Virus record (IMG/VR): IMGVR_UViG_3300029984_000001
Coordinates: 199,572-263,571 of that record
DNA: 64,000 bases
Direction: 5' to 3' (one strand)
The notes under the pieces: generated by a model
Database searches by the model: none
Seen by the model: only the letters and a program-made list of their open reading frames with translations
What the model was told of the DNA's origin: nothing
Made by a program: the position numbers and the translations under genes
Shown: positions 1-64,000 of the stretch, in pieces
Position numbering within the stretch: position 1 is the stretch's first letter
Layout: each line of letters starts with the position of its first letter

Positions 1-1
1 A

Positions 2-400
2 ATTAAATCAACTATAGCTACACAAATACCAGTTTTATTAGAAGAATTATTAGCTGATATAGTTGATGAAGATAAGAAGATAGAAATATATCTAATACTT
101 TCAGGTATATTTGAAAGTGATTTGTTTGCTAAAGATAATATCTTAAAATTGATATCAGAAGATGTTCAAAAATCTTCAGATAATCCAGAAGCAGATTTAC
201 AAATACTTAAACAAATAACAGAAGAAAAAGAAGTAGCTCAATCTATTGATGTTTCTAATAGTATTGTAAATCAACAAATAGAATTACCTTTAACATTCCA
301 AACACTCACAGAATCGAGTGTTGATAATGATACTGAGGGTGAGAGTGGTTATGTTGTAGGTGGAAATATTCCTATTATAATACAAGAAGAAACTAAATAA
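2..400 (+). CDS. 3' end of a hypothetical acidic protein (5'-truncated by the window)
   Basis: Frame is open from nt 2 through the 122..400 ORF; followed by a hairpin terminator. Confidence 0.7.
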   Translation: MKSTIATQIPVLLEELLADIVDEDKKIEIYLILSGIFESDLFAKDNILKLISEDVQKSSDNPEADLQILKQITEEKEVAQSIDVSNSIVNQQIELPLTFQTLTESSVDNDTEGESGYVVGGNIPIIIQEETK

Positions 401-404
401 AATA

Positions 405-440
405 AAGGGAACAATTGTTCCCTTTTCTTTTTTATTTTTT
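405..440 (+). terminator. Rho-independent terminator
   Basis: aaagggaaca-at-tgttcccttt followed by a long T tract. Confidence 0.8.
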
Positions 441-451
441 ATATAGAGTTT

Positions 452-463
452 AACCTTTAAGTA
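452..463 (+). promoter_or_regulatory. Late-type promoter variant AACC-N6-TA
   Basis: aacc tttaag ta about 20 nt upstream of the start at 486. Confidence 0.5.
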
Positions 464-485
464 TATAAGAGAGGTGTTAATATAG

Positions 486-1223
486 ATGAATTATATGGAC
501 TATGAAAAAATTTCAGATAGAGTAATGGATTTGGGATATAATACTGTTTTAAAAATGAATGTTACTTTAGCAAAGAAAAATAAGGGTGGATATAGAAATC
601 ATTACTATAAAGAATATTCTTATAAAACTAATAAGTATATAGATAAAAGTACATTATGTAATATAAGTAGAAACTTCGATTATTTTTTATCTATTGAAAG
701 ATATAGCGAAGAAAAAGATTTCTTAATGATAAGAGATGAAAATATGTTGGGATTAAGATTTGCATTAAAATCTTTGATGGATAATTGGTTTATAGAAAAA
801 CAAATATTTGCATCAAAGGATAATAGATTAATCATTATGCAAGGGTGGGAACCAATAGTAGCTATTATTTCAATGAATAAAAATTTAGTATTCACTCCAA
901 TAATAATACATAATGTAGATGATACATACAGTCCAGCTGTTAGAATGTCTTATGGTTCAGATTATAGTTATACAGATATATCTTATACAAGACTTAATGC
1001 CTTTGTATATAATATAAATTCAATGTATTTATTCCAATTAGCACAAAATATGCTGAACTTTTTTCAACGTCCAGAATTAGGAACAAATTTAACATCTTAT
1101 AATTATAATTCAGAGAGAGAAAATATGGAAGATGTTTCAGATGGAGGAGTTTCAGTTAAGGGAGGAAGTGATTTAGTATTGAAAAGAAAAAGAGATATAT
1201 TTGATACTATAGACCAAATGTAA
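486..1223 (+). CDS. Hypothetical protein
   Basis: 245-aa ORF with SD gagagg. Confidence 0.75.
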   Translation: MNYMDYEKISDRVMDLGYNTVLKMNVTLAKKNKGGYRNHYYKEYSYKTNKYIDKSTLCNISRNFDYFLSIERYSEEKDFLMIRDENMLGLRFALKSLMDNWFIEKQIFASKDNRLIIMQGWEPIVAIISMNKNLVFTPIIIHNVDDTYSPAVRMSYGSDYSYTDISYTRLNAFVYNINSMYLFQLAQNMLNFFQRPELGTNLTSYNYNSERENMEDVSDGGVSVKGGSDLVLKRKRDIFDTIDQM

Positions 1224-1254
1224 ACAAATAAATTGTGAGAGAGGGTTATTGTTT

Positions 1255-1575
1255 ATGGAAATAGTAAAATTTACACAAAAAGATTTAAGAGAATTCTTGT
1301 CGAGTTTAAAATTGGAAAAATTAACCACTGATTTTATAATAAAAGGGGTTAAATATTGTATAGATAAAAAGATATTACATATAGATATAGTTACAACACA
1401 TATTTACAATTATTTATTTGATATTACTGGAACTGAACCTAAGATTGTAAAAAGAGATATATACAAGGCAGTAAAAGGTGTAACAGCTGAAGATAAGATC
1501 ATTAAGTTTGGTTATGAAGGTAATCTTACTAATAGAAAACTATTCATAATATTATTAGAAAGATACGGATATTAA
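1255..1575 (+). CDS. Hypothetical protein
   Basis: ORF with SD gagaggg. Confidence 0.65.
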   Translation: MEIVKFTQKDLREFLSSLKLEKLTTDFIIKGVKYCIDKKILHIDIVTTHIYNYLFDITGTEPKIVKRDIYKAVKGVTAEDKIIKFGYEGNLTNRKLFIILLERYGY

Positions 1576-1586
1576 TACATAAAATA

Positions 1587-1616
1587 TACAGAGTGGTACA
1601 AGCCACTCTGTATTTT
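1587..1616. terminator. Bidirectional terminator between convergent genes
   Basis: tacagagtgg-tacaag-ccactctgta flanked by A and T tracts. Confidence 0.75.
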
Positions 1617-1619
1617 ACG

Positions 1620-2414
1620 TCAATTCATTGTATACATAATTGGTTGGTTATAGTTATCAGCTCCAACAAAAGAATCTTTAAATTCTTGAATTAAATCTGG
1701 TCTTCTTTGAGCAACAGTTTGTAAATCATCTATTCTAAGATTTGTATTCACAAATACTGTTTCTAAACCATCAAAATATTTTAAATAGTTGTATAAAAAA
1801 GTAGCTATATCAACTATAGCAAACTCTTCAAAACTTTCCATTTTAGTTGGCTCTATTGTCAATAAATTATCTGAATGTTTTATCATTAAATTAACCTTAA
1901 ATGTTTTTATATTTGTTTTATTCATATATTCTCCAGATACAGTTTGTAATTTAATCTTATTAGGTGGTTTGAAATCGATATATATTCCACTACTAAATAA
2001 AGATTGTCTATCAGCAGAACCTTGAATAGCTGCAATTTGATCAAAAGAATAATTTAAATTATTATTAAAAAATCCATAAGGAGATGATCCTACATCATAC
2101 CATCCTGGATTTTCTACACCAAATGCATAAGGATCATCCCAAGGGATATCTTGTACACCAAGTATTTCTATATTACCTGGAACTATATTCTCATCTATAA
2201 GATAAAAACCTTCTCTATCTTGGCTCATTCTAGAAGTATCAAAAGTATAAGGGATTCTATTACCAAAGAATCTTGAAAATGATCTTAACGTATAATTACT
2301 TATCCATTCCCCCCATTTATTTTTTGCTATTTCTTCTGGTAAATTCAAGGGTTCAGTTCCTAATCTTAACTCTATTAAATTAATAAGATTAGTCATATTA
2401 TTTGACATTGCCAT
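1620..2414 (-). CDS. Putative neck/head-completion protein (T4 gp13-like)
   Basis: C-terminal LKYFDGLETV...DDLQ resembles the gp13 C-terminus; cotranscribed with the prohead protease. Confidence 0.45.
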   Translation of the reverse strand: MAMSNNMTNLINLIELRLGTEPLNLPEEIAKNKWGEWISNYTLRSFSRFFGNRIPYTFDTSRMSQDREGFYLIDENIVPGNIEILGVQDIPWDDPYAFGVENPGWYDVGSSPYGFFNNNLNYSFDQIAAIQGSADRQSLFSSGIYIDFKPPNKIKLQTVSGEYMNKTNIKTFKVNLMIKHSDNLLTIEPTKMESFEEFAIVDIATFLYNYLKYFDGLETVFVNTNLRIDDLQTVAQRRPDLIQEFKDSFVGADNYNQPIMYTMN

Positions 2415-2428
2415 AAGTATCACCTCTT

Positions 2429-3298
2429 CTACCCTAAATATATTTTTTCAGAATAATTCATTAATTGATTTTGAATGTGTTGTTCAATATTTACTATGAA
2501 TGTATCTCCATCTTTACTACAAACTTGTATTTGTCTGCCACCTTCTAACATTGTATAAGAATTATTTAATAAATCAAATGATTCTTTGAAGAAATAAAGA
2601 TTAGCAGATTCTTGTTTTATATATTCTATTATTTGATTATTTGTAACTGGAATTAATATACCAGCATCATTTTCTTGTACTACAAATTTATTTCCAATAT
2701 TCTCTTTACCATGAGCCAATAAAGCATTTTCTGTTACACCAACAATAGAGGTGGTATAGGCTCTCTTATGTGAAGGGTATATAACTCTATCCCAAGTAAT
2801 AATAGTTATATTTTCTACTTCAGCCCCTCTTGAAGTTTGATTGACAGTACCTAATGCTCTTAACGAAAAAGATGGTTTATCTCCATCCATTAAATCTAAA
2901 TTAAATGCTTCACCGTAAGAATTATTCGAACCTTTTATATGAGCTTTGATATCATTACCGTCCACCCAAAACTTAACTATTTTATTACATCTTAAAGATG
3001 GTTCTATAATTTGCTGTCTAGAAATTTCTTTAGACATTGGATGACCTTCTTCTCCATATAAGTTTCCAGTTGCTACTAATTCAGTCAATCTATCAGCTTT
3101 TAAAGCTGGTTTCATTTCCTTATCTGAATAGAATCTTTTGTTTCTATTTTGTATATTCATATCTTGTAATATAACTTCAGCAGTTACTCTTCTACCATCA
3201 TTATCAACTATCTTCATTTCTGTCTCATGCATACATGTAGCAGTTTCTATAATAACATACCCTATTTTCTTATCATAATTATTATAAGTCATACCCAT
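2429..3298 (-). CDS. Prohead core protease (T4 gp21-like)
   Basis: Motifs LQDMNIQNRNKRFY, YGEEGHP (His), SFSLRALG (Ser), WDRVIYPS. Confidence 0.9.
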   Translation of the reverse strand: MGMTYNNYDKKIGYVIIETATCMHETEMKIVDNDGRRVTAEVILQDMNIQNRNKRFYSDKEMKPALKADRLTELVATGNLYGEEGHPMSKEISRQQIIEPSLRCNKIVKFWVDGNDIKAHIKGSNNSYGEAFNLDLMDGDKPSFSLRALGTVNQTSRGAEVENITIITWDRVIYPSHKRAYTTSIVGVTENALLAHGKENIGNKFVVQENDAGILIPVTNNQIIEYIKQESANLYFFKESFDLLNNSYTMLEGGRQIQVCSKDGDTFIVNIEQHIQNQLMNYSEKIYLG

Positions 3299-3371
3299 AA
3301 ATAATAATCCTCCTTTATATATTCTTATTATTATAGTTCAATATCTAAAATCGTTAGGTATCTATATAGGG

Positions 3372-3383
3372 AACTATATAATA
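3372..3383 (+). promoter_or_regulatory. Late promoter AACT-N6-TA
   Basis: aact atataa ta upstream of SD aaagggg. Confidence 0.65.
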
Positions 3384-3410
3384 ATATAAACTTTGAAAGG
3401 GGATGATTTA

Positions 3411-5429
3411 ATGGCTAAATATGATGATATACAAAGCCGAATATATAACCTAAAAACTAAATCTATTATCAATGAAGAGATGGATATGTCAATGATAAAT
3501 TATAATCTATATAATAATTCTAATCTAGGAAAGACAATATCAAAAATAACAACCGATCAAATCAATTCTAATAATTTATTAGAAAGTATATGTAATATAA
3601 TTATAAAGTCTCAAATTTCAATACAAGAACAAAAAGAGATAGGAGATTCTTTAATAAGGACATTACCTAATATACAAAAAATAAAGAAGTATAAAAATTC
3701 ATTTTACGAGGTTGCAAATAAAATTAATAATCCTTTAATAAAGGATAAAGTTAATCTTCTTATAGAATGCGATCGTATAATAAATAATCAAGAAAAATTA
3801 GTAGAATATTCTAAATTCGACTTTATATTTGAAAACTATTTTTTAAATAATGATTTGGAAACAATAGTTGTTGAATCTTGTGATGTAATCGATTCTTATA
3901 AAATGAAATATGAAACTAAACTAAGTGTTGCATTAGAAAATATAATATATAATATGGATGCTTTAAAAAAAGAATATGATAAAAAAGAATTAGTTGAATT
4001 GGTATATGAATACTTCATTTCTTCTAAAGAATATAAAAAAGAGAATGTAGATAAAGTATTAAGGGAAGCTTCTATTGAATTAGATAATATTTTAATTGAT
4101 TCTATACTAGAAGGAAAAAATATTAATAAAATAAAACAAAAATTTAAAGACATGAGACATGATGGTCCTATTACTAAAGAGGCTTTAGAAAAAACAATAC
4201 ATAAAGCTTATATAGATTCTGGTCAAAATATAATTGAAGACTTACCTAATCTTTTGGGTTGTGTAAGATTGGCTTTAGTATTAATAATAGCTTCATATAG
4301 TCTACCTTTAGGGATTATAGTAGGAATTGCTGATCATATAATAAGTTTAAAATTAAATAGAGTTGATATAGAAAAGAGTATAAAGTATTATAAAAGAGAA
4401 AAAACCAAAATAGAAAGTAAAAAATACTCTGTTAGTAATGCTGCAACTGTTAAAAAGTATGATCAATTAGATAAAGAGTATGATAATAGTATAGAAAAAC
4501 TAGAGATATATAGAGATACATTATATACAGATAAAGAAAATGAATATAGAATGATGAGTGAATCTGCTGAAAATGATCCTATTAGATTACAAGCAGAATT
4601 TATTACATTGTGCGAGACAGTAGAATCTTATTGTAAAAATTCTGATATACAAGATAAACTATATAATTATATTTATAAAATAGATGACTCTAGGGATATA
4701 AATATATTATTTAATTCATTATCTGAATCGGCTGTTGCAAGTTCTAGTCTTTTTGATTTCGATACAATCTTTAGAAATTTACAGAATCCAAATATATCTG
4801 GGTCATTAATAAATAATATATCTAAATATAAAAGAAAGCCTAAACTAGATGTAAATAAAGATGATGTTGATATCCTAGAAGAGATGATCTATTATAACAA
4901 TATTTATGATATATTATCTGAAAATACTATAACAGCAAAGGCTAAATTATTAGCTATAAATGCTAAGAATAAAGTTCAAAGTCTGACTGATAAAGAAAAA
5001 ATGATATCAAATAGAATAGATACCACTTTTGATAAAATGAAATCTGATTTAGAGAATAAGAATACTAATCAAAATAGAGAGGCTGTAATTAAGGGTACAA
5101 TACTACCTTCATTATCATCTCTACTTAAATTAGTATTGGGTTCATATTTAGTTGCAATTGCTGTTACTCCATTATTAGGAATAATAGGATTTGTAGGGGG
5201 TATAGCGTTATCTAAATCTGCTACAGATAAAGAACGTAGAAATATATTGGAAGAAATAGATGTCCAATTGGAATTGGTTGAAAAGAAAATATCATTAGCA
5301 GAAAATTCTAATGATATGAAATCTCTAGAGCAATTATTAAGAATACAAAAAAGATTAAAACAAGAAAGACAAAGAATTGTTTATCATGGTTCTGCAAAAA
5401 ATTATTATGTAGCTAAACACAAAGATTAA
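3411..5429 (+). CDS. Putative virion internal protein with two hydrophobic hairpin plus coiled-coil modules
   Basis: In the head operon; hydrophobic segments LALVLIIASYSLPLGIIVGIA and LVLGSYLVAIAVTPLLGIIGFVGGIAL; several [IL]xE sites. Confidence 0.6.
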   Translation: MAKYDDIQSRIYNLKTKSIINEEMDMSMINYNLYNNSNLGKTISKITTDQINSNNLLESICNIIIKSQISIQEQKEIGDSLIRTLPNIQKIKKYKNSFYEVANKINNPLIKDKVNLLIECDRIINNQEKLVEYSKFDFIFENYFLNNDLETIVVESCDVIDSYKMKYETKLSVALENIIYNMDALKKEYDKKELVELVYEYFISSKEYKKENVDKVLREASIELDNILIDSILEGKNINKIKQKFKDMRHDGPITKEALEKTIHKAYIDSGQNIIEDLPNLLGCVRLALVLIIASYSLPLGIIVGIADHIISLKLNRVDIEKSIKYYKREKTKIESKKYSVSNAATVKKYDQLDKEYDNSIEKLEIYRDTLYTDKENEYRMMSESAENDPIRLQAEFITLCETVESYCKNSDIQDKLYNYIYKIDDSRDINILFNSLSESAVASSSLFDFDTIFRNLQNPNISGSLINNISKYKRKPKLDVNKDDVDILEEMIYYNNIYDILSENTITAKAKLLAINAKNKVQSLTDKEKMISNRIDTTFDKMKSDLENKNTNQNREAVIKGTILPSLSSLLKLVLGSYLVAIAVTPLLGIIGFVGGIALSKSATDKERRNILEEIDVQLELVEKKISLAENSNDMKSLEQLLRIQKRLKQERQRIVYHGSAKNYYVAKHKD

Positions 5430-5448
5430 TGAAAGGAGATTAAAATAA

Positions 5449-6294
5449 ATGGGATATCTTATGAATCTATTAGAAGTAAAGAGAACAACAGGAAATGGTG
5501 AAGATGAAGATTTAAATGATGGTCAATCAAATAATGATGATGATAGTAATTATAATCTAGATGATGAAACTAATAATGATCCTGAAGGGCAACATGATAT
5601 AGCCGACGGTTCAAATAATTATAACTTAGAAGATGAAACCAATACAAATCCAGAAGATGATAATGGGGGTAATCCTCCTATTGATGATAATAATGTTCCA
5701 GCTTCAGATAATGATCCCGAACACGATACAGTAGATGGTACTAACAACTATAATTTAGAAGATGAAACTAATAAAGATCCAACTCCAGAAGATGATAACG
5801 AAATAGATGATACAAATGCTCCTGATAATAATGATACTAATAACTATAACTTAGAAGATGAAACAAATGGTGAAGACAATACATCATCTGATACAGGTAA
5901 TTTAGATGGAACAGATGGGCAACCTGTAGATCCAGATGCTAAAATAAAAGAAATTGAACAATCTATAGGAACTCTCAATCCAGAGCAATTAAAAGTACAA
6001 AATGTGAATTTGAAGAAGCAATATATAGAACTATATAATAATTGTAGTAATATAATAATGAGATTGAATGATGTTAATAAAAAGAGTGAAACTGAAGAAG
6101 GTTTAGCTTTCGCAATACAAAGTGTTCAAGATCTTAAAAGTATTATATATGATTATCTTATTCATACATATGATACAAAAACATTTGTACAAAATTCTGT
6201 TAATTACACCGAGTATTTAGTTACTCTTAATTCGGTAAATAAATTATTAAATAATCTTAATACTAACAAAAATGTAAATAATGTTAAAAAGTAA
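5449..6294 (+). CDS. Putative prohead scaffold/core protein (acidic, repetitive)
   Basis: D/N-rich N-terminal half, helical C-terminus, immediately upstream of the capsid gene. Confidence 0.5.
   Translation: MGYLMNLLEVKRTTGNGEDEDLNDGQSNNDDDSNYNLDDETNNDPEGQHDIADGSNNYNLEDETNTNPEDDNGGNPPIDDNNVPASDNDPEHDTVDGTNNYNLEDETNKDPTPEDDNEIDDTNAPDNNDTNNYNLEDETNGEDNTSSDTGNLDGTDGQPVDPDAKIKEIEQSIGTLNPEQLKVQNVNLKKQYIELYNNCSNIIMRLNDVNKKSETEEGLAFAIQSVQDLKSIIYDYLIHTYDTKTFVQNSVNYTEYLVTLNSVNKLLNNLNTNKNVNNVKK
5548..5868 (+). repeat. Four copies of NYNL[DE]DETN (aaYtataaYYtagaWgatgaaac)
   Basis: Copies start near 5548, 5617, 5746 and 5842. Confidence 0.85.
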
Positions 6295-6326
6295 GTATTT
6301 TTTAATTTTTAATTATCGAGTTATTG

Positions 6327-6338
6327 AACAATATAGTA
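6327..6338 (+). promoter_or_regulatory. Late promoter AACA-N6-TA for the capsid gene
   Basis: aaca atatag ta followed by SD taaggagg. Confidence 0.75.
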
Positions 6339-6368
6339 AATTATTAAAGAATATAAGGAGGAATTACA

Positions 6369-8129
6369 ATGGCTACAGGAGGAACAAGAAAAAAGAAAAT
6401 AGTATCTGATGGTTATAGCAATAGTCCGTTTGCAGGAATTTCAGGACAATTTAGTAAAGTTGCTAAGGAAATTCAAATACAAGAAGGTGTCGATTTATTT
6501 GGGCAACCTGCATTAGCATTAAATAATCCTAAAGTAGTAAATACTTTAGAAAGTTTCTTTATAGAAGGTACTTATGATCAAAAATTATATGATGGTACTA
6601 CTAGAGGATATAATGCAAGAGCTTTACAAGAATATAAAAATGATATGAAAGAGTTATTTAAAAATGACGTTGAAGCTATTACTGAGTATACAGCAATGAA
6701 TTCAGTGAACCCTATTGTTACAACAGGATTAGCAATGCATAAATTAATTGCATTAAGAAATATATTTAGACAAGGTGTAATTCAAACTAACGTTGCAGTT
6801 GAACCTAGATTTACAATCAAGATGCAACATAGATATTTAATAACTCCAGATGGTAAAGAATTAGATTTAGTATTAGACCAAAATAAATTATCTGATGCTT
6901 TCAATTCAATTAACCCTAAGAGAGTTGTAACTTTAGAATTTACTGGAAATACTTGTAATACTGCTACTTTTGTTCCTGGTAAAAGATTAGTGGAATTATG
7001 TGGTGGTGTATTAGGTAGAGACAATCTAAATACAGATACCGAAATTCATGCTATTTACATAGAAGTACCAGATGAAGCTGCTATTAAAGCAGGTACTCTT
7101 GGAGCTACTAAAATAGAAAAGATTAAAAAGAGAATTCAATTTACTCCTCAATATGGTCCTAATAATATTACAGGGTTTAATCAACCTTTAGATTTAACTA
7201 AATTCGTTGAAGGTGCAACCGATTTATTTTCAGGTACATTAACTAATAATGAAATGATGTTAATAAGTGGATTAGGAATTATAAAGAAAGTAGATATTAG
7301 AATTCAATTAGATCCTTCTAATGGTTTACTATCAACATGTAGAGCAGGTTGGAGACATGATGAAACATTGGTCACTATTCCAAATGCTAACCCAATGAAT
7401 ATTCCAATATCTCCTGAAGAAATTAAGGATATCCAAGCTATGTATGGAATAGATCAACTATCTATGTATATGTCTATAATTAATGATGTATTAGGAAATG
7501 TTAAGGATGATAGTATCAGAAAAGATTTATATGCTTCTTTTGATAATATGAATGCGTCTGAAAGAAAAGTTAGTTGGTTTGATTTCGAACCAAGAGAAGG
7601 ATATAATAGAGATCATGTAAGTTGGAGATATTCTTCATTCATGGATATATTTGATACATTTGTAACAGATTTATTATATATCTTGAATGATGAAGACGTT
7701 ACAGTATCTATATTTGGTAGACCAGATGTAATTAGAAAGATTACTCCTACTGATTACAGCTACCAAGCACCATCTAGTATAGGACCAGTAAGTCTTGAAT
7801 ATACTAGAACTATTGCTACATCTGACAACAGAGTATACAACTTTGTATCTTCTCAAAAGTTAGGAGCTAGTAATGACTTAACAGTTATTCTAAATCCAAA
7901 TAATACAGATAGAATTATATATAGAGTTTACGATTATCAATTCTACGTTTCAAATGAAATCAAGAATGCTGATAATCATGTATTACCAGGTGTTCATGCA
8001 TTTGAAAGATTCAAATTCTTAGAATATCAACCAGTACAAGGTAAGTTCAGAGTATTTAATCCATCTGGTAGAAATGATGATAATACAAAATATCAAGATC
8101 AACTTAAAGATTTAAGAGATATAGCATAA
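6369..8129 (+). CDS. Major capsid protein (T4 gp23-like precursor)
   Basis: AITE|YTAMNSVNPIVTTGLAMHKLIALRNIF...VIQT resembles the gp23 post-cleavage segment; own promoter, strong SD and terminator; position after protease and scaffold. Confidence 0.75.
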   Translation: MATGGTRKKKIVSDGYSNSPFAGISGQFSKVAKEIQIQEGVDLFGQPALALNNPKVVNTLESFFIEGTYDQKLYDGTTRGYNARALQEYKNDMKELFKNDVEAITEYTAMNSVNPIVTTGLAMHKLIALRNIFRQGVIQTNVAVEPRFTIKMQHRYLITPDGKELDLVLDQNKLSDAFNSINPKRVVTLEFTGNTCNTATFVPGKRLVELCGGVLGRDNLNTDTEIHAIYIEVPDEAAIKAGTLGATKIEKIKKRIQFTPQYGPNNITGFNQPLDLTKFVEGATDLFSGTLTNNEMMLISGLGIIKKVDIRIQLDPSNGLLSTCRAGWRHDETLVTIPNANPMNIPISPEEIKDIQAMYGIDQLSMYMSIINDVLGNVKDDSIRKDLYASFDNMNASERKVSWFDFEPREGYNRDHVSWRYSSFMDIFDTFVTDLLYILNDEDVTVSIFGRPDVIRKITPTDYSYQAPSSIGPVSLEYTRTIATSDNRVYNFVSSQKLGASNDLTVILNPNNTDRIIYRVYDYQFYVSNEIKNADNHVLPGVHAFERFKFLEYQPVQGKFRVFNPSGRNDDNTKYQDQLKDLRDIA

Positions 8130-8136
8130 TATATAA

Positions 8137-8168
8137 TACACAGCAACTTAATTGTTGCTGTGTTTTTT
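8137..8168 (+). terminator. Rho-independent terminator
   Basis: aacacagcaac-ttaatt-gttgctgtgtt followed by T tract. Confidence 0.8.
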
Positions 8169-8182
8169 AAGGAGGAATTATA

Positions 8183-9340
8183 ATGAATACTAAACCTAAA
8201 TATTTTACTTACGACTTTAGTAACTTTGATTCTTTAATGTTAAAATTAAAAGATGATCATTCTAATGATACTTTGAATGGAATCAGGGATGAACTAAATA
8301 GATTCTTTAACGATGCAAAATGTGTAAATATACTATACAATATTAATACAGATAAAGTGTTTTTTGGTATGTGTGTTATGCCGTCATTATTAGATAGTGA
8401 TATAGATAATATGATTAAAGGAACAGATGTAAAAGTAAGAGTACAAAAGTATTATGTTGAAATAGATTCTAAGTTACTACAATTAAATATGTCTGCCAGA
8501 GAACTTACTGCATGTTTATTGCATGAAGTAGGGCATGTTATCAATGATACTTCTGGTACAGAGAAAATAAAAGATGCTGTAGCAGCCTACGTATCTAATA
8601 AAAATGAAGTCCTAGATCAATCTAATATGAATAATGATAGAGAAATATATAGACTTGGGGTTGCTTTGGGTTTATCTAAATTAAACAGTTTATTCAATAG
8701 AGATGATGATGAATTAATAGCAGATTCATTTGTAGTTGCTTGTGGTTATGGTGATGAATTAAGTAGTGCTTATAAAAAGATAATAAACTCTACTGGTAAA
8801 CTAAATAAAGGTGTTAAGAATAAATTAATTACACTACAATGGACTCTATCTTTAATGCTTAATATGAAAGCGAGTAGAATACCTGCATTACATTCTTTAA
8901 AGGTATCTAAAAAAGTAGAACCATCTGAATTAATAAAAAACAACATTTCTCATACTATAGACGCATTATATAAATATGATATTAAATCTATTCATGAAAA
9001 TTTGGTGGATAAGATCTCCGATTACTTTGATAATGTCTCGTACTCTGATATACGAGATATTGAGGACGAATTGTATGAATATAACATAAGAGTCAAGAAT
9101 TGTGAAATAGAAGATGATGCATTAATTATTACAAGAGAACTAAATACAAGATTATCCATATTAGATGATTTAATGATGAGTAAAAAATTAAACGATTCTA
9201 ATTTTAAAAAATGTTCTGATTTAAAAAATAGATACTTATTCATAAGAAAACAACTTACCGATAAGAAATTATATGCGGGTCGAACTCTCAGCTTGTTTGT
9301 AGATACACCTTATATTAAAGGACGTCCAGATTTAATGTAA
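8183..9340 (+). CDS. Zincin metallopeptidase (M48-like), probably virion-associated
   Basis: ELTACLLHEVGH (HEXXH) and downstream ELIADSF...GYG. Confidence 0.75.
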   Translation: MNTKPKYFTYDFSNFDSLMLKLKDDHSNDTLNGIRDELNRFFNDAKCVNILYNINTDKVFFGMCVMPSLLDSDIDNMIKGTDVKVRVQKYYVEIDSKLLQLNMSARELTACLLHEVGHVINDTSGTEKIKDAVAAYVSNKNEVLDQSNMNNDREIYRLGVALGLSKLNSLFNRDDDELIADSFVVACGYGDELSSAYKKIINSTGKLNKGVKNKLITLQWTLSLMLNMKASRIPALHSLKVSKKVEPSELIKNNISHTIDALYKYDIKSIHENLVDKISDYFDNVSYSDIRDIEDELYEYNIRVKNCEIEDDALIITRELNTRLSILDDLMMSKKLNDSNFKKCSDLKNRYLFIRKQLTDKKLYAGRTLSLFVDTPYIKGRPDLM

Positions 9341-9355
9341 TATAACAATATTTAT

Positions 9356-9367
9356 AACTTTAAAGTA
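9356..9367 (+). promoter_or_regulatory. Late promoter AACT-N6-TA
   Basis: aact ttaaag ta. Confidence 0.6.
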
Positions 9368-9438
9368 TATACTTGTGATAGATAACAGGTAAATTCTGTT
9401 ATCTATATTTTATAAGATAAAAAAGGAGGTGAAATTTA

Positions 9439-10111
9439 ATGCAATCATTTATGTCAAGAGATCCAATTCCTATAAAAAATCACGATAAAATAGGATAAGT
9501 AAGTTACAATAATAATCAAACTTACATGGAAATAATTGATTATAAATCATATGGAAATATTGATATCATGTTGATTAACATATTATCTGATGGGACTATA
9601 TATTACACAAAAAGAGAAAATAAAAGTACTTGGGCTTTTCATAATGGAGGTATTAGTTGTATATTTGACAAAACAATATATAATGTAGGTTATATCGGAG
9701 GATATAAGTACTCATTAAACTCTAACTGTGCAACTAAATGGAGGGATATGTTGAGAAGGTCATATGATATATGGACCTAATACATGTTGTTTTTTACCAA
9801 ATGATCTAAATATATTATTTAAAAAAGAAACAAAAGAAACAGACCTACCAATAGGTGTATTTTTCATAAAAAGAGGAAAAGAAAAACCATATGGTGCAAG
9901 TATTAGTATTAATAATAAAACAAAGACTATTGGGGTGTTTTCAACTTCAACTCCAGAAGAAGCTTTCTATGCTTATAAAGAAGCTAAAGAAGATTATATA
10001 AAAGAAATAGCAAATCATTATATGTATGAAAAAGGTGGACAATATATACCACAATATAGAGATGTCGTATATCCAGCTTTATTAAATTACAAAATAGAAA
10101 TAGACGATTAA
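9439..10111 (+). pseudogene. Degenerate HNH/AP2 homing endonuclease
   Basis: SD aaggaggt plus ATG at 9439; in-frame TAA at 9496; WRDMLRRSY joined out of frame to YGPNTCCFLP with the intervening nuclease core missing; AP2-like LPIGV...TPEEAFYAYKEAKE. Confidence 0.8.
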
Positions 10112-10132
10112 GTTAAAAAATACCAATATTAT

Positions 10133-10144
10133 AACTATAAAGTA
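10133..10144 (+). promoter_or_regulatory. Late promoter AACT-N6-TA
   Basis: aact ataaag ta. Confidence 0.6.
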
Positions 10145-10181
10145 TATATAAAAATAATAAAATTTTAGGAGGATACATAAA

Positions 10182-10964
10182 ATGAGCTTTGGAGACGTAG
10201 GGAATTATAATAACAACAATAAAAAAGAGGATTACAGAGTTACGACTTATTCAATGAATACATTTAGTAATTTAAATAGTGAGGTTGAAAAGTCTAAATT
10301 ATCATTTACTTTTTGGAAAGGAATGTTAAAGATATCTATAGCACCACTTTTACCATCTAATGATGATAGTGTTAAATTTAACTATGACGATGAATCATCG
10401 ATTTATTTATCACCATCTTTAGCGTATCAATTAGATAAACAAATAGAAGTATTTATGAAAGATCCGACACAATTTGAAAGTAAAGGTATTAAGACTAGAA
10501 GTTTAGGTGTAATTAAAATAATTAGAGGAACTAAGTTTGGGATTGAAGCTCCTTTATTATTAATTGAAAAATTAGATGAAAACAGAAATGTGGTAGGCGG
10601 TCATCTATATGAATTTAATACTAAAGAATATTATGGAATTGATAACTTTGACGAAGATGAATTTACATTTGAAAAGACTTACTTCGAACAATTAGAAATT
10701 GATTTCTTAAAGATAACTCTTAAAGGATTCTATGAAAGTTCAACTGGAGCACAAGCATATTTTAATATGGATTATTCAAGATTCGATCAAAATAGAGTTA
10801 TGGGTAAATTAAACGGTATATCATCTGCTCTTGGTATTGAGAATAAGAAAGGATATAACAAGAATTATGGTGGAGGTGTAAAGAATGATCCATTTAATTC
10901 TAATTCATCTAAGTCGAATGATAATGAATTTAACTATGATGATATAGAAAATCAATTTGAATAA
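10182..10964 (+). CDS. Putative ssDNA-binding protein (PC4/Whirly-like)
   Basis: Beta-rich core KLSFTFWKGMLKISIAP...SIYLSP, G/N-rich linker, acidic-aromatic tail EFNYDDIENQFE. Confidence 0.4.
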   Translation: MSFGDVGNYNNNNKKEDYRVTTYSMNTFSNLNSEVEKSKLSFTFWKGMLKISIAPLLPSNDDSVKFNYDDESSIYLSPSLAYQLDKQIEVFMKDPTQFESKGIKTRSLGVIKIIRGTKFGIEAPLLLIEKLDENRNVVGGHLYEFNTKEYYGIDNFDEDEFTFEKTYFEQLEIDFLKITLKGFYESSTGAQAYFNMDYSRFDQNRVMGKLNGISSALGIENKKGYNKNYGGGVKNDPFNSNSSKSNDNEFNYDDIENQFE

Positions 10965-11016
10965 AAATATTTTAAATGGGACTAATAATCCCATTTATTT
11001 TTATCGAGGTGAAATA

Positions 11017-11595
11017 ATGCAAGATTTATTATTTTCTTTTAATTCAATATTTGATATTGAATTTGGTTTATATAAATTAATAATGAAAGAATATGATGAA
11101 GATTACTTTAAATTTATATTACAAGATGATGAATATTTAAAGACTATAATTGTATTTAGAGATAATCCTAACCCATTATCGAAAATTGTAACTTCTAATA
11201 CTAAAGATAAGATGAATGAATTGTTTGAAGAATTTATGAAAACTCAATATGATAAAATATTGGATAATGTCTGTACAACAGATTTGTTTATACTTTTGAA
11301 TTCGTTAAAGAATACCAATAGATTTAATCCTATAATACTATGTAAAAATAAAAAAGAAGAACAATTATGTATAGAGAAAAACCTAAATCCTGTATTATAT
11401 GAAAATACAATAAATTGGACTGAACTATCAGAAAGATATGATACGATGTATTTTAGATATTTTGAGGAATTAGATTTATTACAAATACAAGGAAAAAATA
11501 TATACTTCTCTAATACAATATTTAATATAATTAACAAGGACAAGCTATTATCTATAAATAACACGATAAGGTTTATAGATTTGTATAGGTTATAA
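11017..11595 (+). CDS. Hypothetical protein (possibly a degenerate HAD fold)
   Basis: SD gaggtg; N-terminal LLFSFNSIFD strand lacks canonical DxD. Confidence 0.55.
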   Translation: MQDLLFSFNSIFDIEFGLYKLIMKEYDEDYFKFILQDDEYLKTIIVFRDNPNPLSKIVTSNTKDKMNELFEEFMKTQYDKILDNVCTTDLFILLNSLKNTNRFNPIILCKNKKEEQLCIEKNLNPVLYENTINWTELSERYDTMYFRYFEELDLLQIQGKNIYFSNTIFNIINKDKLLSINNTIRFIDLYRL

Positions 11596-11616
11596 AATTT
11601 TAGGAGGAATAATAAT

Positions 11617-13536
11617 ATGAAAATCGTAAAGAATAATGTAATTAATAAGGAAGCAACGAGATTATTTCAATCAGAGACATTAAAAGGATTAGCAGAATCA
11701 ATAATAACTTCAGCAGGACCACAAGGATCAGGTACTAAAATAATATTACATTTAGCAAACGATCCAGAGAGTCCTAATAGAAATGTACCTATAGTTAAAT
11801 ATAGTAAAGATGGTCATAGTATCTTAAGTTATATATCTCATTGTGATAATGGAATGCTTTGCAACTCTGTATGTAACGATGTTTATGAAATGACTACTTA
11901 TGTAAAGAAGAAAATTGGAGATAATTCAACCGCTACTGTATGTATGGCTTCACGAATATTTGATAATCTTGTTAAAGTAGAAACCGATACAAAACTTCCT
12001 CCAAGAGAAATAATCAAACAATTTAAAAAAGCTGTTGAAATGATTACAGTTAGAGTAAAAGAAAAAACACAAGAATTTACTCCTGAAGAAGCTTATAATA
12101 TTGCATACATATCTTCTAATGGTGATGAAGAAGTTGCAAATAACATAAAACAAATTTACGAAGAATTTGGTAAAGAAGTATATATAGATATTGGAATTTC
12201 GAATGATGAACAACATAAAATGAAAATAATGGATGGTATGAGTATTAGTACTGGATACAATAGTCCTGCTTATCGAAATGATTTGCAAAAGAATATTGCA
12301 TCTATTCCAAAACCAAGAATATACTATTTCCAAAATATGATTGATACTCCTGCTCAAATTGCATTATTAGCAGCAATTGTTGTAAAAAATATAACAGATC
12401 CTTACAGAACTAATAAATTAGAAAATGTAATTCCTACAGTAATATTAGCACCACAATTAGCTAATGATGCTATCGTTGAATTAAATGAAGTTATTAGACT
12501 TATGCAAATGTATGATAAACCTGAACATATTAAGAACAAACCACCGTTATTAATTGTTACTGGGATATTTGAAGATGAGGCCACAGATGATATTGCTAGA
12601 TTGTGTGGATGTCCTCCTATTAGAAAATATCAAAGTTTAGAACAACTAGAAAAAGATAAAGAATCAGGTAAAGCTCCTACTACTGAAACTATTGTAGATA
12701 ATTGGTATGGAAGTGCTGATGTAGTTGTAGCTGATGCTGTTAGTACTAAATTTATTAATCCATTATTAAAATATACAACTAAAGGTGAAGAGAGAAAAAG
12801 AGTATGTGAACAAAATAAAGAGAAATTTGTTCCTGCTGAAGATGATAATGAAGAAATCTTCAGTGCTCATTATAATTCATTAGTTACTGCATTAGAAGCT
12901 CAATTGGAATTAGAAATAAATAATAATGCTACTATGGATATTACAGGTTCATTAACTAGAAGAATCAATTCATTAAAAGCTAAAGTCGTAGAATATCAAG
13001 TTGGTGGTATTGCAATAGCTGATAGAGATTCTTTAAAAGATTCAGTTTGGGATGCTATAAGAAATTGTAGATCAGCGGCTAAATCTGGTGTTGGATTAGC
13101 ATGTAATATGGAAGGTTATTTTGCTTGTCTAGAAATATTGAACAATACAAAAGCAGATGATGATTCTACAGTTATCAAATTTGTAGAAATGATTCATGAT
13201 TCTTATGTAGAATATATATCTTCATTATATGAATTTACATTTGGTATTGATAAAGATGAATGTTTAAGATTATTAGAAACTAATTCTAGAACAAATGGAA
13301 TAGTAGATTTATCTCAAGGATATGATAAAGAAACTGTAGATAAGGTGATATACAATACAAAAATTAAATCATCTATAAATGCAGATATAGTTACATTAGA
13401 AGCTTTATCTAAAATATTATCTTTAATGATGACATGTGCTCAAACTCTTATACCAGAACCATTATTAGATTCATATACAGCATTTGTAGATAATAGAAAA
13501 ATTCAAGATAAATTAGTTAAAACATGTAGACTATAA
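11617..13536 (+). CDS. groEL: Phage chaperonin (GroEL-like, divergent)
   Basis: SAGPQG, SKDGHSIL, IGDNSTAT (GDGTTT equivalent), AYISSNGD, DAIRNCRSAAKSGV. Confidence 0.9.
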   Translation: MKIVKNNVINKEATRLFQSETLKGLAESIITSAGPQGSGTKIILHLANDPESPNRNVPIVKYSKDGHSILSYISHCDNGMLCNSVCNDVYEMTTYVKKKIGDNSTATVCMASRIFDNLVKVETDTKLPPREIIKQFKKAVEMITVRVKEKTQEFTPEEAYNIAYISSNGDEEVANNIKQIYEEFGKEVYIDIGISNDEQHKMKIMDGMSISTGYNSPAYRNDLQKNIASIPKPRIYYFQNMIDTPAQIALLAAIVVKNITDPYRTNKLENVIPTVILAPQLANDAIVELNEVIRLMQMYDKPEHIKNKPPLLIVTGIFEDEATDDIARLCGCPPIRKYQSLEQLEKDKESGKAPTTETIVDNWYGSADVVVADAVSTKFINPLLKYTTKGEERKRVCEQNKEKFVPAEDDNEEIFSAHYNSLVTALEAQLELEINNNATMDITGSLTRRINSLKAKVVEYQVGGIAIADRDSLKDSVWDAIRNCRSAAKSGVGLACNMEGYFACLEILNNTKADDDSTVIKFVEMIHDSYVEYISSLYEFTFGIDKDECLRLLETNSRTNGIVDLSQGYDKETVDKVIYNTKIKSSINADIVTLEALSKILSLMMTCAQTLIPEPLLDSYTAFVDNRKIQDKLVKTCRL

Positions 13537-13548
13537 TAATTAAAGTAT

Positions 13549-13580
13549 TACCGATGGATTAGTTTCCATCGGTTATTTTT
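13549..13580 (+). terminator. Rho-independent terminator
   Basis: accgatgga-ttagtt-tccatcggt followed by tattttt. Confidence 0.75.
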
Positions 13581-13591
13581 ACGGAGGTGTT

Positions 13592-14389
13592 GTGTTAATG
13601 GAAATGTCGTTCCCCGATTATATTGATAATCCTTCAGGAAGTAAAAATGGTGTATGGACTCATAGAACAATGTATAAAGATATGTATAATCAAAAACTTA
13701 CTAAGATATTAGTAAGAGAAACTGGTAAGATTAAATATCAACAATATGTATATAAAGACAATTACATTGTTCATTTTAAAATACCATCAGAAGTGATACC
13801 TGATTTCTATTATGATACTGTAATAGAGTTTTCTCCTGTAGATCAAATGATGATCAATAGTAACAATCTTAAAAGATATAATGTTAAATTTTATTCTAAC
13901 GATCCTGCTTTTGTATTCACATTCGCTTATTCGTTTTTACAGAATGATATGTTTATAAGAGACCTAGTTCCAAGAATGAGTAAAGAGGCTGTTAAAAAAG
14001 CTGCTGTACAAACTAACCCTAAGAATGAAGTTGGTTATGTAAAGTCTATTTATTTTACTTATATACTAATGGATAAATATAATCTATGGAATGCACAGGA
14101 TTATAAACAATATGGTAAAATATATTCAAAATCATCATTCTTAAAAGAAATTACTCATGCAGATGAAAAAGTAAAAGATAGAACTGATCAACAAGAAAAA
14201 ATTAATAAAGAGAAAAAAATAGACAAAGAGAAATTAAAGAATAGATCTAAATCAAATCCTAAAAATGTAACGAGTAGTAATAATGTTACAACTTCAAATA
14301 ATATAAAGAATAATTCTAAATCTAAAAATGTTAGTACAATTAAAAACATAGGAAAAAGTAAAGGTAATGTCAATTTTAATAAGTTTTAG
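13592..14389 (+). CDS. Conserved-looking hypothetical protein with basic low-complexity tail
   Basis: 265-aa ORF with SD ggaggt. Confidence 0.7.
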   Translation: MLMEMSFPDYIDNPSGSKNGVWTHRTMYKDMYNQKLTKILVRETGKIKYQQYVYKDNYIVHFKIPSEVIPDFYYDTVIEFSPVDQMMINSNNLKRYNVKFYSNDPAFVFTFAYSFLQNDMFIRDLVPRMSKEAVKKAAVQTNPKNEVGYVKSIYFTYILMDKYNLWNAQDYKQYGKIYSKSSFLKEITHADEKVKDRTDQQEKINKEKKIDKEKLKNRSKSNPKNVTSSNNVTTSNNIKNNSKSKNVSTIKNIGKSKGNVNFNKF

Positions 14390-14391
14390 AA

Positions 14392-14410
14392 TTATATATT
14401 ATACTATTGA
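14392..14410 (+). promoter_or_regulatory. Early-type promoter TTATATATTATA-N4-TGA
   Basis: ttatatattata ctat tga; motif recurs 10 times in the window. Confidence 0.65.
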
Positions 14411-14424
14411 GGAGGGATTATATT

Positions 14425-15939
14425 ATGAAAAAATTTATGACTAGAGAACCTATTAAAAAATTCATTAATGTTTCAGATTGGGAACCTGAACCAGAAGACA
14501 TAATAATAAATCAGATAAACGATTATGTATTAATTCCTGTATCTAAATACTTTAATGCAGATCAAACAATGGATTATTTTTCAGTAAGATCAAAGAAAGT
14601 TTATAATAAAATTAAAGTAAGAGCTTTAATAGTACATAAACTTAATTATTTCGAAAAGTTCTATGATACTGATAGAGAGTTATTAACTGTTTATGCTAAT
14701 ATTAAATACCTTATTGATTGTGAACCGAATTATAGTAAAGATGCATTGTTCTATGATCTCAAAAGATACATAATAAATGGACCATCCATATCATTAAAAA
14801 TGGATTATATGAATAAGGATAATTATAGACCAGCTAAAATTAAATTTAGTGGTACAGATAGGTTATTATATTATGATAATACTCATATAGCTATAATGAT
14901 GAGGATATCATTAACAATGACATTAATTATTCCTTTATTAACACACTTCGCTAATAAAAGGAAAGTTCAAATAATAGATGAATTTCTATTAGAAATATAC
15001 AGTTACATAATAAAGGAGTATGAAGATTTTGTAGATTTATTTGAAAAATTTACAGCAACTTGTTCTACTAATATAGCTAAGAATAAAAGAAACAATGCTA
15101 TATGGAATAACCAAGACATAAGAGCTATTAATCAATCAACACATGCAATATATTCTGTCAATAATATTATACTTAATCTTATGCCTAAGTATATATATAA
15201 TGATAGTCCAGTTACGCTTAATTATGCTAGTATAGGACAGGTAATAAAATATAAGGTAACCGACGCAGGATATGATTTTGCATATACTTCTTTATCATCT
15301 TCAGATAGGGATTTAGATGAAAATTCGTCTCTAGACAAATATGAGGCAATTCTTGTAAAAAGTGACGAATCACTATTCATTCAGAATAAGGTTAATGGTG
15401 CTACTACAATGTCTAGAATAAGAATGTATTTTGGTCCTTTCGATCAAAATGAAATTGAGTTCTATAGAAAAAGACTTTTATTAGATGATAAGAGTGTTAT
15501 ACATGCTTTACAAAAAGAATTAATTTTTAATATGTTCTATAAATACTTTGGTGATACTTCCTCTAGTAATACTATAACAGAAGATGATTATATAGTATTA
15601 TTATTAACAGCTAAGAAGATTTGTTTACAATCAGACTTACTTGTTTTACCTTGTGTGTTTAGTAGTAAGATAATCAAATATACAAAGAAAACAAAGTTAA
15701 ATAAAAAAGAAAAAGATAGGATGATTGCTTCTCCTATTTATAAAATGATTATGGAGAAATATAATAATAATAAAAAGGTAGAAGCTCAAATAGAAGAATG
15801 GGCAGCCACTATATTATCATGTGAATTTGAAATTATAGATAGTAATAGAGAATCAAATAGTACTGATTATGTTGTACTACCTAAGTTTCCTGATTATGTA
15901 GTAAATGAGGTATTGAAATTTGCTTCTTGGGTATCATAA
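14425..15939 (+). CDS. Candidate promoter-specificity (sigma-like) subunit of the non-virion RNAP, AR9 gp226-like
   Basis: About 500-aa helical protein under an early-type promoter, two genes downstream of the chaperonin as with AR9 gp228/gp226; called from synteny, not alignment. Confidence 0.5.
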   Translation: MKKFMTREPIKKFINVSDWEPEPEDIIINQINDYVLIPVSKYFNADQTMDYFSVRSKKVYNKIKVRALIVHKLNYFEKFYDTDRELLTVYANIKYLIDCEPNYSKDALFYDLKRYIINGPSISLKMDYMNKDNYRPAKIKFSGTDRLLYYDNTHIAIMMRISLTMTLIIPLLTHFANKRKVQIIDEFLLEIYSYIIKEYEDFVDLFEKFTATCSTNIAKNKRNNAIWNNQDIRAINQSTHAIYSVNNIILNLMPKYIYNDSPVTLNYASIGQVIKYKVTDAGYDFAYTSLSSSDRDLDENSSLDKYEAILVKSDESLFIQNKVNGATTMSRIRMYFGPFDQNEIEFYRKRLLLDDKSVIHALQKELIFNMFYKYFGDTSSSNTITEDDYIVLLLTAKKICLQSDLLVLPCVFSSKIIKYTKKTKLNKKEKDRMIASPIYKMIMEKYNNNKKVEAQIEEWAATILSCEFEIIDSNRESNSTDYVVLPKFPDYVVNEVLKFASWVS

Positions 15940-16986
15940 ATGGATAACAATACAATTGATAGGATAAATGAACAATTATTACGTTTACCGTCTGCTGAAT
16001 ACGCTCAGGGGAATTCGTGGATAATTGCAAGATGTAAAAATTGTCAAGATTCATTAAATCCTAATCATAAACATTTCGGTATTCATATACCCCAACACGA
16101 GAATGATGTTTATTACTACAATTGTTTTAAATGTCATGATGCTGGACAACTTTCAACTGACAATCTTATAGCATGGGGAATTTATGATTTAGATGTTATA
16201 GAAGGATTATCTAAATGGAATAAAAGGGTATTATCAAGACCAGAGAATAGAATGTATAAAGATCAAACTTATATAGTTAAAAATAATCATATAACTCAAA
16301 GTAGATTGACTGATGCTAAGTTGAATTATATTAATAATAGGCTCGGTATCAATATGACATATCAAGATATATTAGATAAGAAGATTATACTTAATCTTCA
16401 TGATTTCTTAATAGAAAATCATATAACAAGATTCTCTAGAAATCCTAATGTTGTAGATCAATTAGACAAAGCATTCTTGGGATTCTTATCCCAAGATAAT
16501 GCTTTTATTAATATGAGAAGATTAATAAATGAAGATAAGCTTATGAAACCATTACATAAAAGATATGTCAATTATAATATATTTGGCAAGTTTGATAATT
16601 CTCAAAGATACTATACAATACCAACTATAATAAGATTAGATAATCCAAAGAGAATTAAATTAAAAATTGCAGAAGGACCTTTTGATTTATTATCTATATT
16701 TTATAATATGTGTGACCAAGAAATAGATAATTGTATTTACTCTGCAATTACAGGTAGTAGTTATTTAAAAGTATTAGAATACTTTATAATAAAGAAAAAG
16801 TTAATAAATATAGAAGCAGATATATATACTGATAAAGATATATCTGATGCAAAGATGTATGACATTAAACAAATACTAAACGTATTTGGTATACCTTTAA
16901 CTGTGCATCGTAATATAGCTCCAAATCAAAAAGACTTTGGTGTTAAGTCATCACAGATACAAGATAAGATAATATATTTAGGATAG
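15940..16986 (+). CDS. dnaG: DNA primase (DnaG/TOPRIM type)
   Basis: Zn-binding CKNC...H...CFKC; TOPRIM IAEGPFD, YTDKD, KDFG. Confidence 0.85.
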   Translation: MDNNTIDRINEQLLRLPSAEYAQGNSWIIARCKNCQDSLNPNHKHFGIHIPQHENDVYYYNCFKCHDAGQLSTDNLIAWGIYDLDVIEGLSKWNKRVLSRPENRMYKDQTYIVKNNHITQSRLTDAKLNYINNRLGINMTYQDILDKKIILNLHDFLIENHITRFSRNPNVVDQLDKAFLGFLSQDNAFINMRRLINEDKLMKPLHKRYVNYNIFGKFDNSQRYYTIPTIIRLDNPKRIKLKIAEGPFDLLSIFYNMCDQEIDNCIYSAITGSSYLKVLEYFIIKKKLINIEADIYTDKDISDAKMYDIKQILNVFGIPLTVHRNIAPNQKDFGVKSSQIQDKIIYLG

Positions 16987-17022
16987 GGTTCGTCTCTATC
17001 CTTATTTTAAGGAGGAAAAATA

Positions 17023-17344
17023 ATGGTATACATAATTAATGATAATAATGTGAAAGAATTATTAGAAAGCAATGATATTAAATTTAAATCTTTTGAAACG
17101 GTAATTAGATGCATTTTGTGATGAAGAAGCTACATATAGAATTGATCAATTTGAAGATGATTTTAAAGAAAAATTTACAGAAGAAGCCAAAGATAAATTA
17201 CAGTGTAATTTATCTAATATATATAATGATAATAATGAAAGTTTTATAAATTCAGATGAATTATATAATCTATCATGTAATGAGATAGATGATTTTATAG
17301 AAAGTCATAGAGGCAAAATGCAAATATTTATGACTAGAGAATAA
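17023..17344 (+). pseudogene. Frameshifted acidic hypothetical gene
   Basis: SD aaggagg plus ATG at 17023; frame stops at 17121 but the +1 frame continues DAFCDEEATYRI...MQIFMTRE* to 17344. Confidence 0.6.
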
Positions 17345-17369
17345 GTATTTATTATAGGGGGATTATAAA

Positions 17370-17849
17370 ATGATAGAGAATGCAAATATGAAATGTTTTG
17401 GAAAATGGTCTTTTGAAGATATGGGATGTATGCAATGTACTCACGAATCTGATTGTTCTGCTAATAAAAGAGAAAATGAATTAGCTTATAAAAGAACTAT
17501 AAAAGATTTTAGATGTTGGAATTGTTCTGATATAATAAAATGTAACCAAACAATTAAAAATTGTTTTGGTTTTATTAATAGAACATGTGATAATAGATGT
17601 AAATGTTGGTATGAATGTCAACGTAACCAATATTTAATATCAATAAAGGTTGAATGTATAAAACCAATCATAATGAAGACTGAGCATTATGAACCTTATA
17701 ATTTTATTGAAGGGAATACTTATATATTTAGTATTACAAAAGATGGTATGTTATTATCAGGTGGAACTTATTATGATATAATATTAGGTAGAAAGAAACC
17801 TTATAATAAATTAAACATCTTTGATAAATATTTTAAAATAATTGAATAA
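17370..17849 (+). CDS. Cys-rich hypothetical protein
   Basis: Repeated CFG-x-C-x2-C-x5-C type clusters. Confidence 0.7.
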   Translation: MIENANMKCFGKWSFEDMGCMQCTHESDCSANKRENELAYKRTIKDFRCWNCSDIIKCNQTIKNCFGFINRTCDNRCKCWYECQRNQYLISIKVECIKPIIMKTEHYEPYNFIEGNTYIFSITKDGMLLSGGTYYDIILGRKKPYNKLNIFDKYFKIIE

Positions 17850-17851
17850 TT

Positions 17852-17882
17852 AATAAGAGGGATTTATCCCTCTTATATTTTA
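17852..17882 (+). terminator. Rho-independent terminator
   Basis: ataagaggga-ttta-tccctcttat followed by T tract. Confidence 0.75.
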
Positions 17883-17916
17883 TGTCAAAATAATTTGTAA
17901 GAGTTCGATCCTATAG

Positions 17917-17935
17917 TTGTATATTATACTAATGA
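17917..17935 (+). promoter_or_regulatory. Early-type promoter
   Basis: ttgtatattata ctaa tga. Confidence 0.65.
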
Positions 17936-17998
17936 ATAATAAAAGAAATTATCAAAAATTAATATAGAATTATATAATCGAAAGGAAAGAATGTAAAA

Positions 17999-18250
17999 AT
18001 GCACAAATATTATAGTGTAGAACAATTTTTAGAAATGCAAGATAAATGTAAAGAAAAGGTAAAGAAAATAGTAGAGGAAATACTAATAGAGAAAAAAGGT
18101 TTAGTTAATATAGACTTTGAAAAAGATGTATACAGAAGAATTGGTGTGATTTATAGATCGTCAACTGAAGATGAAAAAATACTTATTGATGATGTAATTA
18201 AAGAAGTAAGATGTATGATAGTTAAATTAAGAGAAGGTAGGGTGTTTTAA
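17999..18250 (+). CDS. Hypothetical protein
   Basis: First ORF after the early-type promoter. Confidence 0.65.
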   Translation: MHKYYSVEQFLEMQDKCKEKVKKIVEEILIEKKGLVNIDFEKDVYRRIGVIYRSSTEDEKILIDDVIKEVRCMIVKLREGRVF

Positions 18251-18251
18251 T

Positions 18252-18620
18252 ATGAATAAAGAAATAGTAATAATTAAATTGGTAGAAAAATATAGTAAGG
18301 ATGATTGCTTATTAAGTACTATAGCAGATACATTAAAATCTTGTAGTAGGTATGTTGATTTAATAACACAACAAGAAGTATTAGTTACAGTAGAAAAATA
18401 CAATATGTCTAAAGATGATTTATTAGAAAAAATTACATCTTTAGATAAACAAAGAAGAACTACACATAATGTTATTATAAGTGGGATTAAATTGATTAAT
18501 AGATTATGTGTACTAAATAAGTTGGATAAATTCTATCAAGGAGACGAAAGTGATAGATATGAAATAGCAGATTTTGCAATGGAATTGGTAACGTCTAATT
18601 TTACAAATAGAAAAAAATAA
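18252..18620 (+). CDS. DUF3232-like protein
   Basis: LDKQRRTTHNVII...INRL...GDESDRYEIADFA pattern. Confidence 0.6.
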   Translation: MNKEIVIIKLVEKYSKDDCLLSTIADTLKSCSRYVDLITQQEVLVTVEKYNMSKDDLLEKITSLDKQRRTTHNVIISGIKLINRLCVLNKLDKFYQGDESDRYEIADFAMELVTSNFTNRKK

Positions 18621-18641
18621 TAAGAAGGAGTACAAAATAAT

Positions 18642-18920
18642 ATGAAAAAAGAAATAGTAATAATGATAGAGAATATAGAAGAGGAATATAAAATAAGAAT
18701 GGTAGATCTTTTTCTAGAGATTGAAGATATGGGATTTGAATGTAAAAAGATTATTTTATCACGTATTGATATTAATATATGGATAGGTAAAAAAGATTCT
18801 ATATCTATATTATGTAATTATTTAAAAGATCATGGATGTAATATTATTCAGATCAAAAATATATTAAACGAATGGGGATTAGACGTATTAGAAAAAATAC
18901 TAAAATCTAAGGAGAATTAA
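18642..18920 (+). CDS. Small helical paralog 1
   Basis: LCNYLKDHGCNIIQIKNILNEW motif. Confidence 0.7.
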   Translation: MKKEIVIMIENIEEEYKIRMVDLFLEIEDMGFECKKIILSRIDINIWIGKKDSISILCNYLKDHGCNIIQIKNILNEWGLDVLEKILKSKEN

Positions 18921-18921
18921 C

Positions 18922-19185
18922 ATGGGAGGAAAACGAATAGATGAAAAAAAGAATGATATCGAATTAGAGTTTTCTGATAGATTAGATTCTTTATATTTAA
19001 ATTTAGGACAGGTAGCTAGAATGTGTAGGTTAGCTGCATTAAATAATAACAAAGAAAATATATTTATAGGAGAAGGTAATTTTACTAACTTCTGTAAACA
19101 ATTAAGAGAAGCAGGATATAATTATATAGAGATTAATAAATATTTAGTTAAATGGAAAAATCAACTTTTTACAAAAATAAAATAA
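18922..19185 (+). CDS. Small helical paralog 2
   Basis: FCKQLREAGYNYIEINKYLVKWKN motif. Confidence 0.7.
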   Translation: MGGKRIDEKKNDIELEFSDRLDSLYLNLGQVARMCRLAALNNNKENIFIGEGNFTNFCKQLREAGYNYIEINKYLVKWKNQLFTKIK

Positions 19186-19198
19186 AGGAAAGGATAAT

Positions 19199-19534
19199 AT
19201 GAAATATAATAAGTATGAGGATAAGGATATTGATGCTAAGATATTAACGAAAAAGACTATGATATTGTTTGAGTATTTGTCAAATGGAAATGATTTAAAG
19301 GAGGTATTACCAGTCGTTAATAATTTTATATCTTTATGTAATGTAGTCTCTACATCTCAACGTTTTGATGAATTTTGTAGAAATGTAGATGAATCTGTGA
19401 TATCAGATGATTCTATATTAAATCTTTGTTTATACTTGAGAAGAAATTGTTATACTCATGATACAATAAAAATAATATTAGAACAATGGAAAAATGAAAT
19501 TAATGAAATAAAATATAGGAGTGAATTATTATGA
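19199..19534 (+). CDS. Small helical paralog 3
   Basis: LCLYLRRNCYTHDTIKIILEQWKN motif. Confidence 0.7.
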   Translation: MKYNKYEDKDIDAKILTKKTMILFEYLSNGNDLKEVLPVVNNFISLCNVVSTSQRFDEFCRNVDESVISDDSILNLCLYLRRNCYTHDTIKIILEQWKNEINEIKYRSELL

Positions 19535-20460
19535 AAAAAGAATTAACAATCGAGGATAAAAAAATATTAAAGAAAGAAGTTGAAATAGAGGTTAAATATA
19601 AATATGTTTTTGATTCTTTTAAAAATATTATATATAATCTTATAAACTCGCCATATTTAAACGATAAAGATTTTTCAATAAATACTTTTACAAATGATAT
19701 AAGAAATAGAAATCATAGAGACAAAGAATTAATAGAATTTATTAAATTTTTAAGCAGTATAAATAAAAAACAAAAAGAAATAAAAGAAATTTTAATAGAT
19801 TGGAAAGATAGAGTAGATAGTTATGAAAATGAATATACATGTGATCATCTTCCTTCTGATAGTTTAATCGAAATAAAAGATAATATATTTTTCTGTGAAA
19901 GATGTGGTAAAGTATTTGATATAATTCCACAATTACCTAATGAAGATATTAATAATTTCGTTGACAAGTTTAGTTCATTAATAAATGATATGAAGGGACA
20001 AGGTTATTATGATCCAGAAATAGGATTAATTTCAAATAGATATGGTGGTAAAGGAGTTATTTCTAGTATAACAGAAGATTCTATATTATCTCCTCATACA
20101 AATGATGGTACTCCAGTTGAAATAAACATGTCACTAAAACAAATTATGAACAGAATGACAGATGAAGAGTTTATAAAATTTACTGAAAATCTTTTCTTAA
20201 AAAATATAGAGGTTCGTAAATCTAGAATATTAAAAGAAAATTTACCAAGTTTTGAAATTGGTGAGAATAAAAATACAGAATATATACATGATCCTAATTC
20301 TCTAATAGCAAAATGTCTTCATGTTGAATTTCATAAAGATGGAAATAAAATGAATATGACCAAAATAAATGAAGATACATATAAATGTAATATATGTACA
20401 GAAGAGATATCTAGAGATATGTATAAATTATTAAAACTACGTTTTGAAACTAAAAGATAA
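19531..20460 (+). CDS. Mosaic protein: paralog domain, two CxH...CxxC Zn ribbons, and an embedded RNAP beta fragment
   Basis: FIKFLSS...IKEILIDWKD; CDH..CERC and CLH..CNIC; SNRYGGKGVIS...PHTNDGTPVEI...NRM. Confidence 0.75.
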   Translation: MKKELTIEDKKILKKEVEIEVKYKYVFDSFKNIIYNLINSPYLNDKDFSINTFTNDIRNRNHRDKELIEFIKFLSSINKKQKEIKEILIDWKDRVDSYENEYTCDHLPSDSLIEIKDNIFFCERCGKVFDIIPQLPNEDINNFVDKFSSLINDMKGQGYYDPEIGLISNRYGGKGVISSITEDSILSPHTNDGTPVEINMSLKQIMNRMTDEEFIKFTENLFLKNIEVRKSRILKENLPSFEIGENKNTEYIHDPNSLIAKCLHVEFHKDGNKMNMTKINEDTYKCNICTEEISRDMYKLLKLRFETKR

Positions 20461-20511
20461 ATGATTGGGTGTATAAACACCCTTTTATTTTTTTATCTTT
20501 TTCTTCAGTTG

Positions 20512-20523
20512 AACATTTAGATA
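20512..20523 (+). promoter_or_regulatory. Late promoter AACA-N6-TA
   Basis: aaca tttaga ta followed by SD aaggagg. Confidence 0.7.
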
Positions 20524-20546
20524 ATTATGGGAAAGGAGGTTTTATA

Positions 20547-21746
20547 ATGGGTAGTAAATTTATTAATAAAAAATATAATGATACAGTTACTAATTTAGTA
20601 GAAGGTATAAATAATAGATTAAAAAATCCCTATTATATATTTAATGATAGACAACCTACTATTACAGATTATTATAATCAATCAGAATTAGAAACATCAT
20701 TAGATGAACATCTACAACAAGAGTTTGAAGATTTAGGGGATGAATCTCCTATAAGATTCAATAAAATAGAAGACTTAGTATTATATGGAATGCCAAAGTT
20801 AGAAGCTAATTATAATATAACAGAGAATGGTTTTGAATCAGATCAACTTCAAGGAGAAGCTATATTCCTACCTAATACTATAATACCAAAAAAAGGAGAT
20901 TTCTTTAGAATAAAATATTTAAACCAACCTTTATTATTTAAAGTAATCAGTTCTACAATAGATACAATAGATAATCTTAGTAATATATATAAAATTCAAT
21001 GGGTATATGAAAGACCAGATTGTGACGAAATAGAAAAACAAGTTGTTGACAACTTTACTTCTATAACAGAAAACTCGGGTACAGAATATAAATCTGTTAT
21101 AAAGAATTCAGAATATAAATTTATAGAAAAGATAGATGAAGTATTAACAACTTTAAAAGAGTACTATAAAGTATTATTTTATTCTGATAGAGTACAGGCT
21201 TTTATTTTTTCATTTAAACATGATTTTTTCTATGATCCTTATGCAGTAGAATTCATAATTAAACATGATTTAATTAGTACATTAGACGATTATTTATACA
21301 TTACACAACAATGTAGTTTGCATGAAACTTTTGTATTTGAATATGTAAAATCTATATTTACAGCTTTAGAAAAGAAAGATAAGAACCTTGGTAAATATAA
21401 AACGTTTTCTCAGGCTGAATTTATCCAAGATGTATTCGGAGTATTCTCTTTTAGATCAGAACCTTATTATAAAATTCTATATAGAGATTATATGTTTCCA
21501 AATAAGGAGATAATAAATTTCTTAGATGAAGATTTGATCGGTAGAATATCATCAAATACTTTATATAGCGAAGATGAATTAAATTATAGAAATATTATAA
21601 TAAAACATTTTAATAATACTGATATAAAGTTAAATGATGTAGAATGTATCTCAAGTATGCAATATAATACAAGTGTTAATCTATTTTATGAGATAATATT
21701 TGTGATATATATATTAGAAAAGAATGTCAAAATATTATTAAAATAA
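20547..21746 (+). CDS. Virion structural protein (possible neck/head-closure, gp14-like N-terminus)
   Basis: Late promoter; PKKGDFFRI...LFKV motif. Confidence 0.5.
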   Translation: MGSKFINKKYNDTVTNLVEGINNRLKNPYYIFNDRQPTITDYYNQSELETSLDEHLQQEFEDLGDESPIRFNKIEDLVLYGMPKLEANYNITENGFESDQLQGEAIFLPNTIIPKKGDFFRIKYLNQPLLFKVISSTIDTIDNLSNIYKIQWVYERPDCDEIEKQVVDNFTSITENSGTEYKSVIKNSEYKFIEKIDEVLTTLKEYYKVLFYSDRVQAFIFSFKHDFFYDPYAVEFIIKHDLISTLDDYLYITQQCSLHETFVFEYVKSIFTALEKKDKNLGKYKTFSQAEFIQDVFGVFSFRSEPYYKILYRDYMFPNKEIINFLDEDLIGRISSNTLYSEDELNYRNIIIKHFNNTDIKLNDVECISSMQYNTSVNLFYEIIFVIYILEKNVKILLK

Positions 21747-21756
21747 CATTGAAATA
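21745..21756 (+). promoter_or_regulatory. Late promoter AACA-N6-TA
   Basis: aaca ttgaaa ta. Confidence 0.65.
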
Positions 21757-21785
21757 ATACTATAAAATATAAGGAGGAATATTGT

Positions 21786-21923
21786 ATGGATTTAGAAAGT
21801 ATACTATGTTTAGAAGTAGCTGCTGATATATGTACAGAATCTATTGAGATGGATTTTAGTGTCTACGATTTTCAAATGCAAGAAAGAATGGATGATTTAG
21901 AAAGAAAAGGAGTGACATATTAA
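21786..21923 (+). CDS. 45-aa acidic protein (below the ORF-track cutoff)
   Basis: SD aaggagg; MDLESILCLE...KGVTY*; stop overlaps the next ATG. Confidence 0.65.
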   Translation: MDLESILCLEVAADICTESIEMDFSVYDFQMQERMDDLERKGVTY

Positions 21924-22429
21924 TGAGTAATTCAGTAACAATAAAAAATGTAAATATATATCCGATAAAAGGACAAAAGGTTTATGAAATTAGCCCACCG
22001 TTAATTGGTATTTGTACAGACGTAGATTTAAATACTTTAATTATAAGAAGAATAATTAAATCTGGTCATAAGGTTGAGGAAAATTTACCAGATGGTAGAA
22101 AAATTGTTCTAAATCTTGAAAACTTTGAATGTGATAATACCGTAGAAAGACCAATTATGACTACTATCGTGTCATCTAATACAAATTCAGAATTAGTTGA
22201 TAAATTGGTTAAATCTGAATCAACAATAAAAGAACTTAATGAAAAGATTGATAATCAAGAAGGTAATTATAGAGAGGCTGTAGCTTCTTATACATCATTA
22301 CTAAATGCAGCTAAAAGTGAAAGTTTAGAAAAAGATAAAAAAATAAAAGAGTTAACAGAAGAGAATGTAAAATTAAAAGAAGAAGTTAACACTTATGAAG
22401 AATTATCAAAAGAAGAACCAATTAAATAA
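21923..22429 (+). CDS. Hypothetical protein with C-terminal coiled coil
   Basis: Translationally coupled ORF. Confidence 0.7.
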   Translation: MSNSVTIKNVNIYPIKGQKVYEISPPLIGICTDVDLNTLIIRRIIKSGHKVEENLPDGRKIVLNLENFECDNTVERPIMTTIVSSNTNSELVDKLVKSESTIKELNEKIDNQEGNYREAVASYTSLLNAAKSESLEKDKKIKELTEENVKLKEEVNTYEELSKEEPIK

Positions 22430-22433
22430 AAAA

Positions 22434-22463
22434 TATAGAGCACATTAGTGCTCTATTATTTTA
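22434..22463. terminator. Bidirectional terminator
   Basis: atagagcac-atta-gtgctctat. Confidence 0.7.
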
Positions 22464-22611
22464 TCTTATAAATGTGTATTGTCATCGTACATTAATAGTT
22501 ATCCCCCTTTCGTTTATTTGGATAACATTAATGTTTAGTGTTTACCATATACTTCAACTCCTTTATAATATAATCATTTAGTGTTAAATTAAGATGATTA
22601 TTATTGTTTAT

Positions 22612-22630
22612 TCATAATTATAATATATAA
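22612..22630 (-). promoter_or_regulatory. Early-type promoter
   Basis: Minus strand ttatatattata atta tga. Confidence 0.55.
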
Positions 22631-22656
22631 TTATAAATCGGGAGTTTTACAAAATC

Positions 22657-22863
22657 TTAATAAAATTCTATAGGAGTTAATTTCTTTTGTGTTTGTGGGA
22701 GTATTAAAGTAAAATTATATAATGCTTGTACTGTTTCATTACTAGATACATGAACATTCTTTCCACCTAAATCTATATAGTATCTTTTAGAATTTATATA
22801 TTCATCTAATTCTTTATTAGATTCAATTGTATAAGCTACTTTAGCGGTTAACTGATCACCATC
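22657..22863 (-). CDS. rpoC: RNA polymerase beta' N-terminal subunit, exon 2
   Basis: Begins DGDQ, completing GDY|DGD. Confidence 0.9.
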   Translation of the reverse strand, partial: DGDQLTAKVAYTIESNKELDEYINSKRYYIDLGGKNVHVSSNETVQALYNFTLILPQTQKKLTPIEFY

Positions 22864-22977
22864 CACACATTAACCTATTGTGAACGCAACTTCACCAGAA
22901 GATTTTCATCTTCCCAGACTATATCATCCCTTATGGGCTACCTCTTTCGAATCTATCATAAGCTTATAGATCCTACT

Positions 22978-23850
22978 CTACTCAATATTAAAGTTATATT
23001 TATTTGATATTTCGGTATGAGATTCTTTTCTTTTTATCCTACCAATTATACTTCTTTGTTGTTGAAATTCCCCTGGTAGTTTCAATTCATCTATAATTGC
23101 TCTAGTTGAATATCCTTTAGATAATAATTTACAAATGTTTTCTACATATGGAAAGAAATCTATTTGAGGTTTCTTCTCTTTAAATTTATATAATGTGGAT
23201 ATATGTTTCCATCTTTTACCTTTAATAATATGACTTACATTAAATCTATTATTTTCAGTATTTTCCATATTAGATTTTATTAAAGCATTTCCATATGAAT
23301 CTCCATCTTGAACATATTTGCAAATACTATGTACTTGTTCTTCTGTCCATTTACTCATACCATTATTTTCTCCATAAGTATTTTCTCCAGTACCCCAACC
23401 TCCATCTTCCTTGACAAATCTTGATTCAACATGTTTAGAAAATTCTCTATCTGTATCTTTATTTTGAAACTCATGTTCAAGATTTTCTAGTTGAGTACAC
23501 CATTCTAAATTACCATAGAATGCATCTGATCTACATAAATTTTTATGGTTTACTTGAGTTTTATTTATTGGGTCTGGATTAAATACATACATGGTAGCAA
23601 CCAAAATATGTACAAAGAAAGATTTTCTAGTAGAATCATTTAATTGTAAAGATACTGATAAATATCCATTAGATAGTGCTACCGATAATAAATTACCTTC
23701 TATATTTAAAAATCTACCATAATTACTTATCTTATAACCTGTTCTGATATTATAACATTGTAAATCTACCCATTGTTCTATAGGATTAGGATATTCTATT
23801 AATGGGTTTATACCTTGTGAGAAATCGTCTCTTATCATAAAACTTTTCAT
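22978..23850 (-). CDS. Intron-encoded HNH homing endonuclease (NUMOD4-like N-terminus)
   Basis: YKISNYGR, VHILVA, QVNHKN...NLEWCTQLENLEH; located between intron elements R and S. Confidence 0.92.
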   Translation of the reverse strand: MKSFMIRDDFSQGINPLIEYPNPIEQWVDLQCYNIRTGYKISNYGRFLNIEGNLLSVALSNGYLSVSLQLNDSTRKSFFVHILVATMYVFNPDPINKTQVNHKNLCRSDAFYGNLEWCTQLENLEHEFQNKDTDREFSKHVESRFVKEDGGWGTGENTYGENNGMSKWTEEQVHSICKYVQDGDSYGNALIKSNMENTENNRFNVSHIIKGKRWKHISTLYKFKEKKPQIDFFPYVENICKLLSKGYSTRAIIDELKLPGEFQQQRSIIGRIKRKESHTEISNKYNFNIE

Positions 23851-23866
23851 TTATTCTCATCTCCTT

Positions 23867-23885
23867 TCGTGTATATAATATATAA
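23867..23885 (-). promoter_or_regulatory. Early-type promoter inside the intron, driving the HNH gene
   Basis: Minus strand ttatatattata taca cga followed by SD aaggag. Confidence 0.65.
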
Positions 23886-24094
23886 CTTTAATATCTTTTG
23901 ATAGTCGTTGAACGTTCCCTATACATCATCATATAAGGCTTCGATGCTGATTACCCAATTATTAATCATTCTCAAGCATTCACGCTTATAGTTTCCCATT
24001 ACGTTGTAGCTGATTAACTTACAAGGGCGTTCCAGCAGTTAAGGTAGTTTTTGTTTCGACGCACATCGTCAAGAAGACTACAATGGTGAGGTTT

Positions 24095-25522
24095 ATAGTC
24101 TCCTTCTACTTTTTTGAGATGCAAATTACTGATGTTTAAAGTATCTCTAAATCTAGATGATGTATTAGTACCTATATCTTCCTCTCTTATTTTTGGATAA
24201 TAAGGATAGAATTCATTATTTATATAAATACCTTCTGTTTCTACTGTAGATGAAATTCTAATTTTATTTGGGAATTGACCGAAATAAGTATTCATAGGAT
24301 ATCTTGTTAATAATACATGTTTATCTTTAGACATTTCTACAGCAGCCATATAAAAAATATCACACCAACATAATCTTCTATGATAAATAGATGATACATC
24401 TTCTTTATCCATTTCATCTTTAGTATCTGTATGAGGAGCATTGTTACCTTTAAAGTACATATATCTCATTTCACCTGTAGTTAATTCTACTTCTATAGGA
24501 ATGAATCTATTTGAATATCCATGTATAAATCTTTTCATTTGTTTTTTAATTACATCATCTGAAAATTGCACATAAGGATTCTTTACTTGTACTACTTTAG
24601 GATTACCCTTATCATCATATAATACTTTTTCATTAGTACCACCGAATTCATTTTCAAAGAATCTTCTACACCAGAATAATATATACGGATATAGATTTGC
24701 TAAGGCTGATGCTAACGGTAAAGCACAATGTCTTAAATCAACCATTAAATCATCTACTGATTCTACATTTAATTCAGGAGCCGATATAACTAATCTAGAA
24801 GAATAATCTGAAGTCTTTGCCATAACTGTTCTTTTTATGATTCCATATTTCTTTCCTAGATTTGGTTCTTGAGTAAACCAATCATATACTCTAACTAATA
24901 ATTCCTGTATTCTTCCTATAGTAGCAGATGTCATTGAAAATCCAAAATCATCGGATTCTCTTAATGCAGCTGAGGCTATAATTAAAGAATTATATATCTT
25001 ATTAATTTCTCCTACTCCTAAAGTTTTATTTCCAGTATTTACATCTCTATAGTATGCAGGTATTACTATATACTTATCTAAAAATAATGTATTATTCTTT
25101 TTATTTCTATTTATAAAATCTATATTTATATCTCTTTTGAGAGAGTCTGTAGATTTTATTTTTATCTTATCTATATTATTTTTTAAGAAGTCTACCCCAT
25201 TTTCTCCATTCTCATCTTCTTCTAATTGTCCTTGAGAATTAATCTTAAAATTCTTAGTCCCATGAACACATTCTTTTATTTTTCTATCCATTCTACACCA
25301 TATTTTATATGATAATGGATCTATGAAATTTTTGTGTAGGTCAATATAGGCAAATATATTGGCTCTTTGATCTTTAGATAAACCAAAAACTTCATTAGAT
25401 AATAAACCGTCTGATGTAGGTACTCCATTACTAAAAAAATATATAGGATTGGTAATCTGTTTTAAATTATTCTCTTTAATTAATCGACTAGGACTTAATG
25501 TCTCTAACTCTAAATGTTTCAT
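24095..25522 (-). CDS. rpoC: RNA polymerase beta' N-terminal subunit, exon 1 (probably virion RNAP); spliced product 544 aa
   Basis: DGLLSNEVFG, VIPAYYRD, KTSDYSSRLVIS, VLLTRYP, GDY; in a late structural operon. Confidence 0.9.
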
Positions 25523-25564
25523 ATTAAAACTCCTTTCTCATTTTGATATAAAAAAGGGATCAGG

Positions 25565-25858
25565 TTATACACCTGATACCTCTTTCATTGTTATTCCTAT
25601 AGTATCATTATTAATGTTAAATTCTACCTGATATTTTTTATCATATACAGATGATGCATTGATTACAGGTATTGATTTGGTCTTCTTTTTTAATTCAAAA
25701 TATATAGAATCATCAACTATATTTATGTTTTTCATATTAAAGTCATTAAATAAAGAACAGACTCCATATGATGTCATAATAGCTTCATAATTATTAGCGA
25801 AATATTCACAATCGTTAATATTATTAGATTCTATGAATTTCATTCTATCCATTACCAT
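25565..25858 (-). CDS. Hypothetical protein
   Basis: SD aaggag; in operon. Confidence 0.65.
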   Translation of the reverse strand: MVMDRMKFIESNNINDCEYFANNYEAIMTSYGVCSLFNDFNMKNINIVDDSIYFELKKKTKSIPVINASSVYDKKYQVEFNINNDTIGITMKEVSGV

Positions 25859-25866
25859 GTCTCAGA

Positions 25867-26097
25867 TCATCTCCTTTTATTTTTAGATTGCTTTCCCTTA
25901 GGGGTAGAGGTATTACCAGCAGCAGATCCCATAGCTGCTAATAATGATGCTGTACATCCCATAGCTTCAGCTTCTAATTGTTTTTGTCCTTCACCAGTTA
26001 GCATCTTTTCATAAATATCCATATAGATTTTATGAAATAACTTATTTCTCATGTTTTCTAGTTCTGTAAAAGAAATCTTCTTATAATGATTGATCAT
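25867..26097 (-). CDS. Hypothetical protein
   Basis: In operon after the baseplate genes. Confidence 0.65.
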   Translation of the reverse strand: MINHYKKISFTELENMRNKLFHKIYMDIYEKMLTGEGQKQLEAEAMGCTASLLAAMGSAAGNTSTPKGKQSKNKRR

Positions 26098-26108
26098 TAT
26101 AATCTTAT

Positions 26109-27824
26109 CTATATACTTCCTAGTTGAGCCACCTGATGTTGCGTAAAAAGGAGATCTTCTGCCGACATTTGATGTTCTGGTTCTATATAATTACATTTAG
26201 GACATTTACTTTCAGGTATTTTATATGTAATACCTTGTTCTTCTTCACTTGCTTCTTTATATATGTAAGATAATAAAGTTTGAAATTGTGCAGTATTTAA
26301 TTCTTTAGTTATAATCAAACCGTATTTTCTTATCTTGTTTTTAAGAACTTTTCTTGCTTTTTCCCTATCATCTTTTTCAACGTCAATTGTCAAATCTATA
26401 GGTCTGAATTGTTCATTTTGTCTATCTATAAGATATATAGTATCTACATAAGTTAATATATTTATTATACTACTATATTTCTTTCTAAATTCAGGTTCTA
26501 GTAAATAAGGCTCAATATTATTTTTCCAAATAGAAGGTTTCTTTAATTTAAATAAATAATCATCTGATATTTGATAACCTTTACCCTCTATTTTGTATGG
26601 AGAATCATCTGGATTATTTAATATATCATAATATTTAGCTTCTGCTTCTGGAGAATCAAATTTCATCATATTCTTAATAGGAATATATTTATTTAAATAA
26701 GGTGCTTTACAATGATCACATTGAGCTGCTAATATATTACTATCTTTAAATGAACTTATAAATCCACCCATATAAATATGATTCAAATCCACAGATAAAG
26801 TATTCTTTAACCATGTAAATACATCAACAGGTTTAGTTCCTCTTAAATGATCATATAATATTTTAAATTTCTTAATCAATTGTCCATACTCTCCACCAGT
26901 CTCTAATTCAGCTACTAGCTCATTTACTTCGAAACCTTCTAATTCTTCCATAGCAAATATTCTTTTTGAGTTCCATAAAACATGTTCCTCAATATCTTTA
27001 TGTCTTGTAGAAGAAGCATTGTTAATATTAACAGGTTTTCCAAATCCAAATTTACTTATATCTATCGGATTCTTAATAGGTTTCAATGATGCTTTTATAT
27101 CAGCTCTCATTGCTTCAAACATTTTATCTAATTCTTCTGTAGTAAATTTTAGATCTTTTTCTATTTGAGCTTCTTCATCTTCATCATCTATTTTAATATA
27201 ATCAATATCTTTTGGAATTTCTTTTTCATCGAAATCGTTTTTATCAAACATTTCAGAATTTATTTTAGAAGCATCTTCTAACGATAAATTGGCACCACTT
27301 TTCATAACTGTATTACTATTAGATTCAATCATTTTTATAGGACTTACAAACTCTTTTTCATTAGGGTCTGGTATAACACCATGTTCATTATATATAACTA
27401 ATTTTTCTTCTACTACATCATCTATAACTATAGATGATTTTATTTCAACTGATTCTTTTTCTTGATGTATTATTAGTTTTTCTTCCATATCATCATCTCC
27501 ATATTCCATTGATAATTCGGGTATATCTAAATCGTTATCATTATAAGTATTTTTTAATACACCACTTTCTTCCATTTGTCTTCTTTCTATTTCTTCTTGT
27601 TTCAATTTATTGAATACAATCTTTTCTTCTTTAAGTGCATTTATTCTATTATCTATCAAACTCATAATATTATTTTCAGATTCTATATTTTTCTCTTTTG
27701 CTTCTTTGGATTGCTCTTCCCTTTTGCTCCCCTCTACTATTTTTTTGATTTTTGTCATATCCACTTCTTCATATTTAGTATCTTTTTTTCTCATTTGATT
27801 AAGTGTACTTGGTTTTTCATTCAT
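26109..27824 (-). CDS. Baseplate hub assembly protein (T4 gp26-like C-terminus) with long acidic N-terminal extension
   Basis: CDHC and terminal CPKC...EDLLF; follows the gp25-like gene. Confidence 0.5.
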   Translation of the reverse strand: MNEKPSTLNQMRKKDTKYEEVDMTKIKKIVEGSKREEQSKEAKEKNIESENNIMSLIDNRINALKEEKIVFNKLKQEEIERRQMEESGVLKNTYNDNDLDIPELSMEYGDDDMEEKLIIHQEKESVEIKSSIVIDDVVEEKLVIYNEHGVIPDPNEKEFVSPIKMIESNSNTVMKSGANLSLEDASKINSEMFDKNDFDEKEIPKDIDYIKIDDEDEEAQIEKDLKFTTEELDKMFEAMRADIKASLKPIKNPIDISKFGFGKPVNINNASSTRHKDIEEHVLWNSKRIFAMEELEGFEVNELVAELETGGEYGQLIKKFKILYDHLRGTKPVDVFTWLKNTLSVDLNHIYMGGFISSFKDSNILAAQCDHCKAPYLNKYIPIKNMMKFDSPEAEAKYYDILNNPDDSPYKIEGKGYQISDDYLFKLKKPSIWKNNIEPYLLEPEFRKKYSSIINILTYVDTIYLIDRQNEQFRPIDLTIDVEKDDREKARKVLKNKIRKYGLIITKELNTAQFQTLLSYIYKEASEEEQGITYKIPESKCPKCNYIEPEHQMSAEDLLFTQHQVAQLGSI

Positions 27825-27836
27825 TTATATTACCTC

Positions 27837-28217
27837 CTATTTAATCATTTCATCTAATGATAATGTTTTGCTTGTATTATCTGATATTAAAGAATAGATA
27901 GTATTTTCTACTTGTATATCTATAAGTATTATTTTTGATTTCTTTTCTTTCTGGGTTATATTTATACTTACATTTTGTAACATAGGTAAATATTGTGCTA
28001 TTTGTTTTTCAGCATTTAATTGTAACGCAGGTATATCATCCATCCACATATTTCTGTAGTTTTTGTATAATCCTATACCCATATTAGGGTGAGTTTCTAT
28101 ATCTCCAGGGTTCATTAAAAATAATCTAATTAATAATATAGCAATAGCATTTTCACCTTCAAATACTTTAGGGTTTTTGTAATCATCTAATGATAAGACA
28201 TATTCTCTTATAGCCAC
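27837..28217 (-). CDS. Baseplate wedge/sheath initiator (gp25-like)
   Basis: LFLMNPGDIETHPNMGIGL...IAQYLP pattern. Confidence 0.7.
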   Translation of the reverse strand: MAIREYVLSLDDYKNPKVFEGENAIAILLIRLFLMNPGDIETHPNMGIGLYKNYRNMWMDDIPALQLNAEKQIAQYLPMLQNVSINITQKEKKSKIILIDIQVENTIYSLISDNTSKTLSLDEMIK

Positions 28218-28244
28218 ATATAATCACCTCTGATATATTAAATT

Positions 28245-28256
28245 TAATTATAAGTT
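28245..28256 (-). promoter_or_regulatory. Late promoter AACT-N6-TA
   Basis: Minus strand aact tataat ta. Confidence 0.65.
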
Positions 28257-28299
28257 TAACTTATAAAAAGATACATAATGTAAATATAAAGATTTATAA

Positions 28300-28318
28300 T
28301 TATATATTATACTTATGA
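28300..28318 (+). promoter_or_regulatory. Early-type promoter
   Basis: ttatatattata ctta tga. Confidence 0.65.
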
Positions 28319-28362
28319 ATACATAATAAAATATTTTAATTAAGAGGAGAGATTTAAAATGA

Positions 28363-28803
28363 TTGCATGATGAAATTCAAAAAGTGATAGCTAATTCATA
28401 TTCAAATTATTTAGGAGGAAATTTATATTTATTTGGTTTATTTACAAAAATAGATAATCTATATGTAGAAATGTTTGAATTATTCTATGATACTAACATA
28501 ACAAACCATATTGATAATTGTTTGGATAATAATTTATCTCAAAAACAATCAATAGAATCTATGGTAGATGGTGTCATTAATAATGAATTATTTGAGAATA
28601 AACTGAAAGGCTTTAAATTAGATCATATTAAAATAAATAATATAATAAATGTGTATAATGATGTGCTTATTAATTTACCAGAAGAAAAGTGTTTAATAGA
28701 AAGGAAAGATATTAAATTATTAAACGACTATTATTATGTCAAAACAGTCTATTCAAAATTGATAGAATCTTTGAATAAAATAAAAGGAGGAGAAAAACAA
28801 TGA
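28363..28803 (+). CDS. Hypothetical protein (start uncertain; the SD-aligned ATG at 28359 is out of frame)
   Basis: 146-aa ORF. Confidence 0.6.
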   Translation: MHDEIQKVIANSYSNYLGGNLYLFGLFTKIDNLYVEMFELFYDTNITNHIDNCLDNNLSQKQSIESMVDGVINNELFENKLKGFKLDHIKINNIINVYNDVLINLPEEKCLIERKDIKLLNDYYYVKTVYSKLIESLNKIKGGEKQ

Positions 28804-29144
28804 GTCAAACAATAGTCATTGTTAAAGGTGGAGAAAAAGTCAATGATCTTTATTGTGAAAATAGAAGAGAATTTGTAGATGAAATTTATTTTACTACATC
28901 TGTTACAGATATTATTTGGTATCAAATAAAAGGGGTCGTAATAAATATTGATACATATGATAATGATGAAGATTTAACTGATTCTTGTTTACAAATAATA
29001 GATCTAGATAAGAAAGATGAATTATTACAATTGATAAAAGATTATGATAAATCTAAATTAACAGAAGCAGATTTATTTTGGTTATTGGAATTAGAAACAG
29101 TATTAAAATCTAATGACTATGATTATTTACAAATAAGTATTTAG
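28800..29144 (+). CDS. Hypothetical protein
   Basis: ATGA-coupled ORF, SD aaggagg. Confidence 0.7.
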   Translation: MSQTIVIVKGGEKVNDLYCENRREFVDEIYFTTSVTDIIWYQIKGVVINIDTYDNDEDLTDSCLQIIDLDKKDELLQLIKDYDKSKLTEADLFWLLELETVLKSNDYDYLQISI

Positions 29145-29156
29145 GAGAGGATTAAA

Positions 29157-30890
29157 ATGAAATTAAAAGATATGAAATTTGGTATTAAGGTAGATAATGA
29201 TTGGATTGAATGTGTAATTGGAAATAGTATTTATTATTCAAATAAATTAAGTATAAAATTTGATATTGAGGAAATTCTTGATATTCTTAATATTATAAGT
29301 AATTATTATAAATATACTAAAATAAGTTTTCATGTAGATGAAAACTGCCTTGGATATAAAATAACACATGATACTATTAGTTTATTGGCTGTAGAAATAA
29401 AGCCAGATGAAGAAATGATAAGTTGGATAATTAAAAATAAATCTAATGAATCTTATAATATAGAGATTCTATATAGAGAGCCAACTGTAATGGGGTTTCC
29501 CAATTTTATAAAAGAAAAGAAGAATACAGATAAGATTAAAGAGGAGACGATTAAAATGAAATTAAAAGAAATAATGTTTGGTATTAGATTTAGATCTATA
29601 AAGAGTGAATGTAACTGGCTTAAACGTTTTGATAAAGATGAAGTACTTCCATTGATGTTTGATATTCATATGACATTATACTCTTATAATGAAATAAAAG
29701 TATTTTTATCATTATATAATGAAGATGATATTGATATATGTTATGATGAAGATTGTGTTGGATACAAAATGACCCATAAAGATAGTAATTCAATAACACA
29801 ATTAAGTACTAGAGAATTAAAAGATCTATTTGATTTAGAATATGAAAATAATATACTTGAACCCATATACAATAATGAAGAGATGAAAAGTGATAATAAA
29901 ATGAAATTAAAAGACATGAAATTCTGTATTAAAAATATAAAAATAGATAAATGGGTTGGGAAGATAAAATATCACGAAACCATAGATCATGTAATAGAAT
30001 CAATAACATATGTCGATGATTATGAACATGAATATAATATTGATGAAATATTTGAAATATTTGATACTCAATCAGATATATCAGATTTTGAATTATATTG
30101 TGGTGAAAAATGTATTGGATATAGAATTACCTACGATAATAGTACACATAAATTTACACCTAGCAATTTAGTAGAGTTAGTCAGAATAAGTAAAGAACAA
30201 ATATTAAATTCAACCTATAAAGTTGAAATTGAAGTATTATATAAATGTGATATTATTTATGAAAATAAAGAAATAGAAGGAGATAATATTATAGACGAAA
30301 TTAAATATATTATTATGATAAAAACATGTTGCGATGATTGGGAATTTATTGGATATGAAGGGCAATATTCTTATTATCCAAGGAAAAAAGATATTATTAA
30401 TGCTAGAAAATTTAATAAAGATGATATTGATGTTCATCTAGGGAGAATATTATCATATTGTATGAATTTAGAACCTATAGAAATAAAAATACTAAAATAT
30501 GAAAATAATGGTAATTTAATAGCAAAACAATATAAAGAATTTAAAATTGATGAAGAAGAATTTGTATATAAGAATGATCCTATTATAAAACATATTGTAG
30601 ATTATTATCAAATAGTGCATAAAATAAAAGATTATTCGAAAATAGGTATGTTCCTAGATAGTATATATAATATAGCAATTGATGATAAAAACTATTTTTC
30701 AACATTTATAATAGCTTTATTTGAAGGTTTTCATCCTAAAATAACTCAATATCAAACAGATAAAGATTGTGTTTATAGAAAAATAAAAAATATGGATTTT
30801 GATATAGATGATATAAATAAATTATTTGAACAATCTCCATTAGAATTAAAATTACTAACAGAAATGTACAATTATCAAAATCAAGAATAA
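29157..30890 (+). CDS. Protein with three tandem MKLK[DE]xxF domains
   Basis: Repeat starts at 29157, 29556 and 29901, each with C[LVI]GY[KR]xT. Confidence 0.75.
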   Translation: MKLKDMKFGIKVDNDWIECVIGNSIYYSNKLSIKFDIEEILDILNIISNYYKYTKISFHVDENCLGYKITHDTISLLAVEIKPDEEMISWIIKNKSNESYNIEILYREPTVMGFPNFIKEKKNTDKIKEETIKMKLKEIMFGIRFRSIKSECNWLKRFDKDEVLPLMFDIHMTLYSYNEIKVFLSLYNEDDIDICYDEDCVGYKMTHKDSNSITQLSTRELKDLFDLEYENNILEPIYNNEEMKSDNKMKLKDMKFCIKNIKIDKWVGKIKYHETIDHVIESITYVDDYEHEYNIDEIFEIFDTQSDISDFELYCGEKCIGYRITYDNSTHKFTPSNLVELVRISKEQILNSTYKVEIEVLYKCDIIYENKEIEGDNIIDEIKYIIMIKTCCDDWEFIGYEGQYSYYPRKKDIINARKFNKDDIDVHLGRILSYCMNLEPIEIKILKYENNGNLIAKQYKEFKIDEEEFVYKNDPIIKHIVDYYQIVHKIKDYSKIGMFLDSIYNIAIDDKNYFSTFIIALFEGFHPKITQYQTDKDCVYRKIKNMDFDIDDINKLFEQSPLELKLLTEMYNYQNQE

Positions 30891-30930
30891 TAAAATTAAA
30901 GAGGGTGTTTTGCATCCTCTTTCTTTTTTG

Positions 30931-30942
30931 AACTTTAGAATA
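30931..30942 (+). promoter_or_regulatory. Late promoter AACT-N6-TA
   Basis: aact ttagaa ta. Confidence 0.65.
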
Positions 30943-30955
30943 AGAGGTGATTAAT

Positions 30956-33574
30956 ATGCCAAGATATAACGCTAATGAAATTGTAAATGAATCAAGTAAA
31001 TCAAATGAAAAACATTTATATTTTCTATCTAAAGATAATATGGATAATAAAACATTATATCCTAGAGTACCTGAGAATTATTTCACTAAGAATGGTCATG
31101 AAGATAATGAAACTAAAAGAGTTTGTTTTGCTACTTCTATACATAAAGCATTGATGGCTATTTCTATGAGAATGAAAGATATGATATTATATGTACATGT
31201 CCCTAAAACTATGAATATAGAGACATATAAACCTACAACAAAACAAGTTCCTGATTGTAAGATAACTGGAGAAACATGGGTTACTCATCCTATAGGACTA
31301 AAATGTATAGGGAAAATAAAAGTAATAGATGATTCTGGAAAAGATGGTCATAAATTTAAATACGGGGATAAAGAAGCTGAATTGTATGATTGGGACTGGG
31401 AATGGATTGAGAAGGATAAAGATATTATAAAGGAAAGATCTATAGTGAAAGAAAATCTATTAATTTCCGATAAAGATTTTTCAAATAATTTAGAGAAATG
31501 GGAGGATAGTAATTATCCAGTTTTATTAATCACAGGTCTATCGGGCGGTGGAAAGTCTACATTAGCTAATCAATTAGCTAAAGAATATAAAGCTGATGTA
31601 GTAGAATTAGATCAATTAGAATATAATCATAATAATTCAAAAAATAACTTTCTTAAAAAATTTATGGAAAGCGACTCAAAATATAATCAATATAATCATA
31701 TAAGTGAATATTGGAAAGACAAGAATGATAATACAGATAAAGATAAATTAATAAAAACAGTAAAAGAATATATTCATTTCTGTGTATCTTATGCTTTAAA
31801 GAACAATATTAAAACTATAATAGAAGGTATACAAATATATCAATTAATGTATACTAAAGAGGATTTGATTTATATGACTGATAAACCTATAATAATTATG
31901 GGGTCATCTCCTCTAATATCAAAATTAAGACAATTTAAAAGAATAATAAGTGGAGGTAACGGTGGACAAACATTAAAAACACTTATTCAAGATAATAATT
32001 ATTTAAGTGATTTTAGAAATGACATAAAATCTACAATAAAAGAAACAAAGGAGGATGATGAAATGGGTATTAGATTTAATTTAAATGAAAATAAAGAAAT
32101 TATAGTAAGACCACAATATGAATTATGTTTATTAGAATCAGGAGTATCTTATCAAAAGAAATATAAATGTCCTTATTGTGAAACTAGATTAGATAGACAA
32201 AAACTTATAACTCATATTTTAGATGAGCATGAAGATTTCATACCAGAAAATTATACTGCTACTAGAATTGTATTTAATATAATAAATAAAAAAGAAAAAG
32301 GTAGTTGTGTTATATGTGGTAAAGAAACTTTATGGGATGAGAATAAAGCTAAGTATGATAGATTCTGTTGTGAGAAATGTGTACAAGATTATAGAAAACA
32401 AAGAGATGAAGCTATGATACGAACAAAAGGTAAATTATATGTAACAGATGATCCAGAATTTCAAAAGAAGATGTTAGCTAATAGAGGAATATCTGGAGAA
32501 TATATATGGTCAGATGGAATAAAGAGAACTTATACTGGTAGTTATGAAAAGAAATTATTAGAGTTCTTGGATGAAGTAATGGGATTTAAATCATTGGATG
32601 TTATTACACCAGGTGATACAGTTTTATACGAAGATAATGAAGGTAAAGAACGTGCTTGGATATTGGATGTAACGATTATTCCTTATAATTTACAAATAGA
32701 TGCTAAAGATGGAGGGGATAATCCTAATAATAGAGAGATGCCTGAATATAGGGCTAAACAAACATCAAAAGAGAAAGCCATATTTGAACAAGGTAAATAT
32801 AATTATCTAAGACTTACTAATAATAACTTTGGGCAATTAATAAATACTCTGGCTCAAATTAAATTAAATCTATTAGATAATAAACAAGATAAAATATGGC
32901 ACGTAAATGAATATATGGCTATGAGTGGAGTTAATCCTGTGGTTACTAAAACAGCAGATTCTAAACCAGTATCTTACATAGTTCCTTGTATGATTCAAAA
33001 TTCATTTGTAGAGCCATTATATTCTAGAGATCAATATTTAGAAAAATTATATAGAATTGTAGATGGTAAATTAATATTAACTAATAGATCTGAAGTTAAG
33101 AAACAATTCGATGTATCTACTAAACTATTAAAATCTAGTGTAGCTGATAAAGTAAAAATCGGTATAGATGAATTAATTACTAAAGAACAATATGTAGATC
33201 ATAACATGATGTTTGAAATGTTAACAGGTCATCAATTATTAGATAAGAATCAATATTTCTTTGACGAGAATTTAGAGGTGGAATTGGAGGGTTTTTATAA
33301 ATCTAAAATAAGAAGGGATATTATAGAAGCTACTTTTTCAAATCTTCTAAATCAATATAAAGTATCTATTTGTGAGAATGCTCATAATATTAAATATAAA
33401 AATTTGACAATATTAAGAGATAATAAAGGATTCTATGCTTATAATGAAGAAACGAATAAAAGAACTGGAAGTTATGAATTAATAAACGAGATACCAGATG
33501 AAGTATTGGATTTATTGAATGATGATGATTTCTTAGATACAGATGATGATTTTAACTTTGAAGAAATCAGTTAG
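30956..33574 (+). CDS. Multidomain protein: ART-like domain, P-loop kinase, Zn fingers, PD-(D/E)xK-like nuclease
   Basis: LYPRVP...RVCFATS...DCKITGETW; ITGLSGGGKST; CPYC..H..H and CVIC..FCCEKC; YE...ILD...QIDAKD. Confidence 0.7.
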   Translation: MPRYNANEIVNESSKSNEKHLYFLSKDNMDNKTLYPRVPENYFTKNGHEDNETKRVCFATSIHKALMAISMRMKDMILYVHVPKTMNIETYKPTTKQVPDCKITGETWVTHPIGLKCIGKIKVIDDSGKDGHKFKYGDKEAELYDWDWEWIEKDKDIIKERSIVKENLLISDKDFSNNLEKWEDSNYPVLLITGLSGGGKSTLANQLAKEYKADVVELDQLEYNHNNSKNNFLKKFMESDSKYNQYNHISEYWKDKNDNTDKDKLIKTVKEYIHFCVSYALKNNIKTIIEGIQIYQLMYTKEDLIYMTDKPIIIMGSSPLISKLRQFKRIISGGNGGQTLKTLIQDNNYLSDFRNDIKSTIKETKEDDEMGIRFNLNENKEIIVRPQYELCLLESGVSYQKKYKCPYCETRLDRQKLITHILDEHEDFIPENYTATRIVFNIINKKEKGSCVICGKETLWDENKAKYDRFCCEKCVQDYRKQRDEAMIRTKGKLYVTDDPEFQKKMLANRGISGEYIWSDGIKRTYTGSYEKKLLEFLDEVMGFKSLDVITPGDTVLYEDNEGKERAWILDVTIIPYNLQIDAKDGGDNPNNREMPEYRAKQTSKEKAIFEQGKYNYLRLTNNNFGQLINTLAQIKLNLLDNKQDKIWHVNEYMAMSGVNPVVTKTADSKPVSYIVPCMIQNSFVEPLYSRDQYLEKLYRIVDGKLILTNRSEVKKQFDVSTKLLKSSVADKVKIGIDELITKEQYVDHNMMFEMLTGHQLLDKNQYFFDENLEVELEGFYKSKIRRDIIEATFSNLLNQYKVSICENAHNIKYKNLTILRDNKGFYAYNEETNKRTGSYELINEIPDEVLDLLNDDDFLDTDDDFNFEEIS

Positions 33575-33603
33575 AATATATTTGTAAATAATTGGATTTA
33601 TAA

Positions 33604-33622
33604 CCATATATTATATACTTGA
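33604..33622 (+). promoter_or_regulatory. Early-type promoter variant
   Basis: ccatatattata tact tga. Confidence 0.55.
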
Positions 33623-33640
33623 GAGAGAAGGGGATATAAT

Positions 33641-33808
33641 ATGGATATTTATATTGGTCAAAGGGTTATAAATCCAGTATACAAACCATCAGATATTATA
33701 CATAATAGAAAACGAATTTTAACAAAACATAAAAAGAAAGAGGAAGAGATACAAACAAATTTTCAAAGTATTTTAGATGAATATAAAAAACGGGGGAGTG
33801 TAAAATGA
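33641..33808 (+). CDS. 55-aa basic protein (below the ORF-track cutoff)
   Basis: SD aagggg; MDIYIGQRV...RGSVK*; ATGA overlap with the next gene. Confidence 0.6.
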   Translation: MDIYIGQRVINPVYKPSDIIHNRKRILTKHKKKEEEIQTNFQSILDEYKKRGSVK

Positions 33809-35031
33809 AAGAAAAGAAAGATAAGTATTTCGATTTAAAGATTCATTTAAACAATTTTAAAGGAAATAGTGGAATAGATATCGTAAATAAGATTCAACAA
33901 ATTTTAAAAGATAATGGTATAAATCCAAATTCTATATTAATACAAGATACAGAAAATTATAAACATCAAAAGTTAACATTATCAAATATGTGTAAATTCT
34001 TTGGTTTATCTAAATCGGAAATTTTAGAATCTAGAAAAATAAATTGGTTTAAGATATCTGAACATGCTCAATTATCTGAAGGATTTATTAGATTTGCAGA
34101 TGATAAATTAGATTGGGATTGGATTTGTTATAGGGTTAATAAAGATGAATTAAAAGTAGGGAAAGAATTTAAAGACATATATCAATATAATTTTGAAGAA
34201 TATGAATATTCTTATGACGACGAAATTCCAGATAGTGGTGAGACTAGATTAAGTGGTGATATAAATAAAATGAATAAGAAAAAAGATGATTGTAAACCTG
34301 ATATATCTAATCATCACAATAGAGGAATGAGATCACCTTATGATAGTGGTCTTCCTTTTATACCACCCGATAAACCATATTTTAAAGATGTACCAGAATT
34401 TAAATTGCCACCATTAACATTCTTTGAAAATAAACCAGAATTTCAAGGTTCTTATATAGGAGATCCAATGGGAATACCATCCTTTATTCATCCTATGGAT
34501 GGTAATGTACCTTTGGATATAGAAAATATGTCGGAAGATGAATTAAATGATCTTAAAGAAGATCTAGCAAAACAATATGGAATTCCTCCAGAAGCAGTTG
34601 TAATAAATTATATTGATCCTAATACAGGAATAAATCATGAGAATATAACTAATAATCCCTATTACAATAATCCAGAACTAGCTAAAGAAGAAAATAAAAA
34701 ACAATTAATGAAAACTTATATAACCATGGATAATTATAAAAAAGAATTATTAGATATGAATCATTATGATTCTAATATGTGGTCAATGATATCTAGAAAA
34801 CTTTGGTTATCTCCAGAATTTGTAGATCATTTTAAAGATAAAATATACTTTGCAGGATTAGTAAATGAAAATCCTCATTTTGTAGAGCTAATGAAGTGTG
34901 ACTGGTTCTTCGATAAATATATAGATACTTTTAAAGAATTAAAAGTTGTACAAAATGTTATGACAAGACATTTAAAACCTGAATTTACTGTAATAGAAGG
35001 TGGATTAAAGTTACCAAAAAGTGAAATGTAA
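33805..35031 (+). CDS. Trp-repeat protein with central Pro-rich insert
   Basis: INWFKISEHAQLSEGFIRFADDKLDW and WSMISRKLWLSPEFVDHFKDKI. Confidence 0.7.
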   Translation: MKEKKDKYFDLKIHLNNFKGNSGIDIVNKIQQILKDNGINPNSILIQDTENYKHQKLTLSNMCKFFGLSKSEILESRKINWFKISEHAQLSEGFIRFADDKLDWDWICYRVNKDELKVGKEFKDIYQYNFEEYEYSYDDEIPDSGETRLSGDINKMNKKKDDCKPDISNHHNRGMRSPYDSGLPFIPPDKPYFKDVPEFKLPPLTFFENKPEFQGSYIGDPMGIPSFIHPMDGNVPLDIENMSEDELNDLKEDLAKQYGIPPEAVVINYIDPNTGINHENITNNPYYNNPELAKEENKKQLMKTYITMDNYKKELLDMNHYDSNMWSMISRKLWLSPEFVDHFKDKIYFAGLVNENPHFVELMKCDWFFDKYIDTFKELKVVQNVMTRHLKPEFTVIEGGLKLPKSEM

Positions 35032-35045
35032 AGGGGGTGTCGTAA

Positions 35046-35282
35046 ATGAAGAAGATTGTAAAAAGTAAAGATGATGTTATAGAAGGATTGGGTTATATAA
35101 TTAAAAGATACAATCAATTAAAAATCAAAATTAATAAAAGTTCTGCTTACACAAAAGAAGAGACAGAAGAAAGACTTAAATTGTTACATGAAAGAGATAT
35201 CTTAAGTAATATATTATATGAACATTTTGATTTACAAGATCATGAATTAGATGATGAAGATAATGAAATAATTATAGAATGA
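35046..35282 (+). CDS. Hypothetical protein
   Basis: SD aaggggg; followed by a terminator at about 35291-35322. Confidence 0.65.
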   Translation: MKKIVKSKDDVIEGLGYIIKRYNQLKIKINKSSAYTKEETEERLKLLHERDILSNILYEHFDLQDHELDDEDNEIIIE

Positions 35283-35329
35283 TTATTATAAATAAAAGGG
35301 ATTTAGTTCCCTTTTATTTTTTATCGAAA

Positions 35330-35341
35330 AACATTAGACTA
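35330..35341 (+). promoter_or_regulatory. Late promoter AACA-N6-TA
   Basis: aaca ttagac ta. Confidence 0.7.
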
Positions 35342-35359
35342 ATAAAAGGAGGGGTTTAG

Positions 35360-36925
35360 ATGATGATACCTGAAATATTAACATTAGAAATTTTAGAAGA
35401 AGCTATAAATAATCCATCAGAAGATAATATAAGTGATAATGGAACTATTGATGTATTCTCTACAATAGAAGATCTACCGTATTATGATGCAAGTGCTCTT
35501 ATAGATATGGGAGTGTACAATATTACAAGTTCTAGTAATTATTTTGATTGTCCACCAGATAATTATATTATAGGAGAAGATATAAGGACAAGCCAATGGT
35601 TCGAACAATATAAAATGTTATGCAATGGAATTATAACTCAAGAGTATTTAGATTTGTCTATAGATAGATTAAGAAAATTACAAGAGTTGTATTTAGATTA
35701 TGACAGTATAATCAAAGAGGGTTCTATATCTCGAATTAATGCTAGAAAACAATCAATATTAGAATTAGGACATAATCCTGAAATATCATTTAATTTGAAG
35801 ATTAGAACTAGAATCAATGAAATGAGAAGAGTAGAGTTATCTTCTAAATTAGAATCATTTGAAGAAGTAATTGCTGAAGATATAAATTGTAGAGATTATT
35901 TAACAGAATCAGTACATAAAATAAAAGATAGTGTTGTATATGTTGTCTTAACATATACTGGAACTACATTTGGTAAGATAATATCTAAAGTTACAAACTG
36001 TAAGTACTCTCACGCTGGTATATCTTTTAACAGTGATTTATCAGAGGTTTATTCATTTAATGGTTCAACTAATGGGTTTAGTCATGAATCTATCAAAAAA
36101 TATATGAGTGAGAGTAAAGAAGCTAGAATAGTTGTTTATGGGATTGTATTACCTAAATTTAAATTAGACACAATGAAGACCACTGTTGAGACTATTAAAA
36201 AAAGTGATTATAGTTATAGTTTCTTAACTGGTTTAACTGCTGTATTAAATAAACCAATGAAACGAAATAATGCTATGATTTGTTCTCAATTTGTAGATTC
36301 AATACTTAAGTCTGGTAAAATAAATATATTAAAAAGAGATAGTTCTGTAGTTTTACCATCACATTTCTATGGTACTAAGAGTAAAAGAATGATTAAATTA
36401 TTTGAAGGTCCAATGATTGATTATAATAGTATAAAGGCTGCTTCTTTAATAGGTAATTATATAGAAAAAAATCCTGTAGAAGAATCTGTAGTATTAGAAG
36501 TAAAAGAGTTTCCTGCTGGATTTGATGAAGATGGTAATCTGTTAATAAAGAATATGAAGAAACTAGATTATAATTTAGAATATTCCAAATCCCATAAACT
36601 ATTAAAGAGTTATGAAAAATCTGAGAACTATTATCCTATGGCATATGAATTAAGCAAGTTGTGGTTTATGAATAGTTTATTAGAGGAGAAGATTTATAAT
36701 GGTAAGATTAAACCAGAAGAAAAGAAAGATTTATTCACTATACGATCTAAAATACTTAATGATTTTAATAGATATTTACCTATATTATGTGAGCATGAGA
36801 AAGGGTTTAATTTTACTCATTATTATAATGATACTCCTTTCTCGGATTCGGTATATAAAATAAATCATAGCACTATAAAATATAGTATAGATTTGTTAAA
36901 GAATATAAAACTATTAATGTTGTAA
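35360..36925 (+). CDS. Virion-type protein with a permuted papain-like NlpC/P60 (YiiX/LRAT-like) domain
   Basis: YSHAGISF (His) preceding MICSQFV (Cys); domain bounded by LTE and VLE. Confidence 0.75.
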   Translation: MMIPEILTLEILEEAINNPSEDNISDNGTIDVFSTIEDLPYYDASALIDMGVYNITSSSNYFDCPPDNYIIGEDIRTSQWFEQYKMLCNGIITQEYLDLSIDRLRKLQELYLDYDSIIKEGSISRINARKQSILELGHNPEISFNLKIRTRINEMRRVELSSKLESFEEVIAEDINCRDYLTESVHKIKDSVVYVVLTYTGTTFGKIISKVTNCKYSHAGISFNSDLSEVYSFNGSTNGFSHESIKKYMSESKEARIVVYGIVLPKFKLDTMKTTVETIKKSDYSYSFLTGLTAVLNKPMKRNNAMICSQFVDSILKSGKINILKRDSSVVLPSHFYGTKSKRMIKLFEGPMIDYNSIKAASLIGNYIEKNPVEESVVLEVKEFPAGFDEDGNLLIKNMKKLDYNLEYSKSHKLLKSYEKSENYYPMAYELSKLWFMNSLLEEKIYNGKIKPEEKKDLFTIRSKILNDFNRYLPILCEHEKGFNFTHYYNDTPFSDSVYKINHSTIKYSIDLLKNIKLLML

Positions 36926-36941
36926 AAGTTCAATTATTTGA

Positions 36942-36960
36942 TTATATATTATAAGTATGA
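36942..36960 (+). promoter_or_regulatory. Early-type promoter
   Basis: ttatatattata agta tga. Confidence 0.65.
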
Positions 36961-37029
36961 ATAACATATTGAAGTTGATTAATTTCAACTTCATATTTTA
37001 TATTAAATTACATAGAGGAGAGAAATAAA

Positions 37030-37185
37030 ATGGATAATAAAATTGAACAAGAGGTAATTTTAATGGAAAATGAAATGGAAAACAATAGAGTCTTAAATGA
37101 AAACCTAATAGAAATAGACAGAGCATTTCAACAACAACAAATAATGGATATGCAAATTAATTTAGGATTTGGAATGGTATTTTAA
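37030..37185 (+). CDS. 51-aa protein (below the ORF-track cutoff)
   Basis: SD gaggag; MDNKIEQEV...LGFGMVF*. Confidence 0.6.
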   Translation: MDNKIEQEVILMENEMENNRVLNENLIEIDRAFQQQQIMDMQINLGFGMVF

Positions 37186-37210
37186 TAATAATAAAGAGGA
37201 GCGAAATAAT

Positions 37211-37690
37211 ATGAAATTAAGTATAGAAGCACAACAAAAAATAATGAATATCATGAGTATAAAATATAGTATATGTAGTTTAGAAGACTATAGAATCGTT
37301 AATATAGAAATATTTACAGAAGATGATAAATCTATGGTAGACTTAAATTTTGATACTTCTTTGATTACAAAAGATAATATTGAATTTATTAAACTTATAT
37401 TAAATAATATAGAAAATAATATGGATACTTGGGAAAAATTATATGATACTAAGAAAATTAAAAACTATTCTATAAATTTTGAAAAAAGATGTTTCGGAGT
37501 TGTATCTAATAATGAAGAAAATTTATCCATCAATGATAATGATAAAATTTTAGAAAGATACATAACTGATAATGAAAATGAAATTATATTAGAAGAGACT
37601 TTATCGTTAAATTATCTTAGAGAAGGTATGAAAGAATATATCAATGGAATACTATTAGAAATAGTTGCGGTTGTAGAATCAGAATTATAA
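37211..37690 (+). CDS. Hypothetical protein, paralog A1
   Basis: FIKLIL...KLYDTKKIKNYSINF is similar to the next gene. Confidence 0.7.
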   Translation: MKLSIEAQQKIMNIMSIKYSICSLEDYRIVNIEIFTEDDKSMVDLNFDTSLITKDNIEFIKLILNNIENNMDTWEKLYDTKKIKNYSINFEKRCFGVVSNNEENLSINDNDKILERYITDNENEIILEETLSLNYLREGMKEYINGILLEIVAVVESEL

Positions 37691-37756
37691 AATGAGTAGA
37701 ACTGGATTTTTCCAGTTCTATATTTTACGATAAATAATATAAAGGTGGTAATACTA

Positions 37757-38221
37757 ATGAATACAAATATTGTAAAAGTAACAAATAATATATTAACAAC
37801 AATGGGGTTAATGAATAAGAGTAAATACTCTTTATTTAAAGAAGAAAATGACATGGTATTAGAATTAGAACCAATTATAGATTGTCATATAGGAATTAAC
37901 TTAGAAAGTATTAATAATGAAGCTAAAGCTTTTATTAAACTTCTTACAGATTCTATATCATTTGATGATGATAATTCATTATTTGAATTATATATAGATA
38001 ATAAAATTAAGAATTTCTTCGTTGATTATAATATAGGATTAATATATATAATTAATAAAGAGAACACAATTCATTGTGCATATGAATACGGTATTGAAGG
38101 TAAAGATTATATTACATTTGTAGATGAATCAAATGATTCAATATTATATTTTGAAATAGCTAGTCATTTAAGTAAAGATATAATAATACAATCAGCAAGA
38201 CAAATAATAAATTTAATTTAA
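37757..38221 (+). CDS. Hypothetical protein, paralog A2
   Basis: FIKLLT...ELYIDNKIKNFFVDY. Confidence 0.7.
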   Translation: MNTNIVKVTNNILTTMGLMNKSKYSLFKEENDMVLELEPIIDCHIGINLESINNEAKAFIKLLTDSISFDDDNSLFELYIDNKIKNFFVDYNIGLIYIINKENTIHCAYEYGIEGKDYITFVDESNDSILYFEIASHLSKDIIIQSARQIINLI

Positions 38222-38235
38222 AGGAGAGAATAATA

Positions 38236-38670
38236 ATGGTAAATATATTTACACTAAACTATGCTAATGATTGGATAATTGAAGAGGAACATGATATGAT
38301 TAAAATTAAACCTAAGGATTTTAATCCTATAAAAGCTGACTTTATAATTTCTAAAGAATATAAATTAATACCAATTCATATGAGAGAGATTGTAGAGATT
38401 CTGTATAATTTTTGTAATATACAAAGATTAAATAAAATGATGACTAAGGATTATCTTAAAAATATAAAATTAGTATCAGACACATTAATATTCTCATCAG
38501 AAAATATTATATTTACAATTATAAATAAAGAAAAAGGAGTTGAGATTCTTGTATTAGATAAAGATGAAAATTTGATACTAAATATATTATGTCATGAGTC
38601 TTATATAACGGAAGAAGATTATGATGTTATATATGAAACTTGTAAAGAGATATTAAAGAAATTATTATAG
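38236..38670 (+). CDS. Hypothetical protein, possible paralog A3
   Basis: SD aaggag; similar size and weak similarity. Confidence 0.65.
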   Translation: MVNIFTLNYANDWIIEEEHDMIKIKPKDFNPIKADFIISKEYKLIPIHMREIVEILYNFCNIQRLNKMMTKDYLKNIKLVSDTLIFSSENIIFTIINKEKGVEILVLDKDENLILNILCHESYITEEDYDVIYETCKEILKKLL

Positions 38671-38719
38671 ATGGGTTGTATAAAACAACCTTTTCTTTTT
38701 TATATAAAAAATATTATAA

Positions 38720-38738
38720 TTATATATTATAGTATTGG
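38720..38738 (+). promoter_or_regulatory. Early-type promoter
   Basis: ttatatattata gtat tgg. Confidence 0.6.
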
Positions 38739-38772
38739 TAAACAGAATAAATATATTAAGGAGATTGATAAA

Positions 38773-39575
38773 ATGAAACAATTTATGAAAAGAGATAAAG
38801 AATTAAATAATGAAGTAATGGATGAAATACATAATAATTTTATAGCATATGATTTTACAAGACCACAAATAATTCAACCACAAAATATTAGTAATGGATA
38901 TGAAATGTGTCTGAATAATAGTTTCATTAATCTAGAAGTTACAGAAGAAGATATATTAGACAATAAAGAGATAAGAAAGAATATGTTAGATAGAACTTCT
39001 GTTCTCGATAAAATTAAAGGTTTAGTTTTAATATCTAAATTAAATTATTGTACACTAAGAATGGTGTCAGAGTATTTTGAGATAGACTATCACACATTAG
39101 ATAAATGTATTCAAAGAAATGAGGATGAATTTGATAATGGTTTGATTAAAAAGACTGGTAGAGAGATTATAGAATTGATAAATAATTCTGTTTCATCGGA
39201 CATTAAGTCCGTTCAAAAATCTAATAATGATATAAATACACATAGAGGTGTTTTACTTACGATAATGAAAATTTTAATAACAAATCCAACACCTTATTAA
39301 ATAAAAGAGTTATATTAAATATTGCTATGTTATTAAGAGATTCTGGAGTAGCTAAATATATAAGAAAAATGTTATTAGATAATACAGAAAATTGTCAATA
39401 TAATAATTTATTACCTCAGGAATATTCTAATGAATTGATAGAAAGTATACAAATAATTAAAGCTGGATTAAGAATGAATAGAACTTTATCTGATATTGAA
39501 ATTGCTTATAAAAATGGTATAATAGATCAAAAAGAATATGTTTTATTAAAACAAGATCAAAATACTATTATTTAA
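38773..39575 (+). pseudogene. Frameshifted antirepressor-like DNA-binding protein
   Basis: VLDKIKGL...TLRMVSEYFEI...IQRNEDEF; the -1 frame after about 39247 continues KRVILNIAMLLRDSGVAKYIR. Confidence 0.7.
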
Positions 39576-39676
39576 ATAAAAATAATAAGAGAGATTAATT
39601 TATCTTTCTTTTAATATATTACTTTTAAATTAACTTAAATATTGTATATAAAATAAAAGAACGGGGGATATTAAAA

Positions 39677-41068
39677 ATGGGAATTTTATGTGATCAAGAA
39701 ATAATAAAAGCTGTGGAAAAAGGATATATATATATTGAAGGGTTCAATCCAAACAGAGAATATGATGGTAAAGGAGGATATAACGGTAGACTTGGACCTA
39801 ATAGCTATGATTTAAGTTTAAATGAAAAAATATTAATATATACAGATATTCCATTAGATATGAAAAAGAAAAATGAAACTAAAGAATTATTTATTCCAAA
39901 GGAAGGTCTAATATTATATCCAGGTAAATTATATTTAGCTATGACAAATGAATATACAAAGACTGATAATTATGTACCTATAATAGAGGGTAGGTCATCT
40001 GGTGCAAGACTAGGTATTCAAGTACATTCAGCTGGATTTGGAGATAATGGCTTCAGTGGCAGATGGACATTAGAGATAACTGTGGCTCACCCAGTAAGAA
40101 TATATGCAGGTGTCAATATATGTCAAATATATTTTCAAACACTTAAAGGAAAATCTAACAATAAGTATAATGGAAAGTATAATGACTCTAAAGATGTATT
40201 GGCTACTAAAATGTATGATGATGAGATATTTCAAACTGTTAAAGATCTAAATAGAGTATCAGTATCAGATAAAAGCATTTCATCTATGTTACGAAAAGAT
40301 GATTGTCCTAAAAAATTTGATACAACAGATAATGATAATTTTTCTATAGACTTTAGTATAAAAGGTGAGGGTGCAATATCCAAATTCATGGAACAATATA
40401 AATCCGAAATGATACAAGGATTTATAGATAATGAAAAACATAATAAATTATTAAAAGACCAAAAGAAAAAAGAACCTATTAAGTCAAATCCTTTAGGTTT
40501 CGAAACATTCTTTTATGGTGTAACACAAAAACCTAAATGGTTTAAAGCTGTTACAAATGTTAAAACTACAAAAGAAATAGAAGATGAATGGGTTGATAAA
40601 AGTGATAAACCTTTTGCAAATATTAGTAAAAGACTTAGTGATATAATTTCAAATCTAGAGACATCGATTAATGAATCTAATGCTCCTGTATCTTATAGAT
40701 TACAAGATCATGATACATCTATAATGGAATTTGTAGAACCAACAGGTGATATATTACCATTCATACTTGAAGCTGCTGGAGTGAATCGATTATTTATACA
40801 AGAGTTAGCCCAACAAGATGATAAAAAACAAATAAAAGAAATCAAAGATATGATACATGAAAATATAGAAAGATATAAAGCTTATGGTACAACTAAATTT
40901 GATGTAAAAGATTTGTTAACAGGGAAAGACATAGTTCTTGATATTTCCAATATTACATATAAAGATATAACTATATTATTGACAAACAATCAAACATTTG
41001 TAATTCAATTTACTGATGATAATATAACTGTAAGTCTAAAAGATTTTCTATTATCAATAGTTGGTTGA
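39677..41068 (+). CDS. dcd: dCTP deaminase with long C-terminal extension
   Basis: GPNSYDL, EGRSSGARLG, GFGDNGFSGRWTLE, ICQIYF, YNGKY. Confidence 0.9.
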   Translation: MGILCDQEIIKAVEKGYIYIEGFNPNREYDGKGGYNGRLGPNSYDLSLNEKILIYTDIPLDMKKKNETKELFIPKEGLILYPGKLYLAMTNEYTKTDNYVPIIEGRSSGARLGIQVHSAGFGDNGFSGRWTLEITVAHPVRIYAGVNICQIYFQTLKGKSNNKYNGKYNDSKDVLATKMYDDEIFQTVKDLNRVSVSDKSISSMLRKDDCPKKFDTTDNDNFSIDFSIKGEGAISKFMEQYKSEMIQGFIDNEKHNKLLKDQKKKEPIKSNPLGFETFFYGVTQKPKWFKAVTNVKTTKEIEDEWVDKSDKPFANISKRLSDIISNLETSINESNAPVSYRLQDHDTSIMEFVEPTGDILPFILEAAGVNRLFIQELAQQDDKKQIKEIKDMIHENIERYKAYGTTKFDVKDLLTGKDIVLDISNITYKDITILLTNNQTFVIQFTDDNITVSLKDFLLSIVG

Positions 41069-41090
41069 ATTAAAAGGGGGATAAACATAA

Positions 41091-42038
41091 ATGCAAATTT
41101 ATAATGGAGATAAATTCTATTACAAGCATTCTAATAAAGATGAATTAAATTTTAGAGTAGTTAGAATTAAAAATGAAAATACTTTTAATTGTCTAAGAAA
41201 TGATGGTAATTTAATAAAGATAAGTAGACAAGATTTAGAAGATAATTATATCAGAATAACACCACATGGTACTTTATTTATATCTATTGTAGATATGGGA
41301 GATAGACTACAAGATGTTATTCTATCTTTATTTAGAATGCAAGACTTTAAAGAAAAAGCAAATACAGAACCTTGGTGTGTGTGTAGACAACATATATCTG
41401 ACATATTCTCTGAGACTATGAATAACAATCCTTATCTTAAATATTCAGGAGTTTCTTTATCTCATAATACAATACCAGAAGGTCAAGAATTTCAAGAAGT
41501 ATTAGCATGTAATGGTATTTTGGATACTAAAAAATATAGTGTATACTTAGATGATACTATGGAAGATATCTTATATCTAGTGGATAAAAAATATAGAGTA
41601 AGATTAGATGATGTATTAGGAAATCTATATTCTAAAATGAATGATGATTTTCATACTGGGTATAATGAAACTTTAGTAGACTTGATTGATAATAATGATT
41701 TTGTGTTTGATTATCTAGAAGCATGGGGAATTCAAAGAGTTTCATTTAAGGTTACTGAATTTCCAACTGAAGAATTATTACCTAATCATAGATTTGAGGT
41801 TGAAGGTATTACTTCTTGTGAAATGTTAAAAACATATGTAGTACCTTTTGATTATAAAATAAATATAAGTCAAATAAAAAGAAGTCACCAATTTATATGT
41901 GATGTAGAAAATAAGATATATATAATTGCATATGATAAAGGAGAACATCTAACAGAGTCCTTTAAATCTGCTATAAAAAGAAACAATGATATTTATAGTG
42001 TATTAAAGAAGGTTAAAGAAAATAATAAAAAACAATAG
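41091..42038 (+). CDS. Hypothetical protein
   Basis: 315-aa ORF, SD aaggggg. Confidence 0.75.
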   Translation: MQIYNGDKFYYKHSNKDELNFRVVRIKNENTFNCLRNDGNLIKISRQDLEDNYIRITPHGTLFISIVDMGDRLQDVILSLFRMQDFKEKANTEPWCVCRQHISDIFSETMNNNPYLKYSGVSLSHNTIPEGQEFQEVLACNGILDTKKYSVYLDDTMEDILYLVDKKYRVRLDDVLGNLYSKMNDDFHTGYNETLVDLIDNNDFVFDYLEAWGIQRVSFKVTEFPTEELLPNHRFEVEGITSCEMLKTYVVPFDYKINISQIKRSHQFICDVENKIYIIAYDKGEHLTESFKSAIKRNNDIYSVLKKVKENNKKQ

Positions 42039-42055
42039 ACCAAACTATAATATAA

Positions 42056-42074
42056 TTGTATATTATATACATGA
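42056..42074 (+). promoter_or_regulatory. Early-type promoter
   Basis: ttgtatattata taca tga. Confidence 0.65.
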
Positions 42075-42143
42075 AACAAAATAAAAATATATGTGATTAT
42101 TTTATATTAGTTGATAATATAAAATAAGGAAGGAGTTATTAAA

Positions 42144-43010
42144 ATGGATGGATTTACAGGTGTACAAGGAATGCAATCAGCAAAGTCAATGATCGAAAAT
42201 TATGAAAACACAAAGTTGGGGTTTGCTCCTAAAGGTGGAACTCAAGCAGGTCAAGGACAACAATCAAGTAGAGATAAATTTAGCTTTACTTTTGAAAAGG
42301 AAGAATTTATCGGTACTCAAGAAACTTCTATTACAACTACAATTGCTTTAGGTCAAAAGATTAGTAACTATTTAGGAAAAGTATTTTCAGATTTAGCAGG
42401 TGCTATAATTGTTCCAGATCAACATGGTTTACCAGAATTAGTATTATACTTTAGAGATGTTCCTGCAAGAGAAGGTAGAAAGAAAGGTATTATACTATTA
42501 AAAGATAAATTAAATGAAGGAGCTAATAACAATTATTCAGCAGGTGCTCAACAATTAATGACAATGAGTACACTTTATAAAACTAATAGAGTTTACGATC
42601 TAACAGAAGATGCTAGAGATGGATTAACTAGATTCATGTTTAAAGATGGAAATAACAACATCAACTGGAATCAAAGAATCACTGAACAATATGCAAATGG
42701 TGTTAATGGTGAAATATTAGTTAAACTAAGAGGTTTAAACTTGGTAGAGTTTGCTAAAGCGATATTCGGATATAAATACCAAACAGAACTTAATGGTGAA
42801 AAAATTATGAATTACTATGATTATGCAATCAATCTTATTTCACCAATATCAACACCTTATACAATGAATGTCTATAATAATGGAAGTAGCTTAACTGATT
42901 ATGCTATATCTATTGCAAGGATAGATAAAACTGAATTAGATAAGGTAGCTAAGATATTTGGACAACCAACAACATATGGTACTACACCAATGTGTGCACC
43001 ACAAGACTAA
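42144..43010 (+). CDS. Hypothetical early protein (monocistronic)
   Basis: Own promoter, strong SD, terminator at about 43041-43072. Confidence 0.75.
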   Translation: MDGFTGVQGMQSAKSMIENYENTKLGFAPKGGTQAGQGQQSSRDKFSFTFEKEEFIGTQETSITTTIALGQKISNYLGKVFSDLAGAIIVPDQHGLPELVLYFRDVPAREGRKKGIILLKDKLNEGANNNYSAGAQQLMTMSTLYKTNRVYDLTEDARDGLTRFMFKDGNNNINWNQRITEQYANGVNGEILVKLRGLNLVEFAKAIFGYKYQTELNGEKIMNYYDYAINLISPISTPYTMNVYNNGSSLTDYAISIARIDKTELDKVAKIFGQPTTYGTTPMCAPQD

Positions 43011-43096
43011 ATATAATAATTTAAAATAATATATAACTACATAAGGGGGATTAGGTTCTCCCTTATTTTTTATATTAAAATTAGGAGGAAATTAAT

Positions 43097-43504
43097 ATGG
43101 CTTTTAAAGGTGATTATAGTTTTAAACTAGGACAATTAAACGAGGTATTGGAAGAAAAGAATAATACATTCAAAGCATTAAGAACAATATCACATAATGG
43201 GAAAGCAGAGGTTCTTGATATTAGAACATGGTATATAAATGGAGAGGGACAAGAAATAATGGGTAAAGGTATTTCATTATCAGATGAAGGTGCTGATAAT
43301 CTTGCAGTATTCATGGTAAGAGAAAAATATGGTGATACTAAAGAAATAATAGAAGGATTAAAAACTAGAGAAGATTTTATTCCATCATTAACTGCTGTAC
43401 TTACTCATCAAGAATTAGAATCAGTAGGAGTAGATATATCTAAAGTAGATCCATCAGAGTTCTATGATCCTATAACTGATTTCGATTTAGAGGAGGCTGT
43501 ATAA
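43097..43504 (+). CDS. PC4/YdbC-family ssDNA-binding protein
   Basis: ISHNGKAEVLDIRTW...MGKGISLSDE. Confidence 0.8.
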   Translation: MAFKGDYSFKLGQLNEVLEEKNNTFKALRTISHNGKAEVLDIRTWYINGEGQEIMGKGISLSDEGADNLAVFMVREKYGDTKEIIEGLKTREDFIPSLTAVLTHQELESVGVDISKVDPSEFYDPITDFDLEEAV

Positions 43505-43506
43505 TA

Positions 43507-43875
43507 TTGATAAAATTTGAATATAATGGATCGTTCGAAGAAGATTCAATAATTGTTAGAGATATAGAATATGATGAAAATAATAATGAAATAAAAAGAA
43601 AAAAACTATATGAGATTAAAGTGGGTAGATTAGATATATATGGAATCTCAGTAACATGGATTCATCCAACTAGAGATAATACTTCTAGTGGATGTAATAT
43701 AAACTCATATAAAGGTTATATAGATTTTGTTAGAGATATAATTATGTCTAAGGGAAATGGTATGGTAAAATTTTTATCTCACGATATTCATATGGAAATT
43801 GTGCCCGATTTATTTAAATATATCCTACAAAACTTAAATATTACAAGTTCTAATATAATAAAAGGGGATTATTAA
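43507..43875 (+). CDS. Hypothetical protein, paralog B1
   Basis: FEY...LYEIKV...YIDF...IHMEIVPDLFKYIL. Confidence 0.7.
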   Translation: MIKFEYNGSFEEDSIIVRDIEYDENNNEIKRKKLYEIKVGRLDIYGISVTWIHPTRDNTSSGCNINSYKGYIDFVRDIIMSKGNGMVKFLSHDIHMEIVPDLFKYILQNLNITSSNIIKGDY

Positions 43876-43876
43876 T

Positions 43877-44335
43877 ATGGAAGAATTAGAATTGGATTTC
43901 GAATTTAAAGGAATAAATATGACACAATTTGAATATGACCTTAACAGAAAAAAGGATATTATAATTGCTAATTATATAGAATATAATAATGGATTATGTA
44001 TAAAATACTATCAGTTATATAAAATTGTTATTGAAAAAATAGATAAACGTATAGATATATCATACTATCATAAAGATAATAAAAAATGGAATATAAGTAC
44101 AGGTGTAGGATGTATGCAAAATTATATTGATTTTTCTAATAATATTTTAAATAATATAAATAAAGATAATAAAACTAAATTCTGTAATAGTTATGATACA
44201 CTTATACATATAGAACTATTACCAGAATTATTGAAATCTATCTTAGGAAAATTAAATGACTTATTATATTTTGATAAGGGTGATAAAAATGAGCAAAGTG
44301 TTAATGAACCAATTGATCAACTCGTATCTAATTAG
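43877..44335 (+). CDS. Hypothetical protein, paralog B2
   Basis: FEY...LYKIVI...YIDF...IHIELLPELLKSIL. Confidence 0.7.
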   Translation: MEELELDFEFKGINMTQFEYDLNRKKDIIIANYIEYNNGLCIKYYQLYKIVIEKIDKRIDISYYHKDNKKWNISTGVGCMQNYIDFSNNILNNINKDNKTKFCNSYDTLIHIELLPELLKSILGKLNDLLYFDKGDKNEQSVNEPIDQLVSN

Positions 44336-45350
44336 ATATGATAAATTAGTTCCGTTAGTAAGAGAAGCATTTAAATTTTGTAATAATGCAACAGAACTAA
44401 ATATATACATAGACATATATTCTATAGTAAAGTCTTTATATAAAATTGATTATGAAATGAAAGAGTACTCAACTTTGTCTTCATGTGTAATAAACATGTG
44501 TGCACATTATAGAGATTTCTTTAGAAATGCTAAAATAAAAACTAATTTCTATCTCGTATACTCTAAGAATTGTCCATACATAAATAATCAGTTCTATAAA
44601 AACTATAACTTTACTTCACAAGCAAATTTTAACGCAGATAAATCTATTGATGATATGATTCAATTCAATATAGATTTAATGGAATTATTCTGCAAATACT
44701 TAGATGATATTTATTTCATCAAAGGTACATTCGAAACAGGTGTTATAATACACGATTTAATATTAAGGAATCAAAAAGATAAAAAGAGAATTCCAAATTT
44801 AATATTAACAAAAGATATTTACAATTATCAACTAGTAACAAATAATGATACAGTAATATTCAGACCCAAGAAAACAAGTAATGGGGATGAATCATATTAC
44901 GTAGATCATTATAATCTTATGAATAGATACTTAGCAGATAGGAATACAAAGCAACAAACATTAACTCTTCTACCAGAGACATTGTCATTATTAATGACTT
45001 TATCATCTGTAAAAGAAAGAGGAATAAAAATGTTATGCAATGTAACTACTGCTATGTCTACCATACAGAGAGCTATTGATAATTATAAAATCCTGAATGG
45101 ATATAATAGTGATACAACAATCATTTGGAATGGAATTGATAATGATAAATTAAAAATATCAGAAATTGAATTCTCCAATAGATTTAAAGCTATAGATATA
45201 CCATATCAGCATCAAATATATTATAATACACCTGAATGTAAAAATATAGAACAATTCTTAGTAAATCTATCAGATCCTAAAACTATGAAAGCTATTAATG
45301 CAGAATACTTTATACATAATCAATTAGACTTTGATAGACTGTCTAATTAA
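44289..45350 (+). CDS. Putative 5'-3' exonuclease/flap endonuclease (PIN/FEN fold)
   Basis: IYIDIYS, FYLVYS, FETGVII, LILTKDIYNYQL. Confidence 0.55.
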   Translation: MSKVLMNQLINSYLIRYDKLVPLVREAFKFCNNATELNIYIDIYSIVKSLYKIDYEMKEYSTLSSCVINMCAHYRDFFRNAKIKTNFYLVYSKNCPYINNQFYKNYNFTSQANFNADKSIDDMIQFNIDLMELFCKYLDDIYFIKGTFETGVIIHDLILRNQKDKKRIPNLILTKDIYNYQLVTNNDTVIFRPKKTSNGDESYYVDHYNLMNRYLADRNTKQQTLTLLPETLSLLMTLSSVKERGIKMLCNVTTAMSTIQRAIDNYKILNGYNSDTTIIWNGIDNDKLKISEIEFSNRFKAIDIPYQHQIYYNTPECKNIEQFLVNLSDPKTMKAINAEYFIHNQLDFDRLSN

Positions 45351-45357
45351 AAATTAT

Positions 45358-45388
45358 AGGTAAGGAGAAATCCTTACCTATTTTATTT
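45358..45388 (+). repeat. 31-bp direct repeat copy 1 (terminator hairpin)
   Basis: aggtaaggagaaatccttacctattttattt. Confidence 0.9.
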
Positions 45389-45407
45389 ACAAATTTAAGG
45401 AGGGAAT

Positions 45408-46054
45408 ATGTCATTATTAGAATTATTAAAAGATAGAGATAAATTCCTAAAGAAAAATATAGTAATATTATGGCAAATTTAATTGATTATACGTTATATG
45501 ATATAATGGAATCTATAGAATATATATTTAGAATTCCTAATAATGAAGACGAATATTTATTATTTATATTTGGAAAATCTATAAATATTCATTGGAAGGT
45601 GAATAAAGAATATATTGAACCTTATGATAAAAATAGTAAGGTGTTTCAATATATAATTTCAGATTTACAAGGGTACACCCTTTTCTATATAACTTTTTAC
45701 GATAAAGCATCTATTAAATATCTTGAAGAATCTGATATAAGATTTGGATTTGATGATATAAGAATACGTAGAGGATTTCTTTTCCATAAAGTTATTCAAG
45801 ATGTGTTATTGTTATATCATGAAAATATAATGTCTACTGGAAGATTAAGTATTAAACCTTTTAATTTCGTTTTCTATTATCCAAGATTTATGATAGACAA
45901 GTTTAATTCTCTAAATCATCGTTTTGATAAAATTTTACCTAGATATGGATTTAAAAAGAAATTCTTAATAAAAGATTTACCTAATAAAAAGATGAAAGTG
46001 AGAAAATTGTCAGACAAACAACATAGAAATTTAATAAGTATATTATTAAGATAA
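45408..46054 (+). pseudogene. Frameshifted hypothetical gene
   Basis: SD aaggaggg plus ATG at 45408; one A missing near 45441 would join MSLLELLKDRDK to IPKEKYSNIMANL. Confidence 0.6.
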
Positions 46055-46068
46055 AGGGGGTTTTTATA

Positions 46069-46295
46069 ATGGCTGTTGGAAAGATAAAGAAAGAGTTATA
46101 ATAACTTTTGAAAAAGTTATAAATGAAATAATCACATTATTTGGAGAACAAGATAATAGAGGTCGTTCTAATTATGTAAACAATCTTGTTAAAAAAGATT
46201 TAAAAAATAAAGGAATTAATTTACATAAATTAAAAACAGATGAAAATTATAAAAATGAAATTATAGAGAAAATTTTAAATTGTGAGATAGAATAA
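46069..46295 (+). pseudogene. Frameshifted ribbon-helix-helix (CopG/Arc-like) regulator
   Basis: MAVG + KDKERVIITFEK...DNRGRSNYVNNLVKK, requiring one extra A near 46081. Confidence 0.65.
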
Positions 46296-46307
46296 AACAT
46301 TAAGGTA
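46296..46307 (+). promoter_or_regulatory. Late promoter AACA-N6-TA
   Basis: aaca ttaagg ta, overlapping repeat copy 2. Confidence 0.65.
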
Positions 46308-46333
46308 AGGAGAAATCCTTACCTATTTTATTT
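46303..46333 (+). repeat. 31-bp direct repeat copy 2 (terminator hairpin)
   Basis: Identical to 45358..45388. Confidence 0.9.
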
Positions 46334-46353
46334 TTTATAAAGGAGGATTTATA

Positions 46354-47532
46354 ATGGGTGTTTCTACAAATAAATATAGACACAAGATTAAATTTATTTA
46401 TAATCAAGATGGACAAATTAAGGAATTTAATAAAGATAGTATTACTAATCTTATCATAAATTATGATTATGATAAATATAATATGCCTATTATGTACATA
46501 AAGATATCATTAGAAAAATCATTGATAGATTATATGATAAAAAATAAGAATGATAAATATATAGGAATATATGTAGATAGTTTTATTTATGGAGATAATC
46601 TACAGATATCTACAGGTCATATTAAAGATCAATTCATCTATTTCATGGATGAGAATTTAAATGATGTTTCTGTATTGGATTATAATAAAGAAAATACAGA
46701 CTCTACAAATCAGAAGCTTGTGACTATCGGATTGATGAAATTAAGTAATATTGATAATAATAAGAAGGTCGTCAGTGGTATACATCACAATACGTCTTTA
46801 CTAGAAATTTTACTTTCTAATCTCACCCATATGAAGCTCTTAATGGAGCCTATGTCAAATGATACCGAGATAAATAGCTTTTTTATACCAGTTTATAATA
46901 GTATAGTTAAATTTTTAGAATATGTAAATAATCAGTACTCTATTTATAATACAGACTATAGATTCTTTATAGATTATGATAAAACTTATCTTTTAAGCAA
47001 TTCAGGAATTCCTGTTCCTTCTATAGATGAGAAATATAATAGAATAATATTTGATGTAAGTGATTTGACTTCTAATAATTCTAAGATAGAAGGAATGAGT
47101 ATAGATGATGATGCTCAATGTTATCTAATTCATATAACCAATAATGATATAAGTATGTTTCAAAATAAGAGTGTAATTAAAGCTACTAATACTATTATAG
47201 GTATTGATACAGAAGGTAATACTAGCACAGTATCATTAGATAATAATAGTACAATTGATACTAAGAATAAGGTTCAAATAATAAGAACTACTAACCTTAA
47301 TAATATTAATAAAATAAAAAATAATATAGAAACATCTTCTACTATAGTAAATATAATAAAATCTGAAATAGATAGTTCTATATTTACTATTAATAAAGAA
47401 TATATAATAAGAAATCATTCTGATACTAGAATAAATGGGAATTATTTACTTATAAGTAGAAAAGAAATTTATACTAGAAAAGATGATGCTTTTGTAATAT
47501 CATGTGTATTTTCTTTACGTAAAATATCCTAG
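46354..47532 (+). CDS. Putative baseplate hub protein (gp27-like)
   Basis: Late promoter; beta-rich; C-terminal NGNYLLISRKEIY pattern. Confidence 0.5.
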   Translation: MGVSTNKYRHKIKFIYNQDGQIKEFNKDSITNLIINYDYDKYNMPIMYIKISLEKSLIDYMIKNKNDKYIGIYVDSFIYGDNLQISTGHIKDQFIYFMDENLNDVSVLDYNKENTDSTNQKLVTIGLMKLSNIDNNKKVVSGIHHNTSLLEILLSNLTHMKLLMEPMSNDTEINSFFIPVYNSIVKFLEYVNNQYSIYNTDYRFFIDYDKTYLLSNSGIPVPSIDEKYNRIIFDVSDLTSNNSKIEGMSIDDDAQCYLIHITNNDISMFQNKSVIKATNTIIGIDTEGNTSTVSLDNNSTIDTKNKVQIIRTTNLNNINKIKNNIETSSTIVNIIKSEIDSSIFTINKEYIIRNHSDTRINGNYLLISRKEIYTRKDDAFVISCVFSLRKIS

Positions 47533-47555
47533 TGCATAATAGCACTAGGACTTTT

Positions 47556-48728
47556 TTATAATCCACTTGTATCTATTTTAGAATTATCAGTCCCTTGAAC
47601 TGTTGCTTTATCTTCAGGTTTAGTTGTAGAAGTATCACTCTTACCAACATGATCTTTTACATGTGATCTTATAATTTGCATATAAGCTTTATACATCTCT
47701 TCACATACTTGACATTTAGCAGTCATTAATTCACCGACAACTTTAATGTATATTTTAATCTTATCGACAGATTTATCACTACCACCTGCATTGTCAATTT
47801 GAGTTTGATCAACCTCTTTATTTGCAGTTCCTTGTTGATTTATAACAGCTTTATTAGGATCTGAAGTATTAGATACACCAGCTTGAGATGGTGTTTGATT
47901 AACAGTTGCTTGTTCTGGTGCTTTTATATCCACTTCATTTATTACAGTATTTTCATATAAATACGATTTATAACTCCCATAGGCAAAGAAATCAAAACTT
48001 TCTTTTGTAGCTCCTGTTGGTACTGGAGCCACTGGTTCTTGAGTTTTTGCTTCTCTGCTCATTTGTTCTATTCTTTTTTGTACATCATCAGCAGCTACTT
48101 TTATATTCTTTTTATCTGTATCAAATTTCTTAGCAATAGCTTCATAATTAACACAGAAGTTATAAGCATCTGTCATATTAAATTTAGAACTTTCTATTGC
48201 TAATTCGGAATCAGATCCTCTAAATAAAATCTTAACAGCTTCTTCAAAATTTATATCACCATTCTTCTTTTGAATAGCTTCTACTTTTTTAAAGTATTTA
48301 GTTACAAAAATTTCTTCCGATTCTAAATCTTTTTCTAAAGAACTAAAGTTAAATGCAGGAGCATATGTACCTAATAAATCGGGCTGACCAACTTGATAGT
48401 TATACATTGTGAAAGTATAATTCTGTAAGAATGTTTTCTTTAATATAATATCTTTATATTTAATAAGATAATTCTTATCTCTCTTAATCAAAGCACTCAT
48501 AGCTTCTATGAACCTTCCCCATATACGAGTTAAGGCTGCTATAATCTTAGCAATAGCTCCTTTTACCTTTTCTGCTACACCTTCTGTTACTACAAACATA
48601 TTATTCAATGTATTCTTCTCTTGTGCAGTTAGAACAGATTCTTGTATAGCAGCAATTAGATTAGTTTTATTAATTGTACTCTCTGATAAATATATAACGT
48701 AATTCCATTCATCACAATAATTATCCAT
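47556..48728 (-). CDS. Internal head protein paralog 5
   Basis: VTE|GVAEKVKGAIAKIIAALTRIWGRF...RDKNYLIKY. Confidence 0.7.
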   Translation of the reverse strand: MDNYCDEWNYVIYLSESTINKTNLIAAIQESVLTAQEKNTLNNMFVVTEGVAEKVKGAIAKIIAALTRIWGRFIEAMSALIKRDKNYLIKYKDIILKKTFLQNYTFTMYNYQVGQPDLLGTYAPAFNFSSLEKDLESEEIFVTKYFKKVEAIQKKNGDINFEEAVKILFRGSDSELAIESSKFNMTDAYNFCVNYEAIAKKFDTDKKNIKVAADDVQKRIEQMSREAKTQEPVAPVPTGATKESFDFFAYGSYKSYLYENTVINEVDIKAPEQATVNQTPSQAGVSNTSDPNKAVINQQGTANKEVDQTQIDNAGGSDKSVDKIKIYIKVVGELMTAKCQVCEEMYKAYMQIIRSHVKDHVGKSDTSTTKPEDKATVQGTDNSKIDTSGL

Positions 48729-48729
48729 A

Positions 48730-49818
48730 TTATATCTCTCCTCTCTTTATTTTTTGTACTTGAGCAATTGCTTTATAGCAAACACTTCTAGAAGATTTAT
48801 AACATTCTTTAAATGCATCTAATTTAGCACTAAAAGATATAGAATGTATAGCACTCATTTCTGATATTTGATCTGTCTTGGCTTTTACAAATAGATTTAA
48901 ATAATTTAGAGTCTCAGAATCAACACTATAAGCTGCGACATTATTAGCACCTGATACTTTATTATCAAAGTTCACACTAACTTTATTACCACCATCTTTT
49001 TTATCAACTTTTAATAAACTAGATACATAATTCTTTATATTAGTATATTGAATCTCAATTTGTTTCTTAGTATCTTCTACACTTTTCAAAGCAGTTTTAT
49101 AATCTTTTACAAATAAATAAGCAGTATTTACATTATCAGATTTAATTGTAATATCTTCTTTAGTGTCTTCATTATTTCTAAATACTTTAAATAAAGAATC
49201 TTTATAATCCTCTTTAGAAATTTTCTCTCCAGTTCTTCCAATTACTGAAGCTCTTAGAGAATCATAATAATCTCCATCTAATTTATTTTTAAATGTTTCA
49301 TAGTTATTCTTAGCAGCATCTGATTTCTCTCTATTAGTTTTATTATCATCCCAAGTACCAGAATCTAATTCTATAAAACCTTCTTGGAAATTTGCTTGAG
49401 CATCTATAATAGGAATATTATCTTTAAAAGTATAAGTATAATCATTTATATCAAACTCACAAGAATCATCAAATTTACCTAATAGATCAGCATGTTTAAT
49501 TAAATACTTATCAGATCTGATTGCACCATTTATAGCTCTAACAAATCTATCCCATAAGTTTTTAATAAATGATAAGAATTTAGATATAATACTAACTACC
49601 TTGGAAGTAAAATCAGAGAACCCTTCATTAATAGCAACAACATCTGATCCTGATTCTAATAGAGATCTATATAATTGTTTATTTACTTCTATCATATTTC
49701 TTTCTGATTCTAATACATAATTTAATGTAGTTGCAAAGAAATTTTCTTCTATACCACTTGTAGTAGATAAATCATTAGAATTGGTTTCATTAAGACTTAA
49801 ACACTTTATATCAAACAT
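48730..49818 (-). CDS. Internal head protein paralog 4
   Basis: INE|GFSDFTSKVVSIISKFLSFIKNLWDRF...SDKYLIKH. Confidence 0.7.
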   Translation of the reverse strand: MFDIKCLSLNETNSNDLSTTSGIEENFFATTLNYVLESERNMIEVNKQLYRSLLESGSDVVAINEGFSDFTSKVVSIISKFLSFIKNLWDRFVRAINGAIRSDKYLIKHADLLGKFDDSCEFDINDYTYTFKDNIPIIDAQANFQEGFIELDSGTWDDNKTNREKSDAAKNNYETFKNKLDGDYYDSLRASVIGRTGEKISKEDYKDSLFKVFRNNEDTKEDITIKSDNVNTAYLFVKDYKTALKSVEDTKKQIEIQYTNIKNYVSSLLKVDKKDGGNKVSVNFDNKVSGANNVAAYSVDSETLNYLNLFVKAKTDQISEMSAIHSISFSAKLDAFKECYKSSRSVCYKAIAQVQKIKRGEI

Positions 49819-49886
49819 TAATTATTCCTCCTTTAAAATTTATAAAAAACGAAAGGGTAAATAATACCCTTTCATTAATTTATATA

Positions 49887-50915
49887 CTAAACAAATGATA
49901 AATCATTAGGCATTTCATAACCTTCTTTAGCAGTCTTAGTTATTAATCTAAGAGCAACACCTTTATTTTGTCTATTTCTAGCTTTAATAGCAGTCAAGTA
50001 CGCTCCATTATAAGTTTGAATAGCAGATAAACAAGTCTTTAGATCTTCTACATCATATGTGCAAGCTCTTTGAGCATCCCCATTTTCAACAGATCCTGTT
50101 TCTTTACCAAGACTTTTCTTTCTACCATCTACTATACTGATTAATTTATTAATGAATGTTTTAACAGATTTATACGCTTTCATTGCATCAGTTTTATCTT
50201 GTTTAGCTGATGTAATTTCTGATACGATATTATCTGCATTTATAGTAACATTAACTTTAGAATCTTCACCCTTTCTAAATAATTTAAATAATTCTTTAGA
50301 ATATTCAGAAGATGATAATTCACTTTGACCTAATGCAGCTCCTCTTATTTTTGCTGATATTTCTTCAGACTTAGTATCTTTATGTGAAGATAAAATTTCT
50401 GAATCACTTCTTGTAAAGTATTTAGATAACTTACTTTCAGCTTTATCTATACCATTTTCAGATATACTGAAATTGAATCCTTTGTATTCAACCCCTACTG
50501 TACTTGCTGACTTAATTTTATCTCCATATTTCTTTACGAAAGCTTTATCATTCATGACGAATCTATTAATCATCATAATAAATTTATCAAATAACACTTT
50601 TATTTTCTTTCCTATAGAAATAAAAAAGTTTTTAACCTTTTCTAAAAATCCACCATCACCGAATGCTTCATTAACAGGCATTTCTACTCTATTGATAGAA
50701 AAATATTCTAATTCTTTTAAACCACAAGATTCACATATATCAAAATATTCTTCTTCAGTGAAAGCATTAATAGCTTCAGTACCTTCCATTGTAGGTTCAT
50801 AATGAAACTCTATACCTTGTACATCTGCAAATTCTCTTTGAATTGCTTCATCTGAAATATCTATAGGACCACTATTAGCATTTTCATTAAATATCATTGA
50901 ACTGTATCTTCCCAT
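49887..50915 (-). CDS. Internal head protein paralog 3
   Basis: VNE|AFGDGGFLEKVKNFFISIGKKIKVLFDKF...NDKAFVKKY. Confidence 0.7.
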   Translation of the reverse strand: MGRYSSMIFNENANSGPIDISDEAIQREFADVQGIEFHYEPTMEGTEAINAFTEEEYFDICESCGLKELEYFSINRVEMPVNEAFGDGGFLEKVKNFFISIGKKIKVLFDKFIMMINRFVMNDKAFVKKYGDKIKSASTVGVEYKGFNFSISENGIDKAESKLSKYFTRSDSEILSSHKDTKSEEISAKIRGAALGQSELSSSEYSKELFKLFRKGEDSKVNVTINADNIVSEITSAKQDKTDAMKAYKSVKTFINKLISIVDGRKKSLGKETGSVENGDAQRACTYDVEDLKTCLSAIQTYNGAYLTAIKARNRQNKGVALRLITKTAKEGYEMPNDLSFV

Positions 50916-50940
50916 ATTAATTTTCCTCCTTAAATTTGAT

Positions 50941-50952
50941 TATTTTAAAGTT
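50941..50952 (-). promoter_or_regulatory. Late promoter AACT-N6-TA
   Basis: Minus strand aact ttaaaa ta, overlapping the 13-bp hairpin at 50947..50985. Confidence 0.65.
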
Positions 50953-50997
50953 AAACTCTCAAAAAATAAATAAGAGTTTAACTTTTTATATTTTTTA

Positions 50998-52140
50998 TTA
51001 AGCTACTACTACTTCTAATGTATCTAGAGTTTCTAAAGTTTCATCATAAGCAGATTCTGCTAATGCATCTAAATAAACTTGTTCATTCATTTTAGATTTG
51101 GCAACTACTTTTGTGAATAGTGCTTTACATTGAGCAATATGCATTTTTACAAGACCAATATAAGCTCCATTTACCATATTATTAGCTGTTTGATTAACAG
51201 AAACTGTTCTACTAAATGTATTTAGTTTCTTAGTGTCACTAGAATTACCTGAAGCTGAACTAGTTCCTTTAAATGATGCAATTTCTATATTACTATTCTT
51301 TTCTGAAGATAATTTCCCTTTAGCTGAATCTATTTCAGATAACAACTTCTTGAAGAACTCTCCATTTTTCTTGTTAGAATCTTCTAATGTTTTGACTATT
51401 TTAGTAGTACCAAGTACTTCATTAACTTGTTTAGTCATTGAATCTGTTACAGATTCAAAACTATCTTTATTATCAAAGTAATCATTTTCTAAATCTTTCT
51501 TAAAGCTAGATCTAGTTGCACCAGACACTATTGAACTTAATAGAGATTCTAAGAAACTTCCATCATTTATTTCTTCATCTCTTTTCTTAAGAGCATCCCC
51601 ATTCATTCCATTTATTGAAGATAATGCACCAGCAGCTTCACCATCAAATTTACCAAATGGTATAGCTGTTAAACTTAATTCTTTCTTAAGAACTTTGAAT
51701 TTAAAGCTACCTTTATAACTCTTAGAATTACTATTAAAAGTATTTACATGTTTCTTATAGAACTTATTATAATCTCTAGTTAGGAAAGAAGAGATTTTAA
51801 CTTTAAGTGCTTCATATAAAGACTTAATCTTTTGCCATGCTTTCATAACCATAGTTTTAAGTTTTGATAAGACATCACCAAAACCTTCTGTTACTACAAC
51901 AATTTCAGCAGCTTCATTAACTAAACCCTCTTTTTCTAATTGTTCTTTTTTGAATGTAGCACCTAATTCATTGAACTCTTTTTGCATTGAGTCGTCGAAT
52001 GAGACTCTTTCATTTGTATATGATTCACCTATTAGTCTTAAGCAAGCACCTGCACTATAATCGAAACCTTCTATTACAGGTACATCTGTGTTGTCATTAA
52101 TACCATTTTCATTAAAAATATTAGAACTATATCTTCCCAT
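50998..52140 (-). CDS. Internal head protein paralog 2
   Basis: VTE|GFGDVLSKLKTMVMKAWQKIKSLYE...RDYNKFYKKH. Confidence 0.7.
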   Translation of the reverse strand: MGRYSSNIFNENGINDNTDVPVIEGFDYSAGACLRLIGESYTNERVSFDDSMQKEFNELGATFKKEQLEKEGLVNEAAEIVVVTEGFGDVLSKLKTMVMKAWQKIKSLYEALKVKISSFLTRDYNKFYKKHVNTFNSNSKSYKGSFKFKVLKKELSLTAIPFGKFDGEAAGALSSINGMNGDALKKRDEEINDGSFLESLLSSIVSGATRSSFKKDLENDYFDNKDSFESVTDSMTKQVNEVLGTTKIVKTLEDSNKKNGEFFKKLLSEIDSAKGKLSSEKNSNIEIASFKGTSSASGNSSDTKKLNTFSRTVSVNQTANNMVNGAYIGLVKMHIAQCKALFTKVVAKSKMNEQVYLDALAESAYDETLETLDTLEVVVA

Positions 52141-52171
52141 ATTAATTGTCCTCCTTTTATATTTTCTAATT

Positions 52172-52183
52172 TAATATAAAGTT
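52172..52183 (-). promoter_or_regulatory. Late promoter AACT-N6-TA
   Basis: Minus strand aact ttatat ta. Confidence 0.65.
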
Positions 52184-52201
52184 AATTGAATAACTATCAG
52201 A

Positions 52202-53347
52202 TTATGCATTTAGGAATTCTAAGGATTCATAAACAGCATTTTCTTCAATAGCATCCAATAAAGTTTGTTCTGTAAATTTAGATCTAGATACAACTTTAGT
52301 AAATACAGATTTACATTGAGCTATATGCATCTTGATTAGAGAAATATACTCTCCATTTATAATATTATTAGCAGTTTGATTAACAGAAACTATATTAGAG
52401 AATAATTCTAATCTCATTGAATCTATAGGATGAGAATCTTTTAAATAAACACTATTAGTATTATTTTTATCTTGACCAAATGTTGAGTTTTTCCATTCAT
52501 GTCTTTCATCTGTTGTATCATTAGATTTATTCAAAGTAGACTTCATTGAATCTATTTCAGATAATAGTTTTTTGTAATAATCATTATTAGATTTTTGAGC
52601 TTTATTTAAATTCACTATTATATCTTTAGTACCCAATACTGTTTGCACTTCCTTTATAATAGCATCTGATAATTGTTCATGGTCATCTTTGTCTTCAAAT
52701 AATTGACTATATACTTCTTTTTTATAATCAGATCTTGAACACCCTAAAAGTGATTCTAAATAAGAACCATCTGATATTTTTTCTTTTTCAGATTTAATTT
52801 CTTCTTCTTTTTTGTTTTCACATTTCTTTAAAGTAGTATGAGCCTTAGATTCAAAACTACCATATTTTAAAGCACTTAAATCTAAAGTAGATTTAGGCAT
52901 TTTAAAACTATATTTACCTTTAGTATTCTTTGCATAATTACTAAAAGTATTTTGATGTTTCTTATAAAACTTATTATAATCTCTAGTTAAGAAGGCTGAT
53001 ATTCTAACTTTTACAGCTTCATATAAAGACTTAATCTTTTGCCATGCTTTCATAACCATTGATTTAAGTTTTGACTTTATATCAGCAAAACCTTCTGTAA
53101 CAATTTCTATCTTAGCAGCTTCTGTAAACATTCCTTTAGCTTCTAAATCTGCTTTTGCAATTTCAGCAGCAATTTCATTCATTTCAGATTTCATAGATTC
53201 ATCAAACACAGATAGTTCTTGTTGACTAGCTTCTGCAATTATTCTTAGATAAGCTCCTGGATCACTACCATATCCTTCTATTACAGGAACTTCTTCCTCA
53301 TTATAACGTCCTATAGAAGTGGTATTACCTCTTAATAAATGTCCCAT
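52202..53347 (-). CDS. Internal head protein paralog 1
   Basis: VTE|GFADIKSKLKSMVMKAWQKIKSLYE...RDYNKFYKKH. Confidence 0.7.
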   Translation of the reverse strand: MGHLLRGNTTSIGRYNEEEVPVIEGYGSDPGAYLRIIAEASQQELSVFDESMKSEMNEIAAEIAKADLEAKGMFTEAAKIEIVTEGFADIKSKLKSMVMKAWQKIKSLYEAVKVRISAFLTRDYNKFYKKHQNTFSNYAKNTKGKYSFKMPKSTLDLSALKYGSFESKAHTTLKKCENKKEEEIKSEKEKISDGSYLESLLGCSRSDYKKEVYSQLFEDKDDHEQLSDAIIKEVQTVLGTKDIIVNLNKAQKSNNDYYKKLLSEIDSMKSTLNKSNDTTDERHEWKNSTFGQDKNNTNSVYLKDSHPIDSMRLELFSNIVSVNQTANNIINGEYISLIKMHIAQCKSVFTKVVSRSKFTEQTLLDAIEENAVYESLEFLNA

Positions 53348-53362
53348 TATATTTTACCTCCT

Positions 53363-54412
53363 TTAAAATAAACTATTACCATCATCTTCATCCGAATCTC
53401 CGTCATCATTTAATTTAGCTGGAGCTTGATCAATAATATCATCAGCTTTAAATTTAATAGATGATTCTTTTTTAGATTCAGCAGATGCTTTATTGTCGGC
53501 AGATTTCATATCTATTGCAACATGATTTGCAATCTTTGCAAATTTCTCTGCAATTGCGTGTTGTTTAGATGCAATTTCTTTTCTTTTTACAGGATCTATT
53601 GATGGGTTTGATTGAACTCTATAAGCATTTGCTTGTAGTAACTCAGCCTGTAATTCAAAGTAATCACTAATCTTGGTTCTTACATGAAAGAAGAAGAATA
53701 TCATCTCCCTCATCATAGGAATAATATTCATTAGGATTGCAATTAAAGCTGCACCACCAAGAACCCCTATAGCAGCACTAGTACCTAATAATCCTTTTTC
53801 TTTAGAATATCCTGAAATAATATAAGATAATGATTTTTGTACATCACCTTTATCGCAAGAGTTATTAAACTTTTCAAGATTCTTTAATAGTAAATGATCT
53901 TTTGTTTTATTCAAAGCAACTTTATCTAATTCTATATCAAAATTATCAGCATTAGGTGACTTTATCATTTCTACCGAGGTAGCTATTAATAATGATGTAG
54001 CAGATACAATTGAAAGTACAATCGAATTATATAATACCATAGGTAGTTCTATATTCAACATATAACCTTTCATAAAGAGATTTTTATTCTCTTCCATATT
54101 TTGAATTGCTTTGTAAATAGTATTAACAGAATCTTGACTTCCTTTGAATTCTTTTATTAATCCTGATATTATATCTAAAGAATCTAGAGTTGAACTATAT
54201 CCACTATATGATGTAATGTCTCCTTTACTCTTCTCTATATCACCAAAATCAATATTTTCAAATTTCTCACTTATAAGTTTATGATACAATCTATCACATA
54301 ATGAACTTATGGCAGAATGTTCTTCAGCTTCATTCATCGATGTAATTACATTTAACGTTTCATCATCGAAAATATCAAAGTGTTCATTTATAGCAACTTC
54401 ATATATACCCAT
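53363..54412 (-). CDS. Putative virion protein with a hydrophobic segment
   Basis: Leader MGIYEVAINE; LLGTSAAIGVLGGAALIAILMNIIPMM. Confidence 0.6.
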   Translation of the reverse strand: MGIYEVAINEHFDIFDDETLNVITSMNEAEEHSAISSLCDRLYHKLISEKFENIDFGDIEKSKGDITSYSGYSSTLDSLDIISGLIKEFKGSQDSVNTIYKAIQNMEENKNLFMKGYMLNIELPMVLYNSIVLSIVSATSLLIATSVEMIKSPNADNFDIELDKVALNKTKDHLLLKNLEKFNNSCDKGDVQKSLSYIISGYSKEKGLLGTSAAIGVLGGAALIAILMNIIPMMREMIFFFFHVRTKISDYFELQAELLQANAYRVQSNPSIDPVKRKEIASKQHAIAEKFAKIANHVAIDMKSADNKASAESKKESSIKFKADDIIDQAPAKLNDDGDSDEDDGNSLF

Positions 54413-54427
54413 ATCGAATCCCCTTTC

Positions 54428-56308
54428 TTATCTTATTTTAGACATAAGATTTATAATCTTTTTATAATCATTACCTTTATCTTCTCTCTCTAATGATCTA
54501 AATGCCATTTCTTCGTAAAGATCATCTCCAGTATCAAAGATAAATTTAGCAACTTCATTATTCTCATCTATAATACAGAAACACATTAAGTTATATGATT
54601 CCATTATAGGTCTAATTATTTTTGGATCTTCTAAATCAATATCTTCCATTTTCTTTAGATATTCTGCTTCTTCTTGAGTTATAGTTAAAGATGTAATTGC
54701 AGTAGCATCATTAATTGATCCGATAGTTCTATTGATTCTACTTTTAATTCCTCTTCTTTCTAATACTTTCCAAAGTTTAGAAGATGATCCTTTTCTTGAT
54801 TGAGAAAGAGCATCCAATTTAGCTCTATCAATAGCAAATAAGAAATCTCTACAGAATGATATTTCTCTAGTAGTAGCTTTTATCAAACCTATTAAGAAAT
54901 GTTTATCTACATGCTTAATGGTGAGCCTTTTTAATATATCATCTGAATTAACAGGATATAATTTAGCCTTAACTCCTATAACAGTTTGAGATTGTATTGG
55001 TCTACCATTATCCCCTTTAGATATGTAATTTACTATCATAGTAGTAGGAACCAATTCATTTGGTTTCTTAACATCATTATCTAAAAGTTGATTCTTTAAG
55101 TAATCAATTCTATTTCTTACTACATCAGCATCAAATCTAGACTTGTCTAAATTCATTTTATCTGCAAATTTTTCATCTTCTCTTCCATCTCTCTTTTCTT
55201 TATAATTTTGATTTAATTTATCTTGATCTTTTTGGTAATTAAATTTAGATAATTGATTATTATAATCTCTTACATCATTTTCAATATCTTTATTAAATTT
55301 ATTCACAGCTAATTGATGAGTTCTATCAGATTGAGATGTTTGATTATTCATTTTCTCTCTATCATTATCCATTCTTTCTTGATCTAATGCATTTCTGGTA
55401 TCAGATTCCATCCTTTTAAATTCGAAATCATTAGCATCTTTATTCACTTGATAATCTGACCCAGCATTTTTATAAGTCATATCAAAACCAGAATTAGTTG
55501 TTTTAATCATTATATCTTTTTCAGCTCTGTCTACAACTAAAGCGTAATCTGGGTTACTACTATAATAACCAACATCATATGATATACCATGTGCAGTTTG
55601 TCTTATATCTCCATTAGGGTCTCCAATTGCTTCAGTGACAGCTTTTTTATTTTTACCAATATTCATATATTTTGGGTCTGTATCTATGATACTGTCTAGA
55701 TAATCTAATTCTTCCATATCTGAATCTGTTAGTTTTTTATGTTTCTTTGATTTAGATTCATTTAATATATATGACTCATTTAAAGAATTTTTAGGTTTAA
55801 TGATTAAGTAGTCGGCTAGAGAAGATTCTTCTCTGATACTATTAGGTAAGTAATTGCTAAGGTTTCTTAAATCATTAGAATATTTTACATATAATTCTTC
55901 ATTATCAACCATAACAGCACCTTCTAATACTAAGTGATCCATCATGTTCATAAATTTATCTATTGTCATAGATCCATCTAATTTTAAATTAGTATGGAAA
56001 TTTTTAAGGTATGTAATTCCATCTTCAGCATTTGATATAGACAAAGCACTAAATAACATTTGAAGCATACTTACAGCTTTACGTTCCATTGCTTTTGAAA
56101 ACATAGAAGCATTGTCTATTGTCATACCTCTAGATACTACACAAGGAAATACTAAAGTTAAATTAGCTGTAGCCGCAGCTATTGATCTAAAACTTTTACC
56201 TTGGGATCTATTACTAATTGCATCTATAGCATCAGCATTTTTCAATTCTTCTAACATATCCATAGCATCTCTAATTACTGTTTCATGTATCATTTTACAA
56301 TAATTCAT
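54428..56308 (-). CDS. Putative virion structural protein with central charged insert
   Basis: Late promoter; leader MNYCKMIHE; LNE and VTE sites before a D/K/N/Q-rich coiled region. Confidence 0.6.
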   Translation of the reverse strand: MNYCKMIHETVIRDAMDMLEELKNADAIDAISNRSQGKSFRSIAAATANLTLVFPCVVSRGMTIDNASMFSKAMERKAVSMLQMLFSALSISNAEDGITYLKNFHTNLKLDGSMTIDKFMNMMDHLVLEGAVMVDNEELYVKYSNDLRNLSNYLPNSIREESSLADYLIIKPKNSLNESYILNESKSKKHKKLTDSDMEELDYLDSIIDTDPKYMNIGKNKKAVTEAIGDPNGDIRQTAHGISYDVGYYSSNPDYALVVDRAEKDIMIKTTNSGFDMTYKNAGSDYQVNKDANDFEFKRMESDTRNALDQERMDNDREKMNNQTSQSDRTHQLAVNKFNKDIENDVRDYNNQLSKFNYQKDQDKLNQNYKEKRDGREDEKFADKMNLDKSRFDADVVRNRIDYLKNQLLDNDVKKPNELVPTTMIVNYISKGDNGRPIQSQTVIGVKAKLYPVNSDDILKRLTIKHVDKHFLIGLIKATTREISFCRDFLFAIDRAKLDALSQSRKGSSSKLWKVLERRGIKSRINRTIGSINDATAITSLTITQEEAEYLKKMEDIDLEDPKIIRPIMESYNLMCFCIIDENNEVAKFIFDTGDDLYEEMAFRSLEREDKGNDYKKIINLMSKIR

Positions 56309-56333
56309 TTTTATTCCTCCTAACTGATTAAAT

Positions 56334-56345
56334 TAGTAATATGTT
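56334..56345 (-). promoter_or_regulatory. Late promoter AACA-N6-TA
   Basis: Minus strand aaca tattac ta. Confidence 0.7.
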
Positions 56346-56433
56346 AAATTCCTTAGATTCTAGAAAAAATAAAAAGGGGTATTTAAACCCCTTTTCTATG
56401 TACAATATGTAATTAATTATGTATTATGTGCGA

Positions 56434-56568
56434 TTAAACGTATACTCTCCACATCCAAATTTTAAATATAGTATGTTTACAAGCAAGTTCTTTAAGTTCT
56501 TCTAGAATACTGATATTCTCGTATTCATATTCTTTTTGTAATATTCCTGCATTTGTAATTTCTGTCAT
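56434..56568 (-). CDS. 44-aa protein (below the ORF-track cutoff)
   Basis: SD aagggga; MTEITNAG...WMWRVYV*; early-type promoter upstream and terminator at about 56371-56396. Confidence 0.55.
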   Translation of the reverse strand: MTEITNAGILQKEYEYENISILEELKELACKHTIFKIWMWRVYV

Positions 56569-56632
56569 TTTGTAATCTCCCCTTTATGTAAGTTGTGATA
56601 TCTCTCTTAAATCTAATAGACTACATCTCCTT

Positions 56633-56651
56633 TCAGTATTATAATATATAA
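56633..56651 (-). promoter_or_regulatory. Early-type promoter
   Basis: Minus strand ttatatattata atac tga. Confidence 0.6.
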
Positions 56652-56673
56652 TTTAAATATTATTTAATCTGGA

Positions 56674-56685
56674 AACATTTCAATA
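56674..56685 (+). promoter_or_regulatory. Late promoter AACA-N6-TA
   Basis: aaca tttcaa ta. Confidence 0.7.
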
Positions 56686-56707
56686 ATAAGAAAGGAGGTT
56701 ATATATT

Positions 56708-57661
56708 ATGGCTTATCATATTTCTTCCAATGATATAAAAAATATAAGATTAGCAAATGGTATATACCAAAGAGCTGATTTAGAATGGTATGATAAATTT
56801 TTTAGATTTGGATGTTTGAATCCTAGTGATCATTTATCGGGAACAAGGGAATATATATTTTGGACAAGACCAGATTTAAATATATTAAAACCAAACGGTG
56901 AATTGAATACTGCAATAGAGAATGATTCTTTCTTTAAAGATTGTAGGAAAAGGTATAGAAAAGTAATAGAACAATTACAAGGTTCTTTAACTAATAAACC
57001 ATTTGTTAATTTATTATCTGGTATGGTAAAATCATCTCTAGAAATTCCTGGATACTCTTGTAATGATATAGATGGTCCAGCAACATCATATGGAGATCAA
57101 ATAAGATATAGAGGTTCTACATTAACTTCTGAATCAGATGGATATGAGGTCTCTTTAGAATTTCAAGATACTAAATACTTAGAATTATATACATTCTTAA
57201 AAATATACGATACATATGAAAATTATAAACAGATGGGTGTCATTGGTCCTGATGAAAAATATACATTAAATAAACAACTTCACGATCAAATGTGTTTATA
57301 TAAAGTAATAGTTTCAGAAGATTTTGAAACTATCATATTTTGGGCAAAAGGTTGGGGTGTTTATCCTAAAAATGTTCCTGTAGATGTATTTTCAAATATG
57401 GATACAATGACTGATACGTTAAGATATTCTATTAATTTTCACGTAGAATGGTTTGATGATATGGACCCTGCTATATTATCAGAATTACATTGCTTAGGTA
57501 ATGATCCTTCTTATACTGGAGATGGAAATACTATACCTTTATATGATGTAGACAATAAAATGGTTAATGGAGTTATGTGCGATATACCGTATATTATATA
57601 CGAAGATAGTAAACTCAATACACCTACAGGTGGTAATTACAAATTAAAATGGAGGGGGTAA
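56708..57661 (+). CDS. Tail tube-fold protein (gp19/gp54-like)
   Basis: SLEIPG...EVSLEFQD...WGVYPKNVP...YSINFHVEW. Confidence 0.6.
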   Translation: MAYHISSNDIKNIRLANGIYQRADLEWYDKFFRFGCLNPSDHLSGTREYIFWTRPDLNILKPNGELNTAIENDSFFKDCRKRYRKVIEQLQGSLTNKPFVNLLSGMVKSSLEIPGYSCNDIDGPATSYGDQIRYRGSTLTSESDGYEVSLEFQDTKYLELYTFLKIYDTYENYKQMGVIGPDEKYTLNKQLHDQMCLYKVIVSEDFETIIFWAKGWGVYPKNVPVDVFSNMDTMTDTLRYSINFHVEWFDDMDPAILSELHCLGNDPSYTGDGNTIPLYDVDNKMVNGVMCDIPYIIYEDSKLNTPTGGNYKLKWRG

Positions 57662-57666
57662 AATAA

Positions 57667-60222
57667 ATGTCAGATATTATTTCTTCAGATATATATGCAA
57701 TATCTGAAATGGTTCTAGATCTAGAAAAAAAGTTTATAACAGATGCTACTGAAGATGTACTTATGGTAAGTACATATGGATACATGGGTTCTAATTTTGC
57801 TAAGATTATGAAGAATAGTGTTAGAATGGCTAGTGAATGGGGTAACGAATGCTTGTTACTCAAAGCCAAATTTGATAGTACTATATTATCAAAAGCGATA
57901 GAACTTGAGATAGGTTCTATAAGTGCTACACCTTCTATAATGAATATAATGATTGGATTTGTAGAAAATGAATTAATATCTGCTATGGTAAATAATCAAT
58001 TAATTATAAGTAGAAATTGTTTATTAAATATTGGAGATTTTGAATTTCATCTAGATCATGATTTATTAATTCAGATGGAAAAACTAATTACAGGAGAATA
58101 TATCTATACCGCTAGATATATAATGAACGAATTCTCTCCGAATTTTACTAAGATAGATAACCCTTATTTATCATCTCCACTTAGATTATTACAAGATAAT
58201 GATAATTTTATTTTTATAAATTGTGATATAATTCAAACTACTCTTAAATTTATAGATGCTCCTATTATATCTAATAATATATTAGAAAATAAAACAGTTG
58301 ATTTTGATTTTGATAAACAATTAGCATCCTTTGAAGTTATGGTTATGTCTAATAATGAAAAAATAAATCTTAAACCGATATATGAAGGTATGCCTATAGA
58401 AAATACATTATATTGTTTTTATAATTATCTAGATAGTGATACTATCAGAATAAAGTTTGATCCAGATTCATATAATCCATCTAATGGTGATACAATAGTG
58501 ATAAGAGTTCAATCTACTACAGGAGATAATGGTAACTTACCTTTTAGTTTAGATGTAACAGTAACTCTAGATGATGAAACTGATATTGTAGATTATAAAG
58601 GGTTATCATGTTTAATAAAAACATCGGATGCTACTAATGGATCTAATGGTAAAACCATGGATGAATTGAAATCTATATTACCAAAGGAATCTTTATCTAG
58701 AGGAATAATTGCGACAGAAGCAGATATAGATACTTTCTTTAATAATTTGAACGAGGATAATAAATTGATATTCAAAAAGAAAAGACATAATCAACAAGAA
58801 AGATTATATTATGCTTACTTCTTAGCAAAAGATTCTAATGATAATGTGATACCAACAAATACAATAGATTTAGAAATACTAGAAGAAGATTTTATTATAT
58901 CAAATAATAAAATTATTATAGATCCAAATTCAAGAATAGTTTATAATAGAAATACAAAATTAGGTACTATAAAAAATAAAGAAGAAGCTACTGATGAATT
59001 TATATATACTACACCATTTTCTACTGTTATAAATAATAAATTATTATATATGTCACATTATTTAAATATAGTAGATAATTCATATAAGTTTAATTACAGT
59101 TATATAAATAATAAATCATTTATTCAGTTTATATCTACTAAGATGACTATACAAAGAAATTTCTTAATAGATAGTAAATATAGAATTACTTTATCATTAA
59201 CCCAAAATACAAATGTAGATGTATCATTGATAGAATTAGATTCTAATAATAATATAATAAGTTGTAAAATAAAACCAGTGTTAGTTTTATCTCCAGATTC
59301 TACACATAATTATTATGTATATGGTGAAGTAATTGGATATGACTCTAATACATTCACATATCAAGTAGAATTTAATATAGATTCTGATAATAAGATGAAT
59401 GAATCTAATCAAATATTATTAAAAAATTTACATTTAGGAAATGGTACTACAACCACTTCTATATTTATGGATATTGAAACTAAAATGTCTATATATATGT
59501 ATGCAGATTTAGGATTAGATTATGGTTCTAATAATATGGTCCCAGATTTATATAATAGTAATTATACTTTATGTAATATTTATACAACTATAGATAATGT
59601 AGAATTGTTTTTTAATTTTTCTAGTATAATAAATACTGGGATTACTGTATATAAAAATAGTTCAGATAAAATAGTATATAAGATCAAAGGATTACCTGTT
59701 GTTAGAAAAAGTTATATACAAGATATAGATAGATGTAATAAACTAATTGATTCTTTATATTATAGAAAAGTATATATAGATACTGCTTTAGATTTTATAG
59801 AAAATGGTTTTGAAATAGATTTTAAGTTCTATAACACATACGGTCCTTCTCAAACATTAAATATTGGGTATGATGGATTGGAGTTATTGAATTCCACAAA
59901 TTTATCATTAAAATTCATAGTAAAATTAAAAAATGGTGTTGATATAAATATAATAAAGAATATGAAACAAGACATTAAACTATATATAGAAGACATAAAT
60001 AAAGAGAAGGTATCTGAAAATATGTCTAATATTAATACATTAATATCAAATAAATATAGTACAGATATAGAATTTTTTGATTTTATTAGTATTAATAATT
60101 ATGATGCTACTTATAAGTATATAGTCAAGAAAAATACAGATTTAATTGAACAAGTACCTGAATTCCTATGTATAAATTTATCCGATGATATTGAACCTGA
60201 TATAACTATTAAGAGTATTTAA
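57667..60222 (+). CDS. Baseplate wedge protein (gp6-like)
   Basis: STTGDNGN, ATNGSNGKTMDELK, RGIIATEADI. Confidence 0.75.
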   Translation: MSDIISSDIYAISEMVLDLEKKFITDATEDVLMVSTYGYMGSNFAKIMKNSVRMASEWGNECLLLKAKFDSTILSKAIELEIGSISATPSIMNIMIGFVENELISAMVNNQLIISRNCLLNIGDFEFHLDHDLLIQMEKLITGEYIYTARYIMNEFSPNFTKIDNPYLSSPLRLLQDNDNFIFINCDIIQTTLKFIDAPIISNNILENKTVDFDFDKQLASFEVMVMSNNEKINLKPIYEGMPIENTLYCFYNYLDSDTIRIKFDPDSYNPSNGDTIVIRVQSTTGDNGNLPFSLDVTVTLDDETDIVDYKGLSCLIKTSDATNGSNGKTMDELKSILPKESLSRGIIATEADIDTFFNNLNEDNKLIFKKKRHNQQERLYYAYFLAKDSNDNVIPTNTIDLEILEEDFIISNNKIIIDPNSRIVYNRNTKLGTIKNKEEATDEFIYTTPFSTVINNKLLYMSHYLNIVDNSYKFNYSYINNKSFIQFISTKMTIQRNFLIDSKYRITLSLTQNTNVDVSLIELDSNNNIISCKIKPVLVLSPDSTHNYYVYGEVIGYDSNTFTYQVEFNIDSDNKMNESNQILLKNLHLGNGTTTTSIFMDIETKMSIYMYADLGLDYGSNNMVPDLYNSNYTLCNIYTTIDNVELFFNFSSIINTGITVYKNSSDKIVYKIKGLPVVRKSYIQDIDRCNKLIDSLYYRKVYIDTALDFIENGFEIDFKFYNTYGPSQTLNIGYDGLELLNSTNLSLKFIVKLKNGVDINIIKNMKQDIKLYIEDINKEKVSENMSNINTLISNKYSTDIEFFDFISINNYDATYKYIVKKNTDLIEQVPEFLCINLSDDIEPDITIKSI

Positions 60223-60233
60223 ACATTACAATA
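60222..60233 (+). promoter_or_regulatory. Late promoter AACA-N6-TA
   Basis: aaca ttacaa ta. Confidence 0.7.
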
Positions 60234-60253
60234 ATTTTAAGGAGGAATGAATT

Positions 60254-61174
60254 ATGAAAAATCCTGTACTTGACATTTTAAAACTTCAAAAAGAAAATAT
60301 TGAAAAAGAACGAATATTAGAAAGTAAAAATAATTATGATCAAAGATTATCCGAGGAACAACAAGATATTGAAAGATATAATCATTATAAAGAATCATAC
60401 GGATTTATGGGTATGCAACCAAAACAATCTATATTTAAATCTAAGGTAGAAAAAGAATTATTATCTGAAGGTTTAAATAGAATATTCTCTAAATGTGTAA
60501 AGAGTTTATTGTATGAAAATGCAGCTTTATTAAAAAAACATTTAGTCAGCTCTTTTGTAAATGAATCAGGTGTTGATAATCTTATGAATAAATTTTCTGA
60601 AGAGTCATATTTATTATCAGAATTAACAAGATTAGTAGTAGAGTATTCTGAGATAATATGTGAGAAAGCTAGAAATAATAAAGATGAAATTATAGATCCT
60701 ACTGATAAAGAAGACTTCTATGAGAAAATAGACAGTATTGCAGATGTAGGAGATGTGCAAGATACAGTAAAATTAAGAGTTGCTGATGCTTTTAATCAAT
60801 TCAATATAAATAATACAGAAAAGAAAAGAGATATTGAAAATATAATGATTCAGTCAAGAGAAAATATTAATGCTAATATGACTGAGGAGATTATGGAATA
60901 TACAAAAATGCAAAATAAACAAAAAGAAAATGAGATTAGGAATTCAAAGAAAACAATTTTTGAATCTATGATGTATAATATAATAGAATCATGTTATAAG
61001 GATAATGATTTAAAAGAAAAGTTTTTTGAAGAATCAGGTCTACCTGATTTTGATAAAATATCAGATCATTGTAAAATAATGTATGGATTTATGGAGATGC
61101 TTAATACAACTGGAGCACAACATTTATCTCCTGAATATATTAAGGAACAAGTTGATAATTTAAGAATTTTATAG
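60254..61174 (+). CDS. Putative virion (head) protein
   Basis: Late promoter; helical; many [ILVF]xE sites. Confidence 0.55.
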   Translation: MKNPVLDILKLQKENIEKERILESKNNYDQRLSEEQQDIERYNHYKESYGFMGMQPKQSIFKSKVEKELLSEGLNRIFSKCVKSLLYENAALLKKHLVSSFVNESGVDNLMNKFSEESYLLSELTRLVVEYSEIICEKARNNKDEIIDPTDKEDFYEKIDSIADVGDVQDTVKLRVADAFNQFNINNTEKKRDIENIMIQSRENINANMTEEIMEYTKMQNKQKENEIRNSKKTIFESMMYNIIESCYKDNDLKEKFFEESGLPDFDKISDHCKIMYGFMEMLNTTGAQHLSPEYIKEQVDNLRIL

Positions 61175-61177
61175 TAA

Positions 61178-61210
61178 AATACCCATAGGAATTATCCTAT
61201 GGGTATATTT
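61178..61210. terminator. Bidirectional terminator
   Basis: atacccatagga-atta-tcctatgggtat. Confidence 0.8.
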
Positions 61211-61611
61211 TATCTATAAGTTACTCTGATGCAATTATTAAATATATTTAGATTAAATAAAAATTTGTTTTTATCAGTATTCATAAGAATATCTGTCAAA
61301 CCTTCTTTAGTCAAATAATTTTTCATTTCTCTATTATTAAAATCAAATTCTTCATAGGCTCTTTTGAATACGATATAATTTCTTTTTGTATAATCTACTA
61401 TAGATAATGCTATTTTATTTTCTAATATAGGTTTATCTATTAATTCTTTTTCATCTACAAATATGTCAAATGAATCTGATTGTCCAGCTGCATTTATAAT
61501 AGTTCCTTTTATATGATCTTCTAGAACACTTTTCATTGATATCATTAGATCAGCTCTATTAAAAGAACTATTAAAAATAAATCTTAAATACATTTGTTGT
61601 TTACAATCCAT
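61210..61611 (-). CDS. Hypothetical protein
   Basis: SD ggagggg; coupled to rusA. Confidence 0.65.
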   Translation of the reverse strand: MDCKQQMYLRFIFNSSFNRADLMISMKSVLEDHIKGTIINAAGQSDSFDIFVDEKELIDKPILENKIALSIVDYTKRNYIVFKRAYEEFDFNNREMKNYLTKEGLTDILMNTDKNKFLFNLNIFNNCIRVTYR

Positions 61612-62317
61612 TATTATCCCCTCCAAAATATTGTATAGTGTCTGATTCCATTCTATTTTTTACATTATTGTATTGATATTTATTATATAACATATTAAGA
61701 TATCTTACCGTAATTTCTACTCTTGGTAATATTGAATAGAATTTGCTTACTTTTCCATCTACAACTAAAGTATCATCTATCCATATATTACCATTAAACA
61801 TATCAGAATATTTTTTTCCTATATTATCCCAATCTGGTTTAGTAAGAGGTCTATGTAATCCTAATTCTGCTAAATATGTATCTTTTTGACTGTAAGCTGA
61901 TGGTGTTTTAAAATAAGCATTAAAATAAACTTCACATGGAGTATATATAAATTGATCTAATTGTATTAAATCATTTCCTAATAATCTTTGTATAAAGACT
62001 TGATCATCTTTAGCGTTTATTGAATAGACATGAACAAATTGACCATTATTCATAGCAGCTTGTCCAATATTTTTTCTATTAATTAATCTAAATCTAGGTC
62101 TTGGAGTTCCTTCTGGTTGTTCATATAATATAATTTTAAAATCTGTATAATATAAACTACCTAACATCATATCTCTTTGATTTAATATTTCATTACCTTT
62201 TTTTTCATTTATATTTAAACTGTCATAAAGATATTCTAATCTTTCTTTATAATCTAAAGGTATATTACCATATTTAGTTTCATATTCTTTAGCTTTAACT
62301 GCTCTATTTTGTTTCAT
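61601..62317 (-). CDS. rusA: RusA-family Holliday junction resolvase
   Basis: PRPRF, KPDWDNIGK, IWIDDTLVV, PRVEITV. Confidence 0.88.
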   Translation of the reverse strand: MKQNRAVKAKEYETKYGNIPLDYKERLEYLYDSLNINEKKGNEILNQRDMMLGSLYYTDFKIILYEQPEGTPRPRFRLINRKNIGQAAMNNGQFVHVYSINAKDDQVFIQRLLGNDLIQLDQFIYTPCEVYFNAYFKTPSAYSQKDTYLAELGLHRPLTKPDWDNIGKKYSDMFNGNIWIDDTLVVDGKVSKFYSILPRVEITVRYLNMLYNKYQYNNVKNRMESDTIQYFGGDNNGL

Positions 62318-62340
62318 AACATATCCCCCTTATCATGTGT

Positions 62341-62352
62341 CAATTATAAGTT
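62341..62352 (-). promoter_or_regulatory. Late promoter AACT-N6-TG
   Basis: Minus strand aact tataat tg. Confidence 0.55.
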
Positions 62353-62377
62353 TAGAGATATATAAAAGTCTAACATA

Positions 62378-64000
62378 TTATTTGCCAAATATGTTAGACA
62401 TTATATTTGAGACATATGCTTGAGTCCCTAAGAAACTATTAAATGTCACTTTGTTTTTAGTACTTTCCTTTAAATTGTAATAGTAGTATTTTATACTTCT
62501 TTGAATATCCACATTATTCACATTTATACCACATAAATTTGCAAGGTAATCCATTTCAGCTGTATTAGTTAACATATTACTTATCTGACTTTCTTGAGAT
62601 AATGAGAATACATTATATAATTCTTTTATAGTAAAAGTAACATCTATTGTTGTTGGTAATCCATTTAATGTCCATGATCCTTTGTCTCCTTTATTTATAG
62701 ACATGTTTGTGATTATACCCATATCTATATCAAACATTCCTTTATAATAAGCTCTGATTAAAAATGGTGAGGTATATCCGTTACCATTTAATTGAACTGG
62801 AGCTACTAATCCCAATAAATGACATAAGGGTACATATAAATCCATATAAATTGAAAAAGGAGTTGGATCTGGAGTTCTTAATTTAACCGTAACTTCATAA
62901 GATTTACTAAATTCAGAATCATTCCATATTTCAGGAAATATTAATTTACCACCAGTAGCAACAGTTAATGCACCTTCTGTTAATCTATCAGCAATTCCAT
63001 TCGGTAATATACTACTAAATTTATCCACAAAAGCATCTAAAGATTTTTTAGAAGTATCATAGTTTTCTTTTTTAAAAGCTTCAAATTGTGCACCAGATGT
63101 TGATCCTAATAAAAATTGAATTTCCCTAGACATATCACTTAAATTATTCATTGAACCTGCTAATGAACTTTGACCTATACTATTTGTAAATGATTCTTGT
63201 ATTTGAGTTTCTGAGTCTATATAAATAGCAATAGATTCTTTAGACGAAATAAAAGATTGAATAGGTACATCTCTAAAATTCGACCAATTATAATTACTAA
63301 GTGATGTTCCATCTATAGTTCTATCACCTAAATTCATAAGTCTTGCGATGTTTTTTAACATAGGATTTACTACGTCAAAATATATATCATATGCAAATTC
63401 TAGAGAATAAAATTTACCATTAGAATTGTTTAATAATTGATTTAAAGTACTCTCATCATTTTGGGCTAAAGACGATAATACGTTTTTCTTATCACTAGAA
63501 TTAAATTTTTTCATAAATTTAGGTTTACCTGGTGTAATTAATAATAGTGGCATATTTTGTACTAATTTTTCTGCATATTTTCTACCAAAAGCAGTTGGTT
63601 TATTATCTATAATTAATTTAGGGTCACAATTATCCATATATTGATACGGCATACCAAATATACCTCTTTTAGAATGTAATATTTGTTGTGTTGCAGTTGA
63701 TGAAGTTGAAAAGAAATCATAATTAGATGATAAATTAAATTGAGCTTTTTCATCACTCACTTGATCTGTTGTTGTCACAGTTGATATATTATTAGTTTCA
63801 ACAATATATTTATTTACAATAGAACTAGAATCGAACCATCCTTTATCTTGTACATAAAACCAATTTCCAGATTTTTTTGTTACTTTAACTTCTTCACCTT
63901 TTGTTAAGCTTCCAATAATACTAGAATTAGTATTGGCATTTTCTAATAATTGTATAACAGAAGTATTTATATATATAAGATAATCTATATATTCTAAATC
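62378..64000 (-). CDS. Baseplate tail-tube initiator (gp48-like) with N-terminal SH3b domain; 5' end outside the window
   Basis: Frame open to nt 64000 with ANTNSSIIGSLTKGEEVKV...GNWFYV..KGW; C-terminal PFLIRAY...GIITNMSI...NGLPTTIDVTFTIKEL. Confidence 0.7.
   Translation of the reverse strand, partial: DLEYIDYLIYINTSVIQLLENANTNSSIIGSLTKGEEVKVTKKSGNWFYVQDKGWFDSSSIVNKYIVETNNISTVTTTDQVSDEKAQFNLSSNYDFFSTSSTATQQILHSKRGIFGMPYQYMDNCDPKLIIDNKPTAFGRKYAEKLVQNMPLLLITPGKPKFMKKFNSSDKKNVLSSLAQNDESTLNQLLNNSNGKFYSLEFAYDIYFDVVNPMLKNIARLMNLGDRTIDGTSLSNYNWSNFRDVPIQSFISSKESIAIYIDSETQIQESFTNSIGQSSLAGSMNNLSDMSREIQFLLGSTSGAQFEAFKKENYDTSKKSLDAFVDKFSSILPNGIADRLTEGALTVATGGKLIFPEIWNDSEFSKSYEVTVKLRTPDPTPFSIYMDLYVPLCHLLGLVAPVQLNGNGYTSPFLIRAYYKGMFDIDMGIITNMSINKGDKGSWTLNGLPTTIDVTFTIKELYNVFSLSQESQISNMLTNTAEMDYLANLCGINVNNVDIQRSIKYYYYNLKESTKNKVTFNSFLGTQAYVSNIMSNIFGK

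What the first reader, a model, noticed from the sequence alone, without database searches (positions are those of the whole stretch)
47556..53347. Five tandem internal-head paralogs with conserved ends, variable middles and a 44-bp identical block
Seen: all share an acidic propeptide, [VI][TN]E|[GA], a long amphipathic basic helix, a D-x3-4-[YF]-x-x-K-[YH]-like motif and a C-terminal helix. Two share a 44-nt identical stretch (51809..51852 and 53016..53059) although their central regions have diverged strongly. Two have their own late promoters. Established: phiKZ-like phages package families of processed paralogous head proteins with post-cleavage amphipathic helices. Inference: an abundant ejected protein family diversified by recombination, possibly shielding the incoming (uracil) genome or engaging the membrane.
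Basis: partly seen in the sequence, partly recalled or inferred. Interest (0 to 1): 0.6.

Follow-up and report, generated by a model that had tools for sequence, protein, structure and literature searches.

The report
Five processed internal head protein paralogs
A giant virus of peat bacteria carries five neighbouring copies of a gene for a helical protein that is probably trimmed by the virus's own protease and packed inside its head. These copies belong to a large unnamed family distantly related to the known internal head proteins of phiKZ-like giant phages, so this is a useful annotation but not a new kind of system.

Summary
Genes A to E (47556-53347, minus strand) are five tandem paralogs, and the 44-nt identical block is exact.

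- **Host genome:** a 263.6-kb, 25% GC jumbo phage from peat metagenomes. It is distantly related to Bacillus phage AR9/PBS1 and encodes multisubunit RNA polymerase homologs.
- **Position:** the five genes sit where AR9 has gp215 and gp216. gp215 is annotated as a virion structural protein, and its BpSp homolog gp272 was found in virions by mass spectrometry.
- **Family:** a profile search found at least 1,690 unnamed metagenomic relatives. Of 121 relatives scanned, 29 hit Pfam phiKZ_IP. The five window proteins do not.
- **Structure:** AlphaFold models are confident helical bundles. Their best solved look-alike is phiKZ gp86, but the match is weak.
- **Processing signal:** every copy has a conserved hydrophobic-x-Glu|Gly/Ala/Ser site before the most conserved helix, and further such sites upstream. 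This is 12 times the proteome density. The window also encodes an S77/S80 head protease and a capsid protein with the same kind of site.
- **Not supported:** recombination (a 45-nt identical run also joins paralogs from different phages) and a uracil genome (a ThyA-family gene is present). Ejection and membrane action are untested.

Verdict: a new member of a known kind.

The parts
47556..48728 (-). Paralog A (390 aa). The most divergent copy, with a roughly 100-aa low-complexity insert before the C-terminal helix. Predicted maturation site VVTE49|G.
   Evidence: (family profile E 6e-30)
48730..49818 (-). Paralog B (362 aa), closest to the family consensus. Predicted site AINE65|G. AlphaFold model has pLDDT 89.5 and pTM 0.88.
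   Evidence: (E 1e-103)
49887..50915 (-). Paralog C (342 aa). Predicted site PVNE83|A. Mature part has pI 9.4.
50998..52140 (-). Paralog D (380 aa). Predicted site VVTE85|G lies in a disordered linker just before a long helix (87-139). AlphaFold model has pLDDT 78.7.
52202..53347 (-). Paralog E (381 aa), 48% identical to D. Predicted site IVTE85|G.
48579..48590 (-). Codons of the conserved site in A (VTEG). Homologous codons are B 49621-49632 (INEG), C 50664-50675 (VNEA), D 51883-51894 (VTEG) and E 53090-53101 (VTEG).
   Evidence: The Glu is conserved in 103 of 117 family members.
51809..51852 (-). 44-nt block in D, identical to the block in E. It encodes MVMKAWQKIKSLYEA of the first mature helix.
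53016..53059 (-). 44-nt block in E, identical to 51809-51852.
50870..50931 (-). 62-nt stretch spanning the ribosome-binding site and the first 15 codons of C (MGRYSSMIFNEN). It is 85% identical to 52095-52156 at the start of D, although C and D share only 25% amino-acid identity overall.
56334..56345 (-). AR9-type late promoter motif AACATATTACTA, 37 nt upstream of gene G. Likely start of the G-F-E-D-C(-B-A) transcription unit.
52172..52183 (-). Late-promoter-like AACT-N6-TA upstream of D.
50941..50952 (-). Late-promoter-like AACT-N6-TA upstream of C. It overlaps the 3' arm of a 13-bp hairpin (50947-50985) that follows D.
49848..49876 (-). Intrinsic terminator (12-bp stem followed by a T run) between C and B. 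No promoter motif follows it, so B and A probably depend on read-through.
47526..47551 (.). Bidirectional terminator hairpin that ends the array and the convergent gene 46354-47532.
53363..54412 (-). Gene F (349 aa). Homolog of the virion protein AR9 gp214 / BpSp gp271. Not a member of the five-gene family. Has a membrane-span-like segment at residues 213-231.
54428..56308 (-). Gene G (626 aa). Its C-terminal part is homologous to the virion protein AR9 gp213.
2429..3298 (-). Head maturation protease (Pfam Peptidase_S77 and Peptidase_S80, both above cut-off). Homolog of AR9 gp113. The presumed processing enzyme.
6369..8129 (+). Major head protein. It has IQIQE|G at about residue 39 and a late promoter motif at -42.

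Best explanation
A to E encode five paralogous precursors of internal head proteins of an AR9-like jumbo phage.

**Shown**
- They belong to one large, unnamed family of about 360-aa helical-bundle proteins.
- The family usually occurs in tandem arrays next to virion genes.
- It includes AR9 gp215/gp216 and is distantly related to the phiKZ internal head protein family (Pfam PF12699).

**Inferred**
- The genes are transcribed late, from AAC[AT]-N6-TA promoters upstream of G, D and C. A terminator after C lowers expression of B and A.
- The acidic N-terminal part (49-85 aa) brings each precursor into the prohead, as T4 capsid-targeting sequences and SPN3US/phiKZ propeptides do.
- The S77/S80 head protease (2429-3298) then cuts after Glu in hydrophobic-x-Glu|Gly/Ala/Ser sites. 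One conserved site lies directly before the most conserved helix. Another 1 to 4 sites lie upstream and would chop the propeptide into small pieces.
- The mature 29-38 kDa helical proteins stay inside the DNA-filled head. C, D and E are basic; A and B are near neutral.

**Analogy only**
- The mature proteins form an internal body or bolus that leaves with the DNA at infection.
For: **Synteny with AR9**
- The gene order gp211-gp212 / gp213-gp214-[gp215, gp216] / gp217 matches I-H / G-F-[E D C B A] / Z.
- AR9 gp215 is annotated as a virion structural protein.
- BpSp gp272 gave 11 peptides and 31% coverage in purified virions.

**Homology**
- hhalign of the 121-sequence family against AR9 gp215/216 plus BpSp 272/273: probability 95.6%, E 1.1e-8, 196 columns.
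- The family profile hits AR9 gp215 at 1e-6.
- 1,690 representative proteins match at E <= 1e-3, and 113 at E <= 1e-30.
- 29 of 121 members hit PF12699 at E <= 0.01 (best 3.3e-7). No other Pfam family exceeds 3 members.
- An HMM built only from phiKZ gp92-96 hits member P0095 at 1.1e-7 over residues 47-330.
- ESM Atlas neighbours include clusters that carry PF12699.

**Fold**
- Confident helical models.
- phiKZ gp86 ranks 1st (Z 9.2, 229 residues aligned) and 2nd (Z 8.2, 223 aligned) of 48,161 chains. In both cases the match covers exactly the predicted mature part.
- BFVD hits include AR9 gp216 (1.7e-4) and virion proteins of phiKZ-like phages.

**Processing**
- The protease is in the window.
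- The site Glu is conserved in 103 of 117 members.
- There are 17 sites in 367 N-terminal residues, against 8 in 1,488 mature residues and 0.37 per 100 aa in the proteome: binomial p 1e-13.
- E, D, A and B are among the six highest-ranked proteins in the proteome for such sites.
- The capsid proteins of this phage and of AR9 carry the same kind of N-terminal sites, including ILGE|GFSD in AR9.
- Double-length relatives keep the site at the homologous column of both halves.

**Array stability**
- The five-gene array is kept in two other phages, L005 and L020.
- B-, C- and D/E-type copies are separate, widely populated clades.
Against: - None of the five window proteins reaches any Pfam or PHROG threshold. 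PF12699 finds nothing in this genome.
- PF12699 hits in relatives are mostly 17-21 bits, below the 27-bit cut-off, and cover only the site-plus-first-helix region.
- Profile-profile comparison with five phiKZ internal proteins alone failed (probability 3.7%).
- Z scores of 8-9 are within the range that helical bundles reach by chance (notes).
- No proteomic, N-terminal or expression data exist for this phage, and no RNA runs hold it.
- AR9 gp216 is not annotated as a virion protein.
- The best solved look-alike, gp86, is a fixed capsid-lining protein, not an ejected one.
- The enrichment statistic counts related paralogs and includes the five sites used to define the boundary. Without them it is 12 in 367, still about 9-fold.
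Confidence: 0.65

Rival explanations
1. They are fixed minor capsid proteins that line or cement the inner face of the large capsid, like phiKZ gp86 in the vertex-binding complex. They are processed but are neither ejected nor part of an inner body. The different paralogs would occupy different lattice positions.
For: - phiKZ gp86 is the best or second-best solved structural match for two independent paralog models, over the whole mature domain.
- gp86 is itself cut near residue 120 and shows a weak PF12699 match.
- Inner-surface densities were reported for PBS1 capsids (cited in PMC11297242).
- In phiKZ even the internal proteins gp93 and gp162 leave N-terminal pieces bound to the shell.
Against: - Z 8-9 is not decisive for helical bundles.
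- No sequence match to PF25617.
- The sequence signal in relatives points to PF12699, not to the gp86 family.
- Copy number varies from 2 to 5 between related phages that presumably have similar capsids. That fits cargo better than lattice parts.
Confidence: 0.2
2. They are scaffold or core proteins that build the prohead interior and are then fully degraded and expelled, so little or nothing remains in mature virions.
For: - They have acidic N-terminal parts with many protease-type sites.
- They are encoded in the same 64-kb window as the protease and capsid genes.
Against: - Sites are concentrated in the N-terminal 49-85 residues and are rare in the 260-340-residue remainder.
- BpSp gp272 gave 31% coverage in virions.
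- A separate acidic repeat protein beside the capsid gene (5449-6294) is a better scaffold candidate.
Confidence: 0.07
3. They are ejected membrane-active proteins with a ClyA-type alpha-pore-former architecture that open or line a path through the host membrane.
For: - The top Foldseek PDB rows are Hbl L1, Hbl B, NheA, XaxB, AhlB and SmhA.
- MakE appears at Z 6.2.
- The fold is a long helical bundle with a small two-strand element at one end.
Against: - All those matches are non-significant: E 0.2-1.8, TM 0.11-0.18.
- No hydrophobic segment or tongue exists; the 19-residue hydropathy maximum is 1.2 or less.
- The neighbouring F protein, not A to E, carries a membrane-span-like segment.
Confidence: 0.05

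Closest known systems
phiKZ-type internal head proteins, Pfam PF12699 phiKZ_IP (phiKZ gp92-96, gp162/163; SPN3US gp53/gp54)
   Same: - Tandem paralogs whose number varies between phages. The literature gives 2-7 for PF12699 (PMC5694885); here it is 2-5.
- Long N-terminal propeptides removed after Glu by an S80/S77-type head protease.
- A helix-rich mature domain.
- Conserved N-termini in otherwise diverged paralogs: SPN3US gp53/54 share 15 identical residues, and C and D here share MGRYSS.IFNEN.
- 24% of this family's members give PF12699 hits.
   Different: - The five window proteins do not match PF12699 at all.
- The P3 residue of the site is hydrophobic (Val/Ile, as in T4) rather than Ser/Ala/Gly as in phiKZ and SPN3US.
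- Propeptides are 49-85 aa, against about 125.
- The host phage lineage is related to AR9/PBS1, which encodes no chimallin. Chimallin was not searched for in this genome.
Bacillus phage AR9 gp215 / gp216 and BpSp gp272 / gp273 (unnamed)
   Same: - Same genomic slot between the gp214 and gp217 homologs.
- Profile-profile homology: 95.6%, E 1.1e-8.
- A paralog pair.
- gp215 is annotated as a virion protein, and gp272 was detected in virions by MS.
   Different: - Two copies rather than five.
- Pairwise BLAST similarity is undetectable.
- The best conserved Glu site in the AR9 group (LE|AE, LE|SE) aligns with the upstream site of B (VLE37|SE), not with the main site.
phiKZ gp86, vertex-binding minor capsid protein (Pfam PF25617; PDB 8y6v chain G)
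   Same: - An elongated helical bundle.
- Proteolytically processed, with the modelled part starting near residue 120.
- Best or second-best structural match to the predicted mature domains.
   Different: - No sequence similarity.
- The Z scores are in the chance range.
- gp86 is a single-copy gene with a fixed place in the shell.
T4 internal proteins IPI-IPIII and Alt with capsid-targeting sequences
   Same: - Works alike: an N-terminal targeting peptide is removed by a gp21-type (S77) protease at hydrophobic-x-Glu.
- The mature basic proteins are packaged with the DNA and injected (known biology, summarised in PMC5694885).
   Different: - No homology.
- T4 targeting peptides are 10-20 aa with one site, whereas here they are 49-85 aa with 2-5 sites.
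- The mature proteins here are larger helical bundles.

Membership tests
Pfam PF12699 phiKZ_IP | Match to the Pfam model at or above the 27-bit gathering score | tested here: not met
   - No hit for A to E at E <= 1, and none anywhere in the genome.
- Among 121 family relatives, 29 hit at E <= 0.01 (best 3.3e-7), mostly at 17-21 bits.
- Sister-phage copies A5, D5 and C5 give 9-13 bits.
Pfam PF12699 phiKZ_IP | Helix-rich mature domain | tested here: met
   - AlphaFold models of B (pLDDT 89.5) and D (78.7) are long-helix bundles.
- Weak BFVD matches to virion and internal head proteins of phiKZ-like phages, E 6e-3 to 8e-2.
Pfam PF12699 phiKZ_IP | Tandem paralogs with copy number varying between related phages | tested here: met
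   - Five copies here and in L005 and L020.
- Three or four in L011 and L012.
- Two in AR9 and BpSp.
Pfam PF12699 phiKZ_IP | N-terminal propeptide removed after Glu by the head protease | not testable with these tools
   Sequence evidence only:
- a conserved site;
- 12-fold site enrichment;
- the protease gene present;
- the site in a disordered linker in the D model.
Pfam PF12699 phiKZ_IP | Present inside virions and ejected | not testable with these tools
   Only relatives give evidence: AR9 gp215 is annotated as a virion protein and BpSp gp272 was detected in virions by MS. Ejection has not been studied in this lineage.
AR9 gp215/gp216 family (unnamed) | Detectable sequence homology | tested here: met
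   - hhalign 95.6%, E 1.1e-8.
- hmmsearch 1e-6 for gp215 and 1e-5 for gp272.
- Foldseek to AR9 gp216 at 1.7e-4.
AR9 gp215/gp216 family (unnamed) | Same genomic position | tested here: met
   The flanking genes F, G, H, I and Z are homologs of gp214, gp213, gp212, gp211 and gp217.
Pfam PF25617 PhiKZ_gp86 | Match to the Pfam model | tested here: not met
   No hit. phiKZ gp86 itself scores 516 bits.
Pfam PF25617 PhiKZ_gp86 | Shared fold | tested here: inconclusive
   Z 9.2 with 229 aligned (rank 1) and Z 8.2 with 223 aligned (rank 2). This is below the roughly 13 advised for helical bundles.
ClyA-type alpha-pore-forming toxins | Significant fold match and a hydrophobic membrane-inserting element | tested here: not met
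   Foldseek E 0.2-1.8 and TM <= 0.18. Maximum 19-residue hydropathy is 1.2 or less.

The most novel reading that the evidence does not exclude
This family, with at least 1,690 sequence clusters, could be the counterpart of the phiKZ inner-body or ejected-bolus proteins in the AR9-like branch. AR9/PBS1 itself has no chimallin nucleus; chimallin was not checked in this genome. The packaged-and-ejected helical protein apparatus would then predate the split of the RNA-polymerase-carrying jumbo phages. The mature proteins would act in the first minutes of infection, for example by coating or compartmentalising the incoming DNA in phages that build no protein nucleus. The double-length relatives would be true polyproteins that the head protease resolves inside the capsid.
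Probability: 0.15. Interest if true: 0.7.

Novelty: new member of a known kind. Interest (0 to 1): 0.35.

Why it matters
- It gives a working annotation, a processing-site model and a profile for a large, entirely unnamed phage protein family that Pfam and PHROGs miss.
- It links the virion proteins of AR9/PBS1-like phages to the phiKZ internal head proteins.
- It provides a simple sequence signature for finding protease-processed head proteins in uncultured jumbo phages: clusters of hydrophobic-x-Glu|Gly/Ala/Ser sites before a conserved helix, also kept inside fused double-length proteins.
- It does not reveal a new kind of system.

Tried and rejected
**Searches of the phage collection**
- A megablast and a tblastn of the region against 50,697 phage records found nothing.

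**Family scans**
- Pfam and PHROG scans of the five proteins gave only sub-threshold noise.

**Word-based protein search**
- It found only six close relatives.
- An alignment-based locus search failed for lack of a conserved 7-10-column stretch.

**Solved structures by sequence**
- A profile search of the PDB found nothing below E 0.019.

**Foldseek against the PDB**
- Nothing was significant.
- The structure-atlas library was not available.

**Profile-profile comparison with phiKZ gp92-96**
- It failed at 3.7% probability. My single-sequence comparisons in the same script printed nothing because of a parsing slip and were not repeated.

**Sigma-70 promoter scan**
- 71 sites against 72.5 expected, so it is uninformative for this phage.

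**Gene conversion as the cause of the 44-nt block**
- Considered and largely rejected.
- The same-codon fraction at conserved residues is 0.65-0.72 for all pairs, and the run has P = 0.035.
- An excess of sites shared by D and E in residues 61-120 (10 against 5; Fisher p 0.0009) came from a window chosen after looking.
- The other two phages have no such block, while D of L020 and E of L005 share 45 identical nt.

**Read laying (5,792 letters, within the operators' limit)**
- It returned contigs only. The few joints had short sides or low likeness and were not used.

**Complex prediction**
- Not run, because the report makes no binding claim.

Full report
**What is in the sequence**

The region 47556-53347 holds five consecutive minus-strand ORFs: A (390 aa), B (362), C (342), D (380) and E (381).

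They are related in a chain:
- D/E: 48% identity, E 7e-114.
- C/D: 25% identity over the full length, E 7e-7.
- B/C: E 3e-11.
- A/B: E 5e-7.

A profile built from 117 family sequences, mostly metagenomic, scores all five. It includes a few of the window's own proteins. The scores are B 1e-103, D 6e-69, C 2e-66, E 7e-60 and A 6e-30. It finds no further copy in the 263,571-bp genome.

The 44-nt stretches 51809-51852 and 53016-53059 are identical and cannot be extended. All five proteins carry [VI][TN]E followed by G or A. This is followed by a conserved helix, a D-K-x-[FY]-x-K-K-[HY] motif and a conserved C-terminal helix.

The N-terminal parts are acidic (net -5 to -15). The first 40 mature residues carry +3 to +6. 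The whole mature proteins are basic only for C, D and E.

**Genome and neighbourhood**

The window is the last 64 kb of an IMG/VR virus record of 263.6 kb with about 25% GC. Near-identical DNA occurs in 24 peat metagenome runs, and none of them is RNA.

The genome encodes homologs of the AR9 non-virion RNA polymerase beta pieces and of UvsX. The genes around the array match AR9 in order:
- I = gp211
- H = gp212
- G = gp213
- F = gp214
- Z (46354-47532) = gp217

The five genes therefore sit where AR9 has gp215, annotated as a virion structural protein, and its paralog gp216. In the related phage BpSp, gp271 and gp272 were found in purified virions. gp272 gave 11 peptides and 31% coverage.

Two other uncultured phages (L005 and L020) have the same five genes in the same order. 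For L005 the orthologs are 53-64% identical.

**Transcription signals**

The AR9 late promoter consensus is AACA-N6-TA (PMC5312081). In this genome it is concentrated 28-50 nt upstream of start codons, and so is AACT-N6-TA.
- G has AACA-N6-TA at -37.
- D has AACT-N6-TA at -43, and C has it at -37.
- An intrinsic terminator lies between C and B, and another lies after A.

B and A are therefore probably expressed by read-through. This is an inference.

**How big the family is and what it is related to**

Pfam, PHROGs, the phage collection and the word-based protein search left the proteins open. I therefore ran the exhaustive profile search.

It found 1,690 representative proteins at E <= 1e-3, 959 at <= 1e-10 and 113 at <= 1e-30. 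Nearly all are 340-390 aa and match over the full length. None of the ten hits whose clusters I looked up carries a name. In other contigs the family again forms arrays of three or four copies.

A tree separates three populated clades:
- a B-type clade of 60 members, with A as a long-branch sister;
- a C-type clade of 42 members;
- a D/E-type clade of 16 members.

The D/E duplication is older than the split from the L005 phage. The array is therefore old and its members are long-maintained types.

Homology to the AR9 proteins is supported at 95.6% probability, E 1.1e-8 over 196 columns.

The link to phiKZ internal head proteins is indirect but consistent:
- 29 of 121 members hit PF12699 at E <= 0.01 (best 3.3e-7), while no other Pfam family exceeds three members.
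- The hits cover profile positions of about 49-141, which is the site and the first helix.
- An HMM built from phiKZ gp92-96 alone hits member P0095 at 1.1e-7 over residues 47-330.
- ESM Atlas neighbours include clusters in which 12% of members carry PF12699.

The five window proteins themselves do not match PF12699.

**Structure**

- B folds with pLDDT 89.5 and pTM 0.88 into long helices plus two short strands.
- D folds with pLDDT 78.7. Its propeptide is poorly defined, residues 77-84 are disordered, and a long helix starts at residue 87, directly after the predicted cut.
- No solved structure matches by sequence or significantly by Foldseek.
- In the exhaustive structural alignment, PDB 8y6v chain G ranks first for B (Z 9.2, 229 aligned, model residues 61-362) and second for D (Z 8.2, 223 aligned, residues 86-374).
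- That chain is phiKZ gp86, a processed, helical, vertex-binding protein on the inner capsid face.
- The Z values lie in the range that helical bundles reach by chance. I treat this as a lead that was repeated twice, not as proof.
- BFVD gives clear matches to uncultured Myoviridae proteins and to AR9 gp216 (1.7e-4). It gives weak matches to virion or internal head proteins of phiKZ-like phages.

**Processing**

The window encodes a head maturation protease. It matches Peptidase_S77 at 2.9e-10 and Peptidase_S80 at 5.7e-9, both above cut-off, and is a homolog of AR9 gp113. Enzymes of these families cut after Glu. This is established knowledge, summarised in PMC5694885.

- The site Glu is kept in 103 of 117 family members.
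- The motif [VILMF]-x-E-[GAS] occurs 17 times in the 367 N-terminal residues of A to E. It occurs 8 times in their 1,488 mature residues, and the proteome average is 0.37 per 100 aa. The binomial p is 1e-13. Without the five boundary sites the enrichment is still about 9-fold.
- E, D, A and B are among the six highest-ranked proteins in the proteome for such N-terminal sites.
- The capsid protein here has IQIQE|G near residue 39.
- The AR9 capsid protein has five such sites in its first 84 residues, including ILGE|GFSD.
- 24 of the 150 listed relatives are double-length. In most of the 14 I examined, both halves keep the motif at the homologous column, which suggests polyproteins.

**The 44-nt block and recombination**

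The block encodes MVMKAWQKIKSLYEA, the most conserved helix. Evidence bearing on recombination:
- Codons coincide at 65-72% of conserved degenerate residues in every pair, orthologous or paralogous. The run of 20 coinciding codons in D/E has permutation P = 0.035.
- Sites where D equals E but differs from both sister-phage copies are over-represented in residues 61-120 (10 against 5; Fisher p 0.0009). That window was chosen after looking.
- With a third phage added, the within-genome D/E pairs of the other two phages have no long identical run. D of L020 and E of L005, which are paralogs in different genomes, share 45 identical nt.

Purifying selection plus strong AT codon bias is therefore enough to explain the block. 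A short conversion tract is possible but not required.

C and D also share a 62-nt stretch that is 85% identical, covering the ribosome-binding site and the first 15 codons. The peptide MGR[YF]..[IV]F.E is also kept in L005. This again points to constraint, perhaps a first cleavage site or a targeting signal, as in SPN3US gp53/gp54.

**Claims not supported**

- *Uracil genome:* a full-length ThyA-family gene is present at genome positions 20118-20891 (8.7e-91). No ThyX or dUTPase was found. No Ugi or dCMP deaminase homolog was found by tblastn. A PBS1-type uracil genome is not indicated, but DNA chemistry cannot be read from this alone.
- *Membrane action:* A to E lack hydrophobic segments, and the matches to ClyA-type toxins are non-significant.

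**Verdict**

The five genes are best read as late-expressed, protease-processed internal head protein paralogs. They are divergent relatives of the phiKZ internal head protein group and direct relatives of AR9 gp215/gp216.

Whether the mature proteins are ejected cargo (my preferred reading, by analogy) or shell-lining proteins like gp86 cannot be decided with these tools.

Noticed in passing
window 5449-6294 (+): A 281-aa, very acidic protein between a 678-aa ORF and the capsid gene. It has four repeats of NNYNLEDETN and a helical C-terminus. It is a scaffold-like candidate whose repeats each hold a hydrophobic-x-Glu (NLE|D). It has no Pfam or PHROG match.
   Followed up: partly
window 2429-3298 (-) and 6369-8129 (+): The head maturation protease (S77/S80) and the major head protein lie about 45 kb from the paralog array. 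The capsid protein has a late promoter motif at -42 and IQIQE|G near residue 39.
   Followed up: yes
window 53363-54412 (-), gene F: This AR9 gp214 homolog has a membrane-span-like segment (residues 213-231, hydropathy 2.33) and AINE|H at residue 10. The AR9 homolog of gene G (gp213) is annotated with a transmembrane domain. If any virion protein of this cluster touches the host membrane, these are better candidates than A to E.
   Followed up: partly
genome G000:C1:20118-20891 (+), outside the window: A full-length thymidylate-synthase-family gene (PF00303, 8.7e-91) in a phage otherwise related to the uracil-DNA phages AR9/PBS1. No dUTPase, ThyX or Ugi homolog was found. The DNA may hold thymine or a modified pyrimidine rather than uracil.
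   Followed up: partly
whole genome; examples at window 6369, 35360, 46354, 56708 and 60254: AAC[AT]-N6-TA is concentrated 28-50 nt upstream of start codons: 29 of 40 AACA hits and 20 of 31 AACT hits. This distant relative therefore seems to keep the AR9 late promoter with a relaxed fourth base. The AR9 early-promoter core TATATATTAT occurs 31 times on the plus strand and 15 times on the minus strand.
   Followed up: partly
relatives P0013, P0014, P0016 and others; locus L012:3177-6395: 24 of the 150 best family hits are 750-1,040 aa and contain two family domains in one open frame. In most of the 14 examined, both halves keep the Glu site, so they look like polyproteins.
   Followed up: partly
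genome G000:C1:188606-189082 (+) and window 60254-61174 (+): A 158-aa protein has five hydrophobic-x-Glu-[GAS] sites in its first 62 residues. A 306-aa late-promoter gene has three such sites in its first 104 residues. Both are further candidates for protease-processed head proteins.
   Followed up: no
window 47556-53347 in runs X4, X9, X11 and X20: The peat samples also hold contig pieces only 85-95% identical to parts of the array, so related strains appear to coexist. Assembler contigs end at the 44-nt repeat.
   Followed up: partly
AR9 gp095 (NC_031039.1 79052-79858) and its BpSp counterpart: This 268-aa AR9 virion protein gives a weak PF12699 match (E 0.011; 5e-5 in BpSp). Its BFVD model resembles model B (1.5e-3). 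It may be a third, shorter member of the same superfamily. No homolog was found in this genome by tblastn.
   Followed up: partly
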